This document shows positions 1 through 64,000 of a stretch of 64,000 bases of DNA, piece by piece (within the stretch, counting starts at the first letter, position 1; every line of letters starts with the position of its first letter). Origin of the DNA: Octopus sinensis. Lineage: Eukaryota. A program made the position numbers and the translations under genes. Where the stretch lies: the NCBI RefSeq assembly GCF_006345805.1, contig NC_043020.1:28396001-28460000 (forward strand). The letters are read 5' to 3'. The notes below the pieces were generated by a model, which saw nothing but the letters and a program-made list of their open reading frames with translations, did not search any database and was not told the origin of the DNA.

Positions 1-813
1 AATTTAATCACTATAGAAAATATCTAATATCTGTTTTGCTTTTGCATGAGGGTCACCTGTGCCAATAATAAATATATGAACTGGTTCGACTTCATTTATT
101 TATTAGTCATTGATTGGTTAGCTATTTAAGCAACTAATTAATCGATTGTTTGGTTTATCATTTGATTGACAAACATAACTGACTGATGACAGGTTAACAA
201 AATGGTTGAATAGCTAACCAACTGATGAATACGAAAAAGAAGTGAAATAAAACCAGTGCATGTGTTTATTATTGGCATCATGACCCTCCAAAGATACAAC
301 AAAATCTGCTTCATCATATGAATTCACATCAAGAATCTTGCAAACCAAACATAGATAGGAAATATAAAATCTTATAAATATGAAAATTGTGATTAACATG
401 TTTTACTAAATAATTTTTGGTTAAATTCTGTTAAAAGACACTTTATCTCATGGAACTTCAGACTTGTTTTCATGGATCCATCTTACAGAAACATGGTACT
501 AAGTCATTTCATTTGGACAGATAACAAAAATTCAAACATGGGAATGCATTTGTCGGACAAGGAAAACAGACTAAAATTAATCAAAGACAGAAAGAAAATT
601 GGAAAACCGAAATCACCTGATGTGAAAATTGATCCTGGTCACTAAATGAACAAACTGGGGCCAGAAATCATCTGTCTGTTCATATTCAAGACAACGCTCG
701 ATGGGAGATAAGATTCTCATTGGCATCTTATTAATGCTCAAGGTAAGGTTGGAATTATTTTCCATGGTGTTATCTGAAAAAAGGAGAAAAAGATAAACGA
801 TAACCGATATATA

Positions 814-1060
814 TTTCTTTACTACCCATTTCTTTATTACCCACAAGGGGCTAAACATAGAAGGGACAAACAAGGACAGACATAGGTATTAAGTCGATTA
901 CATCGACCCCCACTGCGTAACTGGTACTTAATTTATCGACCCCGAAAGGATGAAAGGTAAAGTCGACCTCGGCGGAATTTGAACTCACAACGTAACGGCA
1001 GACGAAATACCGCTAAGCATTTCGCCCGACATGCTAACGTTTCTGCCAGCTCACCGCCTT
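814..1060 (-). mobile_element. tRNA-derived SINE, family 1 (full length), followed by a 5'-truncated tandem copy at 1061-1220
   Basis: Minus strand reads aaggcggtgagctggcagaaacg (A box) ... gtgagttcaaattcc (B box) ... cctttcatcctttcggggtcgataaattaagtaccag. Near-identical copies at 19511, 22562, 38248, 51560 and 63160. Confidence 0.85.
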
Positions 1061-1865
1061 TTTCTTTACTACCCACAAGGGGCTAAACATAGAGGGGACA
1101 AACAAGGACAGACAAAGGGATTAAGTCGATTACATCGACCCCAGTGCGAAACTGGTGCTTTATTTATCGACCCCGAAAGGATGAAAAGCAAAGTCGACCT
1201 CAGCGGAATTTGAACTCAGAGATAAATAATAACAGATATAGACAGATGCATGGCTGTGTGATTGCAGGTAAGTTCCTCACCATTAATTCATTGCCGTTAA
1301 TTTGCCATGAAGAAAGTTCAATCATTAAGAGAGTTCACTGCGAGGAGAGTTTACCAAGAAAATATATTCATAGTCTCTCACTATTTTATTGAAAAAAAAA
1401 AAAGTAATGTGGATTCTGTAGTGAGTTGATGACAGTGAACTTACCGGACATGTGGTTGTGTGGCTAAGAAGTTCACTTTGGGATCACATGGTTTTGGGTT
1501 CAGTCCCATTGTACAGAACCTTGAGCAAGGGTCTTCTACTATAGCCTCAGCACAACTAATACCTTGTGAGTGAATTTGGTAGATGGAAACTGTGTGGAAG
1601 CCTATTGTGTGTGTGCGTATACATATACATATACATACATATATATATATATATATATTTATATGTATATATACAGAGTGTCCGAAATTAGGGCGACCAA
1701 ATTTTCGGGCTTTAATAATTACCAATAAAAGTGATAAGATATGAAAATTATCCATCATTATAAAAGCTTAGTGTGTCCTCTTCTTGTTTCAGGCTACACA
1801 AATTCAGATTTATAAATTAGCTAATGGCTATAGATTACAATACAATCATGACCCTCCACAAGGAG

Positions 1866-1905
<40 letters not shown>

Positions 1906-1979
1906 ACAGACTTCTTTCAGTTTCCTTCAACCAAAGAACCATGTGTTTGGGAAGCAAGCTACTTACCCACACATCCACT

Positions 1980-2018
<39 letters not shown>

Positions 2019-2564
2019 CCTTGTTTTGAATTTTATTTTTCCAGTTGGTATTATCAAAGGAGAAAGAAATTAGATGGGAATTTTTCCCCTTCATTTGCTA
2101 GCATACCTGCTGGGTCATTAAACAGACCATTCAGTGAATGGTTTTCACACATTTTCATACTCATTCTGCTTACTCAAGATATCCATGCCTATTATTATTC
2201 TATTATTATTCTATTTTCTCATCCTGCTCACGCTGAACACCCAAATCTATTTTGGGATTTACCCAAATCGCTTCTTTCTCAACCTGTCCCACGTATATAA
2301 AAGTACCTCAAACAAAAGATCATCAAATTCCTGTTTCATACAACAGGAATTATAATTAATCTTTTACTTGTTTCTGTAGCCGTGGCAGGGCCTTGAAGGG
2401 TTTCGGACAAATAAATCGATCCTAGTACTTATATTTTTTTTTTCTAAGTCTGGTACTTATTCTATCACTGTCTTTTGCTGAACTGCTAAGTCACGGGAAC
2501 ATAAACAAACTAATCCTGGTGCAGTGATGGGGACAAACACACAGAAATAAATGCATATACATAT

Positions 2565-3085
2565 ATCATCATCATCATCATCATCGTTTAACGTTCGCTT
2601 TCCATGCTGGCATGGGTTGGACGATTTTGACTGAGGGCTGGCGAACCAGATGGCTGCACCAGGCTGCACCAATCTTGATTTGGCAGAGTTTCTACAGCTG
2701 GATGCCCTTCCTAATGCCAACCACTCCGAGAATGTATTGGGTGCTTTTACGTGCCACCCGCACGGGGGCCAGTCAGGCGGTACTGGCAATGACCTCGCTC
2801 GAATCTTTTACACATGCCACCGGCACAGGTGCCAGTAAGGCGACGTTGGTAACGATCACGCTCGAATGGTGCCCTTTCACATGCCACCAGCACGGGTACC
2901 AGTAAGGCGACGTTGGTAACGATCACACTCAAATGGTGCCCTTTTACGTGTCACTGCATGGAAGCCAGTTGGCTGCTCTGGCAATGGTCACGTTCGGGTG
3001 GTGCTCTTGGCACCCTACTAGCACGGGCACAAGTGCCAGTAAGGCAACGACGCTGGTAACGATCACTCTCGAATAGTGCCTGATA
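2565..3085 (-). mobile_element. SINE/non-autonomous retroposon, family 3, with (GAT)n tail and internal ~60-bp tandem repeats
   Basis: catcatcatcgtttaacgt..ttccatgctggcatgggttggac..ggatgcccttcctaatgccaaccact recurs more than 10 times in the window. Here it is followed by about 5 units of gccaccggcac..gccagtaaggcgacgttggtaacgatcacgctcgaatggtg. Confidence 0.75.
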
Positions 3086-3089
3086 CATA

Positions 3090-3530
3090 TATAATAATAA
3101 TAATGAAATTATTGTATACAGTGCTCAGGTGCACCACAACTTGTCAGAAAGTGCATATAAAGCATATGCAGTAATGTAGAAATGTCTGGAAAGCAAACAG
3201 TGTATGAGTCAGATACATGCTTGTGTGTGTATGGAGGGGAGAAAATCAGGTGTAGTGTTGGTGAATCTCAGGAAGCATGGAAGTTTTGAAGGATGCAGTG
3301 TTCCAACAACTAACAACCAATGCCGGCAGTTTGTTCCATTCTTCAGCAACTCTCAGCGTGAAAAAATGTTTCCTGAAGTCATGGGAGCTGTGCTGTTTTC
3401 TGACTTTGTAAATATGTCCACGGGTGTTAGATGGGTGGAGTTTGAAAAGGTACTCAGGACCATGCTATCAGTAATTACTCAGGGTAGGCAGTTGGTGACC
3501 TTTATGTAGTAAAACACACAAAGTTGACTG
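3090..3530 (-). mobile_element. CR1/L2-type LINE 3' fragment with (AAT)n tail
   Basis: Minus strand encodes a CR1-like C-terminal motif (FF.LRV.EEWNKLPA.VV). Sister copies at 4861-5155 and 20465-20885. Confidence 0.7.
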
Positions 3531-4860
3531 AGTTGAAGGCAGATTTCCTTCTACCTTTATAGTATGTAGAGAAAACAGTTTTGTAGGAAATTTGAAGGAA
3601 ACAGAAAATGGAGATATATTGATGAGCAACAATTGACTTACATCATAATAAATGATAATCGATGTAAGTCAATTGTTCATCAATACCTTTTTCTGTTTCC
3701 TTAAATATATGCATGAGTGTGTGTGTGTGTATGTATACGATGGCCTTCTTTCAGTTTCCATCTACCAAATCCACTCACAAGAGCTTTTAGTCAGCCCATG
3801 GTTATAGTAGAAGACACTTTCCCAAGGTGCCACACAGTACAACTGAACCTAGAAACCTAGACCTGTGGTTGGCGGGAAAACCTCTTACCTTACAGCCACA
3901 CTGAGAAAAAACTTTTTTCCACCAAATTTCCATTCGTCATATTTCACCCATCCCCCCCTACAATTCCAAACCATTTTATGGTTCTATTTTGACATCCAAG
4001 TCAAAGTGTTTGCGCTAATCTACTCATTTGCATGGAGGATTGTTACTTTATTGAAAACTTGTTTTGTTCTTTCAATTGTTTACAAAAGGATCTTAGTCAA
4101 CATTTTTGCCCTCTTTTCTAATAACCATAAATATCTTTCTTTTGAGGTTTTTTTCCTGTTTCCTTTTTGTACTTTAGTGATCATAATCCTGTCATTATTA
4201 GTCTGGGTTTTCCAAAATCCACATGTGTGTTTGTGTTTGTGTGTCTGTGTTTGTCCCTCTAGCATTGCTTGACAACCGATGCTGGTGTGTTTACGTCCTT
4301 GTCACTTAGCAGTTCAGCAAAAGAGACCGATAGAATAAGTACTGGGCTTACAAAGAATAAGTCCCGAGGTCGATTTGCTCGACTAAAGGCACACACATAC
4401 ACACACGCACACATGTGTGTGTATGTGTGTCTGTGTGTGGCTGGCTGGCTGGCTGGATTGATAGGTAGATATTGGTTTCAAATTTTGCCACAAGAGCAGG
4501 AAGTTTGGGGGAGAGAGTAAGTCACTTACATCGACCCCAGGGCTCAACTGGTATTTATTTTATCAGCCCTGAAAGGATGAAAGGCAAAGACACCCTCAGC
4601 AGAATTTGAACTCAGATCATTAAGACCAAGTATTTTGCCCAGCATGTTAACGATTCTTCCAGCTCACCAACTTAGATAGATCGACATTAGCTACAGAAGC
4701 AGTATTAACACTTAATAGCAATCTGTGTGTGTGTATGTAATTGAAAAAATTGGAGACATCAAGAAGGGGTACAGTTGGACATTTATTTTTTAATCACTAC
4801 AAGTGTTTCCGGGCAACACAGGTCTCCAGGAGTACAGACACTTGCTTATGCAACTATTTA

Positions 4861-5155
4861 TATAATAATAATGAAATTATTGTATACAGTGCTCAGGTGC
4901 ACCACAACTTGTCAGAAAGTGCGTATAGAGTACATGCAGTAATGTAGAAATGTCTGGAAAGCGAACAATGCATGAGTCAGATACATGCTTGTGTGTGTAT
5001 GGAGGGGAAGAGAAGATCAGGTGTAGTGTTGGCGAATCTCAGGAAGCATGGAAGTTTTGAAGGATGCAGTGCTCCGACAACTAACAACTGATGCCGGCTG
5101 TTTGTTCCATGCTTCAGCAACTCTCAGCATGAAAAAATGTTTCCTGAAGTCATGC
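4861..5155 (-). mobile_element. CR1/L2-type LINE 3' end
   Basis: Same sequence as 3090-3425, ending in the ataataataat tail. Confidence 0.7.
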
Positions 5156-6690
5156 GTTAATATGTTGCATGGAAACAATTGTAGTGATTAAAAAATAAAT
5201 GTCCAACCATACCCTTCCTGTTGACTCCAATTTTTTCAATCACACAAACATACACACAGACACATATACATATGCACACAAACACATTGATTCGTACAAG
5301 CACACACATACCAAAGACAGAGAGAAGATATCAGGATTAAATGGAACATACCATTCAAAAGCTGTTGAATCTTTTGGGTTAGAATCGTTCTGTTAATTCT
5401 TCCTCTTCAAAACTTCATTCCGCTGTCTTTCCGCTGCTGTGCCTGTGAAAGAAATGCTTTGTGTTTCTTTAATTTGTTTATTATATTTTGGCCCCACCCC
5501 AATTCTGTCCACTTCCTTTACTTATGAAGTAGTGGTAGCTACTCTAACCCTACCCCTATGGTTTTACTTTTCACATGTGACAAGGTGTCTGCACTAATCT
5601 ATTCATTTGCATAGGGGATCGTTACTTTATTGAAAACTCGTTTGTTCTTTATATAGTTCATGAAAGGAAGTTACTCCACATTTGGATCTTTTCTGTTTGA
5701 ACAGCAGTTTTTAACATAATTTCTAGATAACTAAAAAATTTTAAACTCGTATACTGGTAGAATCTTTTTCTCTTGGCTTTATTGAGAAAATTCTATACTT
5801 TGTAAGATATTTGTTGGGGTTTTTTTTCTGAAATTTCAACCAATCACTGACGTCTATTGAGGTAAAAAACATTCTGTGCTGTATTAATATGTCGCTCGTT
5901 TAAGAAACAGATTGGGTTTATTTACATTTCTGAAGAAAAAAAGATACCCTTCCCCCCACCCCTAACCCTAAAACAGATTGAAATGCAATAGATTGATACT
6001 AGGGTCATAATTATGGGTAACAATTTCATATGACACCACAAGAAAAAACTGCCATTCAAACCAAAAAGATCCCCGCATTTTTCCTGTGCAGGTGGCACGT
6101 AAAAAGCACCCACTACACTCACGGAGTGGTTGGCGTTAGAAAGGGCATCCAGCTGTAGAAACACTGCCAGATCAGACTGGAGCCTGGTGCAGCCTTCTGG
6201 CTTCCCAGATCCCCGGTCGAACCGCCCAACCCATGCTAGCATGGAGAACGGACGTTAAACGATGATGATGATGATGAATTAAACAAACATGTACCTTGAC
6301 AATTGTCCCATTCTCTGTTCTATTTACTTTTATTATCATACTTTTGATCTTTTGTTTTCTTTTCTTTGATTTAGTGACTATAATGCTATCGCTTTCAGTC
6401 TGAGCTTTTCAAAATCCTCTGTTACTTAGTAAGTGCTGGGAATTGAAATTAAACTTTATATGCCTTTTTTTTTTTTTTTAATGTCACCATGGAAGATTTT
6501 AGAAATGGGGCAGGCCAATTCAACATTTCATCCAAGTGGGTGTTAAAACTAAACATAAAGTTAGGAAAGATTGGCATTTAAACTAAAATTAACTTACATC
6601 AGAAATTTCATGCTCAAACGATGAAGTATTTATTGAAACAAACACATGGGTGTCTGTGTGTGTGTGTATATATGTATATATATATGTATG

Positions 6691-6749
<59 letters not shown>

Positions 6750-6935
6750 CATGTATGTGTGTGTATGTAAGTGTGTGTGTATCATCATCATCGTTTAACG
6801 TCCGTTCTCCATGCTAGCATGGGTTGGACAGTTCAACCGGGGATCTGGGAAGCCAGAAGGCTGCACCAGGCTCCAGTCTTATCTGGCAATGTTTCTACAG
6901 CTGGATGCCCTTCCTAACACCAACCACTCCGTGTG

Positions 6936-7022
<87 letters not shown>

Positions 7023-7203
7023 CATGTATGTGTGTGTATGTAAGTGTGTGTGTATCATCATCATCGTTTAACGTCCGTTCTCCATGCTAGCATGGGTTGG
7101 ACAGTTCAACCGGGGATCTGGGAAGCCAGAAGGCTGCACCAGGCTCCAGTCTTATCTGGCAATGTTTCTACAGCTGGATGCCCTTCCTAACACCAACCAC
7201 TCC

Positions 7204-7240
<37 letters not shown>
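6750..7240. repeat. 273-bp tandem duplication of a family-3 SINE fragment plus (TA)n
   Basis: ORF starts at 6811 and 7084 give identical translations up to the microsatellite, offset 273. Confidence 0.85.
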
Positions 7241-7243
<3 letters not shown>

Positions 7244-7423
7244 CAAAATTAGAAAATGGAGAAACATACTTAAATCAATCAAACATCAACCATCAGATGA
7301 TACCCAATCATACTTTATTACACCATTACATAACAGTAAAGGCATTATACAAAATATACTGTAAATATAATTAGACAAGGAAATAGAAATATAAAATATA
7401 AAATATAATATGTAATTATATCA

Positions 7424-7545
7424 TATCTGACAGCTGTTTCCGCAGTAAGGGCAAGCATGCCTCATTTAACCTATAAGCCATATAAGGCAGGTATAAATGA
7501 GACATTAACAAGGATGCCCCACGGCCTCTTCAGAGAATATATATA
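7424..7545 (-). ncRNA. Type I hammerhead ribozyme motif (Penelope-type, second family, partly decayed stem II base)
   Basis: Minus strand: atattct CTGAAGA g gccgtggggca ... tgcccttactgcg GAAA cagctg TC agatat. Palindromic ACAGCTGT stem III and GUC triplet. Confidence 0.6.
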
Positions 7546-7682
7546 TATATATATATATATATACAAAAAGCAATAAAGATTCAAGTTAATTTAAATGAAT
7601 TTACTTGAATATGGTACCTAACTTAGATGCACCAAAAAAAACTATACTGTTTTAACAATACAGTAATGTGGGGTGATTATAA

Positions 7683-8284
7683 GCGAGAAAGAAGCAACAA
7701 GATGGATAGGTTTTTAGTACAATCGTTTCATACAAGGACAGGCTTTATTAAATGTTGCAAAAATTACAGCATATAAACGTGTCCCATACTCATCAGCTAA
7801 AATACATGTGAGTTCTCTAGACATCCTAGTGGTTGAGGCTATACTCATGAAGTAATGTAGATAATTAAGTAACATAAACAGATTTCCAAAGTTCATTAAA
7901 GTTCTTTAAAGATGATGTACAGTCTTATCACAGAATTTAAAAAAGTTTTAATAGCATCACAGAGAAGGTGACCTAATCCATAGTGCACATATGAATTTCC
8001 AGAGATATGAGGAGGGATTACATACTCACAGACGACAAATTTATCCATTGTTAATCACAACGAGGTGGGTCTCAATTCCTGCTTATTAGCATTACAGAGA
8101 GGGTGAATTAATCCTTTGTATAGATGCACAATTTCCAATGGTGTAGATGTAAATTTCCAGAGAAATGAAGAGGAATTTCATATTCACAGGCGATAAATTT
8201 ATCAATGGTTGAACACAATGAGGTAGGTATCAATTCTTGTTATATGATTAGGTATTTGCCACATTAATCACATTACTGCTATTT
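7683..8284 (-). mobile_element. Inverted pseudo-LTR of the Penelope-like element (copy A)
   Basis: Reverse complement of 14344-14946 apart from one substitution and one 1-bp indel seen by eye. Confidence 0.9.
7712..7802 (-). ncRNA. Type I hammerhead ribozyme, copy A
   Basis: Reverse complement of 8520-8610 with one C>T change that leaves a G-U pair in stem II. Confidence 0.75.
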
Positions 8285-8519
8285 GTCGTCTGTGAGTATG
8301 TAATCCCTCCTCATATCTCTGGAAATTCATATGTGCACTATGGATTAGGTCACCTTCTCTGTGATGCTATTAAAACTTTTTTAAAATTCTGTGATAAGAC
8401 TGTACATCATCTTTAAAGAACTTTAATGAACTTTGGAAATCTGTTTATGTTACTTAATTATCTACATTACTTCATGAGTATAGCCTCAACCACTAGGATG
8501 TCTAGAGAACTCACATGTA

Positions 8520-8610
8520 TTTTAGCTGATGAGTACGGGACACGTTTATATGCTGTAATTTTTGCAACATTTAATAAAGCCTGTCCTTGTATGAAACGAT
8601 TGTACTAAAA
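8520..8610 (+). ncRNA. Type I hammerhead ribozyme, copy B
   Basis: Stem I TTTTAG(8520-25)/CTAAAA(8605-10); core CTGATGA 8526-32; stem II GTACGGGACA/TGTCCTTGTAT; GAAA 8593-96; stem III C-gatt-G; cleavage triplet GTA 8602-04. Confidence 0.8.
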
Positions 8611-8656
8611 ACCTATCCATTCTTGTTGCTTCTTTCTCGCGTATATATATATATAT

Positions 8657-8990
8657 ATATTAGAAGGTTTAGAGATGATGTACAGGTATTATATATTAGG
8701 AGAAATGAGGTACTCAGAAATCTGGATTGGTTTCATATTTACAGATATTTATAAGTATGTTACATGTTTTTATACAGCATATATATATCATATATTAGCA
8801 CTTTTGTCCATTCTAGTGGAGTCAGTTCAACTCCACTAGAATGGACGAAAGTGCTAATATATGATATAGGATGTATAAAAACATGTAACATACTTATAAA
8901 TATCTGTAAATATGAAACCATCCGGATTTCTGAGTACCTCATTTCTTCTAATATATAATACCTGTACATCATCTCCAAAACTTCTAATAT
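8657..8990. mobile_element. ~330-bp fold-back element (MITE-like palindrome) at a (TA)n tract
   Basis: The whole segment is self-complementary around ctagtggagt-cagttca-actccactag, with arms about 95% identical by eye. Duplicated at 14963-15295. Confidence 0.75.
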
Positions 8991-9263
8991 CTAATAACAA
9001 TATCCTGCTTGACATGAATTTATTAGAATGCCGGAGGAGTGGACACCTGCTGCCAGTGAGGAAGTACATGTACAGTTCTGTTGCCAGACAGTTCTCAACT
9101 GCAAACAACTTGTGTCTGTGCTCTCAGCATTATACATCTGTATGAGAGGGTCTCTCAAAGTGAGTTCCACATCAATAAAGTGTTCTAATAATAGTTTATG
9201 TGTTTAGCAGGATATAAAGATTTGCCATATACATATATAGATATGCACGTGCACATGTGTGTG

Positions 9264-9302
<39 letters not shown>

Positions 9303-9902
9303 TATATATCTCTGTACATATATATATGTATATATCATCATCATCGTTCAACGTCCGCTTTCCATGTTAGCATGGGTTAGACTGTTCAACTGGGGTCTTG
9401 TTATTCTCTTTAAGTGAACATTTTTCTGGTTGAAATACACCGAAAAATGGCTACACAGCAGTTAAAAAAATGGGATTTTCTCATAGAAAAAAACAGCACC
9501 TTTTTGATGTAAATAATTTTTGGTGTTAACTTGGTCCGATTTGAATTTTTTCTTCTACAGAAGGAAGAGCAAGCCTTCTTCTATCCTACTCTCAATTTTG
9601 GTCAACTTGCGCCGCAGGGTCTCGGAGGAGATAGTGTTAGTTGAAGGCTACTAAACCTGCCATACACGATTCTAGTATACAGTGACGTACAGACATACTA
9701 CTTGACACTTACATTTCATATGTGGAAATTTTGAAGTCTTATTCTACGTCATTTACGGGAAATCCCAGTTTGAAATATAGAATACTTTATCATTCGTGAA
9801 TATCTAATTACAATGCCGTCTCAGTATTCCAAAGAATAGAATCGGAAATTATCTAGTGTACCAAAAACGGTCATTTTTTGAGGTGCGTGTATTTTAAGGG
9901 AA

Positions 9903-10268
9903 TGGCTATATGGTAAGTAGCTTGCTTACCAACCACATGGTTCCGTGTTCAGTCCCACTGCGTGATACATTGAGCGAGTGTTTTCTGCTATAGCCCCGGG
10001 CTGAAGAAAGCCTTGTGAGTGGATTTGGTAGACGAAAACTGGAAGAAGCCTGTCGTATGTGTATGTTTGTGTGTCTGTGTTTTTTCCCCCACCATCGCTT
10101 GACAACCGATGCTGGTGTGTATACGTCCCCGCAACTTAACAGTTCGGCAAAAGAGGCCGATAGAATAAGTACTAGGCTTACAAAGAATAATCCCTGGGGT
10201 CGATTTGCTTGACTAAAGGCGGTGCTCCAGCATGGCCGCAGTCAAATGACTGAAACAAGTAAAAGACT
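9903..10268 (+). mobile_element. tRNA-derived SINE, family 2 (inside duplicated flank; twin at 16210-16590)
   Basis: ggctatatggtaagtagcttgcttaccaaccacatggttccgtgttcagtccc head and ..gactgaaacaagtaaaaga tail, as in the full copy at 38512-38900. Confidence 0.85.
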
Positions 10269-11119
10269 GGGGTGCTCCCTTTTCCGTAATTTTTCAGTTT
10301 TTTAAATTTTTCGACAATTTTTTCATATTTATGACATTTTTTGAAGAATCATAACCTCGGATATTTAAAACAAAAATCGGGGAAATTTTTCTAAACAAAG
10401 TCAAAAGATGAAAAAGTACGGAAAATGAGTGAGGCGGGTGTCAAAAACTGCTTCCCTCCATCCAAACATCAACATCCGTGGAACGGTTTGGGATTTGTAT
10501 TTTATATGTATTATATTCAAATTTGCGGAATTTCATTCCGACAAAAAAAAAAGATGAATTATTCATATTTATCGATTAATTGTTATATACCGTTTTGATA
10601 ACGGAGTCTGCTTGGTATATACGAGGTCATTGCTCTATTAAAGCAACTTGAATCTCCTGTTTACAAACACTAAATTGAAACTATAAAAAGAAAATGGGAT
10701 TTCTTCAAACCAACGAAGAAATCTCTACGGGATCGTTCGATCTACTAGAAAAAGCAGCTAAGTAAATCCGAGATAATCTATTCCTAAAATGAAAAAGAAA
10801 ACGGGATCCTTATGATTTGAATGCTTTCTACGATTAAGGTTAAACAACTTATAATTTGCATGTGTTTCTCAGCCAACCTCCACAACATAGAAGACATACG
10901 GGTATAATAGACTGACCCCCACCAATTTCACCACCACGTATTCAGGGTGGAAAGTTTTTAGTGTTAAAGTTTGTGGGAGGCCCAAATTCATAAACAGAAC
11001 CCAGGACGGTTTTCTTGAGACATTCTTGAGGGATAAAAAAAAAAGCTGCGTATCATATCCCATCAAATACGAAATTGTCTTTAATGCAGTCAGCCTCTCT
11101 GTAATGCTAATAAGCAGGA

Positions 11120-13377
11120 TCTGTCCAACTAAGTCGGACATTGGCCGACTTAGTAAATCCATCCTGGATACTGTTCTACCCCAAATAACCCCTCTTCTCC
11201 CCTTAAACCTATGGCTAAGTACGGACGAAGTTCTAAAATGGTTTAACTCTCTAACTAATACTAGTAGTCTGTCCTTTATTCAGTTCGATATTAATAGTTA
11301 TTACTCTAGTATTTCCCCTATCTTACTCAACAAATCACTAATATTTGCCATGAATCGCTCCCTCATATCTAGAAGAAATCAATATTGTGCTACTAGCTAG
11401 GAAGACATTTATAGAATTTGAAGATAAATTATGGACTAGAGCAGATACACCTAATTATTTTGATATACCAATGGGTTCCAGTGATTCGGCTGAGGTAACC
11501 AACCTAGTAGGCGCATATCTATTAAAATGCATAAGCAAGGATATCCCAGAAATACAGGGGGGTCTATATAGGGATGATGCTCTGTTTGTTATCCCTAGTA
11601 ATAATAAATCTGTTATAGAAAGGATTAGAAAGAAAATTAATAAGTTCTTTAAGGATTTCAACCTCAGTATAACGTATGAACCGGGCACTAAAATAGTTAA
11701 CTTCCTAGATATTACGCTAGACCTTAACTCCAAGCTGCATTACCCATTTAGAAAGGAAGGCGAAATCACGAATTACGTAAATAAATTATCTAATCATCCC
11801 CCAAATATAATTGAATCTTTAGTAAGAAAATTTCATTAAGAATTTCAAAATTATCATCCAATAAGGATATATTTAACTCCCATTCTGAGCATTATAATGC
11901 GGCGTTAACTAAGGCTGGATACAACCAAAAGATTACATTCGTTGATAAGGAGAACTCACGTATTCCTAATAAAGAAGTTATCAGTAATCACGTAAGCAGG
12001 AATACAGACCAAGCCCGAAATAAAAGTAGAATTAAATTAACGGTAAACGCTAATCTAACGTACAGGCCCAACAATTCAAATAGAAGCATTGACCAGAACA
12101 TAGGTAACTCGGATAATATCGAAGTAGATAAACCTAAGATGCACACAAATATAAATAAAAATAATGGTAATAAATACAATAACTCCGGTGAGATGAATAG
12201 TAATAATTCTACGAACCCTAAATTTAATAAAAAAGATATATTATGGCTGAATATTCCTTTCAACTGTGCGATACAATCGGATATACAGAACAAATTCAAA
12301 GTAATTCTGGAAAAAAATTTCCCTATCTCTCATAGATATCATAGAATTATTTCTAGGAAAACAGTTAGGATTTCTTATTCAACCCTCCCAAATATGTCCA
12401 CTTTAATAGCTAAGATTAATAATAACAACATTAAACTAGCCAGGAAAGATAGAAATAAAAATAATAATATCAGCATGAATACCAATAGCAATTATAATAA
12501 TACTACCAACAATAAAAACAGCAATAGTAACTATCAAAACATAGGTGAAATTAGTAACCACAGAAGGACTAATAACATTAACATTAATAGTAATAATAAC
12601 AATGCCGATATTAATAGAAGTAATAATGTTAATAATAGAAATAATAGAAATAAGGCTAATGGAGAAAATAAGGAGAATGAAAATATCAGTGATATCTATA
12701 ACAACAATATGCAGTCGGATAAAATGACTAACAATAATAGTAACATTACCAATAATATAAGAAATCATGGTAGGACTTTAGACCTAAATGATGAAACAGA
12801 AGGATCAATAAATAATAGCAATACTTTAGATATCAGCACCAACTATAGAAATATTAATAACAATAAGGACAATTATACTCATGATAATCAAAATAATGGG
12901 AACCTAAGACATCTACCCAAGAATAATCCAAAACCTGAAGTTGTTCCTCCTGTGTGTAAGTGTAGAATAAAATCAAAATGCCCGGCACCTGGTCTATGCG
13001 GGGAAAATAATGTAATCTATAAATGTACCATATCCACGGAGAATAACAAATATTTTTACATTGGATGTACAATTAATTTTCTAGCCAGAGTTAGAAATCA
13101 CATCTCGTCTTTTAAATTACGTCATAAAGCTGGTACCACCACACTTTCAAACAAAATCTGGGAACTCAAAAATAATAATAATAATTATAACCTTAATTGG
13201 GAAATAGTTAGGAGAGCAATTCCGTATAAAAATAGTAGGGTTGGTTGCCAACTATGCTCCATGGAGACGTATGAAATTCTAAAGCATAGAAAACATAGAA
13301 ACTTATTGAATAACCATATCGAACTAGGTCAAGTTTGTGTCCACGCTAAATTGAAGACTTTAAAATATTTTAAATGA
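11120..13377 (+). pseudogene. Penelope-like RT/GIY-YIG ORF, 5'-truncated, with two frameshifts (~11372 and ~11828)
   Basis: ORF track pieces 11026-11400, 11387-11839 and 12139-13377 join into one RT-EN protein if 1-bp indels are assumed at tctagaagaaatc and agaaaatttcatta. The last frame is open from ~11830 to 13377. Confidence 0.85.
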
Positions 13378-14587
13378 TTAGAATATTCGTAACTAGATAG
13401 ATAGATAGATATAACTTGATTTTTACTAGTATAGCACTGCTTTAAGTAGATAACTAAGAGTTCTCACACTATAGTTATCTTTTCCTTATATCTGCATCAG
13501 TTTTTTGAGAACAGGGAAATGAATAGTACTTATACGCTGCTTAATTGAGGCTTTATTTAATTTCAAACTCATAATTTTAAATCTTAATTGTAATTTTAAT
13601 TTTAATTCTTAACTTAATCTAATTTAAGTAGCATAACTTTAATAAAATAAAATGAGTTACTAAAGCCCCATAATTCTATTTCAAAATTAAATAAATAAGG
13701 CTACTCCCTCGGTGATAATATGATTATCTTCATTATGATAGACAATTCCCTAACACCTTGTAAATGATCTTCTAAGATTTGACCTGTAGTCCGTCAATGT
13801 ATGAATAATAACGGCAACTCCTTAAGACAATAAAATGAATAAATGAAATAAATAAATTTTAATGACTTTTTGATAAGATTATACTTAGATTTTCCTAATG
13901 TATTTTCTTTTGATTTTAGCCTCTGACTCCTAAACCCCTGACCGTGTTATCTCTTTAGATTCTCTTTAAATTCATAGCTGATTTCAACAGCAATAAATTA
14001 GCTGTTTTACTGGTCAAAGAATAATATTCTCCTCTAGTTCCTAGATGCCTGTAAATTAAAACCAGACTTGCGGTCTACTAATTCTTCTGTATAACTAGAA
14101 CCCTCTTTTTTTCTTTTTCTTTTTTTTCCCTTCTTTCCCTATTTCTTTCTCTTTTCTCTTTTTTCTTTTTCTTCTTCTTATTCTCTTTTTCCTTTTCTCT
14201 TCTCTTTTAGTCCCCCTCCCCCCCTTTTTGCTCCCTCCTCCTTTATTTTCTCTCTTTTCTTCTCTTCCCTTCCCCTTTTCCTGTTCTTTGCCTCTCTAGA
14301 AAGCCCTTCAGCCTTTAAAAGTTAAATAGCTACAGCCTCTTGTAAATAGCAGTAATGTGATTAATGTGGCAAATACCTAATCATATAACAAGAATTGATA
14401 CCTACCTCATTGTGTTCAACCATTGATAAATTTATCGCCTGTGAATATGAAATTCCTCTTCATTTCTCTGGAAATTTACATCTACACCATTGGAAATTGT
14501 GCATCTATACAAAGGATTAATTCACCCTCTCTGTAATGCTAATAAGCAGGAATTGAGACCCACCTCGTTGTGATTAACAATGGATAA

Positions 14588-15560
14588 ATTTGTCGTCTGT
14601 GAGTATGTAATCCCTCCTCATATCTCTGGAAATTCATATGTGCACTATGGATTAGGTCACCTTCTCTGTGATGCTATTAAAACTTTTTTAAATTCTGTGA
14701 TAAGACTGTACATCATCTTTAAAGAACTTTAATGAACTTTGGAAATCTGTTTATGTTACTTAATTATCTACATTACTTCATGAGTATAGCCTCAACCACT
14801 AGGATGTCTAGAGAACTCACATGTATTTTAGCTGATGAGTACGGGACACGTTTATATGCTGTAATTTTTGCAACATTTAATAAAGCCTGTCCTTGTATGA
14901 AACGATTGTACTAAAAACCTATCCATTCTTGTTGCTTCTTTCTCGCGTATATATATATATATATATTAGAAGGTTTAGAGATGATGTACAGGTATTATCT
15001 ATTAGGAGAAATGAGGTACTCAGAAATCTGGATTGGTTCATATTTACAGATATTTATAAGTATGTTACATGTTTTTATACAGCATATATATATCATATAT
15101 TAGCACTTTTGTCCATTCTAGTGGAGTCAGTTCAACTCCACTAGAATGGACGAAAGTGCTAATATATGATATAGGATGTATAAAAACATGTAACATACTT
15201 ATAAATATCTGTAAATATGAAACCATCCGGATTTCTGAGTACCTCATTTCTTCTAATATATAATACCTGTACATCATCTCCAAAACTTCTAATATCTAAT
15301 AACAATATCCTGCTTGACATGAATTTATTAGAATGCCGGAGGAGTGGACACCTGCTGCCAGTGAGGAAGTACATGTACAGTTCTGTTGCCAGACAGTTCT
15401 CAACTGCAAACAACTTGTGTCTGTGCTCTCAGCATTATACATCTGTATGAGAGGGTCTCTCAAAGTGAGTTCCACATCAATAAAGTGTTCTAATAATAGT
15501 TTATGTGTTTAGCAGGATATAAAGATTTGCCATATACATATATAGATATGCACGTGCACA

Positions 15561-15620
<60 letters not shown>

Positions 15621-17411
15621 TATATATCTCTGTACATATATATATGTATATATCATCATCATCGTTCAACGTCCGCTTTCCATGTTAGCATGGGTTAGAC
15701 TGTTCAACTGGGGTCTTGTTATTCTCTTTAAGTGAACATTTTTCTGGTTGAAATACACCGAAAAATGGCTACACAGCAGTTAAAAAAATTGGGATTTTCT
15801 CATAGAAAAAAACAGCACCTTTTTGATGTAAATAATTTTTGGTGTTAACTTGGTCCGATTTGAATTTTTTCTTCTACAGAAGGAAGAGCAAGCCTTCTTC
15901 TATCCTACTCTCAATTTTGGTCAACTTGCGCCGCAGGGTCTCGGAGGAGATAGTGTTAGTTGAAGGCTACTAAACCTGCCATACACGATTCTAGTATACA
16001 GTGACGTACAGACATACTACTTGACACTTACATTTCATATGTGGAAATTTTGAAGTCTTATTCTACGTCATTTACGGGAAATCCCAGTTTGAAATATAGG
16101 ATACTTTATCATTCGTGAATATCTAATTACAATGCCGTCTCAGTATTCCAAAGAATAGAATCGGAAATTATCTAGTGTACCAAAAACGGTCATTTTTTGA
16201 GGTGCGTGTATTTTAAGGGAATGGCTATATGGTAAGTAGCTTGCTTACCAACCACATGGTTCCGTGTTCAGTCCCACTGCGTGACACATTGAGCGAGTGT
16301 TTTCTGCTATAGCCCCGGGCTGAAGAAAGCCTTGTGAGTGGATTTGGTAGACGAAAACTGGAAGAAGCCTGTCGTATGTGTATGTTTGTGTGTCTGTGTT
16401 TGTTCCCCCACCATCGCTTGACAACCGATGCTGGTGTGTTTACGTCCCCGCAACTTAACAGTTCGGCAAAAGAGGCCGATAGAATAAGTACTAGGCTTAC
16501 AAAGAATAATCCCTGGGGTCGATTTGCTCGACTAAAGGCGGTGCTCCAGCATGGCCGCAGTCAAATGACTGAAACAAGTAAAAGACTGGGGTGCTCCCTT
16601 TTCCGTAATTTTTCAGTTTTTTAAATTTTTCGACAATTTTTTCATATTTATGACATTTTTTGAAGAATCATAACCTCGGATATTTAAAACAAAAATCGGG
16701 GAAATTTTTCTAAACAAAGTCAAAAGATGAAAAAGTACGGAAAATGAGTGAGGCGGGTGTCAAAAACTGCTTCCCTCCATCCAAACATTAACATCCGTGG
16801 AACGGTTTGGGATTTGTATTTTATATGTATTATATTCAAATTTGCGGAATTTCATTCCGACAAAAAAAAATGATGAATTATTCATATTTATCGATTAATT
16901 GTTATATACCGTTTTGATAACGGAGTCTGCTTGGTATATACGAGGTCATTGCTCTATTAAAGCAACTTGAATCTCCTGTTTACAAACACTAAATTGAAAC
17001 TATAAAAAGAAAATGGGATTTCTTCAAACCAACGAAGAAATCTCTACGGGATCGTTCGATCTACTAGAAAAAGCAGCTAAGTAAATCCGAGATAATCTAT
17101 TCCTAAAATGAAAAAGAAAACGGGATCCTTATGATTTGAATGCTTTCTACGATTAAGGTTAAACAACTTATAATTTGCATGTGTTTCTCAGCCAACCTCC
17201 ACAACATAGAAGACATACGGGTATAATAGACTGACCCCCACCAATTTCACCACCACGTATTCAGGGTGGAAAGTTTTTAGTGTTAAAGTTTGTGGGAGGC
17301 CCAAATTCATAAACAGAACCCAGGACGGTTTTCTTGAGACATTCTTGAGGGATAAAAAAAAAAGCTGCGTATCATATCCCATCAAATACGAAATTGTCTT
17401 TAATGCAGTCA
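14588..17411 (+). repeat. 2.8-kb direct repeat (copy C), continuing into unique sequence after 17411
   Basis: Matches 8281-11092. Diverges at gcagtca|tttcag versus gcagtca|gcctct. Confidence 0.93.
14826..14916 (+). ncRNA. Type I hammerhead ribozyme, copy C
   Basis: Identical to 8520-8610, 6306 bp downstream. Confidence 0.8.
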
Positions 17412-18569
17412 TTTCAGAATTACAATTCGGTTGGTAACATGAAATAAAATTCATAATATTTACGACCGGGTGGTCAAATAACACAGGAGGATCAAATAAC
17501 TGAGATTTGATCTAATTGTTCGGTACCGTAGATAAATAGCTGTGGCTTGACCAAATTCTTTAGAGTGAAATTTGGTTGACAGAAATTGCGTGGAAGGTAT
17601 CCGGAAAACCTGGTCCTGTTACAGGGTGGTAGATTTAAGTTAAGGGGTCCGCCCCCATTTAACACCATCGCATGGGCCAATGGGCACTTTCTATTGGGTC
17701 CCCACTGTTTTGAAGATTCGGGATAGGGCCCCGGTCACAACTTATTTCTATGAGTCTTACAGGCTCTGAAAATGACTAAGATCTTACGAAAAAATCCAAA
17801 GAAACATTTAAGCGAATGAAAATAAAAATATTATCTTTAAGAAATATATTTCGTGAGTGTTGTTTGAAAGTGATGCTGGCAAACGTTAGTTCGATTTCAT
17901 CATAGGAAAACCAGCGGAGGTTCGAATCGTAGGAGTACCTGTCAGGCCACTCAAATCTGCTAGAAATAGCAGTCAAATATCTTGTGTCGCACTCTACCGT
18001 ATTAAAATCGAAATAACGTCTTTAAGTTTTGCTCTGTCTTTTCGGACATATAATCAAACTACATTACTCGATTGTCATGGTAAGAACGTCTCTGATCATA
18101 CGCTTGCTCTGTTATAGCTGACCTGTGGTTAAACAACAGTGACAATTGTTTTTATGACACAAAATAACGATTTTCGACGATCACCAACGATTTCTTTTTG
18201 CAAGACAATAAAATCTATATATATACACATATATAAAACACAACTAGGAAAATATTAAATCATAATAGACAACCTATAAGTCAATAATATACTCACAGCT
18301 GTCTTTCTTCCTCGTGTGGATCAGAGACGTAAATATCCGACAACGTCCGTGATTAGGGAACCGGAACTAAGGCAGGCAACTCTCTCACTCGTTAAGAGCC
18401 GTAAGAGTTAATGTTCTTGATTTCCTAATTCGTTTAGCATTAACATTTTAAGCCAATTCCTTGACAATAGCAAGAGTCTTTCTTTAGTCCTTGCTAAGTT
18501 TGCTTTGAGACCCTCTAACTGCATATTTTACTTCCACGTCCGAAATTTCTTCATTGATTTATATGTAAT

Positions 18570-18960
18570 CATCATTATCGCTTAACGTCCGCTTCCCATG
18601 CTAGCATGGAATGGATGATTTGACTGAGGTCTGGCGAACCAGATGGCTGCGCCAGGCTCCAGTTTGATTTGGCGGAGTTTCTACAGATGGATGCCCTTCC
18701 TAATGCCAACCACTCCGAGAGTGTAGTGGGTGTTTTTAAAGTGCCACCGGCACGAGGGCCAGTCTGGCGGTACTGGCAACGGCCACTCTCGAAAACGGTG
18801 TTTTTTATGTGCCACCTGCACAGGAGTCAGTCCAGCGGCACTGACAACGACCTCACTCGAATGGTTTGTTCACGTGCCACCAGCACAAGTGCCAGTGAGG
18901 TGACGCTGACAACGATCACGCTCAAATGGTGCTCTTTACGTGCAAGACAGCTGCTCTGGC
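18570..18960 (-). mobile_element. Family-3 SINE with internal tandem units
   Basis: Same core as 2565-3085. Confidence 0.7.
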
Positions 18961-19149
18961 AGTGATCCTTCTTGGATGGAGCTGTTGGCGCTCCCCTGGC
19001 ATGGGTGCCAGTCATCGAATGCGGTTCAATTTCGATTTCACTTGCCCCAACAGGTCTTCGCAAGCAGAGTTTTGTGTCCAGTGAAGGGAGGTTGGCATGG
19101 GTGCCAGTCGACGAATTTGGTTCGATTTCCAATGTAATATAATATATAA

Positions 19150-19495
19150 AAGGGTAAAGGACCCCTTTCAGTCATGAATGACCGTGGGATTGCACCTAGA
19201 AAGTTCCCCTCCAAAGCACAAGTCCAAGCAAGGTTGTTTATGAAAGACCAGCAGTCACCCATGCATACCAGCCTTCCCTCTCCACACTACTGATGTTATC
19301 CAAGGGAAAGACAAAGGGGCCAAAACAGCTTGCCACCAGTGACGTCACAACTCATTTCAACAGCTGAGTGAACTGGAGCAATGTGAAATAAAGTGTCTTG
19401 CTCAAGAACACAACACACAGCCCTGTCCACGAATCGATCTCACAACCTCGTTATTGTGAGCCCACGCTCTAACCACTGAGCCAATGTGCCTTCAC
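19150..19495 (-). mobile_element. tRNA-derived CORE-type SINE
   Basis: Minus-strand head ggcacattggctcagtggttagagcgtgggctcacaa.. followed by cttgagcaagacactttatttcacattgctccagttcactcagctg (CORE-like). Confidence 0.65.
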
Positions 19496-19989
19496 AGTAT
19501 ATAATACAATCTTTTCTACTCTAGGCACAAGGCCCGAAATTTTGGGGGAGGGAACCAGTCGATTAGATCAACTTCAATACAAAACTGGTTATTAATTTAT
19601 CGACTCTGAAAGGATGAAAGGCAAAATCGACCTAGGAGGAATTTGAACTCAGAACATAAAGTCAGACGAAATACCACAAAGCATTTCGTCCGGCATGCTA
19701 ACATTTCTGCCAGCTCGCCGCCTTACAATATATAATATAATGCTTTGAGCATGTTAGCTTGCTTCAGTAGGTTCTGTTGAACCTTGAGGGGTGCAAGCAA
19801 TTGAGGCACTCAATGTTAAATTGATGTTTCTTTCATTTTTTTCTTTCTTCCTTTTTTTCCATTTTCCTTCTTTACCGGTTTTGGATTTGTACGGGGTGCA
19901 TAAGGTATTTGAGGACATACCTTTCTGGGGTCATTGCAGCATTTTTTGCTAACTCTGTACAATCTTTGTTTTTGAAAATAATAATGGCA

Positions 19990-20462
19990 GAACCTCAGCT
20001 TACTCAAGAAATGAAGAAGCATGCTGTTATTGTGGTTATAAAGGCTGAGTATAGCGATTTAGAAATATCTTAAGTTGCCAGATCTTTCGTCTACAAAGTT
20101 TGTAAGGAGCGAGAGACTGAAGATGGAAATATCACCAATACCAAAGCATAAATAGTATTCTAGACGCTCTGAAATCATTAGAACCCCTGAATTCAACCAA
20201 CAAGTTCAACAGACCATTGATTACAATCCCAGAAGGTCCATGAGGTCAATTGCAAAAGATCTCCATGTGTCAGAAAGAACAGTCTGAAATGTTGTCCACA
20301 AACACATCAGGTATAAGTCTTATATGATGAGGAATGGTCAATTTGTCAGAAAAAGCAAAAGGAAATCACTACATCCAGCAGAAGAATATTTGATTTGGTT
20401 TTTCTCAAATGAGAAAAACCTTGACTAAGATCAAAAATTAAACAGAAGAAATAACAGATGGT

Positions 20463-20495
<33 letters not shown>

Positions 20496-21400
20496 TGTGT
20501 ACAGTGCTCAGGTGCACTACAACTCATCTAAAGTGTATGTATAATCAGGTGTAGTTTCGGCGGATTTCGGAAAGCATGAGGGCCTTAAAGGATGCAGTGT
20601 CATGGCAGTCAACAACTGACGCAGGCAGTTTATTCCATGCTTCACCAACTCTGAGCGTGAAAAAATGTTTCCGAAAGTCATGGGAAACATTTTTTCATGC
20701 TCAGAGTTGCTGAAGCATGGAACAAACTGCCTGCGTCAGTTGTTGACTGCCATGACACTGCATCCTTTAAGGCCTTCATGCTTTCCGAAATCCGCCGAAA
20801 CTACACCTGATTATACATACACTTTAGATGAGTTGTAGTGCACCTGAGCACTGTACACAATTATTATTATTATTATTATTATAACCATCTGTTATTTCTT
20901 CTGTTTAATTTTTGATCTTAGTCAAGGTTTTTCTCATTTGAGAAAAACCAAATCAAATATTCTTCTGCTGGATGTAGTGATTTCCTTTTGCTTTTTCTGA
21001 CAAATTGACCTTTCCTCATCATATAAGACTTATATCTGATGTCTTCGCAGACAACATTTCTGACTGTTCCTACTGACACATCTTTTGAAAATGACCTCAT
21101 GGACCTTCTGGGATTGTAATCAATGGTCTGTTGAACTTGTTGGTTGAATTCAGGTGTTCTAATGATTTCAGAGCGTCTAGAATGCTTTTTATGCTTTGGT
21201 ATTGGTGATATTATGTGCAGACCCATCTGAAGTTCCAAAATTTCCTGCACCTGTCATGGTTTTAGGGGTTGTCAGCAATGAAGGACATGTAATACCTCCT
21301 TACTTCTTTCCACAAGGCCTTCAAGTTAACTCTGCCACCTACATTAAGGTCCTGGAAATAAGTGTTAAGCCCTGGACAGACAGTGTATGCAATGAAAGGC
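19990..21400 (+). mobile_element. Decayed Tc1/mariner-superfamily transposase, interrupted at tggtta^tgtgca by a CR1 fold-back and an inverted duplication
   Basis: RTPEFNQQVQQTIDYNPRRSMRS (HTH) and WFFSNEKNLD..NRRNNRWL resume after the insert as LCADPSEVPKFPAPVMVLGVVSNEGHVIPPYFFPQGLQVNSATYIKVL. Confidence 0.8.
20128..21212. repeat. 1.08-kb imperfect palindrome (10-nt loop at 20673-20682)
   Basis: 20128-20672 is the reverse complement of 20683-21212. Confidence 0.9.
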
Positions 21401-22561
21401 CTGGAGGCAAAGCGGCTGAGTTTCTTTCGAGCGTTGGACCTCACAGAGGCAACGACTGAGACCTTTGGTATTGTGTCGTGCTTAAGAAGACCCATCAAGC
21501 TGAGCAAAATCACAGTCATGGCAAATATTGGTATCATGCAAATGGCACCTGTGCCGGTGGCATGTAAAAGCACCCAATACACTTTCAAGGTGGTTGGCAT
21601 TAAGAAGGGCATCCAGCTGTAGAAAACCATGCCAAATCAGACCAGAGTCTATTGCAGCCTTCCAGCTTGCCAGCCCTGGTCAAACCATCCAAGCCTGGAC
21701 AACAGGCGTTAAATGATGGTGATGATGATAGATCATGCGCTAATGACCTGTATAAGATATAGATCATTAGCAGACATGAGTTATCAAGGAGGAACGGTTT
21801 TAAACTCTTCTGTTATGGCCTGTAGGCTTACAAAGAACAGGAACAGGAGCTTGAAGAGCTTTGATGAACTTCTTCCCACTTGGTAAATTTCTTACTGTTT
21901 GCACCTTTGTCCGTAGCTTGTAAAGCCCTTACAGGTGATTCATTTGCACCTAATTGCATTAGTGACATCCTGATTACAAAGCCTGACAGTCAAATGCCTT
22001 CTCCAAATCATTTAGTACTTGATAAAATAATTTACTCTTAGGTAATCACTTTACCTGTGGGTGTCTCACTCGATGGCCTGATTGACATCTTTCCAGGTAT
22101 AAAACTGGACAGCATCTCATCTACATTAGTTTCGTCCCCTATCATTTATGCTTTAACTTTTCCAGTAACCTTCATAATTTGGCCAAACAGTTTGATGCCT
22201 CTGTAAATGCATTCACTGAAACGTATCTCCTTTGCCCTTGTTGCTATTCATAAGAAAACTACTATGCTATTCACCGGGCCCATAACCCAGAGGTTAGGGT
22301 TGCACACAAGATCACAATATTGTGGTTTCAATTTCTGGACTGGACAATGCTTTGTTTTCTTGAGCAAAATATTTTGTTTCGCATTGCTCCAGTTCGCTCG
22401 GTTTAAATGAATAATCCTGCAACAGACTGATATTGTGTAGGGGGAATTCTATGTCACTTAGAAACCAGGCAAACTGGCCCTGCTCAAGGCTGTAATTCCA
22501 CTGGGTATGACGCACCCATCTGTGCTATGGGTCAGATATTTGTGTGATTTGCATGTTTCTT

Positions 22562-22793
22562 ATTTCTTTACTACCCACAAGGGGCTAAACACAGAGAGGA
22601 TAAACAAGGACAGACAAACAGATTAAGTCGATTAAATTGACCCTAGTGCATAACTGGTACTTAATTTATTGACCCCAAAAGGATGAAAGGCAAAGTCGAC
22701 CTCAGCGGAATTTGAACTCAGAACGTAACGGCAGACGAAATACCGCTAAGCATTTCACCCGGCCTGCTAACGTTTCTGCCAGCTCGCCGCCTT
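22562..22793 (-). mobile_element. Family-1 SINE with ~18-bp target-site duplication
   Basis: Flanked by tgtgatttgcatgtttct (22543-60) and tgtgatttgcatatttct (22796-813). Confidence 0.85.
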
Positions 22794-23989
22794 CATGTGA
22801 TTTGCATATTTCTACTTTGCCACACATTTTAAGCATCTGAGTGACTGTTCCTGATTAATGATTAAACAACTGCTTTTCTTGTTCTCATATCAATCAGCTC
22901 TATCTACCAAACTATTTCGATTTGTATTGCTGCTCCATTTATTGGGTTAACGTGAGGTTGACCCTTTTTTTCCCCATGCAATCCTCTCGTTCAACACCCT
23001 CTCATTATAATATAACATTTTCATGCTCCCTTTCTTTTCAAGAAAAGGAAATGTAAAAAAAAGTAATGCTCACTACAGTTCTGGATATACAAAAAGATGA
23101 GATAGTCATGGCTGGAGTGCCTTTGAATCACAGAGCTGCTCAATAAGGCAGTGGATGCTACAGCATGTGCCACCCAGAGCATCCTTTGAGTTTGTTGTTC
23201 CTCTCCGGGCCCCCATACATATTCAGGTTTGTGGCAGACCCTAATGTGTTGCCCCCATAAAACCATCAATCCAAGTGAACCCCCTACCTTGCTTGACCCC
23301 TAGCTACTCTACCATAATAAGGGATGATGCAAGTTCTAAACAACACCTAACATAAACTGCTGAAATTTCAGATCTGTTCCAGTCATTAGACCGCAGCCAT
23401 CCTGGGGCACCATCTTAAAGAGTTTTTAGTCAAAACAAATCAACCCCAATACCTTTCTTTTTTCTCAAGCCTGGTACTTATTCTATCAGTCTTTTTTGCC
23501 AAACTGCTAAGTTACGGGGATGTAAACACACCAACACCAGTTGTCAAGTGGAGGTGGAGGACAAACACAGATACAAAGACAACAGGCTTCTTTCAGTTTC
23601 TGCCCACCAACTCTACTCACAAGATTTTGGTTGGCCTGAGGCTACAATAGAAGACACTTGCTCGAGGTGCCAAGCAGTGGAATTGAACCCAGAGCCATGT
23701 GTTCAGGAAACAAACTTCTTACCACACAGCTACACCTGTGCATCTTTTAATGTAATTCTGGAAACTGGTTTCCAATTTATTTTGCAAGTTTTGCCAATTT
23801 TCATTCTGTATGTTTTAATGAAGAGAAACAACAAAAATCATTCTTGGTCTCCCTAGTACAGTGTTTCTCACACAATAGAGCAGTAATGAATAAAAGGTCG
23901 GTGAACAAATTGTGCTGCTATGTTTACTAAAATACCACGGTCAGCAGAAAAGTTCATAGGCTGACCACGATACTCTCATGGAATGTAAC

Positions 23990-24340
23990 TAAATGAGGCT
24001 TATTTTACAAACTAGTCCCCCTTGCAGTCCAAAAACTTTTTCCATCGGTGTTACAGTGATTGGATCCTATTGGTGAAGAAGCTTTCATCCTGTTGGTCAA
24101 AACAAATCCTCAACAGCAGATATGATGTCATCATCACTGCGATGCTGGTTCCTAGCCAAGTGTTTTTTCATGATGGAGAACAGAAGAGAGTGAAATGAGG
24201 CCAAATCAGGAGCATAAGGAGGGTGATCAACCAGATCAAAGTCACAGTTGTGCACAGCAGCCTCTGAAACTAAGGACTTATGTGCTGGAGAATTGTCCAG
24301 ATGAAACAAGACTTCTTTCGCCAGTTTTCCTAAACGTCTT
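23990..24340 (-). mobile_element. Mariner transposase C-terminal fragment
   Basis: FHLDNSPAH..DHPPYAPDLAS..LFSIMKKHL..SDDDIISAVEDLF matches the mariner HDNAPAH / HPPYSPDLAP motifs. Confidence 0.8.
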
Positions 24341-24967
24341 AAATTTGTCCAACAACATAGCGAAGAAAGAAATCCATGGATGTAAACTGTTTTGTCTTCG
24401 CCTTAGTAAAAAATGTGAGGAAGGGGAAAAACAATTATACTAATATCTTTATCTTTTACTTTTTTCTATCACTGGACTGTAGCCATGCTGGGGCACTGCC
24501 TTCAAGAGTTTTATCAAAAAATCAACCCCCTTAGTTATTTTTTTTAAAGTCTGGTACTTATTCTGCTGGTCTTTCAAGCTTAACAAGCACAGAACATTTT
24601 GGCCCTGGATGGAGGACCCAAGTCAATAATGGACAATACTATTTCCATAACTGGGGCCATTATAACTCATTGAAGTCAATGCCTGATCCCTATTACTCAT
24701 CTACCCTACAGCCCTCCTCTTGATATTTAGTATAATCCTTTCCCCCATCACACACTGTAATTCAGTAATTCTAAACTGCTATTGTCAGAGGACTTTCTCT
24801 ATCTTGCTCACGACCTTCAAATGCTGCCCCACTCCCTTTGGCTATCTCATAACCCTAACTCACACTGGACATCGCCACTACAATTGGCTTTTTGCTATTG
24901 TAAATAGGGTCTCCCTCATTCCTTTATCTATATGTGTCTGCATATATATAACAATATATGTGTGTGA

Positions 24968-25000
<33 letters not shown>

Positions 25001-25052
25001 CTAACAGAGACACACTGCGTTGCTTGGGATTAAAATGGTATAGTTTATATAT

Positions 25053-25409
25053 AATAGAAATATTAATATTTCTAAGTCTCTCCAAAGGAGACTATGGCAG
25101 CAGTACTGGATATTAATAGTTATCGCCAAGCTAACATGGCAGTCCTGAAAAATAGGACGAATGCGCTGCTGTTGATTAGCTCCAAGAGGCCATCGCCTCT
25201 AACTAGCTATATAACACACAGACCTGTGTCCATTATAACCTTTGAACAAGGGAGGTCAGCAGCTTCCCCTTGCTGGTCTGACATCTACAGACTAGTTTTG
25301 GGGTATTTACCCCTTATCAATGTAAAGTAGCCAAACACAGCAGGCATCGCTGCTGACCGTCTGTTCTGTATTCTCCTTAGAAAGATTTAGAAATATTAAT
25401 ATTTCTATT
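25053..25409. mobile_element. 357-bp element with ~40-bp terminal inverted repeats, each containing a perfect 20-bp palindrome
   Basis: tagaaatattaatatttcta at 25055-74 and 25388-407. Inverted match extends to aatag..agtctctccaaaggaga / tctccttagaaagatt..ctatt. Confidence 0.55.
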
Positions 25410-27445
25410 TTTGAAAACCAGTGGATGTATTCCATTGAATTTAGGTAAATAATCCTTCAAACAGTTAATATATATATATATATACAATTCATATATAAGG
25501 GCATACGTTTGCCCTTATTTATGAATTGTTTATATGCTGGCCATTGATAAGATTTTTTTCGAAAAAAATTTTATCCTACATTAAGATATATATATATATA
25601 ACTTATGTGTATATATATATATAAATATATAGATAGATATAATGTGTGCGTGTGTGAAAATGCATGAACGTTGACATATTCTACAGCTTCACTTGTCATT
25701 CACTGGCCAAAACGACTTACAAAACCAGTGTTTCTTATTGAAGGAAGGTTTGTGAGGACAGAAAAGAAGTTGGACAAACATCCATGGTTAATGAAATGGA
25801 GACGTTTTTTTTTTAACATATTAGATATTTTAAACATTGAATTAAAAATATTAAGGACTGAAGTTGAAGGCTGTTTGTGTGACTTGAACCCTCATCGTCT
25901 GTCAACATAGAAATTTTCCCATCCAAGGGGATTTTTAATCCAATATTTTTATGTGCTACTATTTAGAGCTTTATCTCCTTCAAAGTTTACAATTAAAAAC
26001 GAATCATTAAATCTATATTCTCTGCGTCTTCATCCTTGTTCCTTCATTTCAAATCCAAACTTGTAATCCCACCAAATATTTAGGTAGAAACGATTATCTC
26101 CCTTACACTAACGGGCCACCAAGTTAACACCACATTTCAAACAGTATTTGGTTTCCTCATTAACAGAGTCAGCTAATTGGGACTGGCCTAATTGAAAGAG
26201 AAATGGACAAATCAAATCGTTCTGTGCAATTTGGTTGCATTTCTTGAGAGCATATGGCTCAGTGGTTAGGGTGTTGCACTCACAATTGCAAGATTGTGGT
26301 TTCAATTCCTGGACCGGGTGCTACATTGTGTTCTTGAATAAGACACTTCATCTTGCATTGTTCTGCATCTATTCAGGCAACATCAGTTCGATGCAGAGAG
26401 TGAACTATTATACAGCACATACGATTGATCACTATTAATAAATCATTTGGACAAATTGTTCTTCATTTCTTGCAGAAACATCTTTCTTAGACTGCAAAAT
26501 ATTACCATTTATCTAATTTAGAGGGAAGACTAGCTATCCATCCATCCAAAAAAGGAAGGAAAGCAAAATATTTCTCCCATATTTTAGGCAGAGCGAACTG
26601 CTATTTGTCAATTTGAGAACCACTCTGGTAATTATTAAATAAGATTTTCTTAGAAGAAAGGAAGAATTTTAAAAAATTAAATAAAATTAAAAAGTTACAG
26701 CAGCTTTGTTTTACATCATTCTGTTTTTTTGGTTTCTTAAATCTAAACAAAATTCTTCCCTTGACAAATCAAACCTTAAATTAAAGCAAACCAAATCGAT
26801 AAAATAGTCCTTCCTGTGTTGTAACCATATCAAGATAATTACCTCCCATCCCACCCCATAAGACAACTACCCCCAACGACAACAACCCCCTAGGACAATA
26901 ACCCCATCTCTAATATATTAAGAAGTTTTAAATCATCTGTTGTCCTCAGGAGTAACTGCCCATGGGGGAAGCTGTTATTGTCCATGGGTGGGGTAAAAGA
27001 CTCCCTGTAACAGCTTTTTTCTTTATAAATAACAATGTTGAAAACATTTCCAGGTCTGGGGTCATTATGGGTCTTAGGGCAATTCTTGAGAAATTTTTCC
27101 AAATCTTATAACAACCATTTTCTTTTTTAAATTTCATTTTATACTTTTTTATTGAGCTGTATTTTCTCAACAAATACCATGTTACTTGCAGAAAAATTCA
27201 ATTTTATCTGTACAAAATCCAAAGAATTAGCAAAATTTATAAATAAAATTGACCTTTTTCACTCCACTTAACCTCGCCCTCCGTTTCTCTCTCTCTCTCT
27301 CTCTCGCTCGCATTCTCTCTCTCTTTCTCTCTCACTGTGTTACCTTACACAGTCTCACACACTTTACAACAAAATCAACTGGGAAACAGATTAAAATTCA
27401 GATATTTTAAAATCAGTTCAAGGCCGGAACCGGTAACGTGTGTCC

Positions 27446-29328
27446 TCAGTTGAGCTGTACAAGTTCTTGCTTAACACTGAAGCTTGGATCAAATGCCGAG
27501 CTTGACCCTCCAGTAGAATTCTCATCAACAACATCTGAGTTATCAACAACATCAACAGGAGGGGGCCCTGGAGATGATGTTTCGTAGACATTTGAGCCAA
27601 TTTTGTTGTAAAGGTTCATATCAACTCGCAGATACTGCAACATCTGCTTGTTCTTCTCATCAAGCTCTAAAGGATGCTTACGTTTAAAGCGCCAGTACAC
27701 TTTTTTGTTTGATGGATGCTTAATTCTTTCAGCAGCACCGACGCCAAACTCTGAGACCTTTTTAAAGAACAACACCGACACCCAGACAGGGTGTCGGTTA
27801 TTGGTGGCTTGTTGTTTCACGGGTGGCGCGATGGACTTTTGAGCAGCTGTCGTAGCCGACACACCCGTTCCATCATCATAACACTCAAGCAAGCGCTTCA
27901 TTCGTTTGCCGTGATTAGTGATAAAGGATGCCTTGTCCATAGTGTAAAATTCTGGAATAAAAGGGATCTCATAATCATCATCAGCAAGGACTACTTGAGG
28001 CTGGTCCCATTCTTTGGGTAAACTATTAATGGGTGGCAAAGGTAAGTTCTGAGTGCTGGGAGACGTTTGTATGCCGGACGGGAGAACACCAAGGGCTGTA
28101 GATTGAGCAGGAGTAGGGGGGATAGAAAGGACGGCAGATGAGTTGTGGGTATTTTGTTGTTGCTGTTGTTGTTGAGATGCTGCTGCAACTTGCTGGTTAG
28201 ACTGTTGCTGAGCTTGCTGTTGGACTTGCTGTTGCTGCTGCTGTGAAACAACAGCGGCTGCTGCAGCTGCCTGCGATGCGGAGTGTGCAGCTTGTGCACA
28301 GTACTGTTGTTGTTGTTGCAAGGCAGCTGCAGCAGCGGAAACATTGACAGAAGGCTGAAGACCAAGAGACATTCCAGACACCAACATCAATGCAAGTTTT
28401 TGCTCCATGAAATATTTGCTTAGTTCAATGGCTTTGTGTAGAGTTTCACTGTCGATAACCAAATCCCATTCATAAATAGCTGGATTTGTAGCCTGCATCG
28501 TAAACTCGCAAGCGTTCATTAAGGCCTTCAGCACACCTGCCATACGTACAATCTGACCAAGAGACTTCTCAATGGCGCTTCGACGACGTTCATCGTGATC
28601 CAGTTGACTAACCATGCTTGCCCACTCTTCGTCGTGCACACGGCACAGATCTTTCCAGGCTTCTGTCGAGAAAACATATTCTCGGTTTTGTTGATGATAT
28701 GTATGAAGTGTTTGAAAAATAGTTTTCATAGGAGGTGTGTCGGTAGTGAGAGGAATCGAATTCCAGATGGTTGAAAAGTTGGGATTGTGAGGGCAAGCTA
28801 CTAAATAGCGACTACTAAGCCAGGTTTGACCGTTGAGAAATAAATCCACGACATATTTTGGGTGACCCATACCTGTGTGATTAAAGCAGGTAGAATCTAA
28901 AGTTGTCATTTCACCATTCTCTACGTGAAACATTGGACCGCCATCATAGAGAACCAAGAGTTGATCGGGTCCTTTAGAATTTTCTTGGTCTAGTTCTAGC
29001 ATTTTGTGTAACTGATGGAGGTCTTCAGCAAAACACAGAATTTGTCCACTGTTCTTTCGAAGTACATGAGATAAATCTTCGTGAGTCATTGGCCCAGCAA
29101 TTAATTTTTGAGGTCCGGGGCCACTGTGAGGTGGAGCGCCAGGGGAAGTAGGACGTGATAAATGCCATTGCTTTTCGAGTTCTCTCTGGATTTCTAAAAG
29201 TGGTGTCATAAGTTGGCGGAGGGCAGCAGATTTCCGTGTGCCTGGGTAGGCACCAATCATTGTCCAAACTACAGGTGGTTCCTGCCATAGTTGATTCACT
29301 TTTATTTTTGTCTTTCTGCCCATCAGAG
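27446..29328 (-). CDS. Exon 2 of a DUF3987/YfjI-like AAA+ domain protein with poly-Q/A tract (702 aa spliced)
   Basis: 625-aa ORF preceded by acceptor ttttttttacAG (29329-30). Walker A-like GAYPGTRKS, LLVLYDGG, SSRYLVACP, FSTEAW, KSLGQIVRMAGVL and IDSETLHKAIELSKYF follow the DUF3987 motif order as I recall it. Confidence 0.85.
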
Positions 29329-30946
29329 CTGTAAAAAAAGAAAAAAAATTCTTTTAATATTTTTTTTTAATAACAAAAATCATTTAATTATCTCGTTACC
29401 AATATTTAAATAAGGTGATCACAAAATAGACAGCATTGGACAGATTATAATGGTATTAAGTTGCAATTCTTTACATTAAGTGTTTGAATCTGATAAGGTT
29501 GACTTATGATTCATCCTTGTGCTAGGCATGGCTTTGTGGTTAAGACTGCTTCTCAACCATGTGTTTTTGAGTTCAATTCTACTTTATGACACCTTGCACA
29601 AGTGTCCTCTATTAAAGCCTTGGGCTAGTCCAAGCTGTGTAAGTAGAGTTTGTAGATAGAAACTGAAAGAAGCTCATCATATTTGTGTATGTGTGTGTGT
29701 GTCTGTGTGTCCTTGTCTTGACATCCCATGACAGTCGTAAACAAGCCTCATCGTCATACAAATGGTGTCTTTTGTTTCCAATTTTCAATGAATTCATTTC
29801 TGGCCACAGAGAAAATGGAAACAAGTGTAGGTTAGTGACAGGAAGAGCATCCAGCCAGAGTTGAGGCAGGTCCAGTTTGACATCATTGGTTGTTTTTAGC
29901 TCGCATGCTTCTGAGTTCAATCCCACCATGTGGCACCTTGGGCATGTGTCTTCAGCTGTGGCTCCAAACCAACCAAATCTTGGAAGACAAAAACTGAAAG
30001 AAGCCTGCCTCGTGTGTGCATGTGTATGTGTGTGTATGAATATGTTTGTGTCTCCTTGTCTTGACATTGCGTGGTAGTTTGTAAATGAGTGTCACTGTCA
30101 TACAAGCAGTGTCGTTCATTTCCAATATTCTGTGAAGACATATTTGGCCATGGGGGAAACATTACCATTACTTGGAAAAGAGGTAAGGGTTGGTGGCAGG
30201 AAGGGCATCCAGCCATAGAATATACACCCCAATAAACTCTGTCTGACCCATGCAAGCAGTATAAAGGGGACATTAAAATGATGACGATGATGATGATAAT
30301 CCAAACTGAACATGAATTAGATATGAACACACACACCCACACACAGTCTAGAAAATTAGAATATTATGCCAAAAATGGTAAGTTGTCATCAAGTCAGAAC
30401 ATCAAAATTTCTTTGGCATTAAGTGCCCCCCCCCCCCAATATTTCATTGATGTCAGTTCACATTTGTGTGTTTATCTCAAAATATGAGAATGTACTGTTT
30501 CATAAAAAACATCATCATAAGCACAGCTATGGCTGTGTGGTAGGAAGTTTGCTTCCCAACCACATGGTTCCGGGTTCAGTCTCACTGCGTGGCATCTAGG
30601 GCAAATGTCTGCTACTATAGAGCAGAGCCAACCAAAGCCTTAGTGAGTGGATTTGGTAGAAGGAAGCTGGAAGAAGCCCATCGTCTATATCTATATCTAT
30701 CTACCTATCTGTGTGAGTGTGTGTGTGTGACATGTTTGACACCACCACTGCTTAACAACCAGTGTTGGTGTGTTTAAATCCCTGTAACTTAGCAGTTGAG
30801 CAAACGAGACTGATAGAATAAGTACCAGGCTTTAAAAAACGGTTTTTGTGTTCCTTAAATGGCTAATAAACACCTTCCACGCTGCAATTGTTTTCGTTCT
30901 AGCACACAATCTCAGATCAGGTCACTTGCTAAGCATGTACATCTCC

Positions 30947-30984
<38 letters not shown>

Positions 30985-31541
30985 AGTGGTGTATAACTGG
31001 CCCACTTATGAGTACCCTTCATTCATTGGACAATAAACTTTGTTTGTGAAGACCTATTGAGGCAAGTGAAATCAAAATTACTGACGTGACCAATAACAGC
31101 TCCGCCTGATTGGCACTTGTGCCAGTGGAACGTTAAGTGCACCATCTGAGAGTGATCATTGCCAGGGTCATTAACTGGCTCTCGTGCCAGTGGCATGTAA
31201 AAAGCACTATTCGAGCATGATCATTGCCAGCGTCACCTTACTGGCACATGTGCCGGTGGCATGTGAAAAACAACATTCGAGTGTGGTCATTGTCAGTGCC
31301 GCCAGACTGGGTCCCGTGCAGGTGGCATGTAAAAAACACCTATTGAGCATGGTCGTTGCCAGTGCTGGTGGCACGTAAAAGCACCCACTACACTCTTGGA
31401 GTGGTTGGCGTTAGGAAGGGCATCCAGCTGTAGAAACTTTGCCAGATTAGATTGGAGTCTGGTGCAACCTTCTGGCTCACCAGTCCTCAGTCAAACCGTC
31501 CAACCCATGCCAGCATGGAAAGCGGATATTAAACGACGATG

Positions 31542-31574
<33 letters not shown>

Positions 31575-32816
31575 TACTCTTTATACTTAATATAAATATA
31601 TATATACGCACACGTTTTATAGACACTGATTGTTGTCTAATTTGTGTCATATGTCATAAAACTTGTAAGACAATGTCTGGACTTAAAAGACATATGCTAG
31701 TTTCCAAAAACATTCCTTTAGAATCAGATTCCAAAGGGCAAAGATGTAGAAAAAACTTGAATGATATCCCTGTTACTTGTGTTTTAAACCCTGTCAGTCA
31801 GCAGCTGGTCTTAAAAGTCATCTGTGGGCTCATCAACAGAGGGATTGTGATGGGGTGTGGTGTGTGTGTGTGTTGATAGGACGGCTATCATAAATGGCAC
31901 CCATGTCAGTGACATGTAAAAGCACCCACTACACTTTCAGAGTGGTTGACGCTAGGAAGGGCATCCATCCATAGAAAAACATTCCAAATCAAACTGGAGT
32001 CTGGTGCAGCCTTTCAGCTTGCCAGCCCTGGTCAAACCGTCCAACCTATGGACAACAGGCGTTAAATGATGATGATAAGAATGATGACGATACACTCAGC
32101 AGGATTCCTCCAGTTTCTGTCAAAGAAATCCACTTACAAGGTTTTGGCCAGCCCAGGGTTATAGAAGACATTTACCCATTCAGTTAGACTCAACATAAAA
32201 CCATAGGATAACTTTGTCTTACTCTGTTAGAGGTGTATATCAATAACGGCATTTTGGACAACGACCAGATCACAAGACTTAACCAGAACTAAAGCGCCAC
32301 CGTTTCCAGCAAGAACAAATTATTTTATTTATAGGTGCAGCCACGGCTGATTGGTATGTAGTTTGCTTCCCCATCACATGGTTCTGGTTTCAGTTCCACT
32401 ACAAGACACCTTGGGCAAGTGTCTTCTAATCATAGACTCAAGTCAACTGAAGCCTTGCGAGTGGATTTGGTAGACAGAAACTGAATGAAGCCCCTGGTGT
32501 GTGCGTGTGTTTGTCCTCCTCCACCACCACCACCACCACTTGAGGATGGGTGTTGGTTTGTTTCCATTCGCATAACTTAGCAATTAGGCAAAAGAGACCA
32601 ACAGGCTTTAAAATAGAACAATAAGTCCTGGCATCAATTCATTCAACTAAAAATTCTTCACGGCAGTGCCCCAGCATGGCCACAGTCTAATAACTGGAGC
32701 AAGTAACAGATAAAAGATTATAAGAGTTATATAAAAAAAACTATTATCTGAAGGATTACCTCTCTGATGTAATCAGACAATGATGTTGTAATTTTGATTG
32801 AGATAAGCAGAATTCA

Positions 32817-33215
32817 TATACTCTTTACTCTTTTACTTGTTTCAGTCATTTGACTGCGGCCATGCTGGAGCACTGCCTTTAATCGAGCAACTCGACCCCG
32901 GGACTTATTCTTTGTAAGCCCAGTAATTATTCTATCGGTCTCTTTTGCCAAACCACTAAGTGACGGGGACGTAAACACACCAGCATCGGTTGTCACGCAA
33001 TGCTAGGGAGACAGACACAGACACACAAACATATATATATATACATATATATGACGGGCTTCTTTCAGTTTCCGTCTACCAAATCCACTCACAAGGCTTT
33101 GGTCGGCCCGAGGCTATAGTAGAAGACACTTGCCCAAGGTGCCACGCAGTGGGACTGAACCCGGAACCATGTGGTTGGTTAGCAAGCTACTTACCACACA
33201 GCCACTCCTGCGCCT
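32817..33215 (-). mobile_element. Family-2 SINE, full length
   Basis: Reverse complement of the 38512-38900 copy. Confidence 0.85.
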
Positions 33216-33629
33216 ATATATTTGTCTGTTGATAACCATTTTAATTCTACAGGACTTCCATTGCTATTTGGAGTCGTGGTACTCCGTCGGTTACGACGAT
33301 GAGGGTTCCAGTTGATCCAATCAACGGAACAGCCTGCTCATGAAATTAAAGTGCAAGTGACTGAGCACTCCACAGACACGTGTACCCTTAACGGAGTTCT
33401 CGGGTAGATTCAGTGGATATTTATTTCGAATAACTGTTTTTCGAATAATTGTTTTTGAACAATTTTCACAATGCGATCAATTTGATGGAACAGGTAAGCT
33501 AATGCACAACACAAACATTTGACCACAGGTAAACAAATCAGTGCAGTTTGTTCAGCCAACAAAATGCTGACCCCATCGTCTGCCATTTATGACAAGACAG
33601 TCCACCATATATATATATATATATATATG

Positions 33630-34070
33630 TGCAGAAGAGTCCAGAAGCTAGCTACCCGCATGGTTCTTGGTCTCAAGCATTTGTCTTATGAAGAAAGGCT
33701 GAAGACGCTCGACCTTTATTCTCTAGAAAAACGACGACGCCATGGTGATCTCATTCTTGCTCACAACATCATAAGCGAAAAATGTAACCTCTCAAAAGAG
33801 CTGTTCTTCACTCCTGCTCCAGAGCGTCGGCTGCGGGGTCACTCCGAAAAGCTCTATCTGCGATGATTTCATCTCAATTGAAGGAGAGGGGCTTTCTCCG
33901 TCCGGGTTGCAGATCCATGGAATAAGCTGCCGGACAAGATAGTGAAGATGCTGACGACCGCTCGGTTCAAAGTCTCTCTTGACCAGAAATGGCCTGAACT
34001 CTTTGCATGAACACCCTCCCTGTCCCTCTACATGGCCTTGCTTTTTGCTTTTTGAGCCAAAAAATTAACT
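33630..34070 (+). mobile_element. CR1-type LINE 3' fragment
   Basis: RVQKLATRMVLGLKHLSYEERLKTLDLYSLEKRRRHGDLI..RLRGHSEKL. Sister copy at 61070-61380 on the minus strand. Confidence 0.85.
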
Positions 34071-34787
34071 TATATATATATATATATCATTTATCTTTGC
34101 TTCACTCATTGAACTGTGGCCATGCTGGGGCACCAACACATTGATTCCAGTATTTATTCTTTAAGTCTGATACTTATTCCATCAGTCTCTTTTACCAAAC
34201 CGGCAAGTTACAGGAATGTAAACAAAACAATACTAGTTGTCAAGTGTTAGTGGGGGGCAACCACAGACACACGCACGCGCATATATATATATATATAGTG
34301 GGCTTCTTTCAGTTTCCATCTACCAAATCCACTCACAAAGCTTTGGTCTCCTTGGGCTTGTAATAGAAGACGCTTGCCCAAGATGCCATGTAATGGGACT
34401 GAACCTAAGACCATGTGGTCAGGAAGCCAGCTTCTTACAACACAGCCATGCCTGTGCCTGTGTGTGTGTGTGTGTGTGTGTGCATCCACACTGTATTAAA
34501 GCTGAAAAAAAATCTTCACAGACCGTTACTCCATTTCACATTACTCTCCATCAGACAATTGTGATCACAAGTGTCCGATGAACGGTAATGTGAAATTCTG
34601 AGAAACAGTTTGTGAAGATATTTTTCAACCTTAATAAACAGCATGTTACTCTGCCTTCAGTATATTTGTACTATTTCCTCCACCTTGTTTTGCATTTATG
34701 AGCTTACTTATGTGTGTGTGTGCATCATCATCATTTAACGTCCGTGCATATATATATATGTATGTATGTGTGTGTGTGTGTGTGTGG

Positions 34788-35078
34788 AGGCGCAATGGCC
34801 CAGTGGTTAGGGCAGCGAACTCGCGGTCATAGGATTGCGGTTTTGATTCCCAGACCGGGCGTTGTGAGTGTTTATTGAGCGAAAACACCTAAGAAGCTCC
34901 ACGAGGCTCCGGCAGGGGGTGATGATCCCTGCTTTACTCTTTCACCCACTCTTCTTCTGTTGGCCTGCTCGCTTAGCCAGCAGGGTGGCATCATTCGAAG
35001 GCTAAAACAATACGAACGCATTGTGACCAGCGATATGTAACTACATCTGATGGACTGGTCGGTCACGTGATCACGTGA
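34788..35078 (+). mobile_element. tRNA-derived SINE, family 4
   Basis: ggcgcaatggcccagtggttagggcagcg (A box) ... ggttttgattccc (B-like), a ~220-bp body, and a gtcacgtgatcacgtga tail next to (TA)n. Confidence 0.65.
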
Positions 35079-35113
35079 GATATATATATATATATATATA
35101 TAAAATAAATAAT

Positions 35114-35669
35114 AAATAAATATAAGAGAGTGGTCACTATATGGCTCACTCTAGCACCAGTTAATCCAAAAGGTTTCAACCACAAAAATACATGTTTCCC
35201 ATGAAAGTCAGTACGATTGTTAGCTCACACGGACAGGGCAAATAAAAAATAACAAAAATACAGATTATTTTGGGACAATTGTTTCGCTATTAATGAATTA
35301 AATGTAATTTTACTTACAAAAAAATCCACTTGTAGCTCGTCAGCCAAAACTATCTGGATGAAATCCACTCAATCAATCAATTTATCGTTATGGTAAAATC
35401 TGGTGTGTGATTGAGTGGATTTCATCCAGATAGTTTTGGCTGACGAGCTACAAGTGGATTTTTTTGTAAGTAAAATTACATTTAATTCATTAATAGCGAA
35501 ACAATTGTCCCAAAATAATCTGTATTTTTGTTATTTTTTATTTGCCCTGTCCGTGTGAGCTAACAATCGTACTGACTTTCATGGGAAACATGTATTTTTG
35601 TGGTTGAAACCTTTTGGATTAACTGGTGCTAGAGTGAGCCATATAGTGACCACTCTCTTATATTTATTT
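35114..35669. repeat. 556-bp fold-back: two ~262-bp arms and a 32-nt loop
   Basis: 35114-35375 is the reverse complement of 35408-35669; no mismatch seen by eye. Confidence 0.92.
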
Positions 35670-35999
35670 TGTAAAAATATTATAATATATTATAAAATAT
35701 TATAATAATCCAGGTTTCTCGGAGCACTAGGCCACTTGGTGTTGAATAGATATACTATTAAATTAGTATCTAATTCTCTCACCCTTATTAATTAATTATA
35801 TATATATATATATATATATCATCATTATTATCATCGTCATTTAGCATCCGTTGTCCATTCTGGCATGGATTGGATGGTTTGACCGGGGCTGGCAAGATGG
35901 TTCAACATGGTTTCTAAGGCTGGATGCCCTTCCTAATACCAACCACACCAAGAGTGCAATGAGTGCTTTTACATGTGACACCAGTATCTGCCACAGATG

Positions 36000-36775
36000 G
36001 TCCTGCTCGAACTGTAGATAAGATGCAGGTAGAAGCTCCATAAGATGTACCCAGTGTAAGCTATGGACACAAAAGAGGTGCAGTAATATCAAAGAAGGCT
36101 AACTGGGAAGATAGTTTTTGTATGTGGCAGATGCTCTGGAGAAATAAACACTGAAAATGTGCAGAGAACAGCTTCTGCCACATTCCAGGGAGAAAAACTA
36201 TAAGTAGTTTCCATTACCTAGGTGACCAAGTCAGTAGTGGGGGAGGATGCTCTGAAAATGTAGCTGCTAGAATAAGAATAGCCTGGGCAAAGTTCAGAGA
36301 GCTCCTACCTCTGCTGGTGACAAAGGGCCTCTCGCTCAGAGTAAAAGGTAGACTGTATGACGTATGTGTACAAACAACCATGCTACATGGAAGTGAAACA
36401 TGGGCCGTGACTGCTGAGGACATGCGTAAGCTTGCAAAGAATGAAGCCAGTATGCTCCGCTGGATGTGTAATGTCAGTGTGCATACAGGACAGAGCATAA
36501 GTGCCTTGAGAGAAAAGTTGGAACTAAGAAGCATCAGAAGTGATGTGCAAGAGAGACGTTTGCGCTGGTATGGTCATGTGTTGCGAATGGATGAGGACAG
36601 CTGTGTGAAAAAGTGTTACACCTTAGCAGTTGAGGGAACCTGCGGAAGAGGCAGACCCAGGAAGACCTGGGATGTGGTGGTAAAGCATGACCTTCGAACA
36701 TTGGGCGTCACCGAGACGATGACTAGTGACCGAGACCTTTGGAGATATGCTGTGCTTGAGACCACGGCTGTATAA
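36000..36775 (+). mobile_element. RTE-clade LINE 3' fragment
   Basis: [50 protein letters not shown]. Confidence 0.85.
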
Positions 36776-37871
36776 CCAGCTAACTTAGGAGTAACCTTCA
36801 TTCATTGGACAATGAACTTTGTTTGTGAAGACCTGTTGAGGCAAGTGAAATCAAAATCGACAGAAGCTATCAACAATCGCTAAGGATCCTTGTCTTTGGA
36901 GGACAGAACAGGAAGGGACACTGGACAGAGGTAGCAAGAGTGTATAAAAAGAAAGCAAGATGGGGGGGGGGGGTAAAATATGAATTGGATAGAATGAGTG
37001 GGGAAGAGAGAAGATGATGGCCCAGAGACTGGATAGGATGTAAGTAATAAAATAAAGGGTGAAAGTAGTAAATTAAGGGAGAGTTAATCAATGATATATG
37101 AGTTGAGGATTAGAAGAACATGATAATGAAGGGGGTAGATGGGGGGGGGGGTCAAGTGAAGTGGTTTTGGAGAGTAAAGATCACTAGAATCACAGAAAAA
37201 GATGATTTATAAAGTATGTTGTTCTGCCTTCATTTGGATTAGCAGATAACTGAAGTTGGCAAGTGAGAGAGGGGTCAGTTATAAAGAATAAGGAGAATGA
37301 GGGAAGATTAGACGAGGAAATTTGGTTAGGGGCCTAATTGTATATACAGACATTCTGTTTCCAGGACCTCAGCTACACCATAATGGCTGAGTCTTCTCAA
37401 ACACCACATATCACCAAATATTCTAGTCATTTGTTGTCCCCACTTGGTAGGATTCAAACTCCTGTGATCAGCCCTCACCCCTTGATCACAAGACTCTCCT
37501 CCACAAGTTCCCCTCATGAATCAGTCATTTGGTTTCACACCACCAGTTGGTCCTTCTGTACTTTTCGTCGAGTCCATTTAGTTGACAGCATTCAGGCCAG
37601 GTCTCTGGCATAAGGATACCTTTCTGCATCCCTCCCATGAATTGCAGAGGCCCTGTAAAGGGTCCTAGGTGCTGCCTTATCCTCCTGACTAAAAAAATTA
37701 AGATAATTCACTTATTAGGCATTGTTCAGCCAAGGGCTAATGTAGCAGACACTTGGCCAGTGTACGACAAAGTGAAACTGAACTCAAAAGCATTTGGTTG
37801 CTAAACAAACTCCTTAACTACATGACCCAGTCTGTGCCTATGGTGTACACACACAATATAGATACATGCAT

Positions 37872-37914
<43 letters not shown>

Positions 37915-38247
37915 CATACCCATATATAAATATATACTCTAGTGGTCATACCAAAATAGAATTTCTTAAATACTCAACTGGTTCGTTTGAAGTAAATGAC
38001 AGCTTACGTTACCTAGGCAACATAATTAGCAGAGGAAATGGTTATTCAGGAAGTAAAGCAGCCAGGGTAAGATTGGATTGGAAAAAGTTTGGAGAGTTGG
38101 TGTCTGTGTGGGCAGCAAAGGTTCTCCCCCTCAGAGTGAAGGACGGATTGTATGACATTTGTGTGAGAACTGTGATGCAGTTTGATAGTGAAACAAGGGC
38201 CTTGGATGCAAAATAAGTTGTGAATGTTAGAAAGAAATGTGTAATGT

Positions 38248-38479
38248 AAGGTGGCGAGCTGGCAGAAACGTTAGCACGCTAGGTGAAATGCTTAGCAGTA
38301 TTTCGTCTGCCACTACGTTCTGAGTTCAAATTCCGCTGAGGTCGACTTTGCCTTTTATCCTTTCGGGGTCAATAAATTAAGTACCGGTTACGCACTGGAG
38401 TCGATATAATCGATTTAATCTGTTTGTCTGTCCTTGTTTGTCCCCTCTATGTTTAGCCCCTTGTGGGCAATAAAGATAT
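38248..38479 (+). mobile_element. Family-1 SINE inserted in an RTE fragment, 16-bp TSD
   Basis: aagaaatgtgtaatgt at 38232-47 and 38480-95. Confidence 0.9.
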
Positions 38480-38511
38480 AAGAAATGTGTAATGTTAATG
38501 TGCATAAATTA

Positions 38512-38900
38512 GGTGCAGGAGTGGCTGTGTGGTAAGTAGCTTGCTTACCAACCACATGGTCCCGGGTTCAGTCCCTCTGCGTGGCATCTTGGGCAAGTGT
38601 CTTCTACTATAGCCTCGGGCCGACCAATGCCTTGTGAGTGGATTTGGTAGACGGAAACTGAAAGAATCCTGTCGTATATATGTGTATATATATATATGTG
38701 TCTTTGTGTGTCTGTCCTCCTAGCATTGCTTGACAACTGATGCTGGTGTGTTTATGTCCCCGTCACTTAGCGGTTCGGCAAAAGAGACCGATAGAATAAG
38801 TACTGGGATTACAAAGAATAAGCCCCGAAGTCGATTTGCTCGACTAAAGGCGGTGCTCCAGCATGGCCGCAGTCAAATGACTGAAACAAGTAAAAGTAAA
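38512..38900 (+). mobile_element. Family-2 tRNA-derived SINE, full length
   Basis: A/B-box head, atcttgggcaagtgtctt core, internal (TA/TG)n, gtaaaagtaaagtaag tail. Confidence 0.85.
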
Positions 38901-39064
38901 GTAAGTAAAATGCCAGGGTAAAGATGAGCCGAGAGAAAAACTGGGAATAAGAGGAATCGGGTATCGCATGCAAGAGAGACGGTTGCGCTGGTTTGGGCCT
39001 GTAATGAGAATGGAGAATGAAGTCTGGAAAAATCCAAATTAACAGAACTTGTGGAGGACGGCTT

Positions 39065-39390
39065 GGCTCTCTGTCGGTTATGACGACGAGGGTTCCAGTT
39101 GATTCCATCAACGGAACAGCTTGCTTGTGAAATTAACGTGCAAGTGGTTGAGTACTCCACAGACACTTGTACCCTTAACGTGGTTCTCAGGGAGATTCAG
39201 TGTGACCCAGAATGGGACAGGGCTGGCCCCCTTTGTATTACTGGTACGACTCATTTTTGCCAGGTGAGTGAACTGGAGCAACAAGAAATAAAGTGTTTTG
39301 CTTAAGGACGCAACATGCCACCAGGAATTGAACTCATGACCTTACGATTGTGAGCCGAATACCCTAACCACCAAGCCATGTAACTTCACT
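39065..39390 (-). mobile_element. tRNA-derived CORE-type SINE
   Basis: Head tggcttggtggttagggtattcggctcacaatcgtaaggtcatgagttcaattcc. Its 3' part also occurs at 33270-33420. Confidence 0.65.
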
Positions 39391-41136
39391 GGTGGACGAA
39401 GGAAACCAAGGAAGACTTGTGATAAAGTGAAGGTTGATCTGAAGATGCTGGATTTCATGGAGGTGGCAAAGAACCATACTAACTAGAGATGTGCACTCCC
39501 GCAGCATCTTGGCTCCCTTCAGTGAAATGTAGCCTGACATGAGGGGAACGCTTTACAGGCTGAGGGACTTTGTATCCTACCAAGCATATGTTGTACATCT
39601 CGCTGCCTCACATCATCCTAAACCCTTTCATCCACTTCCCCACCTTGTTGCTCACTTCCCACCACCTTCATACTTCTACTGAACCTATGTAGTGGAGACC
39701 CTCACCGCTTCATTAGACACATAAATAAAAAAGAGACTCCATTGTTCCACCTCATCCCTCTCACTTCCTTACCCATCACTGAACCTTTATACCAGAGACT
39801 GCAGCTATCCACCCTCATCCCTTCACTACGCTGAAGTATAAGGGACTACACTGGTCAGTCTGTATCCCTTCACTGGCCCAATGTATAAGAGAGTACAACA
39901 GTCCATCCTCATGCCTCTATAATTCCGTCTCTCTATTGCATCTCTGCATCTCCTCACCTTCTTCACCCTCCTTTACTACCAGCTATCACATTTTGACCAC
40001 CCCTGGGGCCACTTCTGTTTTCACCCTTTCTAACTGATTCTGCTCTAAATAACATTTTGCCACTGACGACTGTACTGATTTGGTCATGTGAGGCAGATGG
40101 ATGCCGATAGTGCCATAAAGAAGTGCCGATCTCTCAAGGCAAATGGAACACATGGAAGGAGATTGAGGAAGGCATAGGATGAAGTACTTAGGGACGAACT
40201 CAGAACACTGAACCTTTCAGGCGAGAAGACAAAGCACCGAGATGTCTGGTGCCTTGCTGTACTCAAGAAGACCCTGTCTTCCACAGCAGAAGTGTTAAGG
40301 CTGGTCACCCTGGGAGAGGGAATTGGCCTGCAAGAGTCATGTGTCAGTACCCAGAACAATCTGTAAAGTGGTTGGCGTTAGGAAGGGCATCCAGCCGTAG
40401 AAACCATGCCAAATCAGTCTAGAACATGGTGTAGCTCTCCAGCTTGCCAGCTCTGGTCAAACCGTCCAACCCATGCCAGCATGGACAACGGACGTTAAAT
40501 GATGATGATGGTGATGATCATCTTCATCATACCACTTTTCCTCATTCAGGTCCTTTTCATGTCATAGCTCCCTACCCTAAATCCCTTCCTGGGCCACATG
40601 AGCAACCATACATGCCTAAGGTTATTGAGTTAGCACTGACTTGCTTTCTTCACTCGCTTCTGACATCCTTGTCGGCATTGCTTCCACCCACGCCTTATTT
40701 CCCCTCCATGGTCTACATACCTAAGCTCTGAATACTCTCTACATTATCCTGTGACCCAGACAACCCCTGCCTTGTATTGGTGTCACGACACAAAACCGAG
40801 AACTCACACACCCTCAAAGAGAGACACTCTCCAGTGCCGGGTACAACAAAATGCACCCAGTACCCTTTGTAAAGCGGTTTGTAGAACAGAAGATAACATG
40901 GACTTCTGAGGCCGCTTTAATCAACCTTTGTAGTGCTGGTAACTTGAGAAAATGCACCCAGTACACTCTGTAAATTGGCGGGCGATAGGAAGGGCATCCA
41001 ACCATAGCAATCAAGACAAAATCAAATGACACATAACGACCATCAGTCCATGGTGGTCGCAGTTCCCAACAAGACATGGTTCGACAGTGACAACCCACAC
41101 CAGCATGGAAAGCAGACAAAAATAATGACGCTATGA

Positions 41137-41189
<53 letters not shown>

Positions 41190-41399
41190 AATATACATAT
41201 GTATAGGTGTACATTTAAACGCATACACATATTACGTGTAATATACAAATACACACACACACACACCCTGATATCAATCGCTACCGAGAAATAAATCAAG
41301 AATTTATCTAGTAATTTAATATACTCCTATTCGTCTTCTAATACATGCCACTGGCCACTATGGCGTGTGTTATATGTATGCACGTATATACAAACATAC

Positions 41400-41501
41400 A
41401 TACATACACACATACACGCACTGGCTAAGGCGAGACTGAAAAACGGGAGCATGCTAATAATTTAATGTCAATTATGTACGTCAAATTACATCTAGACACA
41501 T

Positions 41502-41544
<43 letters not shown>

Positions 41545-42167
41545 TACATTATACATACACCTACAATATATATATATATATATTATCCTTTAAGTTCGTT
41601 AATGGGAACGTTTTTGAATACGCATATAGAAACCCCTATTTTAAAATGCCGGCTTACAGCCCAGCATTAAAATATTTATAAATTCTGTCCAAAGATTATT
41701 ATTGTTATCATTATTATTATTATTATTACCATGTACATATATATACACAATATATTTATATAAATATACATACATTATATATATACATACATATATATAT
41801 ACACATACATACAATATATATATATATACATACATACAATATATATATATATACATACATACAATATATATATATATACATACAATATATATATACATAC
41901 ATACAATATATATAACATACATACAATATATATATATATACATACAATATATATATACATACATACAATATATATATACATACATACAATATATATATAT
42001 ATATACATACATACAATATATATATATACATACATACAATATATATATATACATACATACAATATATATATAACATACAATATATATATATACTACAATA
42101 TATATTACATAATACAATATATATAACATACATTACCCATACATTATATAAATATATATATATAACA

Positions 42168-42237
<70 letters not shown>

Positions 42238-42632
42238 ATATATAAATGCATATATACACGCATACACACACAGACATATATTCTTCAATACATTTCAGCC
42301 TCATGTCTGTGGCCGCCAATACATTTCCATCGCTTCCGACTCCCGATGGCCGTTTCAAAACGTGGAATCAACGTTATTTTCCCGATTTCCTGTTATTTAT
42401 TATGTAATATTATTAAGACAAATAGATCAAAGTATCTTATTGTTCATACATTTATAAACCGTCAGTGGAACTACGCCAGTCGAAAAGAAGACTATCTGAT
42501 TCACTCGTAGATAAACGACGGAACATCACATTATGGTTAATATATATACACATACATAGAAATGTTTGTGTATATATATATATATATATAGAATACGAGG
42601 GGTTTAGTTCAGTTGTCCTTTTTTTCCTTATA

Positions 42633-42665
<33 letters not shown>

Positions 42666-43012
42666 TACATACATATAGATATATCTACACATATATATAT
42701 ATGTAGATATATATATATAAACGCACACGTATGTATATATATATATATATACACACACATATAAATATATACATACATATATCTACATACATATATATAT
42801 ATATATATATCATATATATATATACATATATATATCTACATATATATATATACATATATACATATATCTACATATATATATACATATATCTACATATATA
42901 TATATACATATATCTACATATATATATATACATTATATATATATATATATATACATATCTACATATATATATATATTATATATACATATATATAATATAT
43001 ATATATATACAT

Positions 43013-43086
<74 letters not shown>

Positions 43087-43163
43087 CATATCTACATATA
43101 TATATAGATATATCTACATATATATAGATATATCTACATATATATAGATATATCTACATATAT

Positions 43164-43206
<43 letters not shown>

Positions 43207-43245
43207 ACACATATATATATGTATATATATAAACGCGCGCGCACA
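41400..43245. repeat. (TA)n microsatellite field with derived ~20-bp minisatellites (tacatacaatatatata, tatatctacatata)
   Basis: Direct inspection. Confidence 0.95.
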
Positions 43246-43927
43246 CACATATTAGATATGACGCAAATGAACATTGTAAATGTTTACCCACAAATAATTA
43301 TTTCCTTTTTAATTAAAAATTTAAATAACTACTTATTTCAAATTAATTATGAAGAAATCGTCAAAAAGGTCGATCGTTCAAATCGCGAGATTGAACGAAT
43401 TCCAAATATTACGCAAATAAAAATGTGGAGCCTTTTCTGATAGACTTAAATATGTATCGATATTTTCCAAGTAGAAGGGGAAAAAAAATCAAATATAATT
43501 CTATTCACATCTGTGATCGGATTCGATCCAAGCATTTGGTCCTAACGAGAAGGGGTTTATTTTGTCGGTTACAGAATTATCTAGATTTGAATCTGGTAGT
43601 AAAACTTATTCGCGCTGTCCATTGAGGTTTCACCAAGCAGACTCTGTGGTCAAAGGCGTCCCAGCTGTGACCATTCCGTCAATGTTTTCAAGCCAGTGCA
43701 CCCAGGAGGACCATGTGATCTGTCTTGTGTTCTTGAACGTTTCAAGACAGTGGAGCGTGAAATTTAAGGAAATTCAGCTAAATTTTGCATTAGATCGAAC
43801 GACCGTCTTCGATAAATTTATTCAGAAGAATTTAATTGGCAAATGGTGAAGCAGTATTTCAAACCAAACGTTTCCATTTTCTTTTTATTAGTATTTATTG
43901 AAGACGGCGGGCAATGAAATGGATGAA

Positions 43928-44223
43928 AGGTACTACTCGAGAACAGTGGTCCCGGTGCGCGCACTCGCGCTAGCTAGTCATGACTAGTCGATCCTTACTT
44001 TGTGTTTTTGTTATTTACTTTGTTTAAAATTTTTTAATTTCTGTTTTTGTGTTTTATTTACTTTGTTTAACAAAAATTATTTACTTTGTTTAAAAAATTT
44101 ATTTATTTTGTGTTTTATTTACTTCGCTGGGCAGTCGTAAGGATCGACTAGTCACGACTAGCTAGCGCGGATAAGCGACTAGGCGAGTGCGCGCACCGGG
44201 ACCACTGTTCTCTAGTAGAACCT
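43928..44223. mobile_element. MITE with long GC-rich terminal inverted repeats
   Basis: aggtactactcgagaacagtggtcccggtgcgcgcactcgc / gcgagtgcgcgcaccgggaccactgttctctagtagaacct. Flanks ggatgaa and ggatgga are a possible TSD. Confidence 0.8.
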
Positions 44224-44326
44224 GGATGGAAATTTCGCTACTACGAACGAACCATGAATTTATTTAGTGAGACAAGGCCGAATAACGAAGGTGATGGACG
44301 AAAAAAAAATGTCTGAAAACAAGAGA

Positions 44327-44366
44327 ATGGCGGCGGTGACGTCACAGGAAATAGGTGTAACCGGAA
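44327..44366. promoter_or_regulatory. Candidate cis-regulatory cluster (YY1-like ATGGCGGCG, CRE TGACGTCA, ETS CCGGAA) in a CpG-retaining patch of intron 1
   Basis: Three motifs within 40 bp, with another CCGGAAG at 44567. Motif match only. Confidence 0.35.
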
Positions 44367-45216
44367 ATGGAAAGAAACTAATTGAGTTTTGGGTTGGCAA
44401 GTTGACGGTCTTTCATAAATAATTGGTTAAAATCGAGAAATAGAGAAGAACGGTCGATGGCAAAACATGTCGTCGTCACACGGCAACAAATTTGGGGGAC
44501 AACTAGAGATAGTCGACATAAAACCAGCTCTGGTACCACATTGATTATTATTTTAATATATCGGCACCGGAAGAAAAGAAGAGGTAAAGCTGGAGACGTA
44601 GAAGAGGAGCGTGGCTTTTAGGGAGAGACGAGGTACCTCAAGGTACCCCGCTCAAGCCCGCCACTTCAGATTGTCACCCATGAAACATGTATAGCTATAT
44701 CTGTGTGTATATATACATTTATATGTATAGCTATATATATGTGTGTGTGTATATATATACATTTGGCGCATTTATATGTATAGCTATATCTATGTGTGTA
44801 TATATATATACATTTATATGTATAGTTCTATGTGTGTGGATATATACATTTATATGTGTACGTGGGAAGAGATCGTTTTGAATAATATATTTCGGTTCAT
44901 AATAAAACTATTTATAAGATGCTGCTAAAGCCGAAAGAATGCCGATTAAATTTGATGTTTTTTGATATTGTGTTTGGCTTAGTAATTTGTGATTTAAAAG
45001 AGTTATTTATTTTGATTCGAAATACATTTTAGAGAGGTGCATAGTGACAAATTTTGGCAAAATTTTACGATGTTAAAAGGGTTGTGGTGTGAATAGAACA
45101 AAAATTGGCACGAGTGAAAAGAGCAGTCACAAAGTGGGTGATCGAAATATGTGAATAAAATAATTATCAACAGATCCCCCATTTTACAACCGCGCGGTGT
45201 ACATTTATTTACTTAC

Positions 45217-45442
45217 CGGCTGTGCAAGAGAGCAAGGGAAGGAATATATATTCGGAAGGGCAGCCTATGGCATTAGCATGATTGGTGACTAGCCTCCGTA
45301 TGTTGTAGCTACCGACCAAGGCCAGATCCAATAAAGGCACCATCTGGGCAGTCTTGTAACAATCTTGCCAGTTGAACTGGCGTGTGCCCGAGTCTTGCGA
45401 CGGTGCCATGGTGCTCGTACCGCCTGGCCTGCCTTCGTCCAT
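45217..45442 (-). CDS. Exon 1 of the DUF3987-like gene
   Basis: MDEG..IRRLVTNHANAIGCPSEYIFLPLLSCTA ends at donor G|GTAAGT (45216). Phase 1 joins in frame to exon 2 (G+CT = Ala). The start codon choice (MDEG versus MAPS) is uncertain. Confidence 0.8.
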
Positions 45443-48400
45443 CTCTCACTTTTGCGCCAATCCTATTTTCCGAGCTACCGCGCACCTCCCCACTGCATAG
45501 ATCCGATTTAAGAAACGGCTTGAAAATATTTACATTCCTTAGAGATCGCAATTTAATAATAGTTATCCAATTTACTATTATTTCTAATAATACTGCTTAA
45601 TTATTATTTTTATATATGTATCAATAAAGGTGATAATTGTTCTTAATTAAGTGTAATGAGGGGCACTTTACATGGGAAACGAAATTGAAACATTTCAACG
45701 TCTTTAAACGAAAACCAAAATTATATGGTTAGATAAAATAAATATTGTAGATTGTCTTACATGAGAGAAAAGCTTTTACCATGTTAAATTACTACATAGC
45801 TATTTAAATATTGAAGATTAATAAATATATGTTAAACGATAAAATATATAAAATTCACGTAAGTACATAGATATAAATAAATTAACCCATTAGATTAATA
45901 AATTTGATAAATTTAATATGAAAAATGGCTTAATTTACTTTTAGACGGAAAATATTCAAAGAACAAAGTATTAAAAAAAGGATCTGGGTGCTTGTGTGCT
46001 TTAGCATATGCAGGAAAATATATAATATATATGTGTGTGTATATATATGTACATTTGTGTCAATGGGATTCAATTATGTTGACGAAAATGTGTAGTAATT
46101 AGCAAAGCTAGTTTACATAATTAAACACAAAAACACAATCTGGTAATAATAAATAAGTGTAAATGTGTGAGTATGGATTTAATTAATTCCGATCTCTCTT
46201 TTTTCCTTTCTTCTTTGTTTCTCTTTTTTCACCCCCTGTTAAAAATGTTTCGCTGCTAATACAGTAGTTATATAAATTTTTCTCCCCCACATTGTGACGG
46301 CGCCTTTAGACGAGCAAGAGAGAGGAAAAGCTCGAGCAACGAGGAGAAGCAACGGCCAGGCAGGTAGCTAGGTAGGTAAAAGCAAGGCAAGCAGACAGTT
46401 GGCAGCAATGTCCTTCCACCAAGGCTGGTTGGTTGGCAACTAACTTGAAAGTAGAATGACAGTAGCAGCCTGCCTAGGTAGTGGTAGTAGCTAACTTGGC
46501 ACACTTTTTGTCCTTCTTTGCTTTTTTTCTTTTCCTTCCTTCTTCCATACAGTTGCTGCTGCCTAGTCAACTCACGATTCAGCCAAATATAGCAGCCTTA
46601 ATAACACTTTAATACACTCTTTCTATTCTTCCTAATAATGGCTTCTTTGCTCTTTTCTCCTCAGATCTTCCGATATTTTCTAGTTTCTAATTCCTTCGTC
46701 GGTTTTTTTTTTAATTCAATTATTTTATTCATTTTTTTCAATATAATAAAATTTGGTCTTTTTTTTTAAATAACATATCTTCCTGATCGAAATCTTTACT
46801 GCCGTAGTTTATCTCATTTTATTTTTAGTTTTAACTTTTTCATATATTTTAATTATTTCCTTCTCCCCGCTAAAATATACATGTCTATATAAGCGTACAC
46901 GCACACCCAAAGGTGTTTTCCCCCCATTTTTTTTTTTTTTTTGTGTGTCTCTTTGTCTTTCAAGAACTTCACTGGTCACCTCCACCGGCAGCAACCAATT
47001 CTATAAGAACAAAATATGCTATGTACAATAAAGACAAAATAACCAACGTTTTTGGTCATTTCCCCTTATTTTGTCCAGAAACTACATATTTCTTCTCTTC
47101 ACCAATATACCCCCCCCCCTGATCAACTTTAACTTAACTTTATATTATCGCCAAGAGTAGCTGATAAATAACCAACTGGCTTAAAATAGATAACGCGCAA
47201 AATTTATAGTGTGAGTAGCGGAATTAAAAGCAACTGCGCGAAAGCCATGCGATTTTACGGTCTCAAGTGGTGCTTTCGATCAAATATTACCCGTATATTT
47301 CCTACTCCATGTCCTCAAGAGTACGTTTATAAAATTACAAACCGAATTATAAACTTCTTCCCGATGTCCAACGTTTCTGTGTCTTCGAGTTATTCTACAT
47401 TTATATCAGTCTATTGTAACTTGTAACTGGGGTATTTAGATCCAAGTCAGAGGCTTTGAGGATCTTTTTTGATTTTGATTTTCTAGTCACTTTATTCTAC
47501 ATAACCTAGTTTCACATTTACTTGCTCGTTTTGGAAATGTTATCTGCTTCGATTGTCTTAGTTTAAACACACATATCAATCATAAGACAATTACAAAGAA
47601 TCTCATAGTGTTGTACATCAGTTCTTATCTCCAACTTGATAATCTTCGCTCTCCATGACAGCCAAGTGGTTCGTGATTATTTGATCTGAGAAGAAATGCT
47701 TTGTCCTCAAAACTTTTCAACATCACCCACCAACCAACCAACTTCCTTTATTATAATCACCAGACACGGGGAAGGCAGCCTGTTCTCCCTTACCAGAGGC
47801 AGATGATAAGGCATTTAGCTGATAGCCAGGTCCCTCTACATACGATACCAACTATTTGATATAAACCCACAAAGCAGCAATACACAGACATTGAACAATT
47901 GCCTCGCAAGTAGCTTCATTGCCCTGTCTTTGTCTCAAACAGATTTGATTGCTAGCAACTCCAACACATTCGTACCCATACGCTTTATCCTAAGCAAACA
48001 GTGCCACCCTGTGCCTCTACCAACACAGGAACTTCCTTGCTTTTTTACTTAGCTCATGAATCATCATCATCATCATCATCATTTAGCGTCCGATTTCCAT
48101 GCTAGCATGGGTTGGACGGTTCAACTGGGGTCTGTGAAGCCAGAAGGCTGCGCCAGGCCCAGTCTGATCTGGCAGTGTTTCTACGGCTGGATGCCCTTCC
48201 TAACGCCAACCACTCTGTGAGTGTAGTGGGTACTTTTTATGTGCCACCCGCAGAGGTGCCAGACGGAGCTGGCAAACGGCCACGGACGGATGGTGCTTTT
48301 TTACGTGCCACCGACTGGTTTAAACCTTTAGCATCCAGCTTACTCTTCTCAAGACTAATGCTTAATGCTTAATTAATCCAAAACAATGTGAATAAATGTT

Positions 48401-49574
48401 GATGTTGTTTTGAATTAATCATGCGTTATTTTGTGGCTTTGAGATTTCAATAATGTGAATTGATTATTTTTAGAATGACATTGTAGGGTGGGTGTGAGGG
48501 AACAGATCTGGCCAGCTTGAACATGAAACAGATAGATTATTTGAGCTGGACATAGCCAGCTTACATGCTAAAGGTTTACGGTAGTATTGGCCACCAATAC
48601 TTGACAACCGGTGTTGGTGTGTTTACATCCCCATAACCTAGCAGTTCGGCAAAAGAGAGTAATAGAATAAGTATCAGGCTTCAAAGAAAGAAAACAAGTA
48701 CTGAGGTTGATTTGTTTGACTAAAATATTCCTGTTCTGCTTGAGAACAGGAATATTCTCAAGCTGAATAAGAATCCTGGTCATGGCCAGTGCTGGTGGCA
48801 TATAAAAGGCACCTGGTACACTGTGTGAAGTGGTTGGTGTTAGGAAGGGCGTCCAACCATAGAAACCAAGCCGAAACAGACAGGAGCCTGGTTCAGCTCT
48901 CTGGCTTACCATGGCCAATCAACCTGTCCAACCCATGCCAACATGAAAAGCAGATGTTAAATGAGAATGATGACAAGACCAGCACTGCCTCAAATGGTTT
49001 GGTTGGTTTCTCCCAGTAAGCCTTATTTTTTCAGCAACTATCAAATAAGAAAACCCCAAAATTAAACATTAAGGACCCAAACATGAAAATAAATCACTTG
49101 CATAAAAGTAAATCTCTTAAGTGCCGGTGGCATGTAAAAGCACCCACTACACACTCGGAGTGGTTGGCGTTAGGAAGGGCATCCAGCTGTAGAAACATTG
49201 CCAGATAAGACCGGAGCCTGGTGCAGCCGTCTGGTTCGCCAGACCTCAGTCAAAATCGCCAACCCATGCTAGCATGGAAAGCGGACGTTATACGATGATG
49301 ATGAAATTACAGTTTTGTGATCACCATTTTCAGAATTGGATCTTTGCTTTTATCTTTTGCTCCTTACAGTCATGAGACTAAGGCCATGCTGGGGCACCAC
49401 CCTGAAGAGTTTTAGTCAAACAAATCAACCTCAGGACTTGTTTTCTTCCTTTGAAGCCTGATACCTATTCTATTGCTCTCTTTTACCGAACTGCCTGGTT
49501 ATGGGGATGTAAATATACCAACACCGGCTGTCAAGTGGTGGTGGGAGACAAACATAAACCCAAAGACACTCACA

Positions 49575-50700
49575 CAGTGGTTAGTGAGAGTGGTACAAGC
49601 CATGAACAGGGATGCTGCCAGTAAGATGAAGGTTGGCAACAGGAATAGCAATGAATTCAGGATACAGGTAAGAGTTCACCAAGGCTCAGTTCTCAGCCCC
49701 CTCTTGTTCATCTTAGTCCTCCAGGCCTTAACAGAGGAATTCAAGACCAGCTGTCCCTCAGAGCTCCTCTGTGCTGATAACCTGATTCTTATAGCTGAAT
49801 CACTCTCTGACCAAGAGAAGAAATTTCAGGTGTGGAAACAAGGTCTGGAATCTTAGGGCCTTAGAGTTAATTTAGCAAAAACCAAAGTCCTAGTAAGTGG
49901 GAAAACAGACAAATCACAAGTCCCTTCAGGGAGATGGCCCTGCTCAATATGTAAGAAGGGTGTTGGTAGAAACTCCATATATTGTAACCAGTGCAAGCTT
50001 TGGACACATAAGAGGTGTAGTGGTATCACAGGAAGGTTAACAGAGAATATAGTGTTTGTGTGTGGCAAATGTGCAGGTAGAATAAGCACTAAAAATACAC
50101 AGGCAATAGACTTCTTCAAATGCCCAAGTGAATCATAAGAAGTAGTAGATAGCTTCTGTTACCTAGGAGACCAAGTTAGCAGTGGGGGAGGAAGTTCTGA
50201 AAGTGTAGTTGCTAGGATAAGAACAGGATGGGTGAAGTTCAGAGAGCGTAACAAAGGGCCTCTCCCTCAGAGTGAAAGGCAGATTGTATGACGCCTGTGT
50301 ACATACAGCTATGTTATATGACAGTGATATATGGGCCTTGATTACAGAGAACTTGGAAAAGCTTGAAAGAAATGAATCTAGCATGCTCTGCTGCATGGGT
50401 GATGTCAGTGTGCACACATGACAGAGTGTAAGTGATTTAAGAGGAAAACTGGGTGTGAGAGGCATCTGATGTTTTGTGCAAGAGAGAAGAGAGAAGACTG
50501 CACTGGTTTGGTCATGTGATGGATATGGATGAGGACAGCTCTGTAAAGAAGTGCTGAGGGTACCTGTGGAAGGGGTAAACCGGGGAATGAAGGGGTAAGG
50601 AAGGATCTTCAGATGCTGGGACCTTAGTGAGGAAATGACAAGGGACCGGGAGGTGTGGGGATTTGCTGTACTTGGTAAGATGCATCAAACTAAGTGAACA
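49575..50700 (+). mobile_element. RTE-clade LINE fragment (RT motifs B/C, Cys-rich insert, C-terminus)
   Basis: VRVHQGSVLSPLLFILV..LLCADNL, then WPCSICKKGVGRNSIYCNQCKLWTHKRC, then decayed 3' motifs. Confidence 0.85.
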
Positions 50701-51739
50701 AGCTGTCTTCCACACACACAAGATTGTCCTTTCAGGGACCAGTGCCACTTAAAATGCACTTGTGTTGCTGTTGCATTAATGCACATGTGCCAGTGCTGTG
50801 CCAACTCACACATCTCAGTGGCATGTGAAAAGCACCCAGCATACTGTGTTAAGTGGTTGGCATTAGGAAGGGCGTCCAGCTGTAGAAACCATGCCACAAC
50901 AGACAGTTGGGGTCTGGACAGCTCCCTCCGAGCCAACTACATTTCAAACCGTCCAACCCATACCAGCATGGAAAGCAGACAATAAAAGATGAAGATGATG
51001 GGTTTCTTTCAATTTCATCCACAAAATTCACTTACAAGACTTTAGTTGGCCCAAGGTGTGACACAGTGGGACTGAACCCAGACCCATATGGTTGGGAAGC
51101 AAACTTCTTACCACACAGCCACGCAACCACTTGAAAGCAAAGCTGATGAGAATGTCCAATAATATACCATTTTTGATGGCATAAAAGATGCTGAGGAATA
51201 TTAAACATGCCCCAATATTCAGGAAAAACGTTATTAGTGCCTTAAAGAATTCAATATTGGCCTAACTATGCATATAGGAGGAGCAGGGGGAATATTTTTG
51301 AGACATATTTTGGCCAAAAAATTTGTGTCTTATATGTCATGAAATATGGTTCTATAACATCCAATAACACAAAATAACATAGGTGCATGTGTAGATGTTT
51401 GGCTAAGATGTGGTCTTGAGTTCGGTCCCACTAGGCAGCACATTGTGAAAGTGTCTTCCACTGTAAACTAGGGTCAAAGAAAGTCTTGTAAGTGAATTTC
51501 GTAGACAGAAACTGAAAGAAGCTTGTTTTGCGAATACATACATACATAATATATATATTTCTTTATTGCCCACAAGGGGCTAAACATAGAGGAGGACAAA
51601 CAAGGACAGACAAAGGGATTAAGTCGATTACATCGACCCCAGTGCTAAACTGGTACTTTTATTTATCGACCCTGAAAGGATGAAAGGCAAAGTCGACCGC
51701 GGCGGAATTTGAACTCAGAACGTAACGACAGATGACATG

Positions 51740-52790
51740 CATAATATATATGGCAGTTAGAGCTAAGAAACAGGCCTGGAGGAATGGGACTAGCAGGGAA
51801 CTGTATCAGATTGCCAGAAGGGATGCTATGAGACAAGTATGTCTAGCCAAGGGAGAAGCAGAAAAGAAGAAGTCTTCTTATAAGACTGAAGTGTTTTGGA
51901 TGGCAAGACAATATGTGGAAGAAAACTGTAATGTGATAGGGGAGAAATGTGTCTGCATGGATGATGGTGCACTTGCTTTTAATGATTTTGCAAAGAGGCT
52001 TGGAAATGTCATTAGGAAAGACTGCTGAATGTGGAACATGAATGGGAGGAGGGGAGCCTGCCAAATGTTGACCCAATTGAGGGACTGGCTACCCAAATCA
52101 ATTGTTCCATGGTAGATAAAGCAGTTAAGGATATGAATACACCTCCACTGAGATGCTAAAAATATCTGGTGGTGATGGGTTATGGTCTAGTCACCTGTAT
52201 TATAAATCAGGTGGGTCACGAAGGAGTCATATCCAATGACTGGTGTAGTAAGCAGCACCATAGTCAACTGCTACAAAGGTAAAGGTGATGCTTTAGATAA
52301 AAGTAATTACAGAGGTATCAAATTGCTGGATCAGGTGATGAAAGTTACAGAGAGTCATAGCCCAACTATTTAGGGAGGGAGTTAGCTGAGAGGAGATGCA
52401 ATTTGGCTTTATGCCAGGGAGAAGCACCACTGATGCTATATTTCTGGTAAGGCAGCTGCAGAAGAAATACATAGCAAAAGATAAACCTTTGTACTTGGCT
52501 TTTGTTGACTTGAAGAAAGTCTTTGACAGGGTCCCCCGATCCTTTATCTGGTGGTCAATGTAGAAAGTAGGGACAGACAAGTGGTTGGTGAGAGCTGTAC
52601 AAACTATGTACAGGAATGCTACCAGTAAGCTGAGGGTTGGCAATGAGTACAGGAAAGAATTTGGGGTACAAGAAGGGTTCACCAAGGATCAATGCTCAGC
52701 CCCCTCGTGTTCATCATAGTCCTACAGGCAATAACAAAGGAATTCAAGACAGGCTGCCCCTGGGAGCGCCTCTATGCTGATAAACTGTGG
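51740..52790 (+). mobile_element. RTE-clade LINE fragment (RT N-terminal half)
   Basis: NYRGIKLLDQVMKV..QFGFMPGRSTTDAIFLVRQLQKKYIAKDKPLYLAFVDLKKVFDRVP. Confidence 0.85.
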
Positions 52791-53803
52791 CAATAAAGAG
52801 GTCATAGTTTTGCAATAAATTTTGATGAAGTTAATTCAAAGAGTGGATTTCTTTGCTTCTGTCCAGTTGAATCCCTACTCCTTCAGCTCATCCTCACTTT
52901 TCTGATGTATGTTCCCCAGAAGGAAGGCCTCCTTCTCCCAGGTCTTGTTCATTTTGAATCATCATCGATTCATCTGTAACTTTGCTTTTAAACTCAAAAC
53001 ACAAAGAGCAACGATTTTTGCCAAATACCACAAGGTATATTGTCCGACATTCTGTTTTGGCAGTTCACCTGTAATATAAGCAGCATTGTCGCTTGTCAGA
53101 AACCCTCACCTGCGTTTTATCTCCAGGATGAAGAAAAGGAATATTGAGGAGTCAAGATGAAGTCTGTAAACTGAAAAGTTGGTAGAATGATAAAGGTGAA
53201 AAAGTTGGCCAAAAGGACACATGGATCGTGAACAAATAAGGCCAGAAAACTTGTTTATTTATTTATTTTGTTGATTAAAGACAACCCCTGTTGATTAGCC
53301 TTTGGATACCAACCTATCCAAAACCATCCTGGATCCATCTTCATTTTAAACCCTGACAATTTGAAGTAATTAATTGCAAAGATTAGTGACACGTATACAA
53401 AAATGTCAAAACTTTATCTAATTTTATAATTACTCAAGAGAAAATATTGAGACTAATTAGCCATCTTACATAGGTGTAAGTGTGGCTGTGAGGTAAGGAG
53501 TTTGCCTTCCAATCACATGGTCTTGGGTTCAGTCTCACTGAGTGACATCTTGGACAAGTGTCTTCTACTATAAGACACATGCTGACTAAAGCCTTGTGAG
53601 TGGATTAGGTAGATGGAAACCAAAAGAAGCCCATCGTGTGTATATATATATGTATATGTATGTATGTATGATAGACTCTTCTATTGAAGATGATATATGA
53701 GTGTTCAGCTGAATGACCTGCACAAATTCCAGGCAGTGACCTGAGTAATAATAACATCGAAAAATACCTTAGGAATGAGAACCCAGGTTCAAAATTTCCC
53801 CAA

Positions 53804-53849
53804 AACACCTGATGAAGGCTGGAGGGTATATCAGCCGAAATGCTGTGTT
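53804..53849 (+). ncRNA. Decayed minimal hammerhead motif in a Penelope pLTR relic
   Basis: aacac CTGATGA a ggctg-gagggtatat-cagcc GAAA tgct gtgtt. Stems I and II are intact; the stem III/cleavage triplet is mutated (expected cgtt). Confidence 0.6.
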
Positions 53850-53889
53850 AACAACAAACAAGATGAGGACAAATATTCAATGAAGTTGA

Positions 53890-54370
53890 TCCAAGGCTCA
53901 CAATTAGGACAGCCACACTTCTTGACTACTGTTGTGGGGTTTGTGGAGGATAATTTAGCACTGAATAGTTTTTTGTGGGATTTTAATTGCTTTTGACAAT
54001 TTTGTGTATTTCTAGTGCTCGTTTCATTCTCAGGTCTTGTCTCAGCAGTGGAATGTTGTAAGACTCTGTGCTTTTTAGGTCATGTGTTGCAATAAAGGTT
54101 AGAGTATTAGATGTGTCTGAAGTATTTTTTTGCTTCATATGTTACTTAAATATCTGTTGCTTTGGCCTGTTCTATTCCGTTGTCAACATCGATGGTTATT
54201 TCCTTTCAAGTGATATTTGTTTTAATTCCTGGAGTCTTTTATTATGAGTTTCAACATTTGAAACAATTCTACAGATTCTTCTTGCTAGAGCAAATGGATT
54301 ATTAGTCTCCATGTGTTTGGGATGGCAATGATGAGAACAGCAGGTATTATTTAGAATCTATTAGTTTGTA
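53890..54370 (-). mobile_element. Second Penelope-like element relic (RT thumb region)
   Basis: Minus strand YLLFSS/CHPKHMETNNPFALARRICRIVSNVETHNK..LQELK..DNGIEQAK, with frameshifts. Confidence 0.7.
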
Positions 54371-55242
54371 ATATGTTTCAATAATTGTTGGAGATTGTCA
54401 CTAGACATATTCACTCAACCGTGACAGCCTTAATTTTCAGTGCAAAAAATGTCAAGATATTAACACAAAGACATGGAGGGGGAAAAAACATTTCAAGATC
54501 TAAACACCTGATTATCCTATGCCACACTTGACAGACTAAATTCAGACAGCCTTGATTGTCAGTAGACATGTTCACTCAACCATGACAGCTTTGTCATATA
54601 GCAAGAGGGGTGGGGAACCTACAAAAATTTCTCAACAGCCAATCAGGTCATATCCAAAACAGATACTAAGCCATGTTGTCTCCATAAAAACAAGAGAAAT
54701 TTTGAACTCCAACCAGAAGGAAGACAGTTGCAGCAGAGCTCCAGATCTTCCTATTCTCAACTTCTGAAAACCAGAGAAGCCTGTGAAACCAGGCAAGTCT
54801 AAAATTTTTTAAATGCAAAAAAAATCTAAACAAATCCCAGTGCATTTTCAACTTATTTCTACCCGTGTGGAATAAATTAACCTTGTTTTATAATATGGCA
54901 ATGGGTTTGGCATTATGTCATACTTGAGAAGACCCATCAAGCTAAACAAAACCACAATAGTGGCCAGATACTAGTGTCATGAAAAAGCACCCACCACACT
55001 CTTGGGTCGAAACTTGAAGCCAATGGGAAGTAAACATCATGGCTGTGCATGTATATTTATATAGAATCCTATCACAAAATACTTGGTATTTCTTCCCTAT
55101 TGGATTCAATCCGATGATGTTCGCGTTTAGACAGGTATGAATTATGTCCCTTGGATCTTTACAAGAACTGCTGACAAAAAGTTACTTTAACTTTAACCCT
55201 GGACTTCGACCATGATGGAGCACCGCCTTGAAGGGTTTAGAC

Positions 55243-55410
55243 CAGAGTTTCTCAACCAATTTTTGTCTGTGGACCCCTTTGATTCTTATTTTATTTATAG
55301 CCATTTGATGTTTGAAAAAGTATCTTTTGTATAACCGATTTATTGCAGATATCTTGTAACATCTTATGTGGACTCCTAAGGGTCACATGGACCTTAGTTG
55401 AGAATCACTG
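55243..55410. mobile_element. hAT (Charlie-like) MITE
   Basis: TIRs cagagtttctcaac / gttgagaatcactg and a perfect 8-bp TSD gtttagac (55235-42, 55411-18). Confidence 0.88.
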
Positions 55411-57767
55411 GTTTAGACAAACAAATTATCTTTAGTACTTAAGCTATGCTGTGGAAAGGACTAAGCCCCAAACCATGTGATTGCTAAGCAAGCTGTATCA
55501 CTAGAATAAAACGAAAAACCTTATTCAGACCAAAATTTACAACTTCAATTATTTATTCTAGAAATGAGTGCCAAATACCCTATCCCATCTACATTTCTTT
55601 TGCAAGAAGGAATTGGCACATTCACTTTTGTGCTCGTCTATCAACATTGGAGTTGAGATGTTTTAGCACCACAAACCTATTTGACATCTGATTTGATATT
55701 TCTTTGTGCGTATGAGGGGACGTGTTTACATCAATCATATTCGAATGATAAATTGTAAGGTACATCTGTTTCTGTGCATAAGCATGTATTTGTCTCCCCA
55801 CCTTCTCTCTCTGGGAACATGCTTGTATCTGCCTTCAGCACTAAAATGGGTTAAAATATCCCAACAGCATCCAAAACAACTGAGTCCAATTATCTCACTG
55901 GCATTAAAGCATGTCTACGTGGAGAACTTGTCAACCAAAGAGACTGCTTGCATTTCCCCCATTATTAAACACCTCTCCTCCAGCTCTTTAGCATCCAGAT
56001 TATGTCAAACGAAATGCATTATCCTGAAGCTTCAAGACTGACATTAGCTTTCTGCCAAGCATAAATCATAAAAAGATGCTACTACTCATCCGGTTGTCCC
56101 TTTCATTAACCTCTGACAATACTCTTCCTGTCTCCATCTCCAACATTTCTTCCACCATACGTTTAATCTATCAGCCACAGAAGGGAGACCCTCTTTTGCC
56201 TGGTGCTGGTCCAGAAAAAGAGGCACCCAGTACATTAAATCAGTGTATGCAGGACTTGAGAAAAATTCTTTAGTTTTGCCAAAGACCTCAGTGCTGATGC
56301 CACAACAGGGGAAAAAAAGGAGGGGGGCAAGAATAGTTGTTAGTACAGTTGCGGAAACCATAGCAACACTGAGAAACTGGTTTAAGATAACACTCTCCAA
56401 ACTGTCCCATCTATGCCAGTAAGGAAAACAAATGTAAAAATATTACAAACAGTACTAACTGTTGTCTGTCAGATTACCAAACTTTCATACCACTGTATTG
56501 ACCGAAATTGAGAAATGGCAGCATTTCTCATATTCCCACACGGGTCTGAGCTGATGGCATGGAAGGTTCATTTCTTATTTTGATATCACAAGCACAATGA
56601 CAGTCCTATCAAATTCTCAATTTAAATAATAAATACATTAAAGCGTTACTTTGGTAACTACTCAATGTATCCATGAATAAACAAATTGTAGTATATGCAT
56701 AGATGTACCTGTGTGTGTGTGTGTTTGTGAGACATGTCACCATGCCATCAAGGGACAACACCCTGAACCTGACTGTACCATCTCATCTTGTTGCGTAGCT
56801 CTGACACCAATTAGAATTAGAAAAAAGTAAAAAAAACTTAAGCCCTTTTGATTTCTGGCAATACTTGGGTTGACTCGTCACTGAACCCTCTTTATATAAT
56901 CTTTCAGTCATTGATCTGCAGCCATGCCGGGTCATTGCTTTGAATAATGTCCCATATTAAGCAACCATTTCATATATCTATTTTTAAATGGATCTAAGCA
57001 GAAACCAATAAGGAAAAATATTCCCGAAATTGGCCTTTCATCTCTGGAGATTGGGTGCGAGCGGATTCGTTTGCCAGTCCACAGTAAGATTTTACCAACA
57101 AGCATGTTTTACATAAGCCTTGACATTCACCCCTGCCTGTATTTAACAAAGCCAAATAATTACAGAGGCAAATTAAGATCCAGCTTTCCATTCCATAATA
57201 TCTACTTGATAACAGTTTTATGATACCATCTTGTCTGAGACCACATCTACTTAAGTAAAAAAATATATATTAAATATTAAAAACCAACCATAAACTTATG
57301 TAAACACTCATTTTCTAAAGATAATTGAATGGCAAAACCATTTTGGCTTCAGAGATGTATACGTTAAGCAAGTGATTTGATCTGAGACCATAAGCCAGAA
57401 GTAAAACAATTACAGAACAGAAAGCATATTGTTAAATGACTAAAAAGAACTGTATTGGAACTGTGTCAGTGACCAGGTTGCAATTGGTGTGATGAAATTT
57501 TGGAAACCAAATAATGGAACATTTAAGCGAAGATAACAGACCATGCTTTTCAATGCCCAACACGTGTCTCCCAAGCTGTGCTTGGTTTCATTATTTTAAT
57601 AAATCCTCCAAAGTTGTCGGTTATTTATAAAAGTAAGTGAAACACATCATGTAATGTAATTTTAACAGAAGTGTGGTAATGAAAAACATTCAAAGTGTGA
57701 AAATATAACCTGATGAATAGATGAAACTCTGATACAAGCAAACCAAGTGTCAACAGAATAAAGACCA

Positions 57768-57773
57768 TTTATT
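57768..57773 (-). terminator. Probable RPL15 polyadenylation signal AATAAA
   Basis: tttatt on the plus strand about 100 bp after the stop codon. Confidence 0.55.
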
Positions 57774-57874
57774 CCTTCCTCTTCTCACTTAGAACCAAAC
57801 AGAAGCAGATTGCAGAAAGAAAAAACACAACAAACTGACCCCGTTTGTAAAATATATTTGAAAGTACATTAGGT

Positions 57875-58180
57875 TTATCGCTTTCTTCGCAGAGAAAGGA
57901 TTTGCCTTCGTTTCCAGGAAGCGTGACGGGAGCCACCAATGGTCTTGTGGAATCCATGACCTTTTCCGAGACCTCTGGAAGAGCGACCAGCAGCTGTCAA
58001 ACCTCTCATCTCTCTGTGCTTGTGCACAGCCTTGCAAATCCAATTTATCTTGGGATCACGGCGAATAGCTTTGTGAAATGGGTCGACTAGGATCACTTCA
58101 AAGAATTTGAATGTTGAATCTTCAGCAACCCAGTAGGAGTTAAGCACTCGCAGAGATTTACAACGGCGACCAACCTTGTC
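57875..58180 (-). CDS. RPL15: 60S ribosomal protein L15, last coding exon
   Basis: tttcAG|GAC; [46 protein letters not shown]. Confidence 0.98.
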
Positions 58181-60573
58181 CTGAAACACAAAAAAAGAAC
58201 AAACATTTAAGGACCAAAACTCTAAGATATTCCAGTTCAACATTGGTAGTTACTACAACACACAATACCTTTCGGCCAAAACAAGTACAACAGACTAGCC
58301 ACAACACTGCGATTGCATCATACATTCAACATTTTCTTCGGAAACATGTTGACAGCAAGACTACAACGACCAACACACACTGTACATACAGATGCAGATG
58401 AGCTAAGCAGCATCCCATCAGTCTACATTCTGAGTTCAGTTTTGCATTTCAGGAACAATATAATAAGCACCAAACACTGGGCTCAATGCAGTCCACCAGC
58501 CCCACCTTCACCAAATTTCAGGCCTTGTGCCTATAGTAAAAAGGATTACACATTTGGAGACGAGTCACCACAGTTAACAACTTGACTGTCTTACAGTAAT
58601 CCCAAAAGTGCAAACTTGACACCCCCACCTCTCGTATGTCAGTGGATTTCCCTATCAAACCAAGGAAATTGTTTCTCTTCATCTTTCTATTGCAGATACT
58701 ACGACTAGCAGCGATAGATGATACCAATCTCCAGTCTTGGAATGGTAGTTCATCTATCCGGCTGTAAGTATGAAAGGCTAAGTTGACCTTAGAGGACACC
58801 TAACTACTGAATCTGATAGATACTGCATATATCTATTTAGTAAAGATGTTTAAGAATCTTGAATATTTGTTTATGATAAAAACCCAAATGCTCCAACAAT
58901 TTTCCAATTTACCACTTTTAATCCTTTCATTACCATATTTCAGTAGAAATACATTACATTTGTGGCATTTTGATGAAAAGGTTTCAATTTAGATTTCTTT
59001 AAAAAAAGAAATTTGTATCATAGGATTAACCCTTTACTGTTCAGATTTCTCTGCCAAATGTAACGCTTATTTATTCACACTGGCTTGAATTAGTCATGCC
59101 ATACCTATTTTGAGATTTCAATGATGTGATTGCTTATTTTTAGAGTAATATTGTAGGGTTAGTTTGAAAGGCTGGATCTGGCCAGTTTGAAGACAAAAAA
59201 TTACTTTGGTCAGATATAGCTGGCTTAAATCAAAAAGGTTAAACAGATTTCCAAAATTCTAAAAGCAAACTACTTTTGGGAATATGCAGAATCTTGCAGA
59301 TTCAGTTGTCAAAGATTATTACAGATGTTATCAGCTTTCTACAAAACCAGCCAACTCTTAAAGCCCCACAATGCAGATATGGCAACAATTCAAATGTTTC
59401 AGTTTCAAAAACTGGAACTAAGCACTCAAGTTTAGCCACAAGTTAGGAAGAACTTCCTGTCAGAACACATTTCATTTGCACCACAGGTGTCCGGTTCTTT
59501 TTCGTTTTTCCCTGTTTTATCGAGAATTTCTATTTTTGACATTAAAGGCAGTTAATACCTCAAGCTGAGAAATAGAAGTCAGTGATATTTATGAAGGATT
59601 TAATAAGATTTGTGTCCAGGAATCGATGTCTTGTAAATTATATATTTAAAACTCCATGCAATTAACTATATCTAATTGAGTTGAAACGATGTGACAAAAA
59701 GGTACAAACTACCTGCAATAATGTACTCCAGTGACTTTTAGATCATAAAAGCACATTTCACCCAAATTCAAACAGTAATTGGTTTTATTATAATCCTTCT
59801 GAACCAACTAATTATCAAAATCTCTAGTTGATTGACAGACTTCTGAGAAAGTTAGTGTGAGAATGTCGACAGTAAAAGAGTGAAAATAGCAAACCATTGG
59901 CCATTCTGTGAATGCAGCACAAGAATGTAGAAAATAAGATCCTCTAAATCTTCTACACGGAAAGATCTAAGCCGAGAAATTCAAAGAGGGTTTAATGGTA
60001 TGTTAATAAAGAATTGTCAACAGTAATAGCAATTTGTAATTCCACTCACCCCACTATTTCTGCAAGGGTCATGGGGACAGAGCCCTCACACACCTCCTCC
60101 ATAGAATCCTATCAAAAGCAACTCACATCACCCTTTTCCTGTTGGATTCCCAAGCATGACCAACTGAGATTATGGAAATTCTTCAACCATCCCGTTTTTG
60201 GTCTTCCCAGTTTAGCTCAGCTCAAAGAATTTACTTAGCAATTCTTTTCTTTGACGTTCTAATCCAGTCTGTAAAACCCCAACTGTTTTCTAAAAACAAC
60301 ACATTGCATACCATAGTCCCATATTCTAAAAAAGGACATGGTCTGCCCGATCAAGACAGCACAGGAGTCAATAGTTTTAAGCTCTTGAATAATGTGGCAC
60401 TTCATGATAGTGTGGGTGGTAAAGAGAGGACTCACCGGGATTTATACAGTATTTTGATTGTTTTAACAATTCAGACATGAAAACAAAGTGAAAAAGCACA
60501 AGTTACACTGCAACTGAAATAGGTTTGGGATGGTGGTAGGACAGGTATGTGATTAGTAGAAAATATTACCTAC

Positions 60574-60710
60574 CTCAGCAACAGCTCTCAGACACCTGGC
60601 AAACTTCAGTTGATTGACACCATGAGTCTTGGGTTTACCATAAGTGGCACCTTTTGGTACGGGTCGTTTACGTCCACCACGGCGAATACGGATCCTATAG
60701 ATGACGTAGC
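60574..60710 (-). CDS. RPL15: 60S ribosomal protein L15, middle coding exon (137 nt; not in ORF track)
   Basis: ttcAG|[54 protein letters not shown]|GTAGGT. Phases match both neighbours; total 204 aa. Confidence 0.97.
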
Positions 60711-61069
60711 CTGAAATATGAAACAATTAAGATGAAAAGTGCAATCATTGGGTAGGCAGTGTTAAGTGGGGGTGTTTTTTGTTAATTCTCTACATGCAGC
60801 AATAACAAAAATTTCTAAACAGTTAAAAGTTTAATTTCACATCTTGTATGAAAAAAAAAAAAGTTGAAATATTTCAGATGTTTTTATCATTAGTTATGTT
60901 TCAATTTGAAATGCAGTTTAATAAATAACAAAGAACTTATTCTGATGGCATAGCTGTGTAACCAAGTTTACATGCCAAACCATACAGCCAAGCCAAAATC
61001 TTGAGTGGATTTGATAGATAGATAGTTAATTTTTTGGCCCAAAAAGCAAGGCCATGTAGGGGGACATGG

Positions 61070-61380
61070 AGTTATATACAGGGTGGTGTTCATGTAAAGA
61101 GTTCAGGCCACTTGTGGTCAAGGGAGACTTTGAACCAAGCGGTCGTCAGCATCTTCACTATCTCGTCCGGCAGCTTATTCCACGGATCCGCAATCTGGAC
61201 GGAGAAAGTCCTTCTCCTTCAATTGAGATGAAATCGTCGCAAATAGAGCTTTTCGGAATGACCCCGCAGCCGACGCTCTGGAGCAGGAGTGAAGAACAGG
61301 TCTTTCGAGAGTTTACACTTTCCGCTTATGATGTTGTAAGCAAGAATGAGATCACCAAGGCGTCGTCGTTTTTCTAGAGA
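61070..61380 (-). mobile_element. CR1-type LINE 3' fragment in RPL15 intron
   Basis: SLEKRRRLGDLILAYNII..RLRGHSEKLYLRRFHLN. Confidence 0.85.
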
Positions 61381-62096
61381 GGTTACACTTTCTGCATGAA
61401 AGAATCTCATCATGTGTGTGTGTTCATATTCTATATCTTCATGAATGGTTACTGATCACAAGCAATGCTTTTGCTAATGTCATCCTCTGCTTGCAGTTGG
61501 GGTGAAGTTGTTTGATAAGAGGACTGAAGATTTCATGGGAAGGCAGGAGTTGGAGGAATTGGTGGAATGGTTGGCAAGGGCGAATGAAGAGAGGTGGTAT
61601 GGGCATGTGTTGAGGAGGGTGAATGTGTTTGAGGTACATGGAGCATGAAAGCAAGGTAGACAGAGGAAAAGGTGGAGGGGACGTGTGAAGGCGGAAATTG
61701 GGAGGGTTGGTTTGAAAAAGGACGACCCCCAAAACTGAGCAAGATGGCGAGACGGTGTGAGGGCTGTTGCTATGGCATTTGGGTAGATCCGAGCACCCCC
61801 GTTAACAGGGATAAAACCCAGATTTAAAATACTTGATGATGATGCTCTGCTTGCAGTCCACCACAAGAGCATGTTCAGACTTTTTGTTGTTTGATGGATT
61901 GGATGATTGTTACCGTCTTTGGAAACAGATGGAGTGCTGACATCAGGAAAGCCATTTGGCCACAGGAAACCCTGCCTCCACATACTCTCAGCCGATTCAT
62001 GCAAGCATGGAAAAGCAGACGCTGAAATAAAGATATGGTGACGAAATTTTGCCAGTAAATCAAGATGCAAATGAGTTAATGTAGTATTGCAAATAC

Positions 62097-62268
62097 CTTG
62101 TTTGGACTTGTAGCCAAGACGTCTGGCCTTTTCTGGTCTGGATGGTCTTGGTGCTCGGTGAAGCACGTTCAACTGGCGATACTGCCAGCAGCGGACACGG
62201 AGCAAGAATCTCATGACATCGCTTTGCTTCTTGCGATAGATCATCTGTATATATTTGTAGGCACCCAT
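62097..62268 (-). CDS. RPL15: 60S ribosomal protein L15, first coding exon
   Basis: [41 protein letters not shown]|GT. Acceptor ttcattccAG 9 nt upstream of the ATG implies a non-coding exon 1. Confidence 0.98.
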
Positions 62269-63159
62269 TTTGACTGGCTGGAATGAAAAAGAAATATTTT
62301 AATACAACTGGTTAAGAGGAAAATTGAATAAAGACCCCTCCCCCACACTTATAAACTTAGTGGAGTGCCGCTCTTAACCAATAATGAGCCAAAAAAACAC
62401 ACTAAGCATTTCACATAAAAAAAGTATCCTTTTCTATTCCAAGGGTTTTGAACCTGCTCGAAATAACAGCCACAATACCCTCAAACTATATTCTAACCTA
62501 TTTTTAAAATGTGTACTTACAAATGTACTGAGCCTAAGATTAAATGGTCATGGCTGGAGAGTCTTTGATCATAGGTTTCCTTGATTAGGACAATAATACT
62601 AGACATGCAATATAACAACCTATTTCACAACATGGATCAGCAACAGATGGGCCACTAAAGTAGTCTCCATGGGCCTCACACCTTCCCTAAAAATGTTTCA
62701 AAGTTTGATCCGAATACTTTGAGAAACATTCATGAGGAACGGCTTGGGAAACTGGCTTAGCGTTTGCCTACAGATGATCAGGGGAGACATATTAAGACAT
62801 GCTAAAATTCGGGAAGGAAATCCATTGGATAAAATGTTTAGGAAAACCTATGAACAAGAAACATGCGATATTGAATGTTTATAAGATGTTCGGTTTTGTG
62901 AGATAATGCAAATACGTGGAACGAGCTGGTGGAGTGAAAATTTAGTGTGACAGGGTTGTTAAATATCTTGGACCCTGTATGGAAGAATAGCGATTCAAGA
63001 TAAAATTCACATCCGCCGTGACCACCACGTAAGACCAAAGAAGGACTGATGCCCCAAGTCAAAGACAAGCTGAAATCATGGTTAATTAATATGAAGATCC
63101 GCACCCGGTGGGAAAAATGGAAACGAAAACGTGTAACAGTTGTAATGCACTGTATATAT

Positions 63160-63292
63160 TTCTTTACTACCCACAAGGGGCTAAACATAGAGGGGACAAA
63201 CGGATTAAAGTCGATTACATCGTCCCCAGTGCGTAACTGGTACTTTGTCGACCTCGGCGGAATTTGAACTCAGAACGTAACGGCAGACGAAT
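63160..63292 (-). mobile_element. Internally deleted family-1 SINE
   Basis: tttctttactacccacaaggggctaaac..gtcgacctcggcggaatttgaactcagaacg. Confidence 0.8.
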
Positions 63293-63590
63293 GCACCCGT
63301 ATATTAAAGGAATACGAGATTATTAGATGCTCCTCTCTCCCACTAATAAGAACATATACATTATTTTCAGCTTGGTTTTTCTTTTGCATTTCTTAATCAT
63401 ATTAAGAACCACAAATATACGACTGAGAAATTCCCTTATCGACCATGAAAGTCTCAATTATGACTGAAGATATCGTGTAATTAATAGAAGCAGCACATGG
63501 AGGGATGGAGGCTACACACATCAGGTTTTAGTCCCAACCGGGCGGAGAGAAATATGAAACGACGGCTGAAATACTGAAGGAAATAGACGG

Positions 63591-63600
63591 GGAAAAAGGA
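63591..63600 (-). promoter_or_regulatory. Candidate TCT/5'-TOP start site for RPL15
   Basis: Minus strand TCCTTTTTCC fits the YYCTTTYY ribosomal-protein initiator, with a GC box and CpG patch nearby. No strong donor was identified, so it is unconfirmed. Confidence 0.3.
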
Positions 63601-64000
63601 TCTACAACGGCAAAAACATCGTTGAGAATTATACATATAAGCGGTCATGTGGTAATTTTTTTTTTAAAGCTAAATCTATAAAAAGACTCGTGGTGGTCAT
63701 GTCTGATGGTGATGATGCATGCACGGCATTCAGCGTGGAAAGATAAATAAATAGAACGCAAATATTTGAAACATAATTCAATAGACATCACGTAAATTTA
63801 CCTGGCTATTGATTAAAATATAAATTAAGCTGGATGGTTTGCTAAAAACATACAGATTACAGTGAATTAGAACAAGGTTGGAAATTGCACATACTTAGCT
63901 TAATGGAGACACTACCGGAAAGAGAGAAATTTCTTCACGAGAAAGGATTATGGGTAACAGGAAGTTTGACTATTATGATTATGCTTACATACGGTGTAAG

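What the first reader, a model, noticed from the sequence alone, without database searches (positions are those of the whole stretch)
27446..45442. Spliced, apparently domesticated DUF3987/YfjI-like AAA+ gene with a mobile-element-type domain
Seen: a 77-aa ORF at 45.2-45.4 kb and a 625-aa ORF at 27.4-29.3 kb join through canonical phase-1 GT-AG sites across a 15,888-bp intron, giving ..IGCPSEYIFLPLLSCTA-A-LMGRKTKIKVNQLWQEPPVVWTMIGAYPGTRKS.. (702 aa). There are no stops or frameshifts in a region where every transposon is decayed. Known (recalled): DUF3987/YfjI is an uncharacterised P-loop ATPase domain typical of prophage and phage-satellite replication modules, distantly MCM-like. Inference: a mobile-element helicase domain co-opted as an intron-containing host gene of unknown function.
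Basis: partly seen in the sequence, partly recalled or inferred. Interest (0 to 1): 0.75.

Follow-up and report, generated by a model that had tools for sequence, protein, structure and literature searches.

The report
Ancient host gene from phage helicase
This octopus gene is a real, spliced, strongly conserved host gene that descends from the replicative helicase of phages and other mobile elements; it belongs to an unstudied family found in many invertebrate phyla and appears to have lost the residues a helicase needs to burn ATP and pull DNA.

Summary
Two minus-strand ORFs join through G|GTAAGT and (Y)n-CAG| sites, phase 1, across a 15,888-bp intron, giving a 702-aa protein with a Pfam DUF3987 hit (102.7 bits, cutoff 27). 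The window is Octopus sinensis and the gene is RefSeq LOC115223824, annotated 'uncharacterized'.

It is a host gene, not a transposon:
- dN/dS against O. bimaculoides is 0.009.
- RPL15 synteny is conserved.
- The same phase-1 intron occurs in a bivalve and two gastropods.
- A 1.6-kb transcript-like contig from another cephalopod joins the exons at exactly the predicted junction.
- There are no terminal repeats and about one orthologue per species.

It belongs to an undescribed two-domain family (MCM-like AAA+ domain, disordered linker, winged-helix-like domain). The family occurs in molluscs, nemerteans, a brachiopod, a hemichordate, sea urchins and scorpions, and separates from primase-fused mobile-element helicases with 98 % bootstrap.

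All 39 animal members examined lack the Walker-B Asp-Glu and the basic pre-sensor-1 hairpin motif that all 9 mobile-element helicases keep. Most gained a terminal SUMO-type motif.

Most likely it is an ATP-binding, non-translocating nuclear DNA-binding factor. That mechanism is inferred, not shown.

The parts
45217..45442 (-). Coding exon 1 (aa 1-75 plus the first base of codon 76). From aa ~22 it encodes the N-terminal helices of the DUF3987 domain (...AIGCPSEYIFLPLLSCTA).
   Evidence: ORF and donor site. Colinear with the N-terminus of mobile-element DUF3987 helicases. AF2 pLDDT above 90 for aa 30-100. dN/dS about 0.05 for exon 1 alone against L008.
29329..45216 (-). Phase-1 intron of 15,888 bp, GT...AG. 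It holds decayed repeats, microsatellites and a unique hairpin.
   Evidence: Splice sites. The intron sits at the same codon and phase in Sinanodonta, Littorina and Aplysia. Its length is 9,471 bp in O. bimaculoides and 15,389 bp in O. vulgaris. It is absent from the transcript-like contig L008.
27446..29328 (-). Coding exon 2 (last two bases of codon 76 to aa 702, plus stop TGA at 27446-27448).
   Evidence: ORF, spliced translation, tblastn.
28376..29328 (-). Exon-2 part of the MCM-like AAA+ (DUF3987) domain, aa 76-393.
   Evidence: Pfam best stretch aa 146-389. Confident AF2 model for aa 22-393. Foldseek hits to MCM and phage DUF3987 helicases. PHROG 2373 'DNA helicase', E=1.9e-16.
29228..29254 (-). 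Walker A / P-loop, GAYPGTRKS (aa 101-109, Lys108).
   Evidence: Fits the family's own consensus G..G[ST]xK[ST] seen in 9/9 mobile-element helicases. Lys is replaced by Arg in all six heterobranch gastropods, and the motif is absent in scorpion and sea urchin.
29021..29041 (-). Degenerate Walker B, ILCFAED (aa 172-178). Glu177-Asp178 stand where mobile-element helicases have Asp-Glu.
   Evidence: 9/9 mobile-element helicases have hhhh-x-D-E-[LV]. 0/39 animal members do; they carry ED, EN, ER, DD, DN and others.
28898..28933 (-). Pre-sensor-1 beta-hairpin (aa 208-219, MFHVENGEMTTL) without the basic tip.
   Evidence: AF2 strands E208-212 and E215-219. The [D/N]R[K/I] motif is present in 9/9 mobile-element helicases and 0/39 animal members.
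28808..28810 (-). Arg249 in LSSRYLVA, the position aligned with the conserved Arg of mobile-element helicases (..DRILF..). Candidate arginine finger, by resemblance to the MCM 'SRF' motif.
   Evidence: Invariant in the 17 mollusc orthologues and conserved in 9/9 mobile-element helicases. The assignment as arginine finger is an inference from recalled MCM motifs.
27977..28375 (-). Disordered Gln/Ala/Ser/Pro-rich linker (aa 394-526).
   Evidence: AF2 pLDDT below 50. Length and sequence vary among orthologues. It is still under constraint within Octopus, with 13 synonymous and 1 non-synonymous change.
27599..27976 (-). Conserved C-terminal domain (aa 527-652) with H-H-H-beta-beta-H-H, winged-helix-like topology (KRMKRLLECYDDGTGVSATTAAQKSI...NNRHPVW...LFFKKV..FGVG...WRFKRK).
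   Evidence: It is the most conserved block across molluscs. AF2 pLDDT is 88.5 and pTM 0.84 for the domain alone. Foldseek gives no significant PDB hit (best E=0.26), but the top of the list is MarR, MexR, PadR, TFE-alpha, Orc1-WH and FOXO. No Pfam, PHROG or PADLOC family matches. Its HMM hits only animal family members.
27464..27475 (-). VKQE (aa 694-697), a psi-K-x-E SUMO-consensus-type motif in the disordered C-terminal tail.
   Evidence: Present within the last 45 aa in 16/17 mollusc group-A proteins and in the hemichordate, nemertean and brachiopod members. Absent in 0/9 mobile-element helicases. The SUMO assignment is an inference from the known consensus.

Best explanation
What it is (shown). 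This is a single-copy, intron-containing host gene of Octopus sinensis, LOC115223824. It is the cephalopod orthologue of a pan-molluscan gene and a member of an undescribed animal family whose N-terminal domain is a DUF3987 / superfamily-6 (MCM-like) AAA+ module. That module is otherwise typical of the primase-helicases of phages, satellites and integrative elements. The animal family has a fixed layout: AAA+ domain, disordered low-complexity linker, a C-terminal domain of about 125 aa with winged-helix-like topology, and an acidic tail that usually ends in psi-K-x-E. It occurs in protostomes and deuterostomes, forms a group separate from the sampled mobile-element helicases, and already had two paralogues (A and B) in early molluscs. 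One capture of a mobile-element replicative helicase before the bilaterian radiation is the simplest history.

How it most likely works (inferred). The protein keeps the fold, the P-loop lysine, the conserved Arg249 and the lid Lys330/Arg337, so it can probably still bind ATP and form MCM-like oligomers. Every animal member has lost the Walker-B catalytic Asp-Glu pair. Octopus has Glu-Asp, and other molluscs have Glu-Asn or Glu-Arg. Every animal member has also lost the basic [D/N]-R-K tip of the pre-sensor-1 hairpin, the element that grips and pulls DNA in MCM-type motors. Some lineages additionally replaced the P-loop Lys with Arg or lost the P-loop altogether, yet they keep the C-terminal domain.

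The conserved function therefore most likely does not need processive unwinding. My best reading is a nuclear nucleotide-gated (slow or non-hydrolysing) oligomeric DNA-binding factor. In this reading the winged-helix-like domain provides DNA or partner binding, the Gln-rich linker and the terminal SUMO-type site provide regulatory interactions, and the protein acts in replication/repair control or in chromatin and transcription regulation.

Confidence by step: host gene of mobile-element-helicase ancestry, about 0.9; loss of canonical helicase activity, about 0.6; nuclear DNA-binding regulatory role, about 0.35.
For: Gene reality and host status:
- Canonical splice sites and an intact 702-aa frame.
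- Identity to RefSeq models.
- A transcript-like contig with the exact junction.
- dN/dS of 0.009 against O. bimaculoides, from 58 synonymous and 2 non-synonymous changes.
- 92.5 % protein identity against L008 with synonymous sites saturated.
- RPL15 upstream and co-oriented in both Octopus species.
- The phase-1 intron at the same codon in octopus, Sinanodonta, Littorina and Aplysia.
- One copy in the window, about one orthologue per mollusc species, and no LTR or TIR around the exons.

Ancestry:
- Pfam DUF3987 and a PHROG 'DNA helicase' family.
- Foldseek hits to MCM and to phage DUF3987 primase-helicases.
- Lower-ranked HMMER hits are fusions with DnaG zinc ribbon, Toprim, AEP/PriCT, NrS-1 HBD, Prim-Pol or DnaB_N domains.
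- The literature classes DUF3987 as phage SF6 helicases with a C-terminal wHTH (PMC4889955) and shows 5'-3' helicase activity that depends on Walker A and B (PMC11724360).

Family breadth:
- Ptychodera, Lineus, Tubulanus, Lingula, Centruroides and Diadema, plus second mollusc paralogues.
- All of these are aligned over both domains.
- NJ bootstrap: mobile-element versus metazoan split 98 %, mollusc group A 99 %, group B 92 %.

Loss of motor motifs: Walker-B DE in 9/9 mobile-element helicases against 0/39 animal members, and the hairpin [DN]R[KI] in 9/9 against 0/39.

Structure: confident AAA+ and C-terminal domains with a disordered linker. The top list for the C-terminal domain is winged-helix proteins.
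Against: - No biochemical, localisation or expression data exist for any animal member, and no paper mentions these loci.
- Glu-Asp in octopus and unionids is a conservative swap that might still support hydrolysis.
- A one-column shift in the alignment would change which acidic residue is counted as lost, although no register restores D-E.
- The winged-helix assignment is not statistically supported. Best Foldseek E is 0.26, and hhalign against the mobile-element C-terminal tails gives 8.6 % probability.
- The SUMO site and nuclear location are inferred from short motifs only.
- Only 9 mobile-element helicases were compared, all taken from the hits most similar to the animal profile. The 98 % split does not prove a single capture and does not identify the donor.
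- Whether SRR27666085 is an RNA-seq run could not be checked.
Confidence: 0.6

Rival explanations
1. It is still a working helicase. In this view it is a host-encoded MCM-like 5'-3' motor used in replication restart, repair or organelle or viral DNA metabolism, with Glu177-Asp178 acting as a functional Walker B.
For: - The fold, P-loop Lys108, Arg249 and lid Lys330/Arg337 are kept.
- Very strong purifying selection acts on the whole AAA+ domain.
- The bacterial relative AgaPH is an active helicase.
- Acidic-acidic Walker B variants such as D-D occur in functional ATPases like DnaA (from general knowledge).
Against: - Not one of 39 animal members keeps D-E, while 9/9 mobile-element helicases do.
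- Sister lineages carry E-N or E-R, and heterobranchs also have Lys replaced by Arg in the P-loop.
- The basic tip of the DNA-gripping hairpin is lost in all members, and the hairpin is deleted or replaced in several.
- Scorpion and sea-urchin members lack the P-loop and Arg249 but keep the C-terminal domain. The shared function therefore cannot depend on ATP hydrolysis.
Confidence: 0.25
2. It is the gene of an active or recently active transposon or endogenous virus, not a host gene.
For: The DUF3987 domain is otherwise found in mobile elements. The locus is surrounded by retroelement debris. One snail model is labelled 'tigger transposable element-derived'.
Against: - There is a single copy in the window and about one orthologue per species.
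- RPL15 synteny is conserved between Octopus species.
- The intron position is shared across mollusc classes.
- dN/dS is 0.009.
- No terminal repeats are present.
- No primase, integrase or capsid partner is encoded nearby.
Confidence: 0.02
3. It is a recent horizontal transfer from bacteria or phage, or assembly contamination.
For: The closest non-animal relatives are prokaryotic and phage proteins.
Against: - It has spliceosomal introns with canonical sites.
- It is embedded in three chromosome-scale Octopus assemblies between RPL15 and a MALT1-like gene.
- It is only about 20-23 % identical to mobile-element helicases, while animal orthologues are 50-98 % identical.
- The family spans several phyla.
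Confidence: 0.01
4. It is a gene-model artefact or an unexpressed pseudogene, with two unrelated ORFs joined by chance splice sites.
For: The intron is long (15.9 kb), and no RNA-seq from this species could be inspected.
Against: - The junction rebuilds one contiguous domain that is colinear with intronless homologues.
- Exon 1 is itself under purifying selection.
- The same junction is present in contig L008 and in the uninterrupted scallop contig L002.
- Orthologues share the intron position.
Confidence: 0.01

Closest known systems
Phage and mobile-element DUF3987 (PF13148) superfamily-6 helicases, e.g. AgaPH of Seonamhaeicola (PMC11724360), the Corndog-type phage helicases of Kazlauskas et al. 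2016 (PMC4889955), and E. coli prophage protein YfjI
   Same: A Pfam DUF3987 hit well above threshold and the same fold (Foldseek E about 1e-14). The alignment is colinear, including the family-specific loose P-loop, Arg249 and the lid K...R. Both have an AAA+ domain followed by a small C-terminal helix-wing-type domain.
   Different: - No primase is fused or adjacent.
- The gene has spliceosomal introns and a chromosomal, syntenic position.
- Walker-B D-E and the hairpin [D/N]RK are lost.
- A disordered linker of about 130 aa is inserted.
- The C-terminal domain is not recognisable by sequence as the mobile-element wHTH.
- A terminal psi-K-x-E motif has been gained.
MCM2-7 and archaeal MCM replicative helicases
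   Same: They are the best solved-structure matches (E about 1e-5, aligned over about 400 residues). Both have an AAA+ core with a pre-sensor-1 hairpin and a C-terminal winged-helix-type appendage. The P-loop has a non-glycine residue before the Lys, as in the MCM 'GDP..[AS]KS' motif (recalled).
   Different: Sequence identity is only about 12-15 % and TM-scores about 0.3. There is no MCM N-terminal OB or zinc domain and no Pfam MCM hit. The catalytic Walker B and the hairpin basic residues are not conserved.
Twinkle (mitochondrial helicase of T7 gp4 primase-helicase ancestry), from general knowledge
   Same: It is a precedent for a phage-type replicative helicase fixed as a eukaryotic nuclear-encoded host gene, with loss of part of the ancestral activities in animals (the primase).
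   Different: Twinkle is a RecA-fold SF4 helicase that remains an active motor in mitochondria. The octopus protein is an AAA+/SF6 derivative that has lost its motor motifs. No targeting signal was looked for here.
Catalytically degenerate MCM paralogues such as MCMDC2, from general knowledge
   Same: It is a precedent for an MCM-fold protein that keeps the fold but has degenerate Walker motifs and serves a non-motor role in DNA metabolism.
   Different: MCMDC2 derives from the cellular MCM family by duplication, not from a mobile-element DUF3987 helicase. There is no sequence relationship beyond the superfamily.

Membership tests
Pfam DUF3987 (PF13148) | Match to the family HMM above the curated gathering score | tested here: met
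   102.7 bits against a cutoff of 27, E=3.2e-29, two stretches. Distant animal relatives also match, at 37-99 bits. The scorpion member is just below threshold at 24.8 bits.
Superfamily-6 (MCM-like) AAA+ helicases | AAA+ fold of the MCM / pre-sensor-1-hairpin type | tested here: met
   AF2 model with pLDDT above 85 over most of aa 22-393, including a hairpin at E208-219 before the sensor-1 strand. The top 50 PDB matches are all MCM subunits.
Superfamily-6 (MCM-like) AAA+ helicases | Walker A lysine | tested here: met
   GAYPGTRKS with Lys108. It is not universal in the animal family: Arg in heterobranchs, absent in scorpion and sea urchin.
Superfamily-6 (MCM-like) AAA+ helicases | Walker B hhhhDE with the catalytic glutamate | tested here: not met
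   Octopus has ...FAED. D-E is found in 0/39 animal members and in 9/9 mobile-element helicases.
Superfamily-6 (MCM-like) AAA+ helicases | Basic DNA-contacting residues on the pre-sensor-1 hairpin | tested here: not met
   [D/N]R[K/I] is present in 9/9 mobile-element helicases and 0/39 animal members. Octopus has VENG at that position.
Superfamily-6 (MCM-like) AAA+ helicases | ATP-dependent DNA unwinding | not testable with these tools
   This needs purified protein. It has been shown only for bacterial AgaPH.
DUF3987 replicative helicases of mobile elements | Fusion to, or adjacency with, an AEP or DnaG-type primase | tested here: not met
   The 702-aa protein has no other Pfam domain. No primase is present in the window or in the orthologous loci.
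DUF3987 replicative helicases of mobile elements | [quoted passage not shown] | tested here: inconclusive
   The topology is H-H-H-beta-beta and the Foldseek top list is winged-helix proteins, but the best E is 0.26. hhalign against the mobile-element tails gives 8.6 % probability.
Domesticated (exapted) mobile-element gene | Single-copy orthologues in syntenic positions under purifying selection, without element termini | tested here: met
   dN/dS of 0.009. RPL15 synteny. Shared intron. About one hit per species. No LTR or TIR.
Domesticated (exapted) mobile-element gene | Phylogenetic nesting of the host genes within the mobile-element family | tested here: inconclusive
   The animal proteins separate from 9 sampled mobile-element helicases with 98 % bootstrap, and 5,771 library proteins match the profile. 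The tree is unrooted and thinly sampled, so the direction of transfer and the donor are inferred from the domain's overwhelmingly prokaryotic and phage distribution.
Active transposon or endogenous virus | Multiple dispersed copies with terminal repeats and element partner genes | tested here: not met
   Whole-genome copy number in Octopus could not be counted directly.

The most novel reading that the evidence does not exclude
An ancient, bilaterian-wide nuclear factor was built from a phage-type MCM-like helicase that has been converted from a DNA motor into a nucleotide-gated, SUMO-regulated DNA-binding or chromatin-associated switch. It is retained in molluscs, nemerteans, brachiopods, ambulacrarians and chelicerates. 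No vertebrate, insect or nematode member was seen among the named hits, which would explain why it has never been studied.
Probability: 0.35. Interest if true: 0.75.

Novelty: new variant of a known kind. Interest (0 to 1): 0.6.

Why it matters
Host genes built from mobile-element replication proteins are rare and informative. This family would be a second clear case in animals of a phage-type replicative helicase fixed as a host gene, and the first from the DUF3987/SF6 lineage. Kazlauskas et al. 2016 found that lineage in phages and archaeal viruses but not in eukaryotic viruses.

Its age is shown by the shared intron, the two mollusc paralogues and its presence in both protostomes and deuterostomes. 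Its extreme constraint (dN/dS of 0.009) implies an important function, and that function is completely unknown because the family was not seen in the standard model animals.

The clean, family-wide loss of the Walker-B D-E and of the DNA-gripping hairpin motif gives a concrete hypothesis that can be tested: a motor converted into a switch or scaffold. The C-terminal domain is a conserved module with no entry in Pfam, PHROGs or PADLOC.

The gene model itself, however, is already in RefSeq and UniProt as an 'uncharacterized / DUF3987 domain-containing protein'. What is new is the interpretation, not the existence of the gene.

Tried and rejected
1. The first full-length word-index search returned only 4 hits, probably because poly-Q words filled the candidate list. 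The N-terminal-only query gave 3 hits. This was solved with a linker-free profile.
3. A sequence search of the PDB gave nothing meaningful. NCBIfam gave only low-complexity noise.
4. The weak Pfam hits to TFIIA, Arrestin_C and EPL1 all lie in the Gln-rich linker and were dismissed as compositional.
5. The C-terminal domain gave no Pfam, PHROG or PADLOC hit and no significant PDB fold match. hhalign against the mobile-element helicase tails was not significant. Homology to the ancestral wHTH therefore remains unproven.
6. PADLOC gave no link of the AAA+ domain to a known defence system.
7. The first NJ attempt timed out. The second was corrupted by NaN distances and was discarded. Only one search is used.
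8. Rfam and tRNA scans of the window found nothing.
9. The repeat search around the exons found only microsatellite coincidences and intronic SINE-like copies, not element termini.
10. A literature search for the locus and protein identifiers found no paper. None of the 13 papers that mention DUF3987 concerns animals.
11. Synteny beyond Octopus was not found. The neighbours in Sinanodonta, Aplysia and Littorina differ or are not called.

Full report
**1. The observation**

The minus-strand sequence reads ...TGCACAGCCG|GTAAGTAAAT at 45217/45216 and ttttttctttttttacag|CTCTGATGGGC at 29329/29328. Joining them gives a 2,109-nt frame of 702 codons with the stated junction ...LLSCTA-A-LMGRKTKIKV.... 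The intron is phase 1 and 15,888 bp long.

Pfam assigns DUF3987 (PF13148) at 102.7 bits against a gathering score of 27. The window holds only this one copy. Its other long ORFs are reverse-transcriptase scraps, RPL15 exons or microsatellite translations.

**2. Source and annotation**

The spliced protein is 100 % identical to XP_029650360.1 (Octopus sinensis LOC115223824) and to CAI9739949.1 (O. vulgaris). It is 99 % identical to O. bimaculoides LOC106883402. The 17,997-bp gene in the window is base-for-base the O. sinensis record CM016882.1:28413446-28451442. The gene model is therefore already public, labelled 'uncharacterized protein' or 'DUF3987 domain-containing protein'. No paper in the searchable library mentions these loci, and none of the 13 papers that mention DUF3987 deals with animals.

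**3. Is the splice real?**

Four independent lines say yes.

- *Domain continuity.* The junction falls inside the DUF3987 domain, and the joined sequence is colinear with intronless prokaryotic and phage homologues across the splice point. For example, PLLSCTAALMGRKTKIKV aligns with PLLSALGTVIGGSVCIEI.
- *Shared intron.* A phase-1 intron interrupts exactly the same codon, the one before LMG or LLG, in the unionid bivalve Sinanodonta (2,606 bp), the caenogastropod Littorina (1,942 bp) and the heterobranch Aplysia (2,406 bp). All have GT-AG sites.
- *Selection on exon 1.* Exon 1 on its own is under purifying selection.
- *A spliced contig.* A 1,590-bp Logan contig from run SRR27666085, about 78 % identical at the nucleotide level and so from another cephalopod, aligns to the window as two abutting blocks. 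Contig 280-503 matches window 45443-45217, and contig 503-1532 matches window 29329-28292. That is exon 1 joined to exon 2 at the predicted bases, on a contig ten times shorter than any octopod intron. The simplest reading is a spliced transcript. I could not check the library type of the run, and the contig carries one frameshift. A 2,056-bp scallop contig (SRR19746222) likewise carries the uninterrupted 658-aa orthologue.

**4. Host gene or mobile element?**

Between O. sinensis and O. bimaculoides there are 58 synonymous and 2 non-synonymous differences: dS 0.136, dN 0.0012, dN/dS 0.009. The constraint covers the AAA+ domain, the linker and the C-terminal domain. Against the more distant cephalopod contig, synonymous sites are saturated while the protein is 92.5 % identical. 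Argonauta hians falls in the same 90 %-identity cluster.

RPL15 lies upstream in the same orientation both in the window (exons at about 57.9-62.3 kb, minus strand) and in O. bimaculoides. A MALT1-like paracaspase follows downstream in O. vulgaris.

A profile search returned about one orthologue per mollusc species, across cephalopods, bivalves and both major gastropod groups. No LTR- or TIR-like repeats bracket the exons, only microsatellite coincidences and intronic SINE-like copies. No primase, integrase or other element gene is nearby.

**5. A wider family**

An exhaustive HMMER search of 1.84 billion representatives, using a profile of 17 mollusc proteins, found 5,771 matches at E<=1e-3 and 45 at E<=1e-30. 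Below the mollusc orthologues comes a tier of 650-890-aa proteins at 120-260 bits that align over both the AAA+ domain and the C-terminal block.

Those that carry names are 'uncharacterized' proteins from the following taxa:

| Taxon | Group |
|---|---|
| Ptychodera flava | hemichordate |
| Lineus, Tubulanus | nemerteans |
| Lingula | brachiopod |
| Diadema | sea urchins |
| Centruroides | scorpions |
| Haliotis, Tegillarca, Solemya, Argopecten | second mollusc paralogue |

Pfam confirms DUF3987 in them. Further down the list the hits become primase-helicase fusions typical of phages and integrative elements: DnaG zinc ribbon, Toprim, BT4734-AEP+PriCT-2, NrS-1 HBD, Prim-Pol+PriCT-1 and DnaB_N.

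A bootstrapped NJ tree of the AAA+ core gave the following support (337 columns, 46 taxa, 300 replicates):

| Split | Bootstrap |
|---|---|
| 9 mobile-element helicases versus all animal proteins | 98 % |
| Mollusc group A (octopus, bivalves, gastropods) | 99 % |
| Mollusc group B | 92 % |
| Nemertean group | 99 % |
| Lingula-containing group | 89 % |

The sampling of mobile-element sequences is thin and the tree is unrooted. A single ancient capture is therefore the simplest reading, not a demonstrated one. No vertebrate, insect or nematode protein appeared among the named hits, but absence there was not tested directly.

**6. Structure**

AlphaFold2 on the 17-sequence alignment gives a confident AAA+ domain (aa 22-393), a disordered linker (aa 394-526, pLDDT about 30), a confident C-terminal domain (aa 527-652) and a disordered tail.

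Foldseek places the large domain with MCM subunits in the PDB (top 50 all MCM, E from 1.6e-5). In BFVD it places it with phage DUF3987 primase-helicases (E from 2.8e-14). This agrees with Kazlauskas et al. [quoted passage not shown]

Modelled alone, the octopus C-terminal domain is confident (pLDDT 88.5, pTM 0.84) with H-H-H-beta-beta-H-H topology. Its best PDB matches are almost all winged-helix DNA binders (MarR, MexR, QsrR, PadR, TFE-alpha, Orc1 WH, FOXO), but none is significant; the best E is 0.26. It matches no Pfam, PHROG or PADLOC family. Its HMM hits only animal family members. A profile-profile comparison with the C-terminal tails of 17 mobile-element helicases gave 8.6 % probability.

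The layout (AAA+ domain, then a small helix-wing domain) is the ancestral one. That the animal domain is the same wHTH is plausible but unproven.

**7. What changed**

I aligned 39 animal members with 9 primase-fused helicases.

Kept:
- The family's own loose P-loop. It is G..G[ST]xK[ST] in mobile-element helicases and GAYPGTRKS in octopus.
- Arg249 in LSSRYLVA, which aligns with ..DRILF.. in the mobile-element helicases.
- The lid motif K330...R337.

Lost in every animal protein:
- The Walker-B Asp-Glu. It is hhhh-x-D-E-[LV] in 9/9 mobile-element helicases. The animal proteins have ED (octopus, unionids), EN (scallop, heterobranchs), ER (caenogastropods), or DD, DN and others elsewhere, so 0/39 keep D-E.
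- The [D/N]-R-[K/I] motif on the beta-hairpin before sensor 1, present in 9/9 mobile-element helicases and 0/39 animal proteins. Octopus has VENG. Several lineages shorten the hairpin, and caenogastropods replace it with a long insert.

In addition, all six heterobranch gastropods have Arg in place of the P-loop Lys. The scorpion, sea-urchin and one unnamed lineage lack the P-loop and Arg249 altogether, yet they keep the C-terminal domain.

Gained:
- A variable low-complexity linker, Gln/Ala-rich in octopus.
- A psi-K-x-E motif within the last 45 residues in most lineages (VKQE in octopus). It is absent from all 9 mobile-element helicases and from mollusc group B.

In AgaPH, mutations of Walker A and of Walker B (DExx) abolish unwinding (PMC11724360).

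**8. Mechanism**

*Shown:* the ancestry, the fold, the domain layout, the constraint and the motif pattern.

*Inferred:* no animal member keeps the catalytic D-E or the basic hairpin tip, and some members have lost nucleotide-binding residues entirely while preserving the C-terminal domain. The conserved function therefore most likely is not processive DNA unwinding. The octopus protein probably still binds nucleotide and oligomerises, given an intact P-loop Lys, Arg249 and lid residues, all under very strong constraint. It would then behave as a slow or non-hydrolysing switch or scaffold.

The winged-helix-like domain with its basic clusters (KRMKR, RFKRK), the Gln-rich linker and the terminal SUMO-consensus motif point to a nuclear, DNA- or chromatin-associated role. 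I put about 0.9 on 'host gene of mobile-element-helicase ancestry', about 0.6 on 'no longer a canonical helicase' and about 0.35 on the nuclear DNA-binding regulator picture.

The main rival, at about 0.25, is that Glu-Asp still supports hydrolysis in cephalopods and bivalves and the protein remains a specialised helicase. Transposon, recent transfer or contamination, and artefact readings are each at 0.02 or below.

**9. Comparison with known systems**

The closest family by sequence and fold is the phage and mobile-element DUF3987/SF6 helicases (AgaPH, phage primase-helicases, YfjI). Membership of the Pfam family is met. Membership of 'active SF6 helicase' is not supported, because two defining motifs were tested and not met. 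The closest solved structures are MCMs.

Conceptual precedents, from general knowledge, are Twinkle (a phage-type helicase fixed as a host gene) and MCMDC2-like degenerate MCM paralogues (fold kept, motor motifs lost).

**10. Verdict**

The gene is already annotated, which limits novelty. The following appear to be undescribed:
- the recognition of a bilaterian-wide family;
- the shared ancient intron;
- the extreme constraint;
- the systematic loss of motor motifs;
- the unclassified C-terminal domain.

I rate it a new variant of a known kind, with interest 0.6.

Noticed in passing
window 57875-62268 (-): RPL15 gene. Exon ORFs lie at about 62090-62268, 60553-60726 and 57875-58243. It is upstream of and co-oriented with the DUF3987 gene, and the same order is found in O. 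bimaculoides (L007 337-2624).
   Followed up: partly
window 11387-13377 (+): A reverse-transcriptase fragment (weak RVT_1 hit) is followed by a 412-aa Asn-rich ORF whose C-terminus looks GIY-YIG-like by eye, although it has no Pfam hit. This may be a decayed Penelope-like retroelement.
   Followed up: partly
window 43928-44223: A GC-rich nested inverted repeat (41-nt arms at 95 %, inner 33-nt arms at 97 %) forms a hairpin of about 300 bp inside the intron, about 1 kb below the donor. The arm sequence occurs nowhere else in the window.
   Followed up: partly
window 36317-36775 (+), 49473-49856 (+), 52396-52563 (+): Decayed LINE-type reverse-transcriptase pieces. One sits inside the intron, antisense to the gene, and two lie between the gene and RPL15.
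   Followed up: no
window 40800-43200: A very AT-rich (GC 0.26) zone of (TA)n and (TG)n microsatellites inside the intron. It produces long spurious 'YIYI' ORFs on both strands.
   Followed up: no
window 30517-32498: Four tandem units of about 66 nt at 31111-31367, and SINE-like repeat copies at 30517-30614 and 32331-32428, lie in the 3' part of the intron.
   Followed up: no
P0006 (O. bimaculoides isoform X2); candidate site at window 55904 (-): RefSeq isoform X2 (628 aa, MPT+LMGRK...) uses a different first exon spliced to the same acceptor, so it lacks the exon-1-encoded N-terminal helices of the AAA+ domain. An ATGCCA|GT site at 55904(-) could be the equivalent in this window, but this was not verified.
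   Followed up: partly
P0019 (Biomphalaria) and P0052: Planorbid-snail models carry an N-terminal extension with a BED-zinc-finger-like C..C...H...H segment in front of the DUF3987 domain. NCBI names P0019 'tigger transposable element-derived protein 2'. This is either a real fusion or a merged gene model.
   Followed up: no
L006 30059-37498 (O. vulgaris): The next gene downstream is a MALT1-like paracaspase (Ig domains plus Peptidase_C14). The corresponding part of the window, below about 25 kb on the minus strand, was not examined.
   Followed up: no
L008 (Logan SRR27666085 contig), around position 700: The transcript-like contig has a frameshift in the Pro/Gly-rich segment after ...SRPTSPGA. 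This is an assembly error or a real indel, and the downstream frame continues as the orthologue.
   Followed up: partly
P0078 (Centruroides), P0086 (Diadema), P0081: These distant family members have lost the P-loop and the conserved Arg249 entirely but keep the C-terminal domain. In these lineages the shared function appears to be independent of ATP.
   Followed up: partly
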